In this document: one piece after another, positions 1 to 64,000 of the stretch
Position numbering within the stretch: position 1 is the stretch's first letter
Layout of the letters: every line of letters starts with the position of its first letter
Source: Callorhinchus milii
Lineage: Eukaryota
Direction: 5' to 3'
DNA length: 64,000 nt
Assembly (NCBI RefSeq): GCF_018977255.1
Contig: NW_024704742.1
Span: 116,066,001 to 116,130,000, forward strand
Notes under the pieces: generated by a model
Databases searched by the model: none
What the model was told of the DNA's origin: nothing
Seen by the model: the letters and a program-made list of their open reading frames with translations, nothing else
Made by a program: the position numbers and the translations under genes

Positions 1-199
1 GTAACTTGGTATTGATTCTATTCAGTTAATTTACAAAAGATATTCAACAGTTATTGTTGCTTACACATCTAAAATGATGAAAATTCACCACAATTATTTT
101 GAACATTGCCACACAAAAAATGCAATTAGGAGAAATGGATTAAAAGTAGGAATGAGAATGGACCGAACTTGGGGAGAAAAGGCCCAGAACTTGGGGAGA

Positions 200-550
200 A
201 AAGGTCCAACATTTGCCTTGCAAACGAGGGGACCTGAGTTCGATTCCCAGTCAGGGTGAAATCTTAGGTACGTTTCCTTACTCCACATCCCTCTTTACCT
301 AGCAGTAAGTAGGAACCTGTTTGTTAGTTGATTGACGGATCGCTTTTCTGGGGGTAATCCTTCACAAAAACTTTTAAAAATTGGGTCACTCAATTCACAA
401 CTATTTGTTGGACACTTGTGCGTAATTGGCTGCTGCATTTCACCCACAAAATATAGAGTCAATTTATTTTACAGGATATTCTGCGAAGCACTTTGAGATG
501 TCTCAAAAATGTGAAAAGGCGCTATGTCAAATGCAAGGATCATTATTAAT
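200..550 (+). mobile_element. SINE variant with an extra central segment
   Basis: Same head remnant (GGACCTGAGTTCGATTCCC...TTTCCTTACTCCACA) and tail, plus CTCTTTACCTAGCAGTAAGTAGGAACCTG, which is absent from the young copies. Confidence 0.75.
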
Positions 551-907
551 GTTTACATCAGTATTTTGAGGTACAGACATTATCTGAGCAGAGAAGATAA
601 AACCACATGACCAGATGCACATCTGCATTATAATAAAATAATCCTTGCATTTGATATAGTGCTTTATCACATTGTTGAGACTTCCCAAAATTATAAAAAA
701 TAGATTAATCTAGAACAGGGGTGGGGGGAGCTCCTACTTGATGCTAGATATATTACTTTGCACAATAAAGGTAGTTAAAACACCAAATGTAATGGAGTGA
801 GCAGTAAAAAAGTTATCCACTTGAAAACAGCATAAAATTCTTGAAAATATACGAGTATATTGGTCTATGTCCAAGGTCGAAACTGTGCATTCAACTATAA
901 AAATGTT

Positions 908-3900
908 CTATATGCAGATATTTTCATCACTCCAGTCACTGCAGTCCTGAATGTGATCTTTACAGCGACTTTTAGGAATGCAGTCGCAGTCACTGAAGAA
1001 AACTGTAGTACATTTCCAGCCAAAACAGGGAGGACACTGCAAAGCTAAATAAAAAAAATGCAATCAATTCGATTTATTGAATCCTATAATTTACAATACT
1101 TTTTTTCTTCTAATATCCAATAAAATGGTAGGAAAATGATGTTGCACCTTTGGTAGCTACTAGCAGCAACAGATGTAAATAGCAAACAAAGCTTTAAAAA
1201 ATAATGGTTACTAAAATACTGCATACATTTTTATTAATAGCTATTGTTGAGTGTGAAAGACCTGCCTCAGGAGCTGAGCAGCTGTAGGTGCTACCATTCA
1301 TTTGGAGTTCTATTTTAAACCAGTACAATTTAATGGACAGCAAAGTCACCATTCTTCACTTTTGATCCTTGATAATGGGTGTTGACCACAGCAAGCTGAG
1401 TTCAATCCTGTCTTCATCCAGTATCTACTCATGCACCTGGAGCAGGAGATGCTAGACAGTGAGTAAGAACATGGTAGATTTTCCTCACTAGCATAGCGAG
1501 CTTAGGTCAACCATGATAAATGTTGAGCTGGCTTATTCAGTACATGGGATCTCCAGCGTCTGTATGGTTCTGCTCAAGAGGCTCCAGGCCATTCATGGTC
1601 TCAATAATCAATTTAAGAGTATGAACAATGTCTAAGGCAGCATATGGTTGCAAGATTGCAGATAAAAAAGGGGATGCTTAAAATGCTTCAGGAAATATTT
1701 AATTGCAGATGTTTAATGCAAATGTTTGTCTATAATTATAATAGTAATAAATAATGCTTGCATTTTATATAATGCCTTAGCATGGTACAGCTAATTTACA
1801 TACCTCAATGTCCCACAAACAGCCATGAAGTGAATGACCAATTTTATTTGGGGGATTATCAGCCAGAAACTCCCTTTTCTTTTCAAATAATGCTATGGGA
1901 TCTTTAATATTCAACTGAACAGGCAAATTGGATCTTGGTTTACTGAGTCATCTGATGGATGGCAACTCCAAAAATGGAACACACCAACAATGCATGGGAG
2001 TCAGCCTCAACTATGAGCTTGAAGTACTGATGTGGGGCTTGAACCCATAACCTGTCTCAGGCAAGAGTGCTACCACCTAAATCAGGCTGATAACCTGCTT
2101 TAACATTTGATGATAAATGTTTTAATTGAACTACAGTATTTGATAATTGAATAACACAGTGAACAAACAATCCTTTAAAATGGCTATATTACCTGATTCA
2201 TCTGAACAGTCTCCACAGTCATTTTTTCCATTACATTTTTTGTCTATGTAAGTCCAGGATTTCTGGTCACTGCACAAGAAGACCAAGTTTTTAGGGAGGC
2301 TCATAGGTAGGTTGTCTGATCAGGAAAAAATCAAAACAATTTAATTTCTATAATTAACACAATTTCTATATTTTTTGTAGAAATCTCAAATGCACTTGCT
2401 GCCAAATAATTTGATTATTTTGGGTGCAAGCCTTCAATGTCCAGTGACTTGGGACATCCTTCTGACATGAAAGGCACTATATAAATGTAATTTGTTGTGG
2501 TGGTTAATATGCTCTTAGATAACAATGGGATCCATGTCACATTAAATGTAAGCAAAAGGAATTTAAGCAAGACATTTTCTTCCTCCTTTTTATTTTCCTG
2601 ATAGTCTGGTGGCTGAGCACATTGAAGCTGTGCATCTAATCATTAAGGCTGCTGAGGACAAATATGGAGCCATCAACTGGTGTCATTTGTAAATTATTTG
2701 TTAAATGAAATGCAAACATCTAAAACAGTTGATGACTAATAAAATGTCACTCTGGTGTACTCTGGAAACTCAAATTAATGAAATACATTGTTATGTCATA
2801 TAACAATAATAATCCTTGCATTTGATATAGCGCTTTTTACTATGTCTCAAAGTGCTTCACAGAATATACTGTAAAGTGAATTGACTGTATATTTGTGAGC
2901 GAAACATGGCAGCCAATTGCGCACAGCAGTGTCCCACAAACAGCGGGCATTGAAATGACCAATTTATTATTTTTTTGAGGGATTTATTATCAGGCGTGTG
3001 GAGTGAGGAAACTTGCCCAAGGTTTCGCCCTACTGGGAATCAAACCCAGGTCTCCCGCTTGCACGGTGAGTGCTCTAACCACTGAGCTACAGGGCTCCTA
3101 TGTTCCCTGTCACACACAAATGCACAAGGCATATTTCTGGTCATTGCACAAGAAAACTACTATGTTCCAAGGGAAGGATTTACATAAAGTACTCAGCAAA
3201 AGAAATTTCTGTGTTTCCATGTTGTCCATTGCATAACTGCATAAATCAAACTATTTAGTGGCTTTCCAGGAGAGAAGGAAGCTGTTTAAACAAATAGTAG
3301 TACTTAACAAGCATAGCAACCAGAAAGCATTTGTTGAAATACACAGCACCTTTCTGTAGCTGACACATTATGTTGCCAGAGTGATACACTCATTTTCCCC
3401 AGATAACAATTGCAAACCATGCACACATTTAACAATGGCCTTTTGAAATTACCTGAGGATGACTTTAACTTCTCCTGCTTTTGACTCATTGCCAGAACCC
3501 ATTAAGCATTTCCAATTCTGACGAAAGATCATACCCAAAACATTAATCTAGCTTTCACTTTCAGATGCTGATCGGTCTGCAGTGCAATTCCAACACATTC
3601 TGCTTTTGTTACAGATTTTCAGCAGTCCTGACTTTTCTTCTTTTTTAATCTGCTCAGTAACATTTTTATTCTTAGTTTCAAATATTACTACGAGTACAGT
3701 TTTAAGTATAGACCCATATACAGGGTATTCTCTTGTCACCTGAAGTAACTGATTTCTGGGTTCTTTCAAATGTGGACTGAAAAGCCTGAATAATTTACCG
3801 CGACCCTTCAACACACATCCTCATCAAATGTTGAGTTAAGAACAAGGATTTAACTCAATAAGCAATGACGTAGAACCATGATTTTCAGCACCTGCTTTTC

Positions 3901-6900
3901 TTGATGAAGCAGCTCTTACTTCCAGAGTGCAATTTTGCGCCAAAAGCATGAAAGTAGCAAATTTAGATCGGCCATGAAAGATACTGGTTATGTACTTTTA
4001 CTGGAAGATATGATTATTTAATAAAAAGTATGTGTTCTTAATGTCCAGTAAGTGAAATTCTACAAAAAATGAAGCAAATTCAAATCATCCAGTAACCTTT
4101 CAAAGGAACCCCAGATTTTTTGGTGGTCAGCCCAATATCTGACACATGTGGTAACCCATCACCATGCACTCAAACCAGACATATGTATGTCATCTTCTCA
4201 TGGAAATTTCCATGTGTCTGAAATGAAGTGTACACTCTCTCCCTGGAGGGACTCACCCTCTCTACCTAATTCAGAGAGTATAAAGTACAGGTTGACGTGA
4301 GTCATGGTTTGTAGACTCCAGAAGGTGTGTTTGGGTACGCTTGGAGTTAACCAATGAAAACCAAATATCTTGTGAATGAGAGCACTGTCTTATACATTTT
4401 TCTCTGCTTGTCTGGCTAGACCCACTGTTATGGTTTTGACTTGCAGGGTCAACAGGAGCTATGTGGGAAGAATTCCTGCTCCCAGTGATTGGTTTACCTT
4501 TCTAAGTCCTGCCAGTGAGCCAGCACAGCTGGTATGTCAGCAGCAGTGCCCTGGAGTATTGTGGACCTGCCTGGCTCAGGAACTGTACTACCAAGACTGC
4601 CACAGAGAGCTGACTCGATTCTAACATTACTTTGCCAAGCTCATCACCTTGGAGCACAGCTCATCTTTTTGCACCCCCCTCTCCCCACCCCGAGGAAAGT
4701 GCTATAGCTGTTTGCTAGTGTAAATGTAGAAACTCATGTAATCTACATACCACAGTATAGGTTTGCTTCATCCTCTCCATTACTGCAGTCCACTTTGCCG
4801 TTGCAAATCTGCGTAGACATAAGGCACGTTGTGCGATCATCACACAAGAAGCCGTTTCTGTCTGAGGTGGTTTTACATTGCCGGGTTACTGCAGCAAGAC
4901 ATAGACAGAATAAATGCCCATTGATTTGCATGCTGAGAAGCTGTCTTGTGTGAAGCTAACTATATAAATGCATGTTGTTATCATTACAGCACCAAGAGAA
5001 ACTGTGTCTTACATCACATTACATGGAGAATCATGCATTAAAGGAACTGGGTTCCCAAATACAAGGAGCAATAATTATACACAGAATAGCAGAAGCAGTG
5101 TTGAGTGCAAGGCAGCAATCAAGTCTTAAATTACATGGTCATTTGAAGAATCAAGTCTTCTAATGACATTAGAACAAAGCTCAATGGATTTTCAACTATT
5201 ATTTAAACCCAAAATAAGATTCAAAATCCTAAAAAAAATTTTTGTATATAATGTGCAATTCTTGTGTAAATTTATTGCACTGTGTTTTCTTGGGCAGACA
5301 CTAGTTCAATGTGCTCAGTGTAGTTGAAGCAGAACAATGCTCACACTGAGGGATTAATGATTGACATCAGATTGAGATAATTATTGTGGGATAACCAAAG
5401 GTAAATTAATGGGAAGCAACACAGTTAGAATACAACAGATCACTATTGCTCCATTATCTGAATACTGATTATATTCCCTTGGCAACATACGAGTCAGACA
5501 CAGACAACACAATCCAGCCTGCACCTCAGTGGTGATAACCAGGTGGAGTTACATGAGCCCAGGTTAGTTAGGGAATCAGAACCCAGCCTCACCCATAAAA
5601 ATATTGATCTTTCCTGCTCCAATTCTCTTGGGTTATACTATCCTAAAGCCATGTTATCATGCTGGAGTTCAGTTCCACAGCTACTCTGGTACATTGCATA
5701 AATAGCTGGAATTGTGAACTAACAAAATATTTTTTTATTTCACATACAAACATCTTAAGCAGCAGAGAAAATATTTAAAAAATCGAACAAGAAATTGTTA
5801 GGTAGGTAGTATAAAGTGGCCACAGAGTGGTTTTGTACTTGATTCTCTGAGGAATGGGGAGCCAGTGAAGCCAGGCAAGCATGGGGGTGATTGGTTCGCG
5901 GAGCCTTGGGAGAGGACACGAGCTGCAGTGTTTGGAATAATCCACAGCTTGCAGAGGGAAGAGTTGGGAAGTACAGTTAGCAAGCAGTTGGCGCAGTCAA
6001 GGCAGGATGTGTTGAAAGCATGGATAAAGTTCTTGGCAGCCTGCGGTGAGAGGCAATGGCGGAGGCAGGCAATGTTGCGGAGGTGGGGAAAGGCGGAACG
6101 TGTCACAACACAAATGTGGAGCTTGAAGGATAGCCGAGGGTCGAACAGGACACCGAGGTTCCATATTTGCTCAGGAATTCCTAGGAACTCAATGATCTTG
6201 ATGTGACAATACATATTTTAAACTTGTTTAATACATTTATATCTTATTATTGCATACTTAGCTGTTTGGGTGGTATCCCAAATATAATCCCACAAGTTAT
6301 AGCAGCTGCAATTGCCCCAAAAATGAACAGGAGGAGAATTTCGATTAAAATGCATCTTCTGGTACAGCAGCTCCTGGAGTCTAATACAAATATTAGTTAT
6401 TCATCTTTTAAACACTCGAGATCTGTGCACTTTAAATATTCAGAAATCAAAATAAGGTCTGTGTGAAAGATAATTGCAACTCAAATTATACCTGTCGTTC
6501 TTAATTGCTAAATGAATGTTATATGCACAAACAAAGCATTCAGTTAATTTCACTACACAAAATTAATACTGAAAGAGGAAGTCATGCCATCAGGATCCCA
6601 TTTAAAGGTCAGCTACAATGAATTATGTCTAATTGCTGCATCCTTTTAATGTGTATTTTCTTTTTTTTGTTTAGCCAAAAACATAGATGAGATAATGGGA
6701 GGAGAGTGGTTGACCTGTGTTGATGTATAGTGTGAGCTGACAACATCAGTAATCACATCCACTGGGTACGGGCACTAACCCAGGAGGCAGCAGCAAGCTT
6801 TCAACTGAGGGTTCATTAAAGAAAACATATTCATGTTATAATTATGCAGATTTTTTTCTGGACACATTGTATATTATATAGAATATATATTTATATATGG

Positions 6901-8293
6901 GAATAGAGGGGTATAAGTGAGGGGAATAGGAGGGGTGACAGCTTTGTTGAGTGGTAACAGGGCAGACTGGTTGGGTCTAATTTCCTGTTTTGGTATTGTA
7001 TCACTCTGTGCAACTATGTATCTATATAGGTGATGTCATCTGCAGGATTGGGGTCTATTTCCATATAAACAAGGATGACATTCTGCCTCTAACATCAACT
7101 CCAGGACCACTGCTGTTCTAATAATGTTCTAATTCCGGTCAGATGTCAACAATGTGCTATTACTGATGAATTCTCACATCACAGTGATAATTCTCACATC
7201 ACACTGTTAATTCTAATATTGGTGACAATTCTCAAATCTCCAATGTGTGTTAAAATAAACCAATCTTCCTCAGTTGTGAAACAATTAACAAAATATTTTC
7301 TACCTTCCTGTTTATTGTGAGTTAAAGTGACTTGTGATCCGAAAAGAGAATCGTTATCAGGATTCACCACGTCCTATAAGGGAAGATAAACAATTCAGCA
7401 CGTAGAAACAATAGCTTCTCCAATTAAATTTTAAGTGGCCTACCTGCTCTATATCTCACTGTCCAGCAATCCCCAAAATAAAATTGGTCATTCGCTTCAT
7501 AGCTGTTTGTGGAACATTGCAACATGCAAATTCGCTGCCATATTGTCCCACAAAACACACGATCACTACACTTTATAGTATATTCTATGAAGCACTTTGG
7601 GATCATCCTCCAGATGTAAAAAAGACATTAAACCAAAGTAAGGCTTATTATTATAAAATTTTGCCTAAAAACCTACCTCTTTGACTGTACCTAAAGTCTT
7701 CTCCCCTTCCTTCCTCCCTCCCCTTTCTACCTCGCTTGGTGTCCAATCCGGGCTCTTTGTGGAGTCTCCAAGCTATTATACATGAAGGTGCTATGTAAAT
7801 GCAAATTGTTGTTTCTTGTCTCTGAGGCAGTGTCAGCAGTCTCTGGTTCATGACCTACTAGGTCCTATTTACCCATTTAGTTCCAATGAGCCAAGCTGGC
7901 TGGTCTAATTTCAGGACTACAACAGAGCCATCTGGCTCAGAAATCAGAGACGATTGAGACTGCCTCAGATAGTGGGCTTGATTCCGACAAACCATTGCCA
8001 AGAACCAGCTCAGCTCCAAGGAGGCCCCACTAATAATAATAATCTTATTATTCCCACTTAGGAAGATAGTCACCAGTCACTGAAGTTAATTTCTAGAATC
8101 TGGTAATACTCCAAAAATTCTAACGATAATAGTTTGTTACGTACATAAATTCTAATAAAAAATTTGCAAAAACACTGAATGAGAAATTACTTTATCCTTC
8201 ACAAAAAATTGCAATTCTAAAACATTATGTAAATACATTGAACTGAAGGTACTTTACCTTGGGTCTTGATGGATAGACTCTACTTGAACTCAT
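908..8293 (-). CDS. LDLRAD1: LDLRAD1-like type II membrane protein with three LDL-receptor class A (LDLa)-like modules, 208 aa, 6 coding exons
   Basis: Hand-assembled minus-strand exons 8293-8258, 7373-7304, 6380-6258, 4888-4751, 2315-2193, 1044-908. All junctions are GT-AG, phases 0,1,1,1,1, total 627 nt ending in TAG. Protein: MSSSRVYPSRPK/DVVNPDNDSLFGSQVTLTHNKQE/DSRSCCTRRCILIEILLLFIFGAIAAAITCGIIFGIPPKQL/ITRQCKTTSDRNGFLCDDRTTCLMSTQICNGKVDCSNGEDEANLYC/DNLPMSLPKNLVFLCSDQKSWTYIDKKCNGKNDCGDCSDES/ALQCPPCFGWKCTTVFFSDCDCIPKSRCKDHIQDCSDWSDENICI*. Motifs CCxRR+TM, GFLC, NxCGDCSDE, CPPC and CDCIP...CSDWSDE match LDLRAD1 as I recall it. Orthologue versus paralogue is unresolved. Confidence 0.88.
1740..2090 (-). 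mobile_element. Older Deu-type SINE (reverse)
   Basis: Reverse complement of Deu motifs (TGCTATGGGATCTTTAA) and head (GGGCTTGAACCCATAACC...GAGTGCTACCAC). Confidence 0.65.
2804..3098 (-). mobile_element. Older full-length copy of the same SINE family
   Basis: GGAAACTTGCCCAAGGTTTCGCCC...GTGCTCTAACCACTGAGCTACAGGGCTCC head and AATAATCCTTGCATTTGATATAGCGC tail on plus. Confidence 0.85.
4114..4645 (-). mobile_element. 3' UTR/terminal copy of the 50530-51851 element
   Basis: Reverse complement is colinear with 51320-51851, including terminal CATGTGTCAGA..GGCTGACCACCAAAAAA. Confidence 0.65.
7821..7969. repeat. ~150-bp element bounded by ~29-bp imperfect inverted repeats (MITE-like)
   Basis: TCTGAGGCAGTGTCAGCAGTCTCTGGTTC (7821-7849) versus the reverse complement of 7940-7969, TCTGAGGCAGTCTCAATCGTCTCTGATTTC. 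Confidence 0.7.
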
Positions 8294-8600
8294 TTCTCAT
8301 GAATACGAATAGAGATGATCAGAAGTGTGGGAACAGATAACTGATGAGAAAATATAACACAAAATTCTTGATGAAAGTACTTCAGATGTGGGGAAGTTGG
8401 TGAGTTACTTGGTGACCTGCGACTCCAGCTGATTCCTTTGGAAAAATGTTGCTTTCATTCATCACCCAGCAACGAAGAAACTCAACAGATCACTTACCTG
8501 TACATTGTGATTAAAGACAAACACTGCCCCTCCTCCAGGAAGCTGAGGGTTAAACATTTCCAAATGATGTTTCTGCAATATATACATCTCTAACCTGAGA
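8294..8600 (-). other. Probable 5' UTR of the LDLRAD1-like gene: non-coding exon ending at 8498, intron 8497-8341, exon resuming at 8340
   Basis: Minus strand has a consensus donor CAG|GTAAGT at 8498/8497 and a pyrimidine-rich acceptor TTTTCTCATCAG| at 8341/8340, 47 nt upstream of the ATG. TSS not determined. Confidence 0.45.
8404..8473. promoter_or_regulatory. Two RFX X-box motifs upstream of the LDLRAD1-like ATG
   Basis: 8404-8416 GTTACTTGGTGAC (reverse GTCACC-A-AGTAAC) fits GTNRCC-N(0-3)-RGYAAC exactly. 8461-8473 ATCACC-C-AGCAAC has one mismatch. Confidence 0.55.
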
Positions 8601-9574
8601 TGTAGTACTGAGCAGTAACTTGCATTTAATGATATTAATACTGAGGAGCTATTGCAAGGATAAGCATCCTTTTTCAGTCGAATGCCAAAAAGTCCAGAAT
8701 TTTTTTTAAAAAACAGATCAGGTACTGTTTTTTTTACATATTCAAGCAGTTTAGTCGCTATATCACCTGCAAGGATTATTTTGGAGATAACATATGATTT
8801 TTATTAATATAAACAATCATAAACAGAGATGTGTGGGGAAGGAAGCTTGCCTAAGGTTTCTCCCCGCTTGGGAATCAAACCCAAGTGTTCTAACCACAAT
8901 GCTACAGGACTCAAGTTAGTGAAATGGGAACATTTACTCTCTCCCTGGAGTAAGGAAGAGAAAGAAAGGTGCATAGCTCTCACATGGTATTATCCTCTAA
9001 AATAGCCGAGATTGGGAATTAAGGGTGCAGTCACCATGACCCAATTAAACCTTGGCCCTTATAATAGTGATATGTTAATAAATTGAGAACTCCAGGTGTT
9101 AATACACTTTATTTTAGCAACAAATCCATTTGACTAGGTTTCCTTCACTTATTACAGTAAAATAAATAATCAGTCTCAGATGTTACATTTTTCATTTCAA
9201 TCCATAATGAACAATGCACAAACTTTTTTTTAAACATAGAGTTAAACTCATAAACTTAAATGCAGAACCTTGCTATTTGTGCATTAGGTTATTACAGCAC
9301 ATTACCACAAACCTAAGAACAAAGATTTTCAAGTAATGCTTCAATATCTCCCACCATTTTATCCCCCGCCCCACCCCCAAGATAATCTTGCAAGGCCTGA
9401 GGGATATGTTTAATTTTACAGACCATTTTTAATATAAAATAATATTCCTTAAAAGCATATTACAGACAATATCCTGTAGTTTCCTCACAAAATACTCTAA
9501 AACGACACTTATTAACAGTGAAACAATACAAAAAGTTCTTTCTAGTCCATACACTTTTTATATGGCTATCAAGG

Positions 9575-10060
9575 ACAACAACAACTTGCATTTATATAGA
9601 GCCCTTCACGCTGGGCGGTGTCCCAGAGCGCTTAACAATGGTGGAGCCCGATGCTGAGCCAGGGGGAGGGGGAAGGTGACCATAGGCACAGTTGAAGAGG
9701 AAAGTCTTCAGGTGCAACATGAAAATGGGGAAACAGAGGGCAAGGTGAGGGGATTGAGGGAGGGGGTTCCATAGCTTCAGAGCGTAGTGGCTAAAGGCAC
9801 GGCCGCCGATGGTGAACAGCTGCATCAGGGTTGCAAGGCCAAAGGGAAAAGAGGTCTGTGGATGAGAGGGTATTTGTGAGGGTCTTGGGAGGAAGCCTTT
9901 TCCATAGGTGGAAAAGGATGGCGGAGGGATTGATGGAGGGGAGAGGGCTGCGAGAGAAGAGGGAGACGAGGAAATGGTCTGAGATGGCCTTGTCCGTGAT
10001 GGATAGACGGGAGACATATAAGCCGTGGGTGATAACGAGGACAGCTTGGATCAACCACAA
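9575..10060 (-). mobile_element. Internally deleted L2 (APE fragment fused directly to the 3' end)
   Basis: VLVITHGL...DKAISDHFLVS...WKRLPPKTL followed by [16 protein letters not shown]...HLKTFLF and a (TTG)n tail. Confidence 0.8.
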
Positions 10061-10871
10061 AATGAAATATTAAACAGTGAGGGAAATAGAATATTCCAAA
10101 ATTATTTCAGACCTGGTGCAGAATGCCGTTGCTGTTTAAAATGTGGCAGAGTCCATCTCCAGGAATTTTTGAAACACCCTTGTATCAATGATGCAGTTGT
10201 TCCCAGTCTGATATTCACTTGTGCTTTGCTCTGAATTTAAGGCAGAGGTAAACGACTCACTCAAGCTGGCAGATAGGTAGATGTAGCTGCTCCTACATCA
10301 AAGGCAGCTACTCTAGAAGAGTAATAATTTGCTTCCGAAAGGCACCCCAAATAGTAATGTGGCTAAGCACTGACCAAAGAAAACATATCATTCACCTGGC
10401 ATGGATTAAAGCATCAGCCATTGCTGGGACTGGTTCATGCTTAAACTAAAGTTTAACCAACTAAAACTGGATAGCTTGCCATTGAGAGCACTGTCTGCTG
10501 AGTAAAAGTCTCCAAGCTACAAGAATCACCAGGAGTTAGTAAAACATGTTCATTTATATACAGTATACACCACATCTGCAGTGCTCTCTCTGAAGTATTT
10601 TTAATGCTACATTATTGGCACACTGGATAGGAAAAAAATTAAACTGCTTTCCAGCAAGTATGTTAGATCACAATGTTGTGGATCGTGGATTGAAAAAGTG
10701 TGTCCAACTAATTTTCTGTTCAATGACTTTCAATGTTGGTGAAAGATTTTCTGGAATCATTCTAAAATGACCAATTATCAGAAGTATTAACAGTGGGATT
10801 TTATTTCAGATATTATTCATTTAGATAAACTTACACAAACTGTTCATCAACACTGTACAGTCCTTTGTAGC

Positions 10872-10877
10872 TTTATT
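10872..10877 (-). terminator. Candidate polyadenylation signal of ANKRA2
   Basis: TTTATT on plus (AATAAA on minus) about 560 nt after the stop. Another lies at 10800-10805. Confidence 0.35.
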
Positions 10878-11437
10878 GCCTGTCTCTAATAATCAAAGCT
10901 TTTTCATCTTACAGGTAAGGTGACAATTTGGAAAACAGGTAAAATTCTAATCAAGTTCATGCCTAAACTAAAGTTTAACCAGCTAAAATTGCATAGCTTG
11001 CCATTGAGAGCACTGTCTGCTGAGTAAAAGTCTCCAAACAAGAATCCACTTGGACTTAGTAAAACTCCTCCATTTATGTACAGTATACAGATCCCACTCC
11101 AATAAGAAGTACTGCAAGGAACTCCTCTACTATCCGTTATCCCTTCTTTACTCCTAGCAAATATTGCTGTTAATTAATACGGTTCAATACCTCAAGAAAT
11201 AAGATACAATCACTGCATCTAATAAAACTGAATGGTCCATTTCAATAATGATGGTATAAAACACCATCCAATAAGTTGTACCATGAAGCAAGTCTTCAGC
11301 CATCTACAGAAATGTTCTTTTGTTGCCATCCCATGCAAATCCACACAAAGCGTAGAGCACTCTCTGAGATGACAGATAATGTATGAAAGAATTCAAGTCA
11401 TTTACTTTTCCATGACGCAGATATCAGGATCAGTCAT

Positions 11438-13092
11438 TCACTCCTTAATATTCAACAACAACTTCAGTAAATGGGCCTCAATAACCTGCTGAACTAAAAA
11501 AGAAAATTCTGAATTAGATTTCCTATTTAAAAAAAAGGGTTAGTTTGGTAATCAAAGTGTAATCAATGAACAAAGGCAAACAATTTTTGTTGGTCAGCCA
11601 GGAGCCTGGTGCATACAGAAACCCACCCCTAAACTTTTCAAAAGTAATGACAGTTACCAAAATAATAATAATCATTGCATTTGATACAGCATCTTATCAC
11701 AATAGAATACATTAGAATATACTGCACAGAAACAGGCCATTTGGCCCAGTCATGCTGCACATGAGCCTCCTCTTGCCCTAAGTCTTCAAGCATAACCTTA
11801 TTTTCCTTTCTCCCTCATATACCTTAAATACATCTATGCTATTTGCCTCAACAACTCCTTGTGGTAGCATGTTCCACATTCCCAATACTCTGTGTGAAGA
11901 AATTTCTTTTAACTTCCCTATTTGATCTATTTGTCACTACTTTATATTGATGGCCCCTGGTTTTGGTCTCCCCACAAGTGGAAACATCTTCCCTATGTCT
12001 ACCCTATCAAAACCTTTCATCATTTTAAAGACCTCTATCAGGTCAACCTTTACCCTCCTCTTTTCAAGAGAAAAGAGTCCAAACATGTTCAGCCTTTCAG
12101 GTATATCATGTCGTTGATACGTCTTAAAATGCTGTGTGTTTCATATGTGCATGCAACCTATGCATGAAAATCTCCCTGTCTGAAATGGAATGTGCACTTT
12201 CTCCCTAGATGGACGCACTCTGCTTTCCTAATTCTGGAAAGTATTAGTTACAGGTTGGTAAGAGCTAAGGCTTGGAGACCCCAGATTGTGGTTGAGGTAC
12301 TGCTATAGTTTAACTAGCTAAAACTGCATAGCTTCCAATTGAAAGCACTGTCTGACAAGCTTCCTACTGCTTTTCCAGTGAGCAACATGCTATCCATTAG
12401 GCTTGCAGGATTAACAGGAGCTGAGTGGGAGGAATCCCTGTTCCCAGTGACAAGCCCGTCCCCCAAGTCCTGTTGATGAGCCAGGCTGGCTGGTCTGGAG
12501 TTCTGAGGACCTGCCTTTGCACAGAAACTGGGCCACTAAGATGTCAGAGGGTTGACTCAATTCCACCATTCTGTTGCCAAGCTGCTCAGCTCCAAGCAAA
12601 CCCCACTTTCCTCCTTCCCCAAGTGGACAGTTACTGGTTGGTCATTTAATATCAGACAAGCACAGTTTTGAGCCCTCATTAGGTGAGCTCTCCAACAGGA
12701 GCGCTCTGAGACACTACCCTGCATGGAGGGCGCTATATAAGTGCAAGTTGTTGTTGTGAATAGCAGATACTCCCTGTGAGTTTACTATATACTACATGAC
12801 AATAAATAGATGCAAAACAGCACAGCAAATTTAACAAATAATTAAAAATATTACATGATTGAAGTTTTATTTTGAGTATATTCCATTTAGAAAAAATAAT
12901 TTTCATGCTCTTAGGCAAGTTGAATTCAACACTTACCATTTTTAAAACCTAAGTTTACAGCCATATCCATCGCATTGAATCCTGAATCGGTTTCAGCAGT
13001 TGGGTCAGCACCATATTCTGCAGAAACAGGAGCAATAAACTATAGAATCATTAGGTAGTTTTATTCCTAATGAATTATCAGCACATTTTCAG

Positions 13093-13134
<42 letters not shown>

Positions 13135-16100
13135 GGAAGAGTGAGAGTAGATGTGGAGGAAAGGACAGATATAGATGGAGATTATAATGAAGTAAGATTC
13201 AGAAGGGTTCAATTTCCATCATAAAGTACTAGACCTAAGATTTGGAATTCTTTTTCAATTACCTGAGACCTAATGTTTCTCATGGACTTATCCTTAAGAC
13301 CACTGTTTTAAAATGTAAGCTTGTGAACGATTTTGCAGAATTCTTCAATTCAATTTTATAGTGGAGCCCAATTATAATGTGGTGGGCTCACATGCAGAAA
13401 CCCATCACTATACTTAAGAGTATCCAAAGCAAACTGAGAGTTCTATGCATCCCATCTACACATACAATACAAAATTACATTTGTAAAGCACATTTCATGT
13501 TGGGTGGACGGCCCACGTTGCTGGAAATTCCAAGGATGTTGATTGGAATGGAATGTGCACTCACTTCCAGGACAGTGACAGGCAAAAGTTGGTGTCCACT
13601 ACAACTCTGGACTGAGGTCTCAGTACTTCTTAAGAGTGTCAATGTCAACAACAAATTACATTTGTAAAGCGCCTTTCATGTCAGGAGGATGTCCCAAGGC
13701 ACTGGACAGTCAAGGATCTGCACACGAGTTGGTGATTGGGATCAAGAGGGGTGGAGGGTGGGGTGGGTAGGGATAGTAGGGCGACAGAAGGCACGGTCTT
13801 AGAGGAGGGTCTTGAGACGGGTCTTGAAGCAGGCAAGGGAGGGGGCAGACGATGGGACTGTGGGTGGAGGTGAGGATGGAGGCAGAGAGGTAATGTTGGG
13901 TATCAACTGCATACATGCGGAAGTTGACCCCATGTCTGCGGATGATGTCACCAAGAGGGAGCATGTAAATGTTGAAAAGCAGAGGGCCAAGGACAGAGCC
14001 CTGAGGGATGGCACACGTGACGGTGCAGGGGCTGGAGGAGAAGCGATTAGTGGGGACAAAGTGGAATCAATGATCAGATCTCTCACCTTTGACCCATTTG
14101 TAGACATGAGCCACTCAAGAAGAGCCTCAATATAGTTGGAATCCACAAAATCCTCACCTATAATGAGGCACGACAGGTGGTTTCACAGTGCATGCATACA
14201 GCTGGCCTGGAAGTTAGTTTTTTAATTAAGTGTGGGGAAGTAAAATGGCTGCCTTCCAGGACATCAGATCTTTGTTGATATCACTAACTGTGCGCTGGGT
14301 GCGTGTGGTGCAGTTGGTGCGTGTGGTGTGCAGGAAGTGATTGTGGTAACAATCTAATGACCGAGAAATCAGCTATTTTAACATGAGAGCCGGTCAGCAC
14401 ATTAAAAATATTTTATATTTATCTGGTATTATTTTTCTTTAATCTCTGCTCATGTCCTTCTGTCCTGCTTCACCAATTACATGCTACCTCATAGGTAGGG
14501 CTGCAGGTTTGGCATGGCATTGCTTGTCAAAAAACATGGAGCAGTTACAGTAAATTTAGTGAACGTCACTGGTTTACGAGGAAATGTTGGGAGAAGTCAT
14601 CGGTATGGAAATTCAACTTTCCCTCTTCATCCTCCCAATTTCCAATGTCTAAATCGGAATGTGAAAAACCTTTATCTTAGAGTGCGGAAAGCAGCTGGGC
14701 TGTATGCAAGTGTCCGTGAGAACAGTTTGAATTTCCCACATTAACCTTGAGAGAGGCTGTCGCATGGCCTAACACAGCCCAGCCACTTCCCTGCTCAATT
14801 GAAGTAGGGAAGCAGCTGGGCTGTGTGAGCGCTTGTGCCAACCTCGCAAAAACAGTTTGAATTTCCTGCAATAATGTTGAGACAGGCCACCACTCGCTCA
14901 AGGTTAATTCGGGAAATATATGGTTTTGTCACGGACATTATCCGTAACATTTTTTCTGGCATGCCAAATCTGCAGTCCTCATAGTGTCTACAAAATAGCC
15001 ATTACATCTTAAAATAATATTAACTGAGACATTTCCAATATAAGTTGCTATATGAGATGCATGTATTACAATCATTGTATTAGCTCACCCAGCAGGGTCT
15101 CCACACACTTTACATGATTCCCATGTACACCATACAGCAAAGGGGTCCCTCCATTCTGTAAGGAAAAGAAAGTAGCCATAGATATTCTAAATATGATAGA
15201 GAATATTAAATACACCTGGAGTATTGGAGGAAGGTCTAAAATGGATTGTTTCTAACAGATTCCTTAAATAAGAAATCCGAGTTGCGCAAATAGGAACTCC
15301 TTCCGGTCAGTGGAAGTACAGTATATCACACTGACCTGCACAACTCTGCTGCAAAGTGATGTGCCTCCAAGCAGAGTTCCTGTAGGGCGAAGGGAAAGGG
15401 AAGGAAAATCTAATACAATTCCTTACTAAGGAAATATCAAAAATGAGATCCTGATATTACTTACCCAGTCATACTCATTTACATCACATCCATGGTTGAG
15501 TAGCATTTTGACAATGTCTGCATAACCCTTACTGCTGGCCAGTGACAGTGCACTCTCTCTTCCATTTGCTAAAAGATGCGGATCACCTCCCTTTCAAAAG
15601 AACACAAATCTGCAGGTTCATTTCTAAGATACCAACAAGAGAAACTTGAACTGGTTTATAAATCAAGGCAAAACCACAAAATGTAACCATTCCACAATAT
15701 AGAAAGGAATGACAAGAAAATAGCAAGTTGATGTTCGGCAAGAAGGGAATCCCTCTAATAATAAATTCCCTCTACATACCGATTATGCAGGGTATATTTT
15801 GTTCAATATTGTTTTTACACAAGTCTCAGGCTCCTCCCTATCCCCATTAAGCAATTATGTTTTAACCCACCCACAATTAGTGGGGAAAAAAGGCATTTAA
15901 CCAAACATACTCTGTAATTAGAATACTATGAAGTAAATGCAAGTCATCCTGTTGTATCATTTTGACTGAAACGGATATGTGCAACTTTCCACTGGGAAGT
16001 TATGATATATCAGTAAACATTTCTAAATTTATAATAATCCTTGCATTTGATATAGCACCTTATCATGTCATTGAGATGTCATAAAGCCCTTCACAGAATA

Positions 16101-19100
16101 TACTGTAAAGTGGACTGAATGTATTTTGTGGGCAAAATGCAGCAGCCAATTGCATACAGCAATTAATGTGACTCAAATTGATGTCACTCATTCCACACAA
16201 AGAATTCACACCACCAATGAAAAAGAATAGTGATGGACGGGTGGAATTGTTGGATCAGTGGTCTTGCAAGGTTAGTTTCATTGCATTTAAGTGCGTACAG
16301 AGCAGAGTGAAAGGTGGTTTCAAAGCAAGAGGCTGCTCTAGCAGACATTCATTGGATTAGTAATGAGCAGGTCAACTACCTACCCTCTCAAGTTTTCACA
16401 CAGAATACTTAGGATATGGAATAACCTGCCTGGAGCAGTGTTTGAGGCAGAATCCAATTTAGCTTTCCAAAGAGAACCAGATAGATATCTCAAAAGGAGT
16501 GAACTACAAGGGTATGGGGGGAAAGGCAGGTGAATGGGCCTGTAAGAATTGCTCTTTTCAAAAGTCAGCACAGACCAAAGGCCAAATGGCCTTCTTCTGT
16601 GCTATACATTTCTATAGTTCTTTGGTTCTGGTAGAGATTGATGCACAATGCACAAAAACCATAAAGAAAATCAAGACTTTTTAATGTTTATATATTAAAA
16701 AAAGTACTTCTTTGGAAGCCAGCCGTCCAGACAGACACCAATACCTGGTAGCGCCGAGCATGATCCACAATATTTTACTTTCAGAACAATAGCATATTTA
16801 TTCTAATGTAATATTGTAGAGTGTTTACCCTGGACCAAAACTTTCAGGTTCAAACAACCTTGAGCTGAGGAAAATAACTAAGGTAATATTCTGTTCCCCC
16901 AACATCAACACAGAATCCGCAGGTTTAGTCACAGTTGTCACATTAGTTCTCATTTGTCGCCTCCATTTCATAGAGCTTCTGAACAGGTCACTGTCATACG
17001 ACTTCAATGTAAGAAAATTTAGAAGCTTAATACATCTCCACTGTCTATTGTACCCATTTCAAATAGAGAAACTGTGTGAAACTTCTTCAATTTGCTTGTT
17101 TCTTTCATTTACTCAGTTCCAGTCATTTGATACTGAAGGAATTAATTCAATTAAATAGTTAAGAGCATAAAGTTCATAAACCTTACATTCTGTAGCAGAA
17201 ACTCCACCACTGCAATCTGTCCATGAGCTGCTGCCCACATCAGTGGAGTAAAGCCTTGCTCATCTTGCATATTTATCAGATTATCTAGAAATGTAATAAA
17301 ACAGAGATCACTCAGATCTAAGACTAGGTAATAGTTCTCCTCGATTCCCGTGGAGTTCAACAATTTCTGCACCTTATTTCAATAAATGTACTCTGCAGCA
17401 AGTCACACATTAACATTACTACTGGATTCCTAATTAGAAGGTGTCAGAATAACAGCGCTTTAAACTTCAGTTAACAACTCACCTTGTTCTATACGGCTTG
17501 CCAAAAAAAGCAGCTCTCCTTGCGCTGCCAACTGATGTACAGAGAGTGCTGTGAAACACAGATAACAGTAACAAGTGTAAATTACTCAACCAAGCAGGAG
17601 ATAGTTCAGGAACAGAACAAGTTGTGGAGTCCTGTAGCTCAGTGGTTAGAGCACTCGCTTTGCAAGCGAGAGACCCGAGTTCAATTCCAGGCAGGGCGAA
17701 ACCTTGGGCAAGTTTCCTTACTCCACACACCTAATAATAATCCCTCCAAAAACCAAAAACAATAATAAATTGGTCATTTTCAATCTATGACTGTTTGTGG
17801 GACATTGCTGTGCGCAATTGACTGCCGCGTTCGCCCACAAATATACAGTCAATTCACTTTACAGTGTGTTCTGTGAAGCGCTTTGGGACGTCCTCCCGAC
17901 GTGAAAAGCGCTATATCAAAATGCAAGGATTATTATTATTAAATACATTACCACAAAGGGGAAAGGTAGGGGATCCAAACCTCCTTGGATGACTAAGGAA
18001 ATTGGGATTAAAATACAACAGAAAAAGGAGGCTTATGATAAATGTCAGGTCTAAAATACAGAAGGTAATCAAATAGAATATAGAAAGTACAGAGGAGAAC
18101 TGAAAAAGCAAATAAGAGAGGCAAAGAGATTGCATGAGAAAAATTAGTGGGTAACATAAAAGGGAACCCTAAGGTATTTTATAAGCATATAAAGAATAAA
18201 AGGTTAGTCAAAGGTAGAGAGGGGCCAATTAGTGACCAAAGAGGAAATCTTCGTGTGAATGCAGAGGGCATGGCTGAATGAGTACTTTGCATCTGTCTTC
18301 ACAAAAGAAGCCAGTGCCACAGTATCAAAAGAGAGGGCAGAGAAATTGGATAGGATAAGAATAAACAGAAAGGAGATACTAAAAGGTTGATGCTGCTCAA
18401 GATAGATAAGTCACCCGGTCCAGACAAGATGCATCCTAGGTTATTGAGGGAAGTAAGGATGGAAACAGTGGAGGCTCTGGCCACAATCTTGGTAGTGCCA
18501 GAGGACTGGAGGGTTGCAAATATTACTCTCCTGTACAGAAAGGGGCAGAAGGATAATCCCGGGAACTACAGCCTAATGTCAGCAGTGGGGAAACTTCCAG
18601 AGACTATAATCCGGGACAAAAATTAATTTTCACTTAGAAAAATATGGGTTAATAAACAACAGCCAACTTAGATTCATTAAAGGCAAATCATGTCTTACAA
18701 ACCTGCTAAGAGTTTTTTTGATGAAGTAACGGAAAGGGTGGTTGAAGATAGTACAGTTGATGTAGTTTATATGGATTTTCAAAAGGCGTTTGATAAAGTG
18801 CCACATAAGTGACTTGTAAGCAAAATAGAAGCCTAGGGTATTAAAGGACAGCATGGATACAGAACAACAAGATTTCATTTATAGAGCGTCTTTCATGTCG
18901 GGAGGACGTCCCAAGGCGCTAGACAGTTGGGTCGGGAAACAGAAAGCAGAGAGTGGCAGTGAACGGTTGTTTTTAATGACTGGAGGGAAGTATGCAGTGG
19001 TGTCCCCCAGGGGTCGGTATTGGGAACCTTGCTCCCTTTGATCTATATAAATGACCTGGACTTGGGTACAGGGAGTGCAATTTCCAAGTTTGCAGGTGAT

Positions 19101-22100
19101 ACTAAGCTAAGAAGAGTAGTAAACGGTGAGGAAGATAGTAGCAGACTGCAAAAGGACATACACAGACTGGTAAAGTGGGCAGACATGTGGCAGATGAAGT
19201 TTAATGTGGAGAAATGCGAAGTGATGCATTTTGGGAGGAAGAATGAGCAGAGGCAATATAAGCTGATGGTACAATCTTAAAGGGGGTAAAGGAACAGAGA
19301 GACCTGGGGGTTGTATAAGTAAATATTTGAAGGTGGCAGGACTGGTAGATAAAGCTGTTTAAATAAAGCATACGGGATACTAGGCTTCATAAATAGGGGC
19401 ATAGAATACAAAAGTCAGGAAGTTATGATGAACTTTTATAAAACACCGGTTAGGCCTCAGCGAGAGTACTGGGTTCAGTTCTGGGCACCACCACCGCGCT
19501 TTAGGAGGGATGTCAAGGCATTGGAGAGGATGCAAAGGGGATTTACTAGGATGGTACCAGGAATGAGGGACTTCAGTTATGAGGAGAGGATAGAGAAGCG
19601 AGGATTATTCTCCTATGAGCTGAGAAGGTTAAGAGGAGACTTAACAGAAGTTTTCAAAATTATGGGGGGGATTCGATAGGGTGAACAAGGAGAAACTATT
19701 TCCAATGGCGGGTGGGTTGGTAACCCGAGGACACAGACTTAAAATAGTTGTTAAGAGACAGAGGGGAGGTGAGGAGACATTTTTTCACACAGCGAGTTGT
19801 TCGGATCTGGAATGCATTGCCTGAAAGGGTGGTGGAAGCCAATTTGATAACAACTTTTAAGAGAGAAGCAGATAATTATTTGGGGGGGACAAGTTTGCAA
19901 GGGTATTGGGAGAACATGGGGGAGTGGGATTGATTTGGATAGCTCTTTTCAAAGAAAAGTATAATTCTGTGCTGTATAATTCTATGATTCTAATGTAACT
20001 TATTCTATGCCGTGATAATGCAGTGCTGAATGCAAGAAAACATTATCTTAAGAACAGGTCTTTCTTTAGTAGGATGATGATGATACCAGTTCGGATACTA
20101 TACTACTGTAACTAGTGGCTCTCTCTTCTCCCTCCTAAAAGTTATTTAATTCACCTCTACATTTCTCTCCTATCCCAGCTGAAACCCTTATTCACACCTT
20201 TGTCACGTCCCGGCTGGACTATTCCAATGCCCCCCTCGCTCGTGTGCACCCCTGCTCCACCATACACAAAATACAATTAATCCCAAACACTGCCGCCCAG
20301 GTACTCACCTGCACAAAATTTCATACCCCAATCATACCAGTGCTTGCCAGCCTCCACTGGCTCCCAATTACCGAATGGGTCAATTTTAAGATCCTCTCAC
20401 TCCTTTTCAAATCCCTTCATGCCTACACACCTCCCTAACTATCCAATCTGCTTACCCCCTACTCCACCACCCACTACCTCTGCTCGGTGAGCTCCGGCCT
20501 CCTGTTAGTTCCTAGTCTCCTCCACCATCGGTGGCTGCAGCTTCAGCTACTATGCCCCGAAACGGTGGAACTCTCTCCCTCAATCTCTCCGACTTGATCC
20601 CACCCACCCCACTTTCAAATCCCACCTAAAGACCTTCCTTTTCGATCATGCTTATAACAGCAACAACTTGCATTTATAGAGTGCCCTTTTTCCAGTGTAG
20701 CGTCCCAGAGCACTTTGATCACATGGAGACAAATTACTATTCAATCACGCAATGGCACGACAATAAATTAGATTCAGCATCTCACTGATGAGCACTGAGA
20801 CATGCTCTAATCCAATAGATTCTTCATTCTACAAATGAACAGTCACCAATGTTGATCTGTAAAGTGAACACTAGTTATACTGATTGCACTACATTCTGGC
20901 TCTTTATAAGACAACATTAGCCAAGAACATTTCACTACAAAATAATGCTTGAAATAATAAAATGAAAATAATAATCCTTGTATTTGACATAGTGCTGGAG
21001 GATATCTCAAAGCATTGAACATGATTTACTGTAAAGTGTAGTGACTGTGTATTTTGTAGGCAAAACGCCAGCCAATTTGCACACAGAAATGTCCCACAAA
21101 CAGCCATGAAATGAATGACAAATTTTATCTGTGGGATTATTTGCTAGGATATCAGAAGAAAACTCCCTTCTCTTTTCAAGTAGTGCCATGGGATCTTCAA
21201 TTTCAACCTAAACAGGCAGACCAGACAGAGCTCGGTTTAACATCTCATCCGAAGGATGAAAAAATAAAATATTGTTCAATAATGTAAACCTCAATCAGTT
21301 TATTTTATGCAGCATGAAAATTATCTACCAAAGTGCTGAGTGGCAGGAAACAGATTAATGTCACCTTACTTCATAGGATGAGTTCTATCTCCAGGCTGTT
21401 CTGTGAAGGATAGTGGCCAATAGAGGGCAGTGGTTTCTCCAGAAAAGTGGGGGAGTGGATGAGAGAAAGGAAGGGCAGGTCAGCACAGTGCATTAGTGTG
21501 TACATGTTGGCAGCTGACTCAATGGCACTGGCACTAACTTATGTACCTCCACTCCCGCCAGGAGACTGGTATGTGGCCAAGAAAGACCTTATAGTGAGGA
21601 AGAATTTTAAAAAATAGAAACTTAAAACATGTAGAAGAATGTCTTCCTTCTCGTCAGAAACAATTTAGCATATATAACTATCTAGTCTTCATTTAGTCAA
21701 GCAATAAACAATCTCCATTATTTTCAGTTTTCTGGGTCCATTGAATACATCCTGTACCAGATGATATCAGACTTACAGTGCAAGAGTAAAGGTGTTGCTG
21801 AGACCTCATTTCCACGATGCTTATTGGTTAGAGTGGTTGACTGCTTAACAGGTGAGAAATGTTTGGTTATAGATGGCGTGTAGACGTGTCTAACTTGAAT
21901 TCCAGGAGAAGGAGACGTGTGGATGTTGCACTCAGCTGTAATCAACAGAATATTTCTACATGACATATGACATTTATACATACAGTATTTCAGAAGCCAA
22001 TCACTATACTGCACAGGGTATGAGTTGACAGGCAAAGAGTGACAAAGCAGCAATTCAATTGAATGGTTCAGTACTTAAAAACCATATGATTGAAGCTTAA

Positions 22101-22704
22101 ATATTTTATGAGCAGAAATACTTTAAAATTAAATTGTTGCCTGATATACAAATTAAGTTTATTTTTATACTTACCTTACCAATAAAAGAACAAGACAGCA
22201 TCAGTAAAATATAGATGATTGTCATAGGTGAAAGATTAATAAGGACAGTCTAGAATTTGAAGGTACATAACATTGTATAATTATCACCAAAACATTCTAT
22301 ACACAGCAAGAACAAGAAAATAATTAAATTGATTGCAATTGGATAATAGATATGTATTATTAAGGAAATTGCTGGCAGTATTTAGCATATAAAATGCACA
22401 TATATTACTTACCTTTGAATAATACAGAAGCCACTTCTAGGTCAGAGTTTACCTGATCCTGAATGTTTTTACTGTCCTCTTCATTCAGCGACTTTACAAA
22501 TCGAGAGCACACGTTCATATCAAACCTATTGGGCAGGACAAATTTCATTCCCATGGCAACATTCTGAGAGGAACCATCTTCTTCATTTAGGTCAGTACGT
22601 GGTTCTACTTTGATGTAAGGAATTCCAGAAAAGGAAGAATTGTTGTCATTCGGATCTCCAGTTGACTGAATTTCAAAGTTTGGATTTTCAACTGAGGCCA
22701 TCAT
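11438..22704 (-). CDS. ANKRA2: Ankyrin repeat family A protein 2 (RFXANK paralogue), 314 aa, 8 coding exons
   Basis: Exons (minus) 22704-22413, 21935-21777, 17548-17483, 17284-17187, 15590-15465, 15155-15089, 13017-12937, 11493-11438. All GT-AG, 945 nt ending in TGA. Diagnostic peptides: [156 protein letters not shown]. The first coding exon probably starts at acceptor TTTCCAG|22806. Confidence 0.97.
11701..12104 (-). mobile_element. CR1 3' fragment; further CR1 3' fragments at ~16375-16620(+), 24170-24330(+), 37760-38170(-), 57190-57560(+), 61520-62090(+)
   Basis: TAGAATACATTAGAATAT terminus and GGCCATTTGGCCC hairpin. Reverse strand carries CR1 ORF2 C-terminal motifs (DLIEVFK-like, WNxLP-like). 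Confidence 0.75.
13096..13128. repeat. (GT)n microsatellite; others: (TA)n(CA)n 25602-25630, (GT/GA)n 32905-33095, (TA)n 47459-47481, (GT)n 60833-60853
   Basis: Direct reading. Confidence 0.95.
13645..14055 (-). mobile_element. Internally deleted L2 fragment
   Basis: [26 protein letters not shown] joined to FKTRLKTLL and the L2 tail. Confidence 0.8.
14731..14917. repeat. Nested inverted repeats in ANKRA2 intron (outer ~23-bp IR, inner 55-nt hairpin)
   Basis: Outer: ATTTCCCACATTAACCTTGAGAGAG versus CTCGCTCAAGGTTAATTCGGGAAAT. Inner hairpin at 14772-14826. Confidence 0.75.
17626..17940 (+). mobile_element. Full-length young tRNA(Ala)-derived SINE with Deu-like body and L2-type 3' tail
   Basis: Head GTCCTGTAGCTCAGTGGTTAGAGCACTCGCTTTGCAAGCGAGAGACCCGAGTTCAATTCC with A/B boxes and TGC anticodon loop. 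Body CCTTGGGCAAGTTTCCTTACTCCACAC...TGTTTGTGGGACATTGCTGTGCGCAATTG. Tail GGGACGTCCTCCCGACGTGAAAAGCGCTATATCAAAATGCAAGG(ATT)n. Near-identical copies elsewhere in the window. Confidence 0.9.
17948..19992 (+). mobile_element. 5'-truncated CR1-clade LINE (decayed ORF2 RT region plus 3' UTR)
   Basis: Frameshifted peptides [100 protein letters not shown]. Ends in ATTCTATGATTCTA, a CR1-type terminal repeat. Confidence 0.92.
20968..21260 (-). mobile_element. Deu-type SINE fragment (reverse)
   Basis: AATAATCCTTGTATTTGACATAG tail, GTCCCACAAACAGCCATG, TAGTGCCATGGGATCTT. Confidence 0.7.
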
Positions 22705-22854
22705 TGCTCCACTCACTTAGTGCAATCTGCTACTCCATCCATTGGTACAGTAATGAATTACAGCAGGTAGATCAAGTCAGCCACTTTTGAATACACAAAA
22801 TTAAGCCTGGAAATATACACATAAATATAACTATCATAAGTCATAATCCCTATC

Positions 22855-23072
22855 ATAATAATAATCCCTCCAAAAAACCCAAAACAATAATTAAATTGGT
22901 CATTTTCAATCTACGACTGTTTGTGGGACATTGCTGTGCGCAATTGGCTGCCGCGTTCGCCCACAAATATACAGTCAATTCACTTTACAGTGTGTTCTGT
23001 GAAGCGCTTTGGGACGTCCTCTTGACGTGAAAAGCGCTATATCAAATGCAAGGATTATTATTATTATTATTA
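22855..23072 (+). mobile_element. 5'-truncated SINE copy
   Basis: Body and tail nearly identical to 17735-17940. Confidence 0.85.
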
Positions 23073-24481
23073 TATAAGCCAATTATGTACCTTCTTATAC
23101 ATGGCCAATTTTTATGATGAAGTTATTTGATGGATTATGGTTTATATGTATTCATTGTTTATATGCATTCCTATTTTTTCAACAGGATAAAAAGAATCGA
23201 ACACATTCAGGAAAGGGAATGAGAAAATTGTATATTAAGTGAACTGTAATACACGATTCTGGATAATCCAGTAATGCGCCAGCTTCCCCAGCTCCACCAT
23301 CACCCAAACCTGATGTCCTCATCCTTTTACCGACATTAAACCTTACATGCCAACCATCACTGTTCTCTCCAGACTTCACATCTCCCAACAGATTGTTTTC
23401 TAGATCCTCATCTACAAATACCTTCACTTTTGCATAGCTTTACACTTCCCTACTCTTGTGATGTTGTCCAATCTCAATCTTTTTAATAATACTTTCAGTC
23501 ACAAATACACATACATGCATTCTGTGCAGCTATTATTGTCTAATAATACCCTCTGAAAATTTCGCCTGTTGTGCATTCCTCATCCACTCCGACTCACCAT
23601 CAATGGCTGATGATACCCCACCCCTTATTGGTCTTCAAAAGCAGCACAATAATCTACCTCTTTGACCGCTCTGGTCACCTTTCTTGGGGTCAGTGCATCA
23701 TTTCTATAAAGCATACCGAGAAGTTACTTGGCATAAAGAGAGCTACATAAATGCAACTTGTTGTAATGCAATGCACAATATCATCTATTCACCACTGTTT
23801 GTGGGAACCTGCTGTGCGCACTTGGCTGTTGAGTTTCGCCCACAAAATATACAATCAATTCACCTTACAGTATATTCTATGAAGCGTTTTGAGACATCTC
23901 AAAGACGTGATAAGGTGCTATATCAAATGCAATTATTATTATCATCTAGTAAACACAGATTGTGGCAATTCTGAATTTGCTTAGAACAGAACAACAAATT
24001 GCATTTATATAGTGTCTTTCATGTCGGGAGGATGTCTGTAATACAGTACTCTTCATTCCCATCACTTAACACAAACCAGCACATGTCACCACACTTATTA
24101 TTTTCTAAAGCATTTAATATCAAAATGTCTGGAGAGAGTCACCATCATTAAGAATGGTAGATTGCAGATATATTTAATTATTTGGGGATATATTTAAGTA
24201 TGCAGAGCTATGGGGAGAGCGCGGGGGAGTGGGATTGATTTGGAGAGCTCTTTTCAAAGAGCCGGCACGGACACGATGGGGCGAATGGCCTCCTTCTGTG
24301 CTGTATAATTCTATGACTTTATGATTTCCATATGGTAGGTCCTTATTTTTTTCCAGTAGGCTGCATGCAAATAAGCTGTGCTTTCAAAAGCAAAACGAAT
24401 AGCATTTGTCACGTCGCGTTTTTGAAATGTTTCCATAACACACAGACAGTGCAAACACTCGTGTTGTCAATGCAGAATTGT

Positions 24482-24803
24482 GGAGTCCTGTAGCTCAGTG
24501 GTTAGAGCACTCGCTTTGCAAGTGAGAGACCTGAGTTCAATTCCAGGCACAGGGCGAAACCTTGGGCAAGTTTCCTTACTCCACACAGAGCCTAATAATA
24601 ATCCCTCCAAAACCAAAAACAATAATAAATTGGTCATTTTCAATCCACGACTGTTTGTGGGACATTGCTGTGCGCAATTGGCTGCCGCGTTCGCCCACAA
24701 ATATACAGTCAGTTCACTTTACAGTATATTCTGCGAAGCGCTTTGGGACGTCCTCCCGACGTGAAAAGCGCTATATCAAATGCAAGGATTATTATTATTA
24801 TTA
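24482..24803 (+). mobile_element. Full-length copy of the same tRNA(Ala)-derived SINE
   Basis: Colinear and highly similar to 17626-17940, with (ATT)n tail. Confidence 0.9.
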
Positions 24804-25099
24804 ACAGCAAATGCATTTCAGGAGTGGCAATTTACACTCAAAAGTGGGGTAGAGTGAAAGCCCATTTAAACAGGTTGGGCCACAGAATCGAAGGCACGAA
24901 CATAGATCCTATTTTGTTCAACCAAAACAGTGCTTTGGTGGCGCATTCACCAAAACCCGTTACCCAAGACCAGGTCAGGAGTCCCGGACTTGTCAGCCTG
25001 GACCAGAAATATTCATTTGACATATTTTTGGTTGAATGATCAAAAAAAAAACGGAAATACCCTCTCTGATGAGCTTTGTCCTCGATAACAAACACGGGG

Positions 25100-26350
25100 C
25101 TGTGAGTCTTATCGCCGGTACTCGGCGCGGGTTAAACCTCTCTCCTTTGGCTGCCAATGGAGACGGCTTCGCAATGGTGACCGGCGCTGCTCTGCCGGAC
25201 CTTCGCGGCGAAGCCCAGTGTCTACACACAAGCGTTACCGCAGGTAAACATTCCCACCTTCAGCGCTTCTCCTCAGACCGCCCGCCCGCCCGCCCCCGGA
25301 AACGCCACCCGCGCGTTCGCCAATGACGAACAGCTCGTCCAAATAACGGCGCCGCTCGCTCACAGACACGGTCGGTTCACTCGGTGCCCCGCGGTCCGGA
25401 ACGGCGGCCGTAACCGAGAGAAACCTGTCCCGGCCGCTGCGACACCCCCGGCGTGACGATGGCGGCCGGGGACGAGGCGCGGCTCAGGATCGACGTGACG
25501 TAGCGCTGGCTCCGGCCGCCATGTTTGTGCGGGGCATTTTCAGAACGTCCCTTCCACTCGCTCTGCCGTGTTATCCTCTCACAAACACCTGCGGGATTTT
25601 AATATATATATATACACACACACACACAGAGACTGTATAGGTATAGATGGGGGTATAGCTCGGGTATTTGTGTAAAGTAAACCACTCGGTGTCTTGCAGC
25701 GTCGCGCACTGCGGGCCGCTGGGACAAGTAAAGTTGGGTTGAGCAGAAGCGGAAGTGACGCCGCGCGTGGTCGGCAATGGCGGCGGCCGCGTGAGCTCGC
25801 GCTGATCTGACGGTTGGGTTTTGAAGAGAGCCGCTCGCGCCGCCGGGGAAGACGCTGAGCAGGTGAGTGGCGGTCCCGCCGCTCCCCAAGAGCCCGGGGC
25901 CACCTGGTGCCGCTTGTGCTGAGCTGACTGGTGGTGTGGATGCCGCTCGCCTCGAGCCTCCCCCACAGAGCGGCCTGGCCCTGGCGCATGTAACCAGGTT
26001 ACACACATGCTGCGGCTCTGCCCACGCTGTAGCGATCCTCGCCGCTAACTGCAGCTTAAAGAGCGGCCCCAGCTTTCCTCTCATCCCCCCCCAACCCCCC
26101 ACCGGGCCTCGGGCAAAAAAATACCCCAACACAGAGCAGCCAGCGGCGGTCTTCAACCCCCAGTCAGCCCCCGAGGCCCTGGGCTGGGGCGGCAGACAAG
26201 CCCAGCCCGGTGTCCTGCCCCTCTCACTGTCAGGGCACCCTCCCTCCCTCCCTCCCTCCCTGTCCCGTCCCGAGGGTCTGGACGCCGACCCCGGCCTGTG
26301 CAGGACTGCCCGAGTCCCAGGCAGGGCAGGACCGGCCTCTTTTGAGCAGG
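25100..26350. promoter_or_regulatory. CpG-island bidirectional promoter shared by ANKRA2 (-) and UTP15 (+)
   Basis: Abrupt GC/CpG-rich island between two divergent genes. ETS/GABP-CRE composite GCGGAAGTGACG at 25749-25760. YY1-type ATGGCGGC motifs at 25459-25466 (+), 25515-25525 (GCCGCCATGTT, -) and 25777-25784 (+). Candidate ANKRA2 exon-1 donor AAG|GTGGGA (minus, 25258/25257). Confidence 0.85.
25760..25862 (+). other. UTP15: Probable non-coding first exon of UTP15
   Basis: Consensus donor CAG|GTGAGT at 25862/25863, downstream of the ETS-CRE and YY1 motifs. Start position approximate. Confidence 0.65.
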
Positions 26351-27698
26351 TTATGTTGGCGGATGTGTGGACCATTAGGAGGAGAACGGAGTTGAACACT
26401 TTCAGGAGAGTGGAAAATGTGGGATTGTGTGTGGTGTGTGTGTGTGTGTCGTGTCGGGGTGGGGGGTGTGTGGGGGGGAATAATTGTCTTGTCCTTAATA
26501 TTTTTTTCTCCTGAAAGGGAACAATGTTCCATGTGAGCCGATTGTCAACCTGGCACATGTCCCAGGGAGTGGGGGATGATGGGCTATTATTGCTCTGGTA
26601 TTTTTTTTGGGGGTTAACCCATGCGTTGACGCGAGTGGAAACCCATCACCGCGCTATGCTTAAGGGCAGGGTTGACCGCCTTACATCTTCTTGCAAGATT
26701 TATGGCTGGTTTTTTTTTTAAAAAAAAGATCTGCCAATTTCATAAAAACTTATTTCCTCAGTCTTCGGGTTCTAGGCTTTAAAACCGACCACTGCTCGCT
26801 TTCGTGCCCATCATTGAACTTATTTTGTATTGGTGGCGTCCTGGAATACTTGCTCAAATCTTTCATCAAGTAGGTCTCCCTATCTGTTTGTCGGTGTATC
26901 CAACAATCACGCAATAACCGATTGATGTAGAGACGTGATTTATACCTCATTGGAAAGGTCTCGGATCTGGCAGTGTCACGGGCATTTTTTTTCAGGGGGG
27001 GGGAGATCTCCAATCGTTGATGATGTATATTAAAAATTGCTTTAAGCCCCAAAATATGAGGTATGCATTGCATTCTGCAACTACATAGCGGCAGAGGAAA
27101 GTACACACTGTTCAGAGAGATGCATCTATGTTCTGCAACAAATGTATGGCAAACGCCCTGCTTGTCGGCCACCCCCAATCCTCCCTCCATAGGCTGCAGA
27201 TCATCCAGAACTCTGCAGCCCGTGACCTCTCCCACACCAGGCTCTGCAAACCTATCACCCCCATCCTCGCCCGACTCCACTGGCTTCCCATCATGCAGAG
27301 GATGCAGTTCAAGATCCTGGTCTTCACTTTCACTGTGGCCTTGCTCCCCCCTACCTCAGAGACCTCCTAACCACCTATCAACCTGTCCTCTCCCTCCGCT
27401 CGGCGGGCTCCAGCCTGCTTCATGTCGCCCACTATTGGTGGGTGGATCTTAATCCACTCTGCCCCCACCCTCTGGAACTTCATCCAGCAGTCCCTCCACC
27501 TGCCCCCCCCCACCTCCTTCAGGACCCTCCTCTTCGAACGTGCCTTGCAGTCACCATCCTTCCATCTATATTTAGACTTTTAGACCTTTTCTGATAACAA
27601 CAATGCTAATGGCAATCGAAAACTGATCTTTGAAACCTGTATGTTACAGGTTAATGTAACAGGGTGTGCAACACTTTCAGAATAAAAAAAGGAAGATA

Positions 27699-30600
27699 AT
27701 GGCTTCGTACAAGCCTACCGCAATTCAGAGCTGCCCAAAACCTGGAAAGAAGATTACTCAGGACACCGTGTACTGGAAAAGTTACAAGGTAGGAGCAGCG
27801 CAAAATGTTTGGTGATGCCGAGGGTGGTGTGGGGGGCGAGCGAGGGTGGTGCGGTCGGGGGGGCGAGCGAGGGTGGTACGGTGGGGGGGCGAGCGAGGGT
27901 GGTACGGGGTGGGGGGGCGAGCAGGGTGGTGCTGGGGGTTGAGCGAGGGTGGGCCAGGGGGCGGCGAGTGAGGGTGGGGCGGGGGGCGGCGAGTGAGGGT
28001 GGGGCGGGGGTAGAGAGCGAGCGAGGGCAGTGGGGCGGGGAGTGATTGAGGGTGGTGGAAAGCAGGGAGTGATTGAGAGCGGTGGGGGGCAGGGATTGAT
28101 TGAGAAGGTGGGTGTGGGGGGGAAAGAGTGATAATGGCTATATTAATTAATAATCTCAAGACATTGCTTAATTTTGAGTTCCTTGGTATAAAATGTGGAC
28201 GAATGAATTCTGTTAAAACTTCGCCTTGCTCCCTCCCTTGCCTAGTTCAAGGCACAACTCAATATGCTCCTTTTCAAACGTGCCTTCAGCTGCCCTTCTA
28301 CCTCTCTGCCCTCCCTCATCCCAACCGTGGCCTTCTACATTCGGGTCCTGATCCCTGACTGTTCAGCACCTTGGGATGTCCTCCTGATGTGAAATGTGCT
28401 TTACAAATGTAATTTTGTTGTTATTGTATAAAGTTCTGGATTTGAGCCATTCTCATTAGCTGAAAAATACCAGAAATGACAATTTTTCTTTCTTTCAGAC
28501 TCCAATTCAGATAAAGGAGTTTGGTGCTGTAACAAAAGTCGATTTTTCTCCAATTGCTCCATACAACTATGCAGTAACAGCTTCTGCAAGGGTGAGTACA
28601 GGGTTTAGTATGCATTTGTCTGAAAACTATTGAGCATCCTCAATTTGATTTAGTTATATCGTATAGAGAATGTTACCCATAAGAACAATAATATTACATG
28701 TATTTCTATACAAACTTGTCTACTGTATTTGATAACATGTAATTGTTGCAATGCAAGTGTAGACAGGTGTGGGAGTAAATATTTCAAATGAACTATTTCA
28801 TTGAACCTGTGGTGCTAATGTATTTCAAAATAATGCAAATTCTTGATGGACTAAAGAGCAAATCAAAGGCCCTCATTAACATGTGGCTTGCTACATGTGA
28901 TTTTTTGTTATGCATTCAGATGATGCCTTTCACATCAGGAAGACATCTCAAAGTGCTTTGCATCATTTACTGCAGAGTATAGTGACATTGTATTTTGTAG
29001 GCAAACATTACAGCCAGTTTGTGCGCAGAAATGCCCGACATACAGTCATGAAGTGAATAACCCTTTATTATCTGAGGGATTGTTTGTCAGGACATTTGGA
29101 GAAACTCCCTTCTCCTTCAAATGCTGTTGTGAATTTTCAGTTGATACTGAGCAACCTTACTTGATTTTAAATAAGCAAAAGTATAGAACTTGAGTAATTA
29201 TCCATAATTATAATAATCTTTGTATTTGATATAGCGCTTTTCGCATCTTCTAGATGTCTCAAAGTGCTTCACAGAATATGCTGTAAAGTGAATTGACCAT
29301 ATATTTGTGGGCGAATCTATTAATGTATATGTATTTTAATAATTGTTGGATTATTGTTTTGACAGACTCTTGTAAAAATTCTAACAACAGGTGCTTGCTT
29401 TCTAGGTTCACATATATGGTCGGTATTCTCAGGAACCTATAAAAACGTTCTCCCGGTTTAAGGATACTGCGTACTGTGGTACATACAGAGAGGATGGAAA
29501 GCTGCTTGTTGCAGGCAGTGAGGATGGTGTTGTCCGTCTCTTTGATCTTGGCGGCCGAGCAGCACTCCGCGACTACAGAGGACATACAAAGTAAGCTTAT
29601 TATTGAGGAAGAAGTAACCAAACTGTAGGGTAACGAAATGTTAGCTCTGCTGCTAAAATAACATTAAACACGGTTGGATATTGCAATCTGGAATCTTTTT
29701 TTCTTTTGAGTTGTAATGTTATGAGAAATCAACAGAAAATTTACAGGATTACTTTTCTTTCCCTTGCAGAGGAGTTCATGTCACTGCGTTCACATCTGAC
29801 AAATATCGGTTGATGTCTGGGTCAGATGATTACTCGGTCAAACTTTGGGACATTCCAACCTCAACAGAAATCTTCACCTTAACAGAGCATACAGATTACA
29901 TCCGCTGTGGGTGCACCAGTAATTTAAATGCAGACCTCTTCGTTACAGGTAGGTAGTTCTGTGCTTGGTGGCAGTACATGAACAAAATGTAATATTTACC
30001 GCTGACCATTTGTCTCAATCTTTGCAGCTAATGATTGCGTTCATATCGAATAGTAAACCTCTTTAAAGAATTGGAAACATGATAGAATTAATCATTGGCA
30101 AAAATGTACAAAGATGACCTAATAAATGCTAGTCAGCACAAATTCAGAAGAGATAGATTTTGTCTGACCAATCTCACAGGCTTTCATAGAATCATACAGC
30201 CCAGAAAGAGGCCATTCGGCCCATTGGGTCTGTGCCGGCTCTTTGAAAAGAACTTCCAAATCAATCTCACTTCCCCGCGCTCTCCCCATAGTGCTGCAAA
30301 CTTGTCTCCCAAAATAATTATCTACTCTATCAAAAGCTGTTTTCGAATTGGCTTCCACCACCCTTTCAGGTAATGCATTCCAGATCCGAACAACTCGCTG
30401 TTTGAAAAAAATGTCTCCTCACCTCCCCTCTGTCTCTTAACAACTATTTTAAGTCGGTGTCCTCGGGTTACCGACCCAGCGACCAATGGAAATAGTTTCT
30501 CCTTGTTCACCCTATCGAATCCCCCCATAATTTTGAAAACTTCTATTAAGTCTCCTCTTAACCTTTTCTGCTCCAAGGAGAATAATCCTAACTTCTCTAG

Positions 30601-33600
30601 GTTCTCCTCATGACTGAAGTCCCTCATTCCTGGTACCATCTTGGTAAATCCTCTGCACTCTCTCCAATGCCTTGACATCCCTCCTAAAGTGTGGTGCCCA
30701 GAACTGAACACATTACTAGCTGAGGCCTAACCAATGTTTTATAAAGGTTCATCATAACTTCCTGACTTTTGTATTCTATGCCCCTATTTAAAAAGCCTAG
30801 TATCCCGTATGCTTTTTTAACAGCTTCATCTACCTGTCCTGCCACCTTCAAAAATTTACTTATATGAACTCAAAGATTTACTTAAATGAATGTTTGAACA
30901 GGCACCATCACAAATTAACTGTAGAAGCCATAGTTTCTCAAACACTTCCAAAAAGTGTTTGAGAAAGTACAACATGAAGATCTCATTCACAGAATGTCAC
31001 TGGCTATTAAGGGTAAGATGTGGACATTCATTTAAAATTAGCTGAAGGAATGAAGCAGAGGGCATTATTAGGGGAGATAGACCAAAATGATGAGGAGGGA
31101 CAAAGTATTAAGTAGGATACCACATGGACCCCTCCTGTTCCTGTTTGACCTAGTTCACAGACACAATGTAAGATAGTTAAATTTGCAGATACACCAAGTT
31201 GGGGACAACTGGATGTGGAGGTGTTTGCAAATGTCTTACAAAGAAAGCTTGATAGGGTATGCACATGGGTTGATGACTAGCAAACCACAATCAATACAAG
31301 GTACAGCATACAGGAAGTATGAGTTGCATGTTTTCCATGGTTGGGATAGAACCTGCCAAAGGTGGTTAGAGACCAAAAGGTGTTGACTGTCCTGAATATC
31401 ACCTTGTTATATCAATATGAGGCAGCAATCCAAAAGGGAGGCAGGATGCTGATATATTGCCAAATCAATTGAGTTTAGTTACCCAGAGTTTAGATCATAT
31501 TCAAGCTGTGCAGTGCCCTGATCAGACCACAATTGGATTCTGGCTTCAGATTTGGTCAGTCACTCCATGACTGTTTGAGGGATACGGCTGGAAGGGTGCA
31601 AATTGGTATTCACCCGCAAAATACACAAAATATACCACTTTGTGTGACCAAGGGTAGGTATTCTGGAGAATGGAGATTAAATGGAATGAATGGCCTTCTT
31701 CACCCAAACTTTGCTTGTGAGTGGTAATATCCATTGCAGAAGGTGGAAATAAATTGCTGTCCTTGTATAGCAATGAGAAAAAGGTTGAATTGAATCGACT
31801 TTTCTGTATAACCTCTAATTTTGTTTTCTCTTTTCATTGCCTCATAGGGTCATATGATCACACAGTGAAGGTATTTGATGCACGAGCAGATAGTTGCGTG
31901 ATGACTATGGAACATGGCCAGCCAGTAGAAAGTGTGCTGCTTTTCCCATCTGGTGGACTTTTAGTGTCAGCAGGTCGATATGCTTTTTTTTGACAATTTT
32001 CTACTTCAGTGCGATTTGTATAGCTGCATGAGGTTTGTTGAGGGCAGAGAATTGTATAATAATGGAGGTAAATTTCATGAAATGTTTAGCAAAGGGCCAA
32101 CATAATCCTGTATAATCTTCTTATCTAAATGGCATTTAACCTCTTAAGTGATTTGTGCTTCTAATTCTTGAAACAAGTAATGCTTTATTAAGACCCCTAG
32201 TGTACAACTTTCCAACAAGTATTTTTGTTGATTTTATAGTTGCTATGTAGTATTTAAGTGAATGAATTGTGGTTTTAAGATCCCTGTTTTTTAATCTTAG
32301 CATTAAAAATAACAACAAATTACACTTGTTACAAATTACACCCTTCACGTCGGAAAGACATCCTGGGGTGCTGGGACTCGATGATAGCACTCGATGATAG
32401 TTTATTTTCCATAGCAATTAGTATATTCATGTACCATGCATTTCTGATTCTGTTGAGCATTTTAGTGGAGTGTATATTGTTCACTGAAATCAGTCCTCCC
32501 TCCCTCCTCCGCCAACCCCATAATTGGTATGTTAATGATGGTAGCTGTTCAAATATGGCAATTGGGTTTTAATAATAATAATAATAATAATAATAACCCT
32601 CGCATTTGATATAGCGCTTTTCACGTCGGGAGGACGTCCCAAAGCGCTTCACAGAACACACTGTAAAGTGAACTGACTGTATATTTGTGGGCGAACGCGG
32701 CAGCCAATTGCGCACAGCAATGTCCCACAAACAGTCGTAGATTGAAAATGACCAATTTAATTATTGTTTTTAGTTTTGGAGGGATTATTATTAGGCTCTG
32801 TGTGGAGTAAGGAAACTTGCCCAAGGTTTCACCCTCTGCCTGGAATTGAACTCAGGTCTCTCACTCGTAAAGCGAGTGCTCTAACCACTGAGCTACAGGA
32901 CTCCACAGTGAGAGCGAGTGGGTGAGAAAGAGAGGACGAGAGCGTGAGAGATGGTGTGCGTGTGTGTGTGTGTACGTGACAGGCTGCGTGTGAGAAATAG
33001 AGTGTGTGTGAGAGTGTGAGCGTGTGTGTGAGTGTGAGCGTGTGAGAGAGAGTGTGAGCGTGTGAGAGAGAGAGAGAGAGAGAGGGAGGGAGGGATAGGA
33101 ATTGGGGTGTAATGCCTCTCAAACTCCAACGCTGTCACACAGCTTCAGTGCAGTAAATCCGCACCCACACGTACACACGTCCGCGCCCGTAGTGTCAGAT
33201 CCAGGCTGTGCTGGGGGGGGTTTGTGTGGGGTGGTGGTGGGGGGGAAGAGGATTATTTTTATAATTATATAATTATAATATTATAATTTTATAATTATAA
33301 TAGGATTATAATTGCAATATCAGAATTAGTTACGTTGCTTTGAATCTTGCAAAGCCTACAAAGTGTTCTGAAACTTTCTAAACATTCTACAGCACTCTCC
33401 AATTTCAGTGCTAAATTGTGTTTTTGAAATTCTGAATGGAAGTTTTACCATTTTGAGAATGCGTAAACTTCCCATGGACTCTTCCTAATTGCTTGTAATT
33501 TCAATTTTAAAGGTGGCCAGTTTGTGAAAGTGTGGGATATGTTGAAAGGAGGACAGCTACTGGTTTCATTACGAAACCACCACAAGACTGTCACCTGTTT

Positions 33601-36600
33601 GTGTCTGAACAGCTCGGGACAGAGGCTGCTTTCCGGATCTCTTGATAGGTGGGAGACTTTTTCTTTTCATCAACTGAATTAGACTGGAGTCCAATACCAC
33701 AAGGTCTCATACGAAATTTGTTATTTTGGAAGTTTACTGCTGAAAGAAAATTATGCTAGGTCCAACCCTGTAAGTGTATATATTCTTAAAATCCTGTATA
33801 TGTACACTGGTTTTGTAGTTGGTATGAATTCCACTTATTATAATTTAAAATGTATTTTGTGAAACTAGTAATCCTTTAAGACCAGTGGTGTACAGCTTTT
33901 CCAACAAGTATTTCTGTTTATTTTATAATTGCTATGTAGTATTGCTATGTAGTATTGCTCTGCTCTGATCGCCTCATCATCCTGGGCGACTTCAACCTAC
34001 ACTTCACCCCCTCCTGCTCCACCTCCTCGGACTTCTCCTCCCTCCTCTCCTCACTCAACCTCTCCCTCCACATCAATTCCGCCATCCACGGCCACCCACT
34101 CGATTTGGTGATCACCCGGGGCCTCAGTGTCTCAGATGTCACCATTACCGATAAGGCCGTCTCCGATCACACTTCATCTCCTTCACCACCTCCACCCCCC
34201 TCCCTACCTCCACCAGACCCACCACCATCTTCTACCGTCTCTGGAAGAAGTTACCCCCACAATCCCTAACTGCTGCCTTGGAGTCCTCTGAAAACCCTCC
34301 CTTGATGCATCGCAGCTATCAAGCTACCGGCCCATCTCCAACCTCCCCTTCCTGTCCAAGGTTCTCGAAAGAGTCGTCGCCTCCCAGCTGCGCTCTTTCC
34401 TCTCCACCCACTCACTTTTATAACCCCTCTAGTCTGGTTTCCGTGCTGCCCATAGCACAGAAACCGTCCTGGTCAAGGTCACTAATGACATCTTGACCAG
34501 GGCTCCCTCTGCCTCCTCGTCCTCCTCGACCTATCGGCCGCATTCGATACGATCGACCACTCTATCCTCCTCCACCGCTTGTCCTCCCACCTCAACCTTC
34601 AAGACCCTGTCCTTGAGTGGTTTAGGTCGTACCTCTCCCACCATCTTCACTTTGTCTCTGCAAACGGCTTTTCCTCCATCCTGCGCACTGTCTCGTGCGG
34701 TGTCCCTCAGGGCTCTGTCCTCGGTCCCCTCCTCTTCACCCTCTATATGCTCCCCCTTGGTGACACCATCCGCAGACATGGGGTTAACTTCCACATGTAT
34801 GCGGATGACAACCAACTCTACCTTTCCTCTTCTACCCTCAACTCCACGACCACCGATGTCCTGACAGCTGCCTGTCCGACATCGAGTCCTGGACGAGAGA
34901 CAACTTTCTTCAGCTCAACGTGCGAAAAACCGAGGCCCTCCTGATTGGCTCACGTCAGCGCCTCCGCACCTCAGGCGCTGACACCATCAGCATCCAAGGC
35001 TGCACTCTCCACCTCTCAAAGCCAATCAGGAACCTCGGGGTTCTGTTCGACCCTGAGCTGTCCTTTCTTCCTCATATCCGCGCCACAACTGGCACCGCCT
35101 TCCATCACCTCCGGAATATCGCCAGACTACGGCACTACCTCACCCCTCACGCTGCTGAAACTCTGGTCCACGCCTTTATCACCTCAAGGCTGGACTATGG
35201 GAACTCTCTCCTCGTCGGCCTTCCCGGCACCTCCCTCCACAAGCTGCAGGTCATTCAGAACTCTGCAGCTCGTGTACTGTCCCGCACCAGGCTTCGCGAC
35301 CACATCACTCCCACCCTCGCTCGCCTCCACTGGCTCCCCATCCCCCAGAGGATCGAATTCAAGATCCTCATCCTCACCTACAAGGCTATTCATGGCCTTG
35401 CTCCCTCCTACCTCTCCGACCTACTATCCCCCCACGTACCCGCCCGTACCCTCCGTTCCTCTGGCTGCTCCACATCCCCCGCCCCAACCGCCCTACCATC
35501 GGTGGTCGGGCTTTCAGCCTCTCAGCCCCGAGGCTCTGGAACTCCATCCCCCAGTGCCTTCACCTTGCTTCCTCCCTTTCCTCCTTCAAGGCCGGTCTCA
35601 AGACCTTTCTCTTTGACCGTGCCTTCAGCTACCCTCTCGTCTCTCTACCCCCTCCTTGCTCCCTCCCTTCCCCTCACCCTGACCATTTCCCCCCTGCTCG
35701 AGTGCCGACCCAACTGTCCAGCACCTTGGGACGTCCTCCCGACGTGAAAGGCACTCTATAAATGCAATCTTGTTGTTGTTGTATTTAACTTGTGTACTAA
35801 ATAAACTCTTAATTTATAGACATGTCAAAATCTACAGTACCTCCACATACAAAGTAGTTCATAGCTTGGATTACACAGCCGCCATTCTAAGTCTTGCTTT
35901 AGCGGTAAGTGTGTTTTTGATATGGGTGGTTATGATGTTCAAAGGGATATTCAATGAACATAACTCAGATCTTTATATTGTGTTTGTATGTTTCTGAATG
36001 CTTATGCCTCTGTATCACTCTTGATATGAACCTGAACTTGTTTGATCCCAATATAGTAGAATATTCCCCAGTTTGCTATGGGAATGAAATTGGAAAAGGG
36101 AGGTGCGTAAATCACAAATACCATCAGATATGAATTAACATATCGTAGATGATTACACATATTTACATATAGTTATTTACAGTAATGGATTGATGCATGT
36201 TAAATGGTAACCAATTCCTTTTCAATATAGTTTTTATTTTGAATGCAATAATTTTCTGAGGCAGTAACAAAGTAATAAGTATAACTTGTTTGATACTAAG
36301 ACCTCTCAAGATTTGCATAGTATCTAAAACGTTTTATATTCACTTTGAAATTACTTGAAGTAAATGGAGTTTGTTTATTCTGCAATTTTAAAAGTCAGTC
36401 AAAGAAGTTACATTGTTTTATTTTAGTGTAGAAACACGATTGCTTTCCTCCCACTGAATGTGGAACAGGTCAGTGTCCCAATGGTGCAGTGTATAATTAG
36501 TAAAACCTTATTTGAAGGGTAATAGGATGTGGATTCCTTGTCAGTGTTTCTCTACAAAGTTTTTCTAGCCTTGGCTTAGTAGCTGAATTTGAGAATAGTC

Positions 36601-39600
36601 AATAGAGGAAATTAAAGTACAGGTAATTCTGCTTTTTTGAGGGCCTTGTAGTTAAAGCCAGAGGTTTAGGAACAGGTAGCCTGACTCTTTTTTTGGATGA
36701 ATGCAAGGGCCAAATATGTTATAACTAGTATCAAAACTGGGATGTGATAAGATTGGATACACCTTTTGGGCTATAAGAAAAATCTTTATACTGCATTGAT
36801 TTATTTTTAAATGTCACTTTGTTTTAGCCTGAAGATGAGGCAATCGTTGTAGGAATGACAAACAGTGTCCTCAGTGTTCGGCATCGGAAACAGAATGAAA
36901 AGAAACCCAAAGCCACAATTAAGAGGAAAGGTCCATCCTACAGATATTTCATAAAAGGAAAAGATTACATGCCAAAGAAGGTGAGCAATTTAATGTGCAA
37001 ATTCAGTAAGGGGCTGAAATGTTTTACATTATGAGGATACAATATTAAAGTCCTAAACTGGCCTGTCTTAGATGTTGTGCTGTGTATATTTCCTGTCATT
37101 TACTACAAGGTGATATGGTCCTTTTTATTCTACGTGAAATTCACTTGTTTATTGAAATTTACCATTATGTTAAGTGAACTTTCTCTCCTGTTAAAATAAA
37201 AAAAATTGTCTGCCTTCTGATTACCCCTCGTCCTCTCGTCTCCCATCATCGGTGACCATGCCTTCAGCCACTACATCCCGAAACTCTGGAACTCTCTCTC
37301 ATTTCCTCTGCCTACCCTCCCTACCCACTTTCAACTTCCACCTAAAGACCTTCCTTTTTAATTGTGCTTACGGTCACCTTCCCTCTCCCCCTGGCTTGGC
37401 GTCAGACTCCACTGCTATCAAGTATTCCGGGACGCTGCCCCATGTGAAGGGTGCTATATGAATGCAACTTATTGTCAGTTGTGAATTTTAGATTTCTCAA
37501 TGCACTACAACTGAAAGCTTGCAGCTAACTACATTGTCAAAAGGAAAACAGTCTCCTTTAATATTTTTATTCACCATTGCATATTCCTATATACTGTGAG
37601 CAAGCTGCATTGTCCCTTTCCACTACCATTTTCTGTTCTTCCACCTTACCAGTTCCTTTCCAGTCTTACTCTCTGTTACTCTTCTTCATCCCCGTGCTTA
37701 ACCACTTTCAAATATAAATAATCTCTTTCAGCTTTCCCAATTTCTCAATATTCTGTATAGCATAGAAATTTATAACATAGCACTGGCACCATAGCAAGTT
37801 GTTTATTCAATCCCACTGACCTTCCTTATCTTTATATCCCCTTCAAGCCTCTAGCTTTCATGTACTTGTCCACTTTTGTCTTAAAGCCCACAATGGATCC
37901 AGCCTCTTCCACCTTACTTCAATAGGGCTTTCCATAACTTTACAACTCTGTGAAAAATTCTAAGCTCTACATTCATTCTTGTGATCATCTTGTATCAATC
38001 TATTTCCTTGAATCACTGATTCTGCAACCAGTAGAAATAGCTTCCCCCTATTTACCATCAGAATTTTATACACCTCTATCAAGTACCCTCTCCACCTTCT
38101 CTGCTCCAATGAAAACAGACTCAACTTCTCCAATTTCCTCATATCTACAGCTCGTCATTCCTATGTAGCAATCCATCTTGTAAAATCACTGGATGCTACA
38201 GTTTGGGGTTTTATGTAGTCTCTTAAACTCTCATCTCTGCCATTTAGTACTGCAGTCAATTTTGAGTGAGCAAATGGTTTGCAAATGCTAGTTTTCTTCA
38301 AACGTAAATAATTTAAAATATATTCTGTAAAAAAAAATTCTATTTTTATAAGTATTATTTTAAGAATCTACATTTCTGACAGTACTGAGACTATTTTCAT
38401 GTCATTTCTTTTCCTAGGATGACTTGTTGGTCAGTAGGCCAATGAAGTTACGCCTGAAGAAATATGACGAGCTGCTGAAAAGTTTCCAAGTGTCCCGTGC
38501 ACTGGATGCCGTGCTGGAGGTAAGGAGCTCTACTCTATTCAATAGGATGAGTAATCGATGAGAAAAATTTCCTTGTGCAGTTCACTAGGTTAAATGGTAT
38601 TGAAATTCACTTTGAAATAGAAAGGTTCTTCGACTTCAGTGGAAATTGCTTATTTGGAGTAGATTTATTGTGGAAAAAGTAAACTAGCCTTTAATTTGAA
38701 ACCTTGCAAAAACTTTGAGGGTATTCCACATTTTTCTTTTTTTCCCCCTTTTTGTTCTCGCTGAGCCATACAGCTGCTGCACCCATGTGGGCAGATATAT
38801 GACCAGCTCCCAGGCCTGGGATTTTTGAGCTGATAATTGGCAAGTGCAAAAGTGACTTAAGGAATGTTGTTACTTTCTTCCTAGCCACTCCTTTTAACTC
38901 AGTGCCTCGGTTAATTTCATTTGCTCCCTCCAGTAGGACATAATACAGAATGTACCCCACCATTTTGTGGCTTTGTATGTCAAAGACATGTCTTATCATG
39001 TGATTTGAAAACTTTGAAAGTATTCACAGCATGTAGAAGCTCACTTCATAATTTTCCACTTATACAGAAGGTACTGCTTCCCCTACAGAATTATCAGCAT
39101 TTGATACATCTATTAGATTTGTGGAATTATTCACTTTTAAGGAGTTTGAATAGGTAACAATGGATTAATTTCTGTATTTCTACATGTGATTTGTTCAGTT
39201 ATGTTGTATGTGATATTAAAAAATGGCTTTTGGTATTTGAAACATAGAATCTTATCCATTTGAATGGCAGCAAAGGAGACACTAGACCTGCATTAGTCAA
39301 GCATTAAAAATATCTGTTATGATCTTCCCTTTCTTTATGTATTCCCGTATTAGGAAATATTTTTTCCTTTCCTCATGATTTTGGAGATAAGATAGATCAG
39401 ACTTGGGATCAAGGTGTGCAAAACTCACGCACCATCGCTGCTTTTTACCAAATCTAGAACTCTGCTTCAATTCCTCTGCCTTGCTCCCTCCTTACCTGGC
39501 TTTAGATTTCATCTGAAGACCTTCCTTTTTGACTGAATGTACTGTCACCTTCCCCCTCTCCTTGGCTCAGTGTCAAACTCCACCACTGATAAGCCCTCCG

Positions 39601-42600
39601 AGACCCTACCCTGTGCTTCAATTAAAGGCGTGGTTTAAAAACAATCATGAAGGCCACCGTTAATTACCACTATTAGATGGTGTATTAGTGTAAGGGCGTA
39701 AAACATTCTTGAGTCATTTACATGAGAAAGTATTCTTTAAATTGTTATTTCAGTAGAGTTGCCAAGAATGTCCAATGATCAGTTTTATCTCAGTAAACTA
39801 CTTCAGTCAAATCATTCAGACAACAATTTTATTTAAACATAGTGATTTTTACAATTTGGCAGGCAAAGTTTTGGTTTTTAAAAATGTTCCTAATTTAGTA
39901 ATGATTAAAGGAAACTATTAAGCCACAATTACTGGTTGCATTCCATTGGTGCTTGGTTGGCATCTCCCACTGTTTTCTAACTAAATCTTACTGTCTTGCA
40001 GACAAATATCCGGGTGAAGACACCAGAAATCACTGTAGGGATTATGCAAGAACTTAACCGTAGAGGGACACTTGCAAATGCCCTGGCAGGACGAAATGAA
40101 CAACAACTGAGTCTCCTCCTTAGCTTCCTTATCAGGTAATAAGATTTTGCCTCTGAATGTGATATTGCTAACTTTTTGGTATAATTTTTACTCTGCTGGA
40201 TTTGGGTTTGGGCCCAGTGATGTAAGCTTCAAACCATTGGGTAACACCAGTAGTAATTGTTATTTTAAAAAAAAATCTTCATGGCCTTCTGTTTGTTTTC
40301 TCGACTGCGTATATGGTGGCAGATGACCTAAGGGCTGGCAGATACTCAAGAACAGTCAAACTAAAGATAAGCATAGACATGATTGGCTGAATGGCTTCCT
40401 TCTGTCTTGAAACTTGCTTTCTATGACTTGTGCTCTGATTTTCCTCTCTCTAGGGCACAAAATCTAAGATACACATTTAAGCTAATCGGTGAAGTTACCA
40501 ACTTTGGCTGTGTTGGCCTATAATGGGATTTCTTTACCATAGGTATGCTAGCAAGGTCTAACTTTACCAAGCAGCTAAATGTGTCTATTTACCCCCATTT
40601 CCCCTCCCCTTCCCTGTTGATAATGTGGCAAATGTTGGGATCACCAGTTCAAGCCTATTTCTTGCGACCAAATAGCCGTAAATTGGAAGCCGAAAACACT
40701 GCATCAACAAAGGTCACATGCAGCAGTGTTTCAAAAAATATTATTGAATGAACATTATGCTGTGGGCACTAAAGTGAAAGGCAAAAAGGTTAATCAATCT
40801 TCTTGCTTTAGTATTGTTACTTGTTGCTTTAAGAGTGAAATATTGTTAACACTTTATCCTGTTTCATTTCTGACTTATTTGGTGAGTGAATTGCAGCTGA
40901 TCTTCAACATTGTTTTGCATAAGTTTCTAACCATGTTGCTGAGCACAGGATTATAATTTTTTAATGAATTGGGATGTTAACCGTAAGATTTTTTTTCCCC
41001 CCTTCCAGGCATATTGTTGATCCACGATTTACACCTATTTTAATAAATGTTGCAGAGATTATTATTGGTAAGTTCTATTTTCATCCCCCATTTGTTATCT
41101 CTGGGATGCTACCCCGCGTGAAGGGTGCTATATAAATGCAAGTTATTGTTGTCTTGATTTGGCTTGACTAATTTATTATAATAATAATAATAATCATTTC
41201 ACAGTTTTAGGTGTTTGGAAGGGACTTGTTTCAAGTGGTCTTGTGGTGACTAGAATGTGTTCAAAAATAGTCTGGAATGAGCTGTAAAGAATTGCTTGTC
41301 CTCTGTTCATCGTGTGTCAGCTTGGCTCACTGGTAGCACTCTCGCCTCTGAGTCAGAAGATTGTGGGTTCACATCCCACGTGGAGACATGAGCTCACCTA
41401 GTCTAAGCTTACGCTCCAATGCTGCGCTGGAGGGGTGTTTCTTTGTTGGAGGTGCCATCCTTTAAATTAGATGTTATACAGAGTCCCGTCTTTCTGTCGA
41501 GGTGGACGTTAAAGATCTCGTGGCACCATTCGAAAAGAGAATGGAGTTTCATCTGGTGTCCTGGCCAATAATCCCCCAAACAAATTTGGTTCTTTGTTTC
41601 ATGGCTGTTTGTAGGACAGTGCTGTAAGCAATTGTGCTACTGAGTTTGCTTACAAATACATAGTCACTCCATTTCACAGTAATTCCTGTCAAGCACTTTG
41701 AAACATCCTTCCAACGTGATAAGGTGCTACACCAAATGCAAGGATGATTATTAATAATAATAATAATATTAATGCCCCCATGGCCAAAATAGGAATTTGC
41801 TTTCTGGCTGAGCCTCAGCCAACCTTGGCACGTTTTAAAGAAATATAACTTATTAGATATTTAATTAAAATTATTGATGACTTGAATCCAGTGGAATCAT
41901 GTGCATTTTCCCCATATTGCCCAATTTTTAACTGTAGTTTAAAACTCTTTGCCCAAGCCCATGTTTCCTTTACTGCATCAGGCTAATGTTAACATATACA
42001 CAACATATCGTTGAGTAAACAAGCTCTCTATCTTGTCCTCTCCCACACCCCTTTTCACCTTTTTTTTTTTCTCCTCCACCCTTAAATGTTGAAATGAATG
42101 CAGAATTTGTTAGTTCATGTTGTAGATATTTTTTCTTTTGTACTTAACATTGGAGATGTTCATTCTGGGACGGAACACTTAGTACTCGATGTTAACAGTT
42201 CGTGCTATCAGGTCTGCTTAAATATGGTCAGAGGTAGAGTCGGAATCCCTCTATTATGACCCAAGGATATACTTTGACCCCAATCTTGAGCACTCTCTAC
42301 CACTCTAGTATAAGTTATAATACTTGCCATAGTTACCATAATTGTGGTCAGTCAATTCATAAAAAACTATGATCTGTTTTGTGTTGCTACTGTTTCATTT
42401 AATTTCTTAAATCCCGTCCAGCTGTCAGTAAGTATTCATAGGTATAGCTAGATTTGAACCCAAACGCTGGCGATTAATGAGCATGATCATTTTTCTTTAC
42501 GAACTTCAAAGATTCTGACTCCATTCAAATATAAATCATTTATAGTTTTTATGATTGTTTTTAACAAAGTGTTGGGATATGAATTTGCTGCAGAATGGCG

Positions 42601-43045
42601 GCCTGGAGGCCAGGTGTTTAATGTGGGGTGTTGAGCTTGTTGCCACCGGCCACTCTTAGTTGCTGACTCTGTGCAATATTGCTAGGGATCTGGGAGCAGT
42701 TTGGCTGCAATTGGTATGTGGGAGGCCAGTAATTTATAATTATGATATTTCTAGGTAATTGTATCCTATAAATTGCTTTAACGCATTCATGCAATTTTTT
42801 CTCTCGTTTTAGATATTTATAGATCTGTGGTTGGCGAGTCATCGGTAGTTGACAATCAATTTCTGAGGCTGCAGGACTTAATAGGGAGAGAAATTGACTA
42901 TCAGGAAGAACTACTTGAGGTTCTCGGAATGATGGATACACTCTTTGCTACTATAACAGCCAAAAAGGAAGCTGTTGTCCTTGGAAATCAGAACTGTGCC
43001 ATTGCTATTGGAAATAAGATGGAAGAGTCGATGGTAGTCGCCTAA
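27699..43045 (+). CDS. UTP15: U3 snoRNA-associated protein 15 homolog (SSU processome t-UTP; WD40 repeats plus UTP15 C-terminal domain), 524 aa, 12 coding exons
   Basis: Exons 27699-27788, 28499-28591, 29406-29590, 29770-29948, 31848-31973, 33513-33648, 35820-35904, 36828-36980, 38418-38519, 40002-40135, 41009-41067, 42813-43045. All GT-AG, 1575 nt ending in TAA. Peptides: [10 protein letters not shown]...[138 protein letters not shown]. Confidence 0.97.
27819..28125. repeat. G-rich minisatellite (GGGGGCGAGCGAGGGTGGT..., 22-27-bp variable unit) at the start of UTP15 intron 2
   Basis: CGAGGGTGGT recurs at 27819, 27841, 27868, ~27894 and onward. Confidence 0.9.
30060..31720 (+). mobile_element. 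Highly decayed older CR1, interrupted by 30185-30870
   Basis: [14 protein letters not shown] before the insertion. AAATTTGCAGATACACCAAGTTGGGG (KFADxTKLG-like) and CTGATCAGACCACAATTGGA (LIRPQL) after it. Confidence 0.6.
30185..30870 (-). mobile_element. CR1 3' fragment, same subfamily as 17948-19992, nested in an older CR1
   Basis: [25 protein letters not shown]...TRGHRLK, with CATAGAATCATA terminus at 30185. Confidence 0.9.
32571..32904 (-). mobile_element. Full-length copy of the same SINE (reverse)
   Basis: Reverse complement of 24482-24803, with (AAT)n at 32571-32596. Confidence 0.9.
33955..35781 (+). mobile_element. Young L2-clade LINE (APE fragment, internal deletion, RT and 3' tail) in UTP15 intron 7
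   Basis: APE motifs [24 protein letters not shown] motifs [70 protein letters not shown]. Tail GGGACGTCCTCCCGACGTGAAAGGCACTCTATAAATGCAATC(TTG)n. Confidence 0.95.
41313..41765 (+). mobile_element. Older Deu-type SINE with a different tRNA-like head and longer Deu domain
   Basis: Head GCTTGGCTCACTGGTAGCACTCTCGCCTCTGAGTCAGAAGATTGTGGGTTC. Deu-like GGTGGACGTTAAAGATCTCGTGGCACCATTCGAAAAGAG...GTGTCCTGGCCAATA. Same (ATT)n tail. Confidence 0.75.
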
Positions 43046-43150
43046 AACTGCAATTTGCCACTGGTATAAGACTGGATTAGGTAAACTGGGACAAGCATTT
43101 TTCCTGATGTAACAGATTATTGAATAACCACCAATGATTTGAAGATAGAG

Positions 43151-43156
43151 AATAAA
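43151..43156 (+). terminator. Candidate proximal polyadenylation signal of UTP15
   Basis: AATAAA 105 nt after the stop codon. More distal AATAAA hexamers exist (e.g. near 44980). Confidence 0.45.
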
Positions 43157-45699
43157 ATGTTTATGGAGCATTTGCCCATATTGTACACATGCTGTTGTGC
43201 TATAGCCAAATGAAAAATTATTTTATTGCATCTTCTCTGAGTATAGCACAATATCATGGAAGCAATACAGAGAAGGTGCAACATGTATCAGAGTCCAATA
43301 TGGCTGACTCCCATATTCCCATGATGTTGAATATGGTTAGGGGAATAGCTGCTATTTTTAGCACCGGAGCTTCATTAGCAGCAAGATTTCGCAAGTAAGA
43401 ATTGTGACTGAATTCTGGAACAGGATGAAAAAAGTTAAATTAGTATCAAGTAAGGCAAATGTAAGGGGTATTAGCTGAATTGTCAGCTTCAGAGCCTCGT
43501 GGACTAACTATTATCTGGTGCTTGTATTTCATACCAACCTGACCTTTACCTTCTAGAGTGTACTTTATGCATTGTACTCGTTGCAAGGAATTGAAAATTT
43601 AAGCAAAAATGTACTTATCCCTCAAATCAATTTTAGATTTCATTTCTGTCGACTATTTTTTGTCTTAGAATAAATGTTTTCTAGTATCTGTGACCAATTC
43701 AAGTAACTTTTGAAAACTCTTTTGATGTCTTCATAGCATATCAATTGCACAGTTGTACACAGAAGTGTTTTGGGCTCGTTCCTTGTTCTGTGCTGAATTA
43801 GCTGATTTCGTCCGGAGCAGTTGTGGCGATGCTGCACTAAACCTTCATTATGGAGGGGAAAATGTTGGCCACAACATTCTTCCTTGATTGTATTTGCAAA
43901 TCTCAATGGGATCTGTATAACTATGGATGCCAAGTTAAAATCTTGGCATTCATAGTTGGGCCCTTCCCCTCCCCAATACTGCTCAAGTTTCTGTCCAGGA
44001 TCACACATTTTCAGGAGAGGAAAAAGTAATGTTCACAATTTTTTTTCAATGTGACTCAATTGTATATCAAATCTACTTTTATATGGTGGAATCTAGAGAA
44101 GGTTAATCTTAAATAAATGTTATCCTATTGTTTTGGCTAAAATGTATAAACATTTTACAGGACTTTGTATCTTTGTTTCCCTTATTCATGCAGGATATTG
44201 CAGTAGACATGTTGGTTATTGAAGGATACTTTGCCACTGATTAGATAAAATTACTGTGGGAATAGATTTCTAATTTTTTGATATCAGGCCTGTAAAACTG
44301 TACTCATTGAAGTATTAGGAAAGTAAAACAGTTTCATGGTAATAGAACTTACTAAGCAAGTCATGTCCTTGCACCCAGTCATTTACTTCAGTTCCTGAAA
44401 GATCTGTTGTGTTATCAGTATTTCTGGAATCTCTTGTGTTGTGAGTTTAAATGTTCCAAATTGCAGCAAAGGGAAATGTACAGCTGATCTGGGTAGCACT
44501 ACTAATGGAGTTCATTCTGTTCCACAGCAATGTGTGAACTGTTCTTGCTTTGAGTTGCATCTAAACTCTGATGCAAAGAAATAGCTGTGTTGCACAAAGT
44601 TTCTCTGCTCAGTTGGATGTTGAGAGAGCTGTGTACAATATCTAGTTGATCAGCTCTTTTCCGCACTCCTGCTATGTTTCTCCATAAAGCAATAGAAACT
44701 GGTTAAAACCCAATGATTGTTGATGACAGCTCACATCATTCATGAATATCCTGCACAGTTCTCAGTAGCTAAGGCCCAGAGAAGCAGATAACTGCTGTCC
44801 TCTCAATGAGGCAGGTGATGGTGTAAAATAAAAACACATGGCTCCCAGATAGAAACTACTTTTTAAAACTAAAGGGTCTGTATATAGTAATCATCAAACA
44901 TTGTGGTACAGATTAATATCCCAACAGTGTAATTCAGTCAGATGTTCAATGGACTGCTTTCTTAAAATATTTATTTTTGAATAAAACATGGCATGGGCTA
45001 CTGGCTCAAGATTTCAGTTATTAGAATCATATGTTTTAATTTGTTTTAATATAAGGTATAGATGTATTGGTTCGATTCTTGAACCTCTGAATAGTTTCTG
45101 TATTGCTTTAAAATGGAGTAGCTTTCTCTTTCCACCCCCCCACCCACCCCCCCCCACCACCAACTCTCCAATGTGTGGCCACAGAAGACCTGATAGAGAA
45201 ATAACTTAGGGTTACGTGTGTGCACGTAGCTCCTTCCAGTAATGTTCAAAATCTACTCGTAGCAGAACATAAAATTCCTTGCGACTAAATTCCTGAAATT
45301 CTAACATTTCTTCAATAACTACAAATTACAAATAAGTCCTTTAAAAGAAACTTAACCATATTTTTGGGTAGCTGTTGAATTGATCTTCCCCAGGAGGTTT
45401 CACATTGTAGTGATTCTTCGTTAATAATAGTGATGGTAATGGAAGATGGTGCCCATGATGATTTTTCATCATGAGTTGACCTGGCTTATGTCCTCATTTT
45501 TCACTCCCTCCTCCACTGTCAGTGTTTATTTTGGGTTGTGTTAAAGAAGATATTTAATGTGCACCATTTTATATTTTAAAAAATCTTCTTTTGTTTCCCA
45601 AGCCTTATGATTTTCACTTGTAACTTTTTGCAAGGGACCTGAAGGTTTGGTCCAAACAGTACAAAATTTGCAGGGGTCAGGAGGCTCAGATAATATTAT

Positions 45700-46060
45700 C
45701 TAGACTCTGAGTCAGAAGGTTGTGGTTTTTAGGTTGTAGTCTAGGTTGATACTCCATTACAATGCTGGAATGTAAGAGGTGCCATCCTTCAAATGAGACT
45801 TTAAAACCAAAGTTCTACCTTCTATTCAGATGAATGTTAAAGATCCCATGGCACTATTCGAAAAGAGCATTACCAATAATCCACGGATTAATGAAAAAAA
45901 AGATCATTCCCTTCCTGGTTGTTTGTGAGACATTGCTGTGCTCTAATTGGCTGCTGCATTTGCTTACAGATACACCATCATCCCACTTTTCAGAAAGTTG
46001 AAGCAGTTTGAGATGTTTCAACATGATGATGTGTTATACCAAATGCAAGGATTATTATTA
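45700..46060 (+). mobile_element. Older Deu-type SINE copy
   Basis: CTCTGAGTCAGAAGGTTGTGG...AAAGATCCCATGGCACTATTCGAAAAGAG...AAATGCAAGGATTATTATT. Confidence 0.7.
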
Positions 46061-47559
46061 AACTACATTCATTTAGTGTGTCTAAAAGCTTGTTTAAAGG
46101 GTGGAGTGTGTTAAAAATATTTGCAAGTTCAGTGTTCATTGTTGAATTTTAGATCTCTTAACTGAATTTGAATAAGTGATGCCTCAAATCCATGCTGAAC
46201 TGCTCAACCCTCCCTCTCAAAAATAATTATTTCAGTTTGTATCAAACTGAGGAGTTTGATTCAAAAATATATATTTTTAAAGTATTTCAACAGCTTTCTC
46301 AATTGTTTCCTAATCAAATATGAAATGGGGTATTTAGATAAATTGAAAGTGTCATAAAAGCTGCAGTGATTATTAACATTGCATGCTTGCTAGCAAAGAT
46401 GGTGTCTTATTGTACAGTTTATTCAGAAATGTAGCTGTTATTACTAAAGCTAAACAATCCATGTTATACCAGACAAATTTTGCAGTTCATTGGACATGAA
46501 GACACACTTAAGATCAAATAGAACTTGCGAATGATTATATTATTAGTTATCCATGCTGCAATTCAGAAAGAAAACATTCCACAGCATGATGACCTTTTCA
46601 GTTAGCATCCAGCTGAAATCCCTACTATCCATTCCTTTCACCAACAATACCACATCAGAAGGAAATGGAATTCTAGCAATGTCAGCCATCAGATAAGTTG
46701 GGGAAAAAATCAAGAATAAACCACAATATTGAGCACTTTCCAATGTTGCTACTCTTGCTTTGTCTCCATATTTGTAATAAAACATTGATGCAGCAACTGG
46801 TAATTCTAAATATTGTTCTGTTTTATTATTACAAGGCGCCAAATGCCAGAGCATAACAGAATAAAATGATGCTGCATTTCACTGTTTTATCATCATAGTT
46901 TGCCTATCAATCCCCATCCTCACCAGGCTCCACCTAATGGATCAATTTCAACAACAATTTGCATTTATACAGCGCACCTCATGCAAGTTAGCGTCCCAGA
47001 GCTTTTTGTCATTTCAATGTCATCACCCTCACCTATAAATCACTTTGTGCCCAAGAACCTCCTCGTTCGTGTGAACTTTTCCTTCGTCACACTTATGCTC
47101 ACTTGGCAAATACTGGCCTGCTGTAAATTCTCTGCTCCACCACTGGTGGCTGAGTCTTCACTAACCTTCATCTTTTGTAGCTCCCACCATTTTGCCCCTT
47201 CTCAATCTTTAACTCCAGCCTAAAAACCTACCACTTCAATCATGCACACAATTATCTCCTTCCCCTCCTTCCTTGTTTGGTAGATAACACTTATGATGAA
47301 GTGTTCCAAGGTGTCACTGCTGTCCACAATGGGGGAGAAGGAAGAGTAAATCTTTGATGTATCCTTAACAAATTTTGGGTTTATTTACATAATTTACAGG
47401 CTTATTGCCAAGGAGAGCAGTTCCCTCTTACCCCCATTTTTTGCTAAGCATATGGTTTTATATATATATATATATATATATGTGTTACTTCTGTAGATGT
47501 TGGGCTGGTGGTGGCAAAATTAGAGGGGGGCCTCTTCCAAGACCAGGGGCATCACTGCA

Positions 47560-48350
47560 AGACAACAACAACTTGCACTTATAAAGCGCCCTCTACACAG
47601 GGTAGCATCTCAAGAGTGCTTAACAGTGGTGGAGCCTGATTCTGAGCTGGAGGGTCGTGGGAGGTGACCGTAAGCACGGCTGAAGAAGGTTTTCAGGCAA
47701 GACTTGAAAAGGGAGAGAGGGGGTACAGTGGAGGGATTGAGGGAGAGTGTTCCAGAGTTTTGGGGCATAGTGGCTGAAAGCGCGACCTCCGATGGTGGGG
47801 TGGAGGGTGCGAGGGATGAGTAGGAGACCGGTGCCAGTCGAGTGGAAGCGCCGGTTGATGGATTTGGGGAGTGAGGAGGTTGGGGAGGTGTCAGGGAGTG
47901 AATGGATTTGAACACAAATGTGAGGATCTTGAAGTCGATCCTTTCGGTGATGGGGAGTCAGTTCTGGCCAGAACTGGTGAGATGTGGGTGCGGAGTTTGG
48001 TTCAGGTCAGTATGCGGGCGGCAGAGTTCTGAATGGACTGGATCTTTTGAACAGTGGAGCTGGGGAGACCGGCGAGGAGTGCGTTGGAGTAATCCAAGTG
48101 GGAGGTGACAAACGCATACACAAGGGTTTCGTCTACATTTAGGGTAAGGTACAGTTGGAGGCGGGCAATGTGGCCGAGGTGGAAGAAGGTAGTCCTGGTC
48201 AGGGACCATATGTGGGAGAGGAAGGACAGCTGGGGGTCGAACCATACGCCTAGATTGCACACAGGTTCAGTGAAAGTCAGGTAGAGCCCAGGGACGTTGA
48301 GGTGTTCAGATCCGCAGGAGTGAAGATGTTGACGGGAGCCCAGGAGTATG
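47560..48350 (-). mobile_element. L2 3' fragment; further L2 fragments at ~5806-6190(-), 20160-20655(+), 27150-27560(+), 37230-37475(+), 39430-39620(+), 56010-56260(-)
   Basis: CNLGVWFDPQLSF, SHLDYSNALLAGLP, IQNSAARILT, FKSCLKTFF, and (CAA)n tail at 47563. Confidence 0.85.
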
Positions 48351-49034
48351 GCTAAAAGTGTCATGTAGACACTTCCTACATGAACACAGCTATATAATGT
48401 AAGTTGTATATAAACATTTGAAAGCGCAAATAATTGTTTTCACAAGTTCTGAAGCATATTATTCTACTTTGGGACGTCCTCCTGACGTAATAGGAGCTAT
48501 ATAAGTGTAACTTGTTTTGTGTAAAGTTAATCAAAATTAATCTAACTTTAAATCCAGTGGCTGTTAGAAAAGTTAATAAATATCATCAAATGTAGGGAGA
48601 AATTTGTAGTATGTGAAGTGTTAATTGTCACATCTCATTTCCCACAATTACCACAATTACGCAGTTATTCTGAAATTTACTGAAAAGAGCTTTGGAATCA
48701 CATTTCCTAAAAAAAACTGCAGCTTTTCATCACTTAATTCCAACAAAACAAACTATAGCTAATGTGATAAATCTTAAAATATGTTTGGTACAATTTCTTA
48801 TGCATTCAGCTCACTCAATGCTAAAACTTGGAACTCAGAACTTTTGAGTTTTCAGAATTGAACACAAGATGGCGACATTGGAACATACATTCATCCATTT
48901 ATTAATTTTTTTTTATATATACCAGTGTAACCGATTTACAGCAGTTACAAAATCAAGTGCGTCAATGAATACGTGTTTCAATGTCAGTTAATTCATTGGT
49001 ATTCAATCTAAAGATTTTTTTTTAAATGAGGACT

Positions 49035-49241
49035 AATAATATTCCCTCAAGAAAATAAAACAATAATAAATTGGTCACTTCAAGCCATGACTGTTTGTGG
49101 GACACTGCTCTGCGCATTTGGCTGCCACATTTTGCCCACAAATATACAGTCAATTCACTTTACAGTATATTCTGTGAAGCGCTTTGAGACGTCGAGAAGA
49201 TGTGAAAAGCGCTATATCAAATGCAAGGATTATTATTATTA
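49035..49241 (+). mobile_element. 5'-truncated SINE copy
   Basis: Deu-like body plus GTGAAAAGCGCTATATCAAATGCAAGGATTATT tail. Confidence 0.8.
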
Positions 49242-49894
49242 CTGTATTGATTCATTCAGAATACTTTAATAAAGTGCAAATATTTTCAACTGAAATACAA
49301 TATAATAATATGTTATTTGCAGAATATTTCAAGAAATGATCACCTGACTACACTGACAGTGGAAGAACTTGGAAGAAGATGATTCGCTTTGGGAAGGAGA
49401 AACACTTGGGGGTGGTGTTATTTATGTCATGACCCTTGACCAGTTTTGTGGGATGGGATTTTTTTTTACAAAAGTTTGCATGTTAAACGTGCCAATTATT
49501 TTCTTGGTATATATAATGATTTTCTTGGAAGACTATGTGAGGGGTAATTCTCTGCCTTCTAAAATTATTTTTGCACCATTTCCCAATTGGGTCTTTATTT
49601 CTGCATCTCAAAGCCATTCATCTGAGATTTGGAAAAGATGTTTGTTTTAAAACAAATGAGGAGAGCTGTTATTTTGTCACCCTGGATTCCATTATATTCT
49701 TGCTTCCTTCTGTGCATCTTATGGGAAGGAAAAAGCTGCTCCCATGAGGCTTTTAAAACAAATGGAATCAATCACAATGCAGTTAAGTGGTAACATTCAT
49801 TTGGACAAGGGAGCAATGCAGACCATTTGGGTCGAGAGTTAACAATAGAACCTTGGTTTGTGGAATGATTGTTTAATTCCTTCAAATTATTTTT

Positions 49895-50183
49895 TTCTTT
49901 GGATGAGACATTAAACGGAAGTTCCAGCTGCCTGTTCAGGTGAATGATAAAGATCCCATGGCACTATTTGAAAAGAGAAGGGAGTTTCTTCTAGTGTCCT
50001 GGCCAACAATCCCTCAAATAAAAAAAATGTTCACTCAGTCTGTGGCTGTTTGTGGGGCACTGCTGTGCTCAAATTAACAAAATAAACAATCAAACCACTT
50101 TACTGCATATCCTGTGAAATGCTTTGAGACGTCTCAACGACTGATAAGTGGCTATATTTAATGCAAGGATTATGATTATTATT
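49895..50183 (+). mobile_element. Older Deu-type SINE, 5'-truncated
   Basis: GGATGAGACATTAAAC...AAAGATCCCATGGCACTATTTGAAAAGAG...tail. Confidence 0.7.
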
Positions 50184-50529
50184 AAAATACTTATCCTGCT
50201 TTTAATAGAAATAGCATTTAGAAAAACTAAAACTACATGAGTGACAAACTAATAATGTTATAAGTCTTTTTTAACATTACATATCACTGCACTCAAGAAA
50301 TGCTATTCATCAGCGAGATTTTATTTCTCTGCAAAACCTTCTTGTATCAAATGACTACTCCCTACTTTTTGCAATGGTCCAACCATCCTAGAAACAGCAG
50401 TACAGGAATCCCCCAGGTGTAATGGCAGCGATAATGGAGGATGTCAATGTTAAGCCAAGATGGGAGAAGAAAACAGTACAATATTAATAACAACCATAGT
50501 TGGAAGTATGCTACATCTTGTGGCATATA

Positions 50530-51851
50530 AGACCTATCTGCAAACAGTGCTTTAAGGATCCGAGCTCCTGGGGATGCATCGGAGAAGGTTCCTTCGACCC
50601 ATCAGCAAAGTCCAGGATCAAGCAGTGAAGTGGATTTGTGGCAAACAAGGGAAGCGACTGCAGGGAGGGAGGTCTCCAGCCTATACTCACCTGTCACTAA
50701 ACACCCTGGTGGCAGAGATGGCTTCACAGCAGGCAAGTCTATTTGCCAAGGCCCCTCGCGTGAGGACGTGGCTTAAGCATCTGATGCTGAGTAAGACTAG
50801 TACACAGCATTGGACTTGGACCTCGAGAACATCAAGTTGGCTGGTACGTCACAAGCTGACCTGTGAAGGTCCTCCCACCACGCTGAAGGCAGAGGCCCGC
50901 CAAATGGCTGATGAAGAAATTCTGAGGCTTTGGGTGATAGTTGCTGGAATTATGGGATTCCGAGTTAGTGAACACACGTTCGTACATCCAGTGCCTGGAA
51001 TCCACCTTGATTGGTCTGCAGAGAGGTCAGCATCTGCTGCTTAAACTCTACACCTCCAATTGGTGAAACCATTACTTAAAGGCATGTGTGCCCGAACTGC
51101 AGACAGAAAGATGGTGGCAATATCTCACATTTCATACTGAGCTGTGTTGGCCACCAGGAAGCTCACAGGGAATTCCTAGTACCTACCATCCACCTACTGA
51201 GGCTCAGACTCACACTTGTCAACCACCAACTAGTGACTGTCCTCCTTGTGGGGGGAGTAACGGGTTCTCCTTGGAGCTGAACTGGCTCCAAGGTGACATG
51301 TCTGGCAATGGAATGTTAGAATCGAGCCAGCTCTCTGTGGTGGTCTTGGTAGTCCAGTTCCTGAGCCAGGTGGGGTCTGCAGTATTCCAGGATGTTGCTA
51401 ATAACAGCACAGGCAGCCTGGCTCATTGGCAGGACTTGGAAGAGCAGACCAGTCACTGAGTGTAGAGAATCCCCCACTCAGCTCCTGTTAAGCCCTGCAA
51501 GCCAAAGCTCAAATCGAGTAGGGTGGTCCTAGCTGGACAAGCAGCAGGAAAACTTGCCAAAAAGTGATATCAAACTATGTGGTTTTAGCTGGTTAAACTC
51601 CCAACAGTACCCCAATGCACACTCTGGGGTCCCCAAGCCTTGGCTTTTGCCAACTTGCACCTAACAGTTTCTGGAATTAGGTAAGCAGGATGGGTCCTTC
51701 CAGGGAACGAATGCAAATTCCATTCCACCAATCTATCTCTGGATTTTCCATGTGTATGTGGGATGCATGGAATTCTCAGTTTGGTTTGGATACTCTTAAG
51801 CATGGTGATGGGTTTCCGCATGTGTCAGACACCTGGCTGCCCAAAAAAAAA
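50530..51851 (+). mobile_element. Decayed 3' part of a non-LTR retrotransposon distinct from CR1/L2 (RT thumb, CCHC knuckle, ~390-nt 3' UTR)
   Basis: VL*GSELLGM (YGxELxG-type thumb motif with a stop), ASLFAKAPRVRTWL, WTWTSRTSSW, CPNC-x8-HFILSC, VLLVGG. 3' end GGCTGCCC(A)9. Homologous copies at 60950-61512(+), 4114-4645(-), 11583-12650(-, interrupted), 13388-13575(-). Confidence 0.7.
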
Positions 51852-53235
51852 TACAGGTCCTCCTTTTCAGTCATTTCAGTCAAACAAATCCCAGTATCAT
51901 GACTTGTTGAATCATGTTTTACAATATCACATAAACTAAGAGACCAGCATTGGATGACTGGGCCTAACTGAAGAAATATTTGTGGACTCCACTGCCCACT
52001 GGGGTGTGGTGGAAATCGGGAAATCTTGACTGTAAGGTCAGAAGCACAAACCCAAGCCTTACAATTTCATAATTCCAAGGTGCATACTCTTGATTCTTCG
52101 ATTACCACTATGTGTCAGTCCTCATTACTCAGCAGTCTCCAAATGTTATGAGGGAAATGTTTCATTATCATGCCTAGCAAGTATGGACAATCATTTAATT
52201 TGCAGTCTCAGCACTTCAGATGCATTTACATTCCTAAGGTACAAAATAGTACTTTTGATCCATGTGAGGGCTGTGTTATGATCATCTATTTTATTCTGGT
52301 TATGTTTTGGCTGACAGGATTATAATAATATTTTTGAATATGGTTATACTTAGGGCAAATGGTATAATTAGTGTCAAAGTAACGGATGTGGTTATGCTAG
52401 GAAGAACAGCATCGTTCTGGTTCTGTTTACTGCAGTGGCCCTACTTGTCTACTTACAAAGGCTGGATTTGATCAAACTCAAACCGCAGAGTGCTGCAGAT
52501 GGTAAATTTCAATTGGTAAGCATCTTAAAGTGCTTCCTCATTCGAGTGGACCCAGAAAAAGCTTTGCTCTTGTTGGTCACTTTATAGATGTTTAACTTGT
52601 AACTCTTAGCATTCATGTTTTTGGCTTAGTCCACTGAACACCTATAAATAGAATTCCTGCTGGTTATAGCCAGGAGGAGAAGGGGAAAGAAAGGCAAGAT
52701 GGAAAAATAAACCGGTTGCACCCACTGTGTAAAAGTAGCAGCCAGTGCAAAGCTAATATTTTAAATTTGATGACTAAAATATTTGTAAGACAGTCCACTG
52801 AATTCCTTTAATTTACAATGTTAACATTAGTGAAAACCTGACTGTTTCACTAGCTCATCGCTGACGTTAAAAGTGTAAATAACATTGACATAACCAGTGA
52901 GTACAGCTCTGGTCATGTACTTGAGTGAACGTGTGCAGTGCTTTGCTTTGTTTAAGAAGAACATGGAGCGAGCAGTAAAACTCCATACTGCTGGCTTTCA
53001 GTGATCAACTTCAGATAAAAAAGACTCAAAGTGCTTCACAGGTAATTACTGTCAAGTGTGGTGACTGCTTTTTTGGCAAATGTTTGCATACAACAAGGTC
53101 ATTCAAACAGTCATGAGTAATCAATTAATCTGGAGGATTGATGACCAGGGAAAAAAAATTGCTTCTCTTTTTGAACAGTGTCATGAAATCTTCAATGTCC
53201 ACCTGAACAAGCAGATAGTAATGATGGTGAGGACT

Positions 53236-54541
53236 ACAACAACAACAACAAGATTCCATTTATAGAGTGCCTTTCACGTCGGGAGGACGTCCCAAGGCGC
53301 TAGACAGTTGGGTCAGGACCCGAGCAGGGGGGAAATGGTCAGGGTGAGGGGAGGGAAGGGAGGGAGCGAGGAGGGGGTAGAGGGGAGCTGAAGGCAGAGT
53401 CAAAGAAAAAGGTCTTGAGACCGGCCTTGAAGGAGGAAAGGGAGGAAGCAAGGCAAAGGCACTGGGGGATGGAGTTCCAGAGCCTAGGGGCTGAGAGGCT
53501 GAAAGCCCGGCCACTGATGGTAGGGCGGTTGGGGCGGGGGATGTGGAGCAGACTGGAGCCAGAGGAATGGAGGGTACGGTCAGGTAGGTAGGGGGATAGT
53601 AGGTCGGAGAGGTAGGAGGGAGCAAGGCCGTGAATGGCCTTGTAGGTGAGGATGAGGATCTTGAATTCGATCCTCTGGGGGATGGGAAGCCAGTGGAGGC
53701 GAGCGAGGGTGGGAGTGATGTGGTCCCGAAGCCTGGTGTGGGACAGTACATGAGCTGCAGAGTTCTGAATGACCTGCAGCTTGTGGAGGAAGGTGCCGGG
53801 AAGGCCGGCGAGGAGAGAGTTCCCATAGTCCAGCCTTGAGATGATAAAGGCGTGGACCAGAGTTTCAGCAACTTGAGGGGTGAGGTAGTGTCGTAGTCTG
53901 GCGATGTTTCGGAGGTGATGGAAGGCGATGCCAGTTGTGGTGCGGATATGAGGAAGAAAGGACAGCTCAGGGTCGAACAGAACGCCGAGGTTCCTGACTG
54001 GCTTTGAGAGGTGGAGAGTGCAGCCTTGGATGCTGATGCTGTCAGGAGGGCCTCAGTTTTGCGCACGTTGAGCTGAAGAAAGTTGTCTCTCGTCCAGGAC
54101 TCGATGTCGGACAGGCAGGCTGTCAGGACATTGGTGGTTGTGGAGTTGAGGGTAGAGGAGGAAAGGTAGAGTTTGGGTGTCATCCGCATACATGTTGAAG
54201 TTAACCCCATGTCTGCGGATGGTGTCACCAAGGGGGAGCATATAGAGGGTGAAGAGGAGGGGACCAAGGACAGAGCCCTGAGGGACACCGCACGAGACAG
54301 TGCGCAGGCTGGAGGAAAAGCCGTTTGTGGAAATAAAATGAAGACGGTGGGAGAGGTACGACCTAAACCACTCAAGGACAGGGCCTTGAAGGTTGAGGTG
54401 GGAGGACAAGCGGTGGAGGAGGATAGTGTGGTCGACCGTATCGAATGCTCCCGATAGGTCGAGGAGGACAAGGAGTCAGAGGGACCCCTGGTCGCAGATG
54501 GTCAAGATGTCATTGGTGACCTTGACCAGGGCGGTTTCTGT
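53236..54541 (-). mobile_element. Young L2-clade LINE 3' part, closely similar to 34460-35781
   Basis: ORF track shows near-identical peptides ([39 protein letters not shown]), with (CAA)n tail at 53236. Confidence 0.95.
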
Positions 54542-55220
54542 CTAGGCACCACTGTTTTGGATGAGAGATTGAGCAGATAATTTGCTCTTTGGTTTCTTTT
54601 TATTTCTCGAGAGGAAATATTTGGCTTCTACTATAGCTTGGTCATTAAGTCGTGGATGGTGCCTGGCATGAAGTGAACAATAGAAAGGGTAAAGGGAGAA
54701 AATAAAAAGTACCTTGAAGATGTATTCGCACCATCAAAAAGTAAATGGATGAAAATGTATTTGGAACTAAAGTAAAATCCACAGCATTAAACCTTATAGC
54801 TTTGGTCAGGAGGAGCATTTGAATGCATTTCAGAGATCAATCAAAACCAGTGCTTCCAGTTACAAAGCTCGTAATCATTGTCTGTGTATTCATTTAATCT
54901 TGAAATTACATAGTTAAGTGTTTAGTCTGATCTAGTTGCAGGAAGCAGTCTCAGAGTGACTTTTCTGGAGTCAGTTTCAGGTCAGGTTCCCAACCTGTAA
55001 AAGCAAAGAATCCGGTCACTTTAGGTTCAGCTGCAGTTCAGAAAATAGTCTCAAGACCAATCTAAGCACAAAGTGAAAGGCACTGCTTCACAGTCTGGAA
55101 TCCAATTGGTTGCTTTTCAGTGCTAGCAAGGCAGTTTCTGAGCTGCAGAAGTAGATCGGAGGCAGTTGCTGAATCAGGGCGGATGCCAGGATCTGAGTCA
55201 GTAAATGGACGAGGGGTTAA

Positions 55221-56011
55221 ATCAAGACAGAGGCTAGGAGCTGGGTCAGGACAGGGGCTAGGAGCGGGTCAGGACAGGGGCTAGGAGCTGGGTCAGGACA
55301 GGGGCCAGGAGCTGGGTCAGGACAGGGGCCAGGAGCTGGGTCAGGGCTGGAGCTAGGAACTGGGTCAGAGCTGGAGCTAGGAACTGGGTCAGGGCATGAG
55401 CTAGAAGCTGGGTCAGGACAAGGGCTAGGATCTGGGTCAGGGCAGGAGCTGGGTCATGGCAGAGACTAGGAGCTGGGACAGGAGCTAAGAGCTGGGTCAG
55501 GGCAGAGACTAGGAGCTGGGACAGGAGCTAAGAGCTGGGTCAGGGCATGGGCTGGGAGCTGGGTCAGGACAGGGGCTAGGTGCTGAGTCAGGGCAGGGGC
55601 TAGGTGCTGAGTCAGGACAAGGGCTAGGAGCTGGGTCAGGGTAGGGCTAGGAGCTAGGGCAGGAGTTAGGAGCGAGGTCAAGGCATGAGCTGGGTCAGGG
55701 CAGAGGCTGGGGGCTGGAGCTAGGAGCTATGTCACGGCAGAAACTAGGGTCAGGGCAGGAGCTGAGTCAGGACAGGGGCTAGGAGCTGAGTCAGGACAGG
55801 GGTTAGGAGCTAAGTCAGGATGGGCTAGGAGCCGAGTCAGGACAGGGGTTAGGAGCTAATTCAGGATGGGCTAGGAGTCGAGTCAGGACAGGGGCTAAGA
55901 GCTGGAACAGGGCAGAGGCTAGGAACTGGGTCAGGAGCAAGGAGCTGAATCAGGACAGGGGCTAGGAGTTGGTTCAGGGCAGGAGCTGGGTCAGGGCAGA
56001 CGCTAGAAGCT
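55221..56011. repeat. G-rich minisatellite, ~24-bp unit TCAGGACAGGGGCTAGGAGCTGGG, roughly 30 degenerate copies
   Basis: Direct periodicity of 24 (e.g. units starting at 55293 and 55317). Confidence 0.95.
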
Positions 56012-58513
56012 GCCACCGATGTTGGGGTGGATGAGGCAGGGGATCAAGTTTCTTGAGCAGACGGGACAAATAGAGGAATGAAGCTGGAAAAGATCACAAA
56101 GGTAGAGAGGTGCAAGGGCATTAAGTGATTTGTAGGTGAGAATGAGAATCGTAAAGTTGACCCACTAGGAGACAGGGAGTCAGTGGAACCTGGTCAGAAT
56201 GTGAGTCATGGCATGGGGAAGTTTGTGTGGGTAAGGATGCAAGCAGCAAAATTTGCTAATCCGGTGAAGATCAAAGATATTGTTTTGAATAGAAGGAGCT
56301 CAATTATCATTTTGAATGAAGTTTATCCTTGAAAACAATCCCCAGATAAAATTGATCATTGACTTCATGGTTGTTTGTGGAACACTGCTGTGTGCAAACT
56401 GACTGCTGTGTTCGCCTTCAAATACACAGTCACTATGAAGCGATTTGAGACGTTTTGACAACATGATATAGCATTATATCAAATGAAAGTATTGTTATAT
56501 TCTTGGGTTTTGGAAGAAAAGTAAGTGACATTTGGTGTTTGTGAGTATCAGTTAAACAGTGCATCACTACAATAGGGAGAGTCACAAATTAGATCTACAC
56601 GTTTCACTTTCATTTGCAAGATTTCTATTTGTCTAAGACTCCAAGTATTTTCTAATACATTAGGTTTTGTACTTGGTGTAATACGAATGCGTTTAATTTA
56701 TCACTGATTTATCCTGTTAATATGCTTATTTCGCTTTAAATGGAATAAGTCTGAGTCATTCACAGAACACGTCTGTTTTCCAAAAGAAAACTGGGAGCAT
56801 AGCCGAAGTTTGCACAGAATCTAATAAATATAGAGGGTTAGATCTTGCCAAAATGTGAGTTACAAAGGTAAAGTTCTGCATCACAGGAGACGAATGTCTG
56901 CTTATACGTGTCCGCATCTTAATATGAGAAAAGCTTTGAAAGTCCTTTTGAATTGTAACAAAGGGAGTGTGGCTAATATATCTTAAAAGCCATTGCATAG
57001 TAGAATGTTTTTACTTGCAATCTGCACTACTGAAAGTTTTCAAATTAATAATAGAAGAGACAGAGCTGGCAAGATCAAAGATGGCAGAGAATTAGAACTA
57101 GGAGGAGGAGCAGAACTGGGAAAAGTAGCAGAAGCAAAGAGTTAGATGAGGAAAGTCATAAACCAGGCAAAGCAACATGATAACTAAGAACCATTTCCAC
57201 TGGAGCTAAGAAGGTTAAAGTGTAATCTGATGGAAATCTTCAAGATTATAAAAGGTTAAGATACGCAACCAGTAATAGATTACTTTCACTGTGAATGAGA
57301 CAGTAATAAGAGTGCACAATTTTAACATAACTCCTAAAGGAATGATAATAATCCTTGCATTTGATATGATATTTTATCATGTTGTTGAAAAGTCACAGAA
57401 TATACTGTATTACGTCCTCCCGACGTGAAAGGCGATCTATAAATAGAATCTTGTTGTTGTTGCAAAGTTGATTGACTTTCGCCCATTTTGTGGGTGAAAA
57501 GAATTAAAAGAAAGGTGGGAACAAATGGTTGGAATATGAAATTCTCTGCGACAAACTGTTAATAATCCTAGTAATAATGCTTGCGTTTGACATAGAGCTT
57601 TTCACGTCTTCTAGATGTCTCAAAGCGCTTCACATAATGTACTGTAAAGTGAATTGATTGTATATTTGTGGGTGAAACGTGGCAGCCAATTGCACCCAGC
57701 AGTTGAGGAGTGAGCAACCACATTTTTTTTAGTAGGGAAGAAGCAGGTAGACAAGCAGGTTTGGGACGTTTAAAGGAAGTTGAAAGTTGAATAAGTCACC
57801 AAGGTTCTGTACAGGCTCCACAAGATTAAGTCAGCATCCAAGTAGTTTGATGCTGTCACAGCCTGTGGTGAGAAGGCAATCACGGGATCCAAGCAGGAGA
57901 GCCTCAGGCTTATGAATGTTCAACTGGAAAAAGAAGTCATACCACACGGAGGAGAAGCCATTCGAGGAGACAAAGAAGGACCCACTGAATTCAGCCCATC
58001 GGAGACATGGATTTTGTTGTTACTGTTAACAACATTTATATAGTATCCTTCGTGTGGAATAACATCTCGGAGCAAATTACATAGACGGAGTTAGACACAG
58101 AGCAGGATGAGGGAGTGGTGAGGAGAGAGTTGAACATGGACATGGTGAATAATTCTACAACTGCTACTATATCAAATGCAAGGATTATTATTATTACTAT
58201 CATCGGGAACATACTGAGGATCCCCGACCCCTGGTTTCTAGCCCTTTTCACATCCTTCAGGGATGTGACCTGTTGTGAGGGTGGAAGATGACACTTTTGT
58301 ATAGCTTTTGATGAAGATAGAGGAGAAGGAGGGGGGGAGGGGGGGGATGTTGGACGAGACAGAAGAGTAAAGGGAGAGGGATCAGCCAATCAGATCATTT
58401 AGTGTAGTGGATCCCGACAATCACTTGGATCACTTGGTGCGGTGGATGAAGCCAATGAGAAGATTCGGTTTTCCTGCAGAGAACAGTCCGACTCCCAAAT
58501 AGGAGCTGTTCCT

Positions 58514-58870
58514 CACACACACACACACACACTGAGTGAGTGAGTGAGTGGCTGAGTGAATGATTGAGTGAGTGAGTGGCTAACTGAGTGAGTGACTGTG
58601 TGAGTGACTAACTGAGTGACTGAGTGACTGTGTGAATGACTAACTGAGTGAGTGAGTGACTGTGTGAGTGACTAACTGAGTGACTGAGTGACTGTGTGAG
58701 TGACTAACTGAGTGAGTGACTGAATGAGTGAGTGACTGAGTGAGTGGCTAACTGAGTGAGTGAGTGACTCAGTGAGTTACTGAGTGAGTGAGTGAGTGAG
58801 TGACTGAGTGAGTGGCTGAATGAGTGAGTGAGTAACTGAGCGACTAACTTGAGTAGTGAGTGAGTGAGTG
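58514..58870. repeat. (CA)n followed by compound (TGAG/TGAC/TAAC)n microsatellite
   Basis: Direct reading. Confidence 0.95.
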
Positions 58871-58967
58871 CTGCTCCTCCCGTTGTTTAACTCCCAGCCT
58901 GAGTGACTGGTGTCCTCGCCACTGTATCCCGCGGTGTCTCCCTGTCCTCTCGGGCACCTGAGCCACT

Positions 58968-59036
58968 TGGGGTGGGTGGGGGTGGGTGGGGGGTGGGGGG
59001 GGGGGGGGGGGGGGGGGGTGGGGGGTGGGTGGGGGT
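58968..59036. repeat. Poly-G/(GGGT)n tract
   Basis: Direct reading. Confidence 0.9.
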
Positions 59037-59282
59037 AGATGAAGCTGCGGAGACCAGCTGTCACTTCCAGCCCCAGCCCCAGCCCAGATCAGGAGGTGGG
59101 GGGAAGCCATTGCCCAGGACCAGGTAGTGTGGGTCTGTCCTGCAGGGAATCACCGCTTCTCCTGATTTATTGCTGTTTTTCTGTGTTTGCTTCTGTTCTC
59201 TCCTCTGGGAACTGAGAGAGAGAGAGAGAGAGAGAGAGATGGTGGGTGCTGCACTTGGTTGGAGATGTGAGGTCCTGTTTCT

Positions 59283-59795
59283 CAGCCTCTCTTCTTTCCC
59301 TCCTTCCCACACTCTCTCTCCATCCATCCATTCCTCCCTCCCAATCTCTCTTTCTCCATCCATTCCTCCCTCCCTCCCACCCTCTCTCTCTCCTTCCCTC
59401 CCTCCCACCCTCTCTCTCTCTCTCTCTCTCATTCATCCCTCCCTCCCACTCTCTCATTCATCCCTCCCTCCCACTCTCTCTCCATCTATCCCTCCCTCCC
59501 ACCCTCCTCTCTCCATCTATCCCTCCCTCCCTCCCACCCTCTCTCTCTCCTTCTCTCCCTCCCACCCTCTCTCTCCTTCATCCCTCCCTCCCACCCTCTC
59601 TCTCTCTCCCCCCCCTTCTTCCCACCCTCCCACTCCCTCCCACCCCTCTCTCTCTCTCCTTCTCTCCCTCCCACCATCTCTCTCCTTCATCCCTCCCTCC
59701 CTCCCTCCCACCCTCTCTCTCTCTCTCTCTCTCCTTCCTTCCCACCCCTCCCACTCCCTCCCTCTCCCTCCTCCTTCCCTCCCTCCCTCTCTCTG
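59283..59795. repeat. Polypyrimidine (CT/CCCT) low-complexity tract
   Basis: Direct reading. Confidence 0.95.
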
Positions 59796-60039
59796 TGGGC
59801 TGACGGTGCCCATTGGGACGTGGAGCAGTTGGCTGCTGAAGGAGCCGAGAGGTTCAGGTCTGCGGAACCCGATCCTGATTCTCACAGAGGGAGAAACACA
59901 GCAGATCTCAGGTGGGTGGAGAGGGTGAGAGAATCAATGCAACTGCAGGACCTGCCACGCTGCAACTTCGCGTCCTTAAACCTGGAGTCAATCTGCACGT
60001 TTTTTTGTAATCCTATTCTTACGCCACTTACTTGGCGTC

Positions 60040-60345
60040 TCCTCTCCCTCTCTCCCTCTCCCTCTCTCCCTCTCTCCCACTCTCTCCCTCTCCCTCTCTC
60101 CCTCTCACACTCCCTCTCTCCCTCTCTCCCTCTCCCTCTCTCCCTCTCTCCCTCTCTCTCCCTCTCTCCCTCTCTCCCTCTCCCTCTCTCCCACTCTCTC
60201 TCTCTCTCTCCCTCTCCCTCTCTCCCACTCTCTCCTCTCCCTCTCTCTCCCTCTCCCACTCTCTCCCTCTCTCTCTCTCTCCCTCTCTCCCTCTCCCTCT
60301 CTCCACTCTCTCCCTCTCTCTCTCTCTCCCTCTCTCCCTCTCCCA

Positions 60346-60376
<31 letters not shown>

Positions 60377-60455
60377 CCCTCTCCCTCTCTCCCTCTCCCT
60401 CTCTCCCTCCTCTCTCCCTCTCCCCCTCCCTCTCTCCCTCTCTCTCTCCCCCCCA
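60040..60455. repeat. Polypyrimidine (CTCTCC)n tract
   Basis: Direct reading. Confidence 0.95.
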
Positions 60456-60949
60456 CCACCACTTTGCAGCTCCGATTTCGTTGCGTTTTTTTTTGCAACT
60501 CGCTCCCGGTCTCGTCCGCTCAGCCAACACTTTTGCTGTGAAAACTTGGGGGACGTTTGCAGCTCCAGAGTGTCACCGAAACGACAGCGAGAGATCGCAG
60601 CGTAGAAGGCTCGAGGTGATGTGAGCTGGTCCTTACTTTCTTGTGTTTTTTTTTATTATTGTTCTTGCGATCTTTTCAGTAACTCCACGTTACTCCCCTT
60701 CCCTCTCCTGAGCAGTAAGAGATTGTATTATATTAGGGGGAGGGGTGGGGGGGGGGGGGGTGCCCACAGGCAGCTATTCAAATAAAACTTGGGACATTGC
60801 TTTTCGAGATTGACCCAGAAATGCAAATTATTTGTGTGTGTGTGTGTGTGTGTTTTTCCCACATGCACTGCACTGTGTCTTATGTTTTTTTATATATAAA
60901 ACAAATACAACATCTGTAAGATTTTCCTCCCTATTTTGCAGTGCAAAGG

Positions 60950-61512
60950 TAATGTATCGCCTCCTTCAGGTCACTCAGTGAAGTGCAGGAGCGTAAGTGA
61001 CTGAACAAGCAGCCAGGCTAGGGGACAGCTTGTCATTTAGAGCAGTGTCCACCCTGTGGATCTGGGCAGCGTGAGCCCATGTTTTACTGCGGTTTGGAAA
61101 ATCCGACAGGAATACCAGGTGTTGCCATTGTGTCCCTTCTCGGAAGATCACAATCTTTCCCTTCCCATTCTCTTTCCTCAAAGCATTGAACAACTCGTCA
61201 CTCTTCTTGGGGGGGGGTTAACCGGGACTCGTTGTAGCTGAACTGGCGCCAAGGTGACTTGCCTCACGATGGAATATTGGAGCCGAGTTAACCCTCTGTG
61301 GTAGTCTCTGGAGTCTGGTTCCTGAGACGGTCTGATTTCCTGAGGCGAGCCCTCCGTACTCTAAGGCACTGCTGATAATATACAGGCCCGCATGGCATGT
61401 CGGCAGAACTTGGTTGGAAACAGAGATACTTCCTACTCAGCTCCTGTTAACTTTGCAAGCCAAAGCCCTAATTGGTATGGTAGTCCAAGCTGAACAAGCA
61501 ATGGGAAACTGC
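60950..61512 (+). mobile_element. Second decayed copy of the 50530-51851 element
   Basis: AGCTGAACTGGC(T/G)CCAAGGTGAC and ACTCAGCTCCTGTTAA..TGCAAGCCAAAGC are shared with 51276-51510. Confidence 0.7.
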
Positions 61513-63644
61513 AGCAGGAAACAGTGTAAGGCAGTCACAAACAAGGTAGACAGGATGCTGCACTATATTGTTAAATCAGTTGTTCAGATCCCCAGACAGC
61601 ATACTCTGGCTATATATAATATATATATGTACGTGCTCTGATCAGGCTGCACTTTGAGTACTGCATAGAGGTCTGGTCATTGTAACATAAGGGTCATAGG
61701 AGCAGTGGAGAGGAGAGCAACGAGAATGAGCCCCAGTGTTAGATGAATGAGGTATTAGCAACAAGGGACAGTTCTTCAGTCTTGACAGAAGATATTTCAG
61801 AAGAGACCTTATTGAGGTGTATAAAATTTTAATTGGGATTGAAAAAGTAAACTCAAAACAATACTTTAGGATGCAACAAGACAGTAAAATAAGAGGACAT
61901 ATGTTTAGAGTTCTAAAGGGCAAAGGCAGATACCAGGAAGTTTTTCTTTACACAGAGGGTAATGGATGAATGGAATGTTTGCCAGGGGTGGTTGAGGCCA
62001 GGACACTGAACTCATTTAAAAGAAAGACAGCTTGGTGCTGTGATGAGGGGACAGTAGGGTGGGTATTCAGAGAGGATACAGGGATTATTATAAATTTCAC
62101 TATGTGTTGGTTGGGGAGGAGGTAACATTTTTTACCATTTATTCGTAATGGGAATTTCCATGATAAAAGTAGCAACAGGAACGACTAAATGCAAATGTTG
62201 GTGATGGATACGTGATGAATCCTACTGTGGAAGGTTTTCCACTCTCCAAGGAGACCGAATTGAGGCTTAAAGTGAAATGTATAGCTAGAGATGATTGGTT
62301 CATTCATTTGTGGAAACATGGTTAATGAACTCCTGGGACCAAGGAAATGACATGCCAAGGAAGTCAACCAGCTAAAATAATCATATAATTCTTATTTTGC
62401 TTTATTGTTTTGGGGGCAGTGGGAAATTTTGCAGAACTCTTACCCAGGAGATTACATGGGTTAGATAGAGTCCATGGTGAAGTGTATTGTACATGATCTG
62501 GGCTGCAGAAAGATTGAGGTTCAGGGAATTAATTGTCTCTTGCTTCCATGCTTTTCGTGCTCTTAAAAATCTATATGACCCCTCTTTAACTCCACAGCTC
62601 TGCTTCACCCCCTTGTTTTCTCCTTCCCTGATCTTTTGCTGGATTTTGCAGTTTATCCTTGCCTTTCACTGTCATTCTTTTTCTTCAATTTCTCATCACT
62701 TTCTTCCTATTTATCTGCATTTTCTCTGATGTCACAATTGATACAACTCACTGCAATAGCAGGAAGAAAGAAAGATAATGAACCATTTAAGAATTGATTT
62801 TTAAAATTACAAAGCCTTGTATTGCGGAGAAAGTACTTGGGTTTATGTATCCAAGTTATCAACATCTTGAATGTTCTTAAATGCAAATTGTTTGTTTTTT
62901 GTCATCTTATATGTCAACAACACCATTTCCAACAACAGCAACAACAACAAAATTACATTTGCATAGTACCTTTCACTTTGGGAGAACATCCCAGGGTGCT
63001 GAAATTATTGTTGTTTGTTTGTTGTTTGTTTTTATCTGTCAATATTATTTGCTTGCATCTGTCAATATTATTTTTTGAGTCAAGTTTTAGGAGAGCTTCA
63101 GAGTTACCTACAATACACATATTCTCCTTTAAATCGTCATAGGTGCTGCTTTTGCTCAGTGTCTCTCCCTGATGGGATGGCTAAGGTGAAAATTGTCATC
63201 GGGTGAAGAATTTTGGGCATGAACTGTCATTTTACAAATTACTGTGCCTCATAATAGAACACCAAACTGATGCATTGTTGATTGAAATATTTTTCAGTGC
63301 ATCACTTTGGAACATCATTATTTTTGCTGGCAAAGTACTTAAAAGATTTGACATTTAAAAGGAATAAAGAATTTAAATGTAAGGGCATAATAAGAATAAA
63401 ATCACTAGAATAATAAGAAAACTGAAGAATTTGATTGATGAAACAGAAAAAGTTAATACAGATTTAAAAAGACAGTTTAACATTGAAAACATAAAATGAT
63501 TATAATTCTTCAATACTTCATTTAAAATTTTATCATTTTATCAAAGGGCTATTATAGTTTGTTCATATAATATATAGGTGTACAATATTTTGCAGTGTTA
63601 TTGCAATGCACATTATGAGTTATTTTGTAGCCCTAAATATGTGC

Positions 63645-63800
63645 AATAATAATAATCCTTGCATTTGATATAGCACCGTATCATGTCATTGAGATGTCTT
63701 AAAGAGCTTCACAGAATATACTATAAAGTGAATTAACTGGATATACTGTGGGCAAAACGCAGCAGCCAATTGCGCACAGCAGTGTCCCACAGACAGTCAT
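63645..63800 (-). mobile_element. SINE 3' fragment (reverse); similar fragments at ~7470-7655(+), 16030-16165(-), 23790-23945(+), 29210-29320(-), 56335-56500(+), 57570-57703(-)
   Basis: Shared tail AATAATCCTTGCATTTGATATAGC and CAGCCAATTGCGCACAGC. Confidence 0.75.
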
Positions 63801-64000
63801 GGATTCAATGTCTCCTAACCAGGAAGGCGTGGTTTAAATAATTCCTTGGAATATCTTTCAGTTTTTCAGTTTGATTCTTTAAAAGATGTGGAAAGTACAG
63901 GCCAAAAACTTGAGCTTAAAGTTTAGTGAGGAAATAGATCAGAAAATAAAGCAAAAGGAAGTGAAAATTGTACAACACAACAGATAATGAAACGTGTGCC

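What the first reader, a model, noticed from the sequence alone, without database searches (positions are those of the whole stretch)
908..8293. Intact LDLRAD1-like gene directly downstream of ANKRA2, possibly an ohnologue absent from mammals
Seen: a complete 6-exon, 208-aa ORF with clean splice sites that the ORF track almost entirely misses. Established (from memory): human has BTF3-ANKRA2-UTP15-ARHGEF28 on 5q13 with no LDLRAD gene there, while LDLRAD1 lies on 1p32, the region that also carries BTF3L4. Inference: this may be a whole-genome-duplication sister of LDLRAD1 retained in this lineage (BTF3/BTF3L4 paralogon) rather than the 1:1 orthologue, i.e. an uncharacterised vertebrate gene.
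Basis: partly seen in the sequence, partly recalled or inferred. Interest (0 to 1): 0.75.

Follow-up and report, generated by a model that had tools for sequence, protein, structure and literature searches.

The report
Ancient sister gene of LDLRAD1
This is a real, already annotated elephant-shark gene for a small membrane protein: an unnamed ancient duplicate of LDLRAD1 that probably dates from an early vertebrate genome doubling and, contrary to the first guess, survives in mice, bats and marsupials.

Summary
The six-exon, 208-aa gene is real. Its translation is identical to RefSeq XP_007897997.1, 'LDLRAD1-like' of Callorhinchus milii. It lies 3.1 kb downstream of ANKRA2.

It is not the LDLRAD1 orthologue. 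C. milii has a second family gene (XP_007907159.2, on another contig) that groups with human LDLRAD1. The window gene belongs to a separate clade (support 100/100) that, like the LDLRAD1 clade, contains both sharks and bony vertebrates. The duplication therefore predates jawed vertebrates. Accession-order mapping puts the two reedfish copies on the FOXD1 and FOXD2 chromosomes, which are published 1R paralogues, so an ohnologue origin is likely (~0.8).

'Absent from mammals' is wrong: the clade includes mouse Gm21976, other rodents, bats and marsupials. Primates gave only fragmentary models; human absence was not tested.

The protein is a type II membrane protein with three LDLa-type modules. 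It keeps calcium-site aspartates that LDLRAD1 has mostly lost. An N-terminal RVxP motif and an X-box-like site hint at a ciliary role (~0.3). Splicing in RNA remains untested.

The parts
8258..8293 (-). Coding exon 1 (aa 1-12): start codon and the RVxP-type motif at residues 5-8
   Evidence: motif counts
7304..7373 (-). Coding exon 2 (aa 13-35): poorly conserved cytoplasmic tail
   Evidence: low pLDDT over residues 12-39
6258..6380 (-). Coding exon 3 (aa 36-76): Cys/Arg cluster and the single transmembrane helix; symmetrical phase 1-1
   Evidence: hydropathy peak 2.8 starting at residue 45; helix 42-70 in the model
4751..4888 (-). Coding exon 4 (aa 77-122): LDLa module 1 with six Cys
   Evidence: PF00057 at 86-119
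2193..2315 (-). Coding exon 5 (aa 123-163): atypical LDLa module 2, lacking Cys1/Cys3, with invariant W143 and an extra C159
908..1044 (-). Coding exon 6 (aa 164-208 and stop): LDLRAD1_C module
   Evidence: PF25241 at 169-205
463..468 (-). Only AATAAA within 907 bases downstream of the stop; candidate polyadenylation signal
   Evidence: use not shown
8404..8416 (.). RFX X-box-like palindrome 111 bases upstream of the start codon
   Evidence: consensus recalled; site noticed by eye before the test
11438..22701 (-). ANKRA2 coding span: upstream neighbour on the same strand
27699..43045 (+). UTP15 coding span (start read by eye), head-to-head with ANKRA2

Best explanation
The gene is the elephant-shark member of an unnamed vertebrate subfamily (clade B, containing mouse Gm21976) that is the ancient paralogue of LDLRAD1 (clade A). 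SHOWN: both genes coexist in sharks, bichirs, amphibians, marsupials and rodents, so the duplication predates the shark/bony-fish split. INFERRED: it arose in the first vertebrate genome duplication (1R), leaving B in the FOXD1-BTF3-ANKRA2-UTP15 block and A in the FOXD2/PLPP3/RAB3B block. How it works (inferred from anatomy): a type II single-pass membrane protein with a short cytoplasmic N-tail, a Cys/Arg cluster next to the membrane (likely palmitoylated), an uncleaved signal anchor, and three disulfide-bonded, calcium-stabilised LDLa-type modules outside the cell. It has no catalytic domain, no NPxY and no canonical Trp for lipoprotein-type ligands. It most likely acts as an accessory or adaptor subunit that binds a protein partner at a specialised membrane. 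My single best guess for that membrane is the cilium or apical surface of ciliated or flagellated cells (about 0.3; not tested).
For: (1) A second C. milii gene, XP_007907159.2, lies on a 69.3-Mb contig against 139.2 Mb for the window gene. (2) The A/B split has support 100/100 (43 hand-picked rows) and 100/99 with lampreys and human added (38 rows). (3) A shark-only clade is rejected, AU p=3.8e-10 (22 rows). (4) Twelve named species carry both clades; in 11 of 11 pairs with contig lengths given, the lengths differ. (5) PMC12284397 (section 7 read) assigns chicken 8/30 and Z/28 to the two 1R lineages of CLGL. In its reedfish table, clade-A XP_028667066 falls inside the chr10 accession block (FOXD2 028666402 to OSBPL9 028668280). 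Clade-B XP_051785521 falls between two chr7 accessions (051785437 and 051786133); chr7 carries FOXD1. Petromyzon XP_032821832 falls inside the CLGL chr35 block. (6) The calcium-site Asp before Cys5 is present in all three modules in 41 of 58 B, 7 of 7 lamprey and 2 of 169 A sequences. (7) Cilia hints: [RKQ][VI]xP in the first 14 residues of 30 of 40 B and 4 of 4 lamprey proteins, against 0 of 1227 positions in the rest of the B tails; the motif is described for PC1/PC2 in PMC3172256 (passages). An X-box-like site lies upstream (0.3% of 3000 shuffles of the 500-bp region). Mouse Ldlrad1 marks mature ciliated cells (PMC7182432 passage).
Against: No invertebrate orthologue was found, so the tree is unrooted. 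Lamprey is about equally similar to A (43.8%) and B (45.4%), and at least 2 of the 7 states it shares with B are canonical LDLa Asp residues, hence possibly ancestral. No copy on a third or fourth paralogous chromosome was seen. Against the ciliary guess: Xenopus ldlrad1 was not significantly induced by Multicilin at 3, 6 or 9 h (padj 1, 1, 0.74; supplement rows of PMC5245798, 12 of 17 files searched). The published ciliated-cell expression concerns clade A, where strict RVxP occurs in 0 of 113. The window-wide X-box test is weak (9 of 100 shuffles give a match), and the pattern was chosen after seeing the site. PMC3930517 (abstract) finds Arf4, the proposed VxPx reader, not strictly required for ciliary delivery. 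The counts include isoforms and related species and are not independent.
Confidence: 0.78

Rival explanations
1. An ancient small-scale (segmental or transposition) duplicate made before the jawed-vertebrate split, whose position in a paralogous block is coincidental.
For: The tree dates the duplication only to before the shark/bony split. Only two gnathostome copies were seen. No shared immediate neighbours were demonstrated, and the BTF3L4 link is recalled.
Against: The reedfish copies map to the two published 1R-paralogous chromosomes, and the lamprey gene maps to a CLGL chromosome. Identities lamprey-A, lamprey-B and A-B are all about 44-45%, which places the split near the cyclostome divergence.
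Confidence: 0.14
2. An ohnologue from the second (jawed-vertebrate) duplication, with lamprey as outgroup to both copies.
For: Lamprey attaches on the branch between A and B in the unrooted tree, and non-reversible rooting was uninformative.
Against: The FOXD1-type and FOXD2-type chromosomes are described as a 1R pair; the 2R partners are chicken 28 and 30. A single surviving lamprey copy does not date the duplication.
Confidence: 0.05
3. The window gene is the true LDLRAD1 orthologue, translocated beside ANKRA2.
For: It has the same domain architecture and similar length as human LDLRAD1.
Against: A second C. milii gene groups with human LDLRAD1, while the window gene groups with mouse XP_006517862.1 rather than mouse Ldlrad1. 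Global identity is 49.8% to the former and 37.5% to the latter.
Confidence: 0.01
4. Functional rival: a non-ciliary uptake or adhesion receptor that works like the CD320/LDLR-type LDLa receptors, with the N-terminal motif serving as a generic sorting signal.
For: The best fold and sequence matches are LDLa clusters of VLDLR, LRP2 and CD320, all weak (TM about 0.2). The calcium-site residues are intact in clade B.
Against: The ligand-stacking Trp position is Q103 and K148 in modules 1 and 2 and is variable across the family. The topology is type II and the tail has no NPxY.
Confidence: 0.3

Closest known systems
C. milii LDLRAD1-like, RefSeq XP_007897997.1
   Same: Same 208-aa sequence.
   Different: Nothing; the record is a computational model whose name does not say it is a distinct paralogue.
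Mouse Gm21976 / XP_006517862.1
   Same: Same clade; 48% identity over the whole length; RVxP motif and calcium-site Asp residues kept; lies on a 120,883,175-bp contig (mouse chr13, which carries Btf3/Ankra2/Utp15; both facts recalled).
   Different: The RefSeq model has a 42-aa N-terminal extension. No paper in the library holds the term Gm21976. Adjacency to Ankra2 was not read directly.
LDLRAD1 (human Q5T700; C. milii XP_007907159.2)
   Same: TM + PF00057 + PF25241 architecture, Cys pattern and invariant W143; 41-46% global identity.
   Different: Separate clade. Clade A has a longer loop in module 3, Tyr/Phe at 182, Leu at 190, mostly His at 197, and mostly lacks the Asp at 110.
Lamprey LDLRAD1 (XP_078723869.1, XP_032821832.1)
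   Same: Same architecture; shares the B state at 7 of 8 A/B-diagnostic columns.
   Different: Sits outside gnathostome clade B (97/93); orthology to B versus outgroup status is unresolved.
LDLa modules of VLDLR, LRP2, CD320 and TMPRSS2
   Same: LDLa-type cysteine and acidic motif.
   Different: No beta-propeller, EGF or protease domain; module 2 lacks Cys1/Cys3; no canonical ligand Trp; no solved structure of any LDLRAD1-family protein was found.

Membership tests
LDLRAD1 family | PF25241 LDLRAD1_C and PF00057 above gathering cut-offs | tested here: met
   59.5 vs 29.2 and 36.5 vs 24.1 bits
LDLRAD1 family | Single N-proximal transmembrane helix without a cleavable signal peptide | tested here: met
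   Hydropathy and helix 42-70; the orientation is inferred from flanking charge, not shown
LDLRAD1 1:1 orthologues (clade A) | Groups with human/mouse LDLRAD1 to the exclusion of other paralogues | tested here: not met
   HMM scores 334 (B) vs 226 (A), with the window protein itself part of the B model
Clade B (Gm21976-like) | Monophyly with mouse XP_006517862.1 across sharks, bichirs, amphibians and mammals | tested here: met
   100/100; 97/93 with lampreys included
Ohnologue pair | Duplication older than crown gnathostomes | tested here: met
   Both clades hold sharks and bony vertebrates; shark-only clade rejected at p=3.8e-10
Ohnologue pair | Copies on WGD-paralogous chromosomes | tested here: inconclusive
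   Favourable but indirect: accession-order mapping in reedfish and lamprey
Ohnologue pair | Single pro-orthologue in invertebrate chordates | tested here: inconclusive
   No full-length invertebrate member among the best 150 of 1597 hits (only 10 ids were looked up for names) or in the Atlas
Ohnologue pair | Paralogous flanking genes at both loci (BTF3/BTF3L4, FOXD1/FOXD2) | not testable with these tools
   No genome is held; BTF3 lies outside the window
Canonical ligand-binding LDLa repeat | Six Cys plus Asp/Glu calcium cage | tested here: inconclusive
   Module 1 has six Cys and D110/D116/E117 with N106. Modules 2-3 keep the acidic residues but have 5+7 Cys, implying rearranged disulfides
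Canonical ligand-binding LDLa repeat | Conserved Trp that stacks on the ligand Lys | tested here: not met
   Q103 and K148; variable across the family; canonical position recalled
RVxP/VxPx ciliary-targeted membrane proteins | Terminal cytoplasmic (K/R/Q)VxP motif | tested here: met
   Residues 5-8; strict RVxP in 19 of 40 B, 4 of 4 lamprey, 0 of 113 A
RVxP/VxPx ciliary-targeted membrane proteins | Motif-dependent localisation to cilia | not testable with these tools
   Needs an experiment

The most novel reading that the evidence does not exclude
Clade B is the more ancestral-like 1R ohnologue of LDLRAD1: an RFX-driven, RVxP-targeted, calcium-binding ciliary or flagellar membrane adaptor kept for about 500 million years in sharks, bichirs, amphibians, marsupials, bats and rodents. 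It was lost repeatedly (perhaps in teleosts and sauropsids) and decayed in simian primates, leaving an unrecognised unitary pseudogene between human BTF3 and ANKRA2, with mouse Gm21976 as a ready knockout model.
Probability: 0.2. Interest if true: 0.55.

Novelty: new member of a known kind. Interest (0 to 1): 0.33.

Why it matters
It resolves a naming confusion: databases give 'LDLRAD1' or 'LDLRAD1-like' to two different ancient genes (for example, the Mus musculus and Amblyraja clade-B proteins are named plain LDLRAD1). It identifies mouse Gm21976 as a conserved vertebrate gene about as old as jawed vertebrates, not a stray prediction. It may be an ohnologue pair that human-centred catalogues cannot see if the human copy is dead. 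The contrast in calcium-site residues between the two copies gives a concrete, testable functional divergence in a family with no known function. The scope is modest: one more unnamed paralogue, with no new mechanism shown.

Tried and rejected
Whole-genome search: no genome is held, so no tBLASTn or flanking-gene check was possible.

RNA: no RNA holder was listed on record among 13 runs, and no reads were laid, so expression and junctions are untested; this is no evidence either way.

Rooting: non-reversible rooting with IQ-TREE NQ.pfam timed out and left an implausible root among mammals; discarded.

Supplements: the Nakatani 2021 supplement 4 (PMC8302630) is cut at 4 million characters and uses Ensembl ids, so gene-name searches found nothing; the unseen paralogue tables could bear on the ohnologue claim. 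The supplement of the 2026 ohnologue database (PMC13450315) holds no gene lists, and its web database could not be consulted. Simakov 2020 (PMC7269912; passages and section 8) gave the C/L ancestry of chicken Z but no text on chicken 8.

Structure: Foldseek gave only weak LDLa matches (1 of 127 at E<=0.001). The AlphaFold model (mean pLDDT 69, pTM 0.49) returned no coordinates, so disulfide pairing was not checked.

Literature searches finding no description of this paralogue: 'Gm21976' 0 papers; 'LDLRAD1' 53 papers, 40 listed, none about family evolution by title or abstract start; 'LDLRAD1-like' phrases 0; ANKRA2/BTF3/UTP15/LDLRAD 5 papers, none relevant by listing, one checked by passages; BTF3L4 paralogy nothing relevant by listing; LDLRAD1 with paralog/ohnolog terms, none of the 20 listed holds LDLRAD1. 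Subscription journals are not covered. Earlier scan findings: none.

Rejected: 'absent from mammals' and 'simple translocation'.
Full report
OBSERVATION. Six minus-strand exons (8258-8293, 7304-7373, 6258-6380, 4751-4888, 2193-2315, 908-1044) join through five GT-AG introns into one 627-nt frame of 208 residues. A search with exon 6 alone returned a 208-aa protein with the same sequence: RefSeq XP_007897997.1, 'LDLRAD1-like' of Callorhinchus milii, on a 139.2-Mb contig. The window is therefore elephant shark, and the gene has a public model. The neighbours are ANKRA2 (same strand, stop at 11438-11440, 3.1 kb upstream) and UTP15. BTF3 would lie beyond base 1 and was not seen, because no genome is held. 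Splicing was not confirmed in RNA. The exon limits are supported at protein level: database isoforms of relatives drop the transmembrane segment cleanly (Scyliorhinus P0004, reedfish P0022, Petaurus P0024).

PARALOGUE OR ORTHOLOGUE. The full-length search gave two tiers of relatives (52 hits among 91 candidates). A profile of the more distant tier retrieved a second C. milii gene, XP_007907159.2 on a 69.3-Mb contig, and a second Scyliorhinus gene (120 of 271 hits listed). Trees of hand-picked subsets split the family into two clades: 46 rows, 43 rows (support 100/100) and 38 rows with lampreys and human (100/99). Clade A holds human and mouse LDLRAD1, the second shark genes, bichir, sturgeon, teleosts, lungfish, coelacanth, amphibians, sauropsids, echidna and marsupials. 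Clade B holds the window gene, sharks and rays, bichirs, amphibians, marsupials, rodents and bats. A tree forcing all five cartilaginous-fish sequences together is rejected (AU p=3.8e-10). Twelve named species have both genes, and in 11 of 11 pairs where contig lengths are given the lengths differ.

MAMMALS. 'Absent from mammals' fails. Mus musculus XP_006517862.1 clusters with Mus spicilegus 'Predicted gene 21976' and Mastomys. It is 48% identical to the window protein over its whole length and nests in clade B. It lies on a 120,883,175-bp contig, while mouse Ldlrad1 lies on a 156,860,686-bp contig. From memory these are chr13 (which carries Btf3, Ankra2 and Utp15) and chr4. Clade B also includes Castor, Alexandromys, Jaculus, Saccopteryx, Rhinolophus and an 11-member marsupial cluster. 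Primates gave only partial models: Callithrix A0A8I3WI00 (110 aa, exons 5-6) and Macaca nemestrina XP_011728491.1 (103 aa, exon 4 and the start of exon 5). This fits decay in simians but could be poor annotation. Of 244 proteins from the word searches and cluster look-ups, 55 scored as B and 189 as A. None of the named B records is human, sauropsid, teleost, sturgeon, lungfish or coelacanth. This is not proof of loss: the lists were truncated, and the bat cluster appeared in neither word-search listing.

OHNOLOGUE? I could not read flanking genes, so the test is indirect. PMC12284397 (abstract, section 7 and supplement parts 3-4 read) places chicken 8/30 and Z/28, and gar LG10/6 and LG2/19, in the two 1R lineages of linkage group CLGL, with FOXD2/PLPP3/RAB3B on one side and FOXD1/MIER3/PDE4D on the other. 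In its reedfish table, RefSeq numbers run chromosome by chromosome (one listed accession appears to be a bamboo-shark number and was ignored). The clade-A protein XP_028667066 falls inside the chr10 block, and its contig is 170.8 Mb, matching genes at 168 Mb. The clade-B protein XP_051785521 falls between two chr7 accessions, and its contig is 199.4 Mb, matching genes at 189 Mb; FOXD1 is at chr7:165 Mb. Petromyzon XP_032821832 falls in the block of CLGL-derived chr35. Lamprey proteins are 43.8% identical to A and 45.4% to B, with A-B at 43.6%. They share the B state at 7 of 8 diagnostic columns, at least two of which are canonical LDLa Asp residues and so may be ancestral. No invertebrate orthologue was found and rooting failed. 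I put a WGD origin at about 0.8, with 1R much likelier than 2R. The human gene order around BTF3 and BTF3L4 is recalled; a pig table lists BTF3, ANKRA2, UTP15 and ARHGEF28 with no LDLRAD gene among them (PMC6563113 passages).

HOW IT WORKS. Shown from sequence: one hydrophobic helix (residues 42-70) preceded by a Cys/Arg cluster, no signal peptide, and three cysteine-rich modules, each on its own phase-1 exon (PF00057 and PF25241). Inferred: type II topology with a palmitoylated cytoplasmic N-tail and an extracellular LDLa-type ectodomain. Module 1 has six cysteines. Modules 2 and 3 have five and seven, nearly all conserved across 65 aligned sequences, which implies one disulfide between the modules. 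The two paralogues differ at the calcium site: the Asp before Cys5 is present in all three modules in 41 of 58 B and 7 of 7 lamprey sequences but only 2 of 169 A sequences (isoforms and relatives included, canonical positions recalled). The Trp that stacks on ligand lysines in LDL-receptor repeats is absent. With no enzyme domain and no NPxY, an accessory or adaptor role for a protein partner is likelier than lipoprotein uptake.

Three hints point to cilia. First, a terminal RVxP-type motif: [RKQ][VI]xP occurs in the first 14 residues of 30 of 40 B, 4 of 4 lamprey and 37 of 113 A proteins, against 0 of 1227 positions elsewhere in the B tails. It resembles the polycystin motif described in PMC3172256 (passages). 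Second, an X-box-like palindrome at 8404-8416 (0.3% of local shuffles, but 9 of 100 window shuffles; consensus recalled and site spotted first). PMC5838959 (passages) puts functional X-boxes within 500 bp of the start site, which is unknown here. Third, mouse Ldlrad1 marks mature ciliated airway cells (PMC7182432 and its preprint, passages; PMC12737339 passage). Against this: frog ldlrad1 was not induced by Multicilin at three time points, the expression data concern clade A, and Arf4 is not strictly required for ciliary delivery (PMC3930517 abstract). I give the ciliary role about 0.3.

NOVELTY AND VERDICT. The gene is annotated, and its family has a Pfam model. What I did not find in print (open-access library only; the ohnologue database PMC13450315 read in sections 6-7, its gene lists not available) is the recognition that 'LDLRAD1-like'/Gm21976 is a distinct gnathostome-wide paralogue with a different calcium-site make-up. 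That makes it a new member of a known kind, of moderate interest.

Noticed in passing
window 8498 (donor) and about 8343 (acceptor, by eye), minus strand: A perfect splice-donor motif (one of only 3 in the window) and a pyrimidine-rich acceptor upstream of the start codon suggest a non-coding or uORF exon; if spliced, a 36-codon upstream frame from ATG 8557 would stop overlapping the main ATG.
   Followed up: partly
window 6258-6380: Isoforms lacking the transmembrane exon recur in both clades (shark, reedfish, sugar glider, lizard, lemurs, beaver). They would have neither anchor nor signal peptide, which is unexplained.
   Followed up: partly
window 10432-10569 and 10954-11089: Two copies of a roughly 138-bp element in the ANKRA2 3' region. 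Similar decayed text occurs near 4330-4390 and 12300-12360, probably a repeat family.
   Followed up: partly
window 3735-3749: A second X-box-like match inside intron 4.
   Followed up: no
window about 24950-26400: GC/CpG-rich island holding the shared, head-to-head promoter of ANKRA2 and UTP15.
   Followed up: no
window about 58900-60620: GC-rich, low-complexity stretch ending in a donor-like site near 60615; may be the promoter and first exon of the next gene (ARHGEF28 expected from recalled synteny); no coding exon was identified.
   Followed up: no
window 17950-19990, 34000-35750, 53260-54520: Decayed LINE (CR1/L2-like) reverse-transcriptase remnants by eye, and many tRNA-derived SINE copies (for example 17620-17940, 24480-24800).
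   Followed up: no
window 55230-56010: Minisatellite of G-rich units of about 20 bp.
   Followed up: no
proteins P0354, P0398-P0404 (unnamed records): Single-exon read-through fragments of the clade-B exon 5, one seen on 218 contigs, closely matching mammalian clade B but with Lys in place of the conserved calcium-site Glu; consistent with a decaying copy in some mammal. Source not traced.
   Followed up: partly
P0002 (UniRef A0A4W3HU04): An alternative C. milii model of this same gene replaces exons 1-3 with an unrelated N-terminus, apparently drawn from intronic repeat sequence, and so lacks the membrane anchor; it looks like a mis-annotation.
   Followed up: partly

What the first reader, a model, noticed from the sequence alone, without database searches (positions are those of the whole stretch)
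8270..8293. N-terminus MSSSRVYP resembles the PKD2 RVxP ciliary-targeting signal
Seen: the 12-codon first coding exon encodes MSSSRVYPSRPK in the predicted cytoplasmic tail of a type II protein. Established: polycystin-2 begins MVNSSRVQP and its RVxP is a reported ciliary targeting motif; human LDLRAD1 begins MNKVFP ([K/R]VxP) as I recall it. Inference: a conserved [K/R]VxP in an otherwise divergent N-terminus may route LDLRAD1-family proteins to the cilium. The motif is short, so a chance match is possible.
Basis: partly seen in the sequence, partly recalled or inferred. Interest (0 to 1): 0.7.

Follow-up and report, generated by a model that had tools for sequence, protein, structure and literature searches.

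The report
Conserved tail motif, orphan LDLRAD1-like gene
A little-studied shark membrane protein begins with a short motif, kept from lamprey to mammals, that resembles a known cilium-sorting signal; its human relative is made in ciliated cells, but delivery to the cilium itself is not shown.

Summary
Six exons give the annotated 208-aa Callorhinchus milii 'LDLRAD1-like' type II membrane protein. Both recalled comparisons check out (PKD2 MVNSSRVQP, human LDLRAD1 MNKVFPQ). Two corrections. The gene is not the LDLRAD1 orthologue but an unstudied paralogue that groups with mouse Gm21976 and lies beside ANKRA2 and UTP15. The family motif is N-[RK]-[VIT]-[HFY]-P, not [KR]VxP: strict RVxP in 8 of 11 paralogue sequences and lamprey, but 0 of 16 LDLRAD1 proper. 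The motif is a conserved island (pairwise identity 0.52 against 0.16 in the flank), so it is very likely functional. For a ciliary role: same end and topology as the PKD2 signal; human and mouse LDLRAD1 are ciliated-cell genes; an X-box-like site lies 111 nt upstream of the ATG. Against: human LDLRAD1 stains cytoplasm, with cilium in only 1 of 10 tissue entries; it is absent from cilia databases and flagellar proteomes; RVxP/VxPx alone is not sufficient. Verdict: a real trafficking-type motif; ciliary sorting about 45%; cheap to test.

The parts
8270..8281 (-). RVYP, residues 5-8; this copy of the family motif N-[RK]-[VIT]-[HFY]-P
8258..8293 (-). first coding exon, CDS part (MSSSRVYPSRPK), phase-0 GT donor at 8257
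8404..8416 (-). X-box-like (RFX-type) site GTCACCAAGTAAC, ending 111 nt upstream of the ATG; function not shown
   Evidence: consensus recalled
8283..8300 (-). out-of-frame upstream ATG whose short frame (MRNEFK, then stop) overlaps the start codon
7304..7373 (-). coding exon 2, divergent part of the cytoplasmic tail
6258..6380 (-). coding exon 3: conserved juxtamembrane CCTRRC and the signal-anchor helix (residues 42-70)
4751..4888 (-). coding exon 4: LDL-receptor class A repeat (PF00057, E 9.9e-07)
2193..2315 (-). coding exon 5: degenerate class A repeat (PF00057, E 0.0097, below cut-off)
911..1044 (-). coding exon 6 with stop: LDLRAD1_C domain (PF25241, E 5.3e-18)

Best explanation
RVYP is this protein's copy of an ancestral vertebrate short linear motif, N-[RK]-[VIT]-[HFY]-P, at the tip of the disordered cytosolic tail of a type II LDL-A-repeat membrane protein (shown: sequence, topology prediction, conservation). 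It most likely works like the PKD2 RVxP: a docking site read in the secretory pathway of ciliated cells that lets part of the protein enter carriers bound for the ciliary or periciliary membrane (inferred). It would be needed but not sufficient; the conserved Cys-Cys-x-Arg-Arg next to the membrane may act as a second signal (inferred). Most protein would stay inside the cell at steady state, as for PKD2.
For: Columns 4-8 have mean pairwise identity 0.515 against 0.164 for columns 9-39, with P8 in 26 of 28 and R/K5 in 27 of 28. Strict RVxP is in lamprey and 8 of 11 sequences of the window's paralogue. PKD2's RVQP sits at residues 6-9 and residues 1-15 bind Arf4 in a motif-dependent way (PMC3172256). 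It was sufficient to send transferrin receptor, which I recall is also type II, to cilia (PMC3044124 citing Geng 2006). Human LDLRAD1 is ciliated-cell enriched (195.6 nTPM; fallopian tube 112.4) and stains cilium plus cytoplasm in cervix, with a 'Flagellum, Endpiece' entry. It is in the motile-cilia clusters of 2 of 4 tissue sets. Mouse Ldlrad1 is in 39.6% of ciliated against 0.9% of other tracheal cells. An X-box-like site lies 111 nt upstream of this ATG, 1 of 3 matches in 64 kb. Most wild-type PKD2 is returned to the ER.
Against: Human LDLRAD1 (KVFP) is scored cytoplasmic in 9 of 10 tissue entries, including fallopian tube, bronchus and nasopharynx; it is in 0 of 5 cilia lists and 0 of 15 sperm or flagellar proteomes. 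LDLRAD1 proper has [RK]VxP in 1 of 16 panel sequences and T or I in most. RVxP alone is not sufficient for PKD2 (PMC9272769), and VxPx lowered ciliary enrichment of GPCRs in IMCD3 cells (PMC5305262). All expression and localisation data concern the other paralogue: Gm21976 was found in 0 papers and in neither supplement searched. A Xenopus locus named LDLRAD1 was not significantly changed in three ICD/MCI comparisons (padj 0.74, 1, 1). The X-box is not significant window-wide (16 of 100 shuffles match). The motif is altered in a bichir, a frog and a caecilian model.
Confidence: 0.45

Rival explanations
1. The motif is a real docking site, but not for the cilium: it controls ER exit or retention, apical or vesicular sorting, or binds a cytosolic partner in ciliated cells. 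The likeness to PKD2 is convergence on a common basic / beta-branched / x / Pro pattern.
For: Mostly cytoplasmic staining of human LDLRAD1 and absence from ciliary proteomes. The consensus constrains positions that RVxP leaves free: Asn before it in 82 of 95 models and F/H/Y at x in 81 of 95. T and I are tolerated at the V position. A review places RVxP upstream of ciliary entry (PMC11346432).
Against: Cilium staining in cervix and a flagellum entry; ciliated-cell-restricted expression; V or I, never T, in 33 of 33 motif-bearing models assigned to the paralogue-plus-lamprey group.
Confidence: 0.4
2. Any ciliary delivery is driven by the juxtamembrane C-C-[TS]-R-R-C element (candidate palmitoylation plus basic residues, TULP3-type), and the N-terminal motif is secondary.
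For: Columns 40-45 are as conserved as the motif (0.545). TULP3-type signals such as fibrocystin KTRKIKP lie next to the transmembrane helix (PMC11346432). Palmitoylation of such cysteines is recalled, not tested.
Against: Basic and Cys residues beside a signal anchor are ordinary topology and raft features. The cysteines are reduced in the mammalian paralogue sequences, which keep RVHP.
Confidence: 0.1
3. The conservation reflects nucleotide constraints of a tiny first exon (start context, splice donor) or alignment anchoring at Met, and the match to RVxP is chance.
For: The motif lies within 12 codons of both the ATG and the donor. In mammals and birds alternative models rejoin right after the following Gln, so that Gln may owe its conservation to the donor (inferred). 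A single RVxP is not rare (3.2% of shuffled tails).
Against: Exchanges are chemically conservative (R/K, V/I/T, H/F/Y). The motif keeps its form although its distance from Met (1 to 6 residues in most models) and from the donor differs between groups. It occurs in the first 12 residues of 1 of 69 other LDL-A proteins fetched, and that one is a family member.
Confidence: 0.05

Closest known systems
Polycystin-2 (PKD2) N-terminal RVxP ciliary targeting signal
   Same: Near-identical start (MVNSSRVQP against MSSSRVYP), motif within 10 residues of the cytosolic N-terminus, R, V and P all present.
   Different: No homology between the proteins; a single-pass LDL-A protein, not a TRP channel. Family x is mostly F/H/Y and V may be I or T. 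No localisation or mutagenesis exists for this protein.
(K/R/Q)VxPx motifs of polycystin-1 (KVHP), rhodopsin, CNGB1b, ARL13B and RIC-8
   Same: Same four-residue pattern near a cytosolic terminus; family members carry KVHP and RVHP themselves.
   Different: Those named for PC1, rhodopsin, CNGB1b and RIC-8 are C-terminal; effects depend on cell type and can oppose ciliary enrichment.
Human LDLRAD1 (Q5T700)
   Same: Same architecture (tail, signal anchor, LDL-A repeats, PF25241), an N-terminal motif (MNKVFPQ), ciliated-cell expression.
   Different: A paralogue: it falls on the other side of a 100/99 split, and its gene models fuse with TMEM59 or NDC1 neighbours, whereas the window gene lies by ANKRA2 and UTP15.
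Mouse Gm21976 / vertebrate 'LDLRAD1-like' proteins
   Same: Same side of the tree, shared C-terminal spacing, RVHP at residues 5-8 in the 207-aa rodent model.
   Different: Nothing functional found in print; the mouse models carry a 42-residue N-terminal extension that is probably a start-site error (inference).

Membership tests
LDLRAD1 family (PF00057 + PF25241, type II) | LDL-A repeat(s) and LDLRAD1_C domain | tested here: met
LDLRAD1 family (PF00057 + PF25241, type II) | single signal-anchor helix, no cleavable signal peptide, C-terminus outside | tested here: met
   Helix 42-70; hydrophilic residues 1-40; N-glycan sequon on the C-terminal side in 18 of 28 relatives, though not in this protein; flanking K+R 4 against 3 is not decisive. 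Prediction only.
LDLRAD1 orthologue (human 1p32 gene) | groups with human LDLRAD1 in a tree | tested here: not met
   19 rows including the window, Gm21976 and lamprey are split from 26 rows including human, 100/99; seven genera sit on both sides.
Gm21976 / LDLRAD1-like paralogue | groups with Gm21976 | tested here: met
   (profile score 224.9 against 164.0); root not fixed, no one-clade test run.
Gm21976 / LDLRAD1-like paralogue | shared neighbours ANKRA2 and UTP15 | tested here: inconclusive
RVxP ciliary targeting signal | R-V-x-P in a cytosolic terminal segment | tested here: met
RVxP ciliary targeting signal | R, V and P conserved among homologues | tested here: inconclusive
   Met in the own paralogue (8 of 11) and lamprey; not in LDLRAD1 proper (0 of 16 RVxP, 1 of 16 [RK]VxP); 25 of 28 fit [RK][VIT]xP.
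RVxP ciliary targeting signal | host protein localises to the ciliary membrane | tested here: inconclusive
   Published staining of the human paralogue only: cilium in 1 of 10 tissue entries, plus a flagellum entry; otherwise cytoplasm.
RVxP ciliary targeting signal | mutation abolishes ciliary localisation; segment sufficient in a reporter | not testable with these tools
   needs a cell experiment
RVxP ciliary targeting signal | binds Arf4 or acts with TULP3 | not tested

The most novel reading that the evidence does not exclude
LDLRAD1 and its unstudied paralogue are an unrecognised pair of LDL-A receptors or auxiliary subunits of the motile-cilium and flagellar membrane, delivered by a first-exon signal at least as old as the lamprey-jawed vertebrate split. 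Their natural variants (RVYP, RVHP, KIFP, RTHP) would show that the true ciliary sorting consensus is N-[RK]-[VIT]-[HFY]-P rather than RVxP, or that the paralogues split into a ciliary (V) and a non-ciliary (T) form.
Probability: 0.25. Interest if true: 0.62.

Novelty: new member of a known kind. Interest (0 to 1): 0.38.

Why it matters
What RVxP does and what reads it is still disputed. This family offers a small single-pass protein with the PKD2-like signal at the same end, and an evolutionary allelic series (V, I, T) that can be tested in one experiment. It also gives a first functional handle on LDLRAD1, a human ciliated-cell protein with no GO process, and flags a second vertebrate paralogue for which my one search found no paper. 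The gene itself is already annotated and the motif class is known, so the finding is a testable lead rather than a new system.

Tried and rejected
No genome is held for this window, so the shark's second paralogue could not be looked up. Run search: no RNA holder listed; no read-level evidence on splicing, start site or tissue was obtained. The AlphaFold model is unreliable beyond residue 122 (pTM 0.33), so I ran no fold search. The ESM Atlas gave only the family itself for the whole protein (chordate clusters) and no usable feature hit for residues 1-75. No invertebrate member with this architecture was recognised among the hits; this is weak evidence, since many hits are unnamed. A whole-word paper search for RVHP, KVHP, KVxP, KIHP, RVYP and KVFP listed 23 papers, none on this motif by title. 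Supplements of the human FOXJ1-target paper could not be read, and 5 of 17 files of PMC5245798 were not searched; both may bear on regulation. UniRef model P0002 starts in a LINE remnant (frame 5798-6217) and lacks the tail and helix; rejected as a gene-model error. The RIFP at residue 15 of the alligator model and KTRP in P0291 are chance matches in aberrant N-termini. The group-A tally (80 rows) includes unrelated LDL-A proteins, so I used only its motif-bearing rows. One of three X-box patterns tried had 0 matches. Earlier-findings look-ups returned nothing. No complex prediction was run.

Full report
Observation. The feature is on the minus strand. The ATG at 8293 opens MSSSRVYPSRPK and is followed by a GT donor at 8257; an in-frame stop lies two codons upstream. 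A scan for phase-compatible exons ranked 7373-7304 first. Exons 8293-8258, 7373-7304, 6380-6258, 4888-4751, 2315-2193 and 1044-911 translate exactly to P0001, the 208-aa Callorhinchus milii 'LDLRAD1-like' protein, XP_007897997.1. Pfam finds LDL-A in exon 4, a weak LDL-A in exon 5, LDLRAD1_C in exon 6 and nothing in exon 3. The model has one confident helix at 42-70 and an unstructured tail. Hydropathy is negative for windows starting at residues 1-33, and 18 of 28 relatives carry an N-glycan sequon just C-terminal to the helix. Type II topology is therefore well supported as a prediction. Both recalled comparisons are right: PKD2 MVNSSRVQP (PMC3172256) and human LDLRAD1 MNKVFPQ. The start is supported by homology, not by reads.

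Chance. RVxP appears in the first 12 residues in 0.65% of 200,000 shuffles of the tail, and anywhere in 3.2%. One of 1233 ATG-started 12-codon frames in the window has it (this one); two have [RK]VxP. Among 69 other fetched proteins, 1 has it in the first 12 residues, and that one proved to be a family member. A single match is weak; conservation carries the case.

Which gene this is. Homologues fall into two groups. In a 45-row ectodomain tree, 19 rows (window, other cartilaginous fish, a bichir, amphibians, a marsupial, bat and rodent models, mouse Gm21976, two lampreys) are split from 26 rows that include human LDLRAD1, with support 100/99. Erpetoichthys, Ascaphus, Gastrophryne, Pelobates, Sarcophilus, Castor and Mus occur on both sides. 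The root is not fixed and I ran no one-clade test. The window gene lies beside ANKRA2 and UTP15, whereas models of LDLRAD1 proper fuse with TMEM59 or NDC1. That mouse Gm21976 lies by Ankra2 and Utp15 is recalled. A search for Gm21976, LDLRAD1-like, ldlrad1a, ldlrad1b and PF25241 found 0 papers.

Conservation. I chose by hand 28 of the 322 proteins held, for lineage balance and ordinary length; this favours models with an intact first exon, and three lineage labels (catshark P0093, caecilian P0312, bat P0318) are guesses from cut-off names. In this panel columns 4-8 have mean pairwise identity 0.515, against 0.164 for columns 9-39, 0.358 for the helix and 0.461 for non-Cys ectodomain. P8 is present in 26 of 28 and R/K5 in 27 of 28; position 6 is V 12, T 10, I 6; position 7 is H 12, F 8, Y 6. 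Strict RVxP is in 9 of 28 (lamprey, 8 of 11 paralogue, 0 of 16 LDLRAD1 proper); [RK]VxP in 11 of 28 (9 of 11 and 1 of 16); [RK][VIT]xP in 25 of 28. The misses are a bichir (NTVYP), a frog (RTHA) and a caecilian (RIHT). Without selection, 95 of 147 helix-bearing models have the motif within seven residues of a Met (V 40, I 27, T 28; one is spurious). Of the 52 without, 22 have tails of 25 residues or fewer and 15 have tails of 59 or more, as expected of partial or aberrant models, and 15 are of ordinary length. The family motif is thus N-[RK]-[VIT]-[HFY]-P; V is the state in lamprey and in the window's paralogue. A second island, C-C-[TS]-R-R-C beside the membrane, is equally conserved (0.545).

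Link to cilia. All functional data concern LDLRAD1 proper. Human RNA is ciliated-cell enriched (195.6 nTPM; fallopian tube 112.4, lung 6.7; PMC13096173 supplements). It is in the lung and fallopian-tube motile-cilia clusters but not brain or testis (PMC7331728 supplement). Mouse Ldlrad1 marks ciliated tracheal cells, 39.6% against 0.9% (PMC7182432 supplement; passage in 10.1101/735969). For the window gene itself there is one hint: an X-box-like site at 8416-8404, 1 of 3 matches to a recalled consensus in 64 kb. Window-wide it is not significant (0.20 expected, 16 of 100 shuffles; pattern fixed after seeing the hit). By hand, the chance that one of three hits lands within 300 nt upstream of this ATG is about 1.4%. 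Against the link: antibody HPA052489 is scored cytoplasmic in 9 of 10 tissue entries and 'Cilium, Cytoplasm' only in cervix. A further entry reads 'Flagellum, Endpiece' (its column heading was cut off). The gene is in 0 of 5 cilia lists and 0 of 15 flagellar proteomes. The antibody also stains testis strongly although RNA there is 0.3 nTPM, so both the positive and the negative readings need caution. The RFX3 peak assigned to mouse Ldlrad1 is 34.7 kb away, and Gm21976 was not found in that file, which was cut when stored. A Xenopus locus named LDLRAD1 was unchanged in three ICD/MCI sheets (paralogue unknown).

How it most likely works. Shown: a conserved short motif at the tip of a disordered cytosolic tail. 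From the literature: PKD2's RVxP is needed for ciliary delivery of truncated PKD2, was sufficient for transferrin receptor, and residues 1-15 bind Arf4. It is not sufficient in the Pkd2 lrm4 mutant, probably acts upstream of TULP3, and related VxPx motifs can oppose enrichment in IMCD3 cells or set position within the cilium. Inferred: the motif is a docking site read in the secretory pathway of ciliated cells, sending part of the protein to the ciliary or periciliary membrane (0.45). Nearly as likely, it is a docking site for non-ciliary sorting or a cytosolic partner (0.40). The juxtamembrane element as main signal (0.10) and nucleotide-level or chance conservation (0.05) are less likely. 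I put about 0.9 on the motif being under protein-level selection.

Comparison and novelty. It works, by resemblance, like the PKD2 signal; membership in the RVxP class is met for sequence and position, inconclusive for conservation and localisation, and untested for mutagenesis. Searches for LDLRAD1 (53 papers, 40 listed), LDLRAD1 with cilia (12 listed), RVxP with cilia (80 papers, 40 listed) and the motif words showed no title or abstract start that ties this family to the motif; most subscription papers are outside the library. Geng 2006 itself was not read, only citations of it. What I saw of each paper: passages for 10.1101/735969, PMC12737339, PMC3172256, PMC11346432, PMC5305262, PMC13428341, PMC3044124 and PMC9272769; supplement rows for PMC7331728, PMC5245798 and PMC7182432; passages and a supplement row for PMC7498320; abstract, section 7 and supplement rows for PMC13096173; listing only for PMC13720309.

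Verdict. Observation confirmed, interpretation partly supported. A candidate new member of a known motif class in an annotated but unstudied paralogue. Interest 0.38; 0.62 if the family proves to be a ciliary membrane receptor with a wider consensus.

Noticed in passing
window 22405-22716 (-) and 29406-43042 (+): ANKRA2 exon and UTP15 exons (WD40, UTP15_C) lie head to head around a GC-rich stretch at about 24-28 kb; the LDLRAD1-like gene is downstream of ANKRA2 on the same strand.
   Followed up: partly
window 6258-6380 (-); P0004, P0022, P0024, P0066, P0277, P0280, P0281, P0288: The helix exon is 123 nt with the same phase at both ends, and models from shark, bichir, marsupial and placentals skip it while keeping the motif exon, which would give a form without a membrane anchor.
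   Followed up: no
P0079, P0117: The paralogue appears only as short fragments in a macaque model and one other mammal model, and no human, bird, reptile or teleost copy was seen among the named hits; repeated loss is possible but absence here is weak evidence.
   Followed up: no
window 8283-8300 (-): An out-of-frame upstream ATG (MRNEFK, stop) overlaps the start codon and could dampen translation.
   Followed up: no
window 8497 (-): A consensus donor CAG/GTAAGT about 200 nt upstream of the ATG could end a 5' untranslated exon, in which case the X-box-like site would be intronic.
   Followed up: no
P0204 (XP_006517862.1): The mouse protein that clusters with Gm21976 is itself named LDLRAD1 by its source, and has a 42-residue extension ahead of MAAHRVHP; names do not separate the paralogues.
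   Followed up: partly
window 5798-6217 (-): A LINE remnant in intron 3 was taken as the first exon by UniRef model P0002, which thereby lacks the tail and helix.
   Followed up: yes
outside the window (recalled): I recall similar N-terminal [RK][VI][HY]P starts in plant NDR1/HIN1-like type II proteins, from plants without cilia; if right, this would favour a general sorting role. Recalled only; one search did not confirm it.
   Followed up: partly
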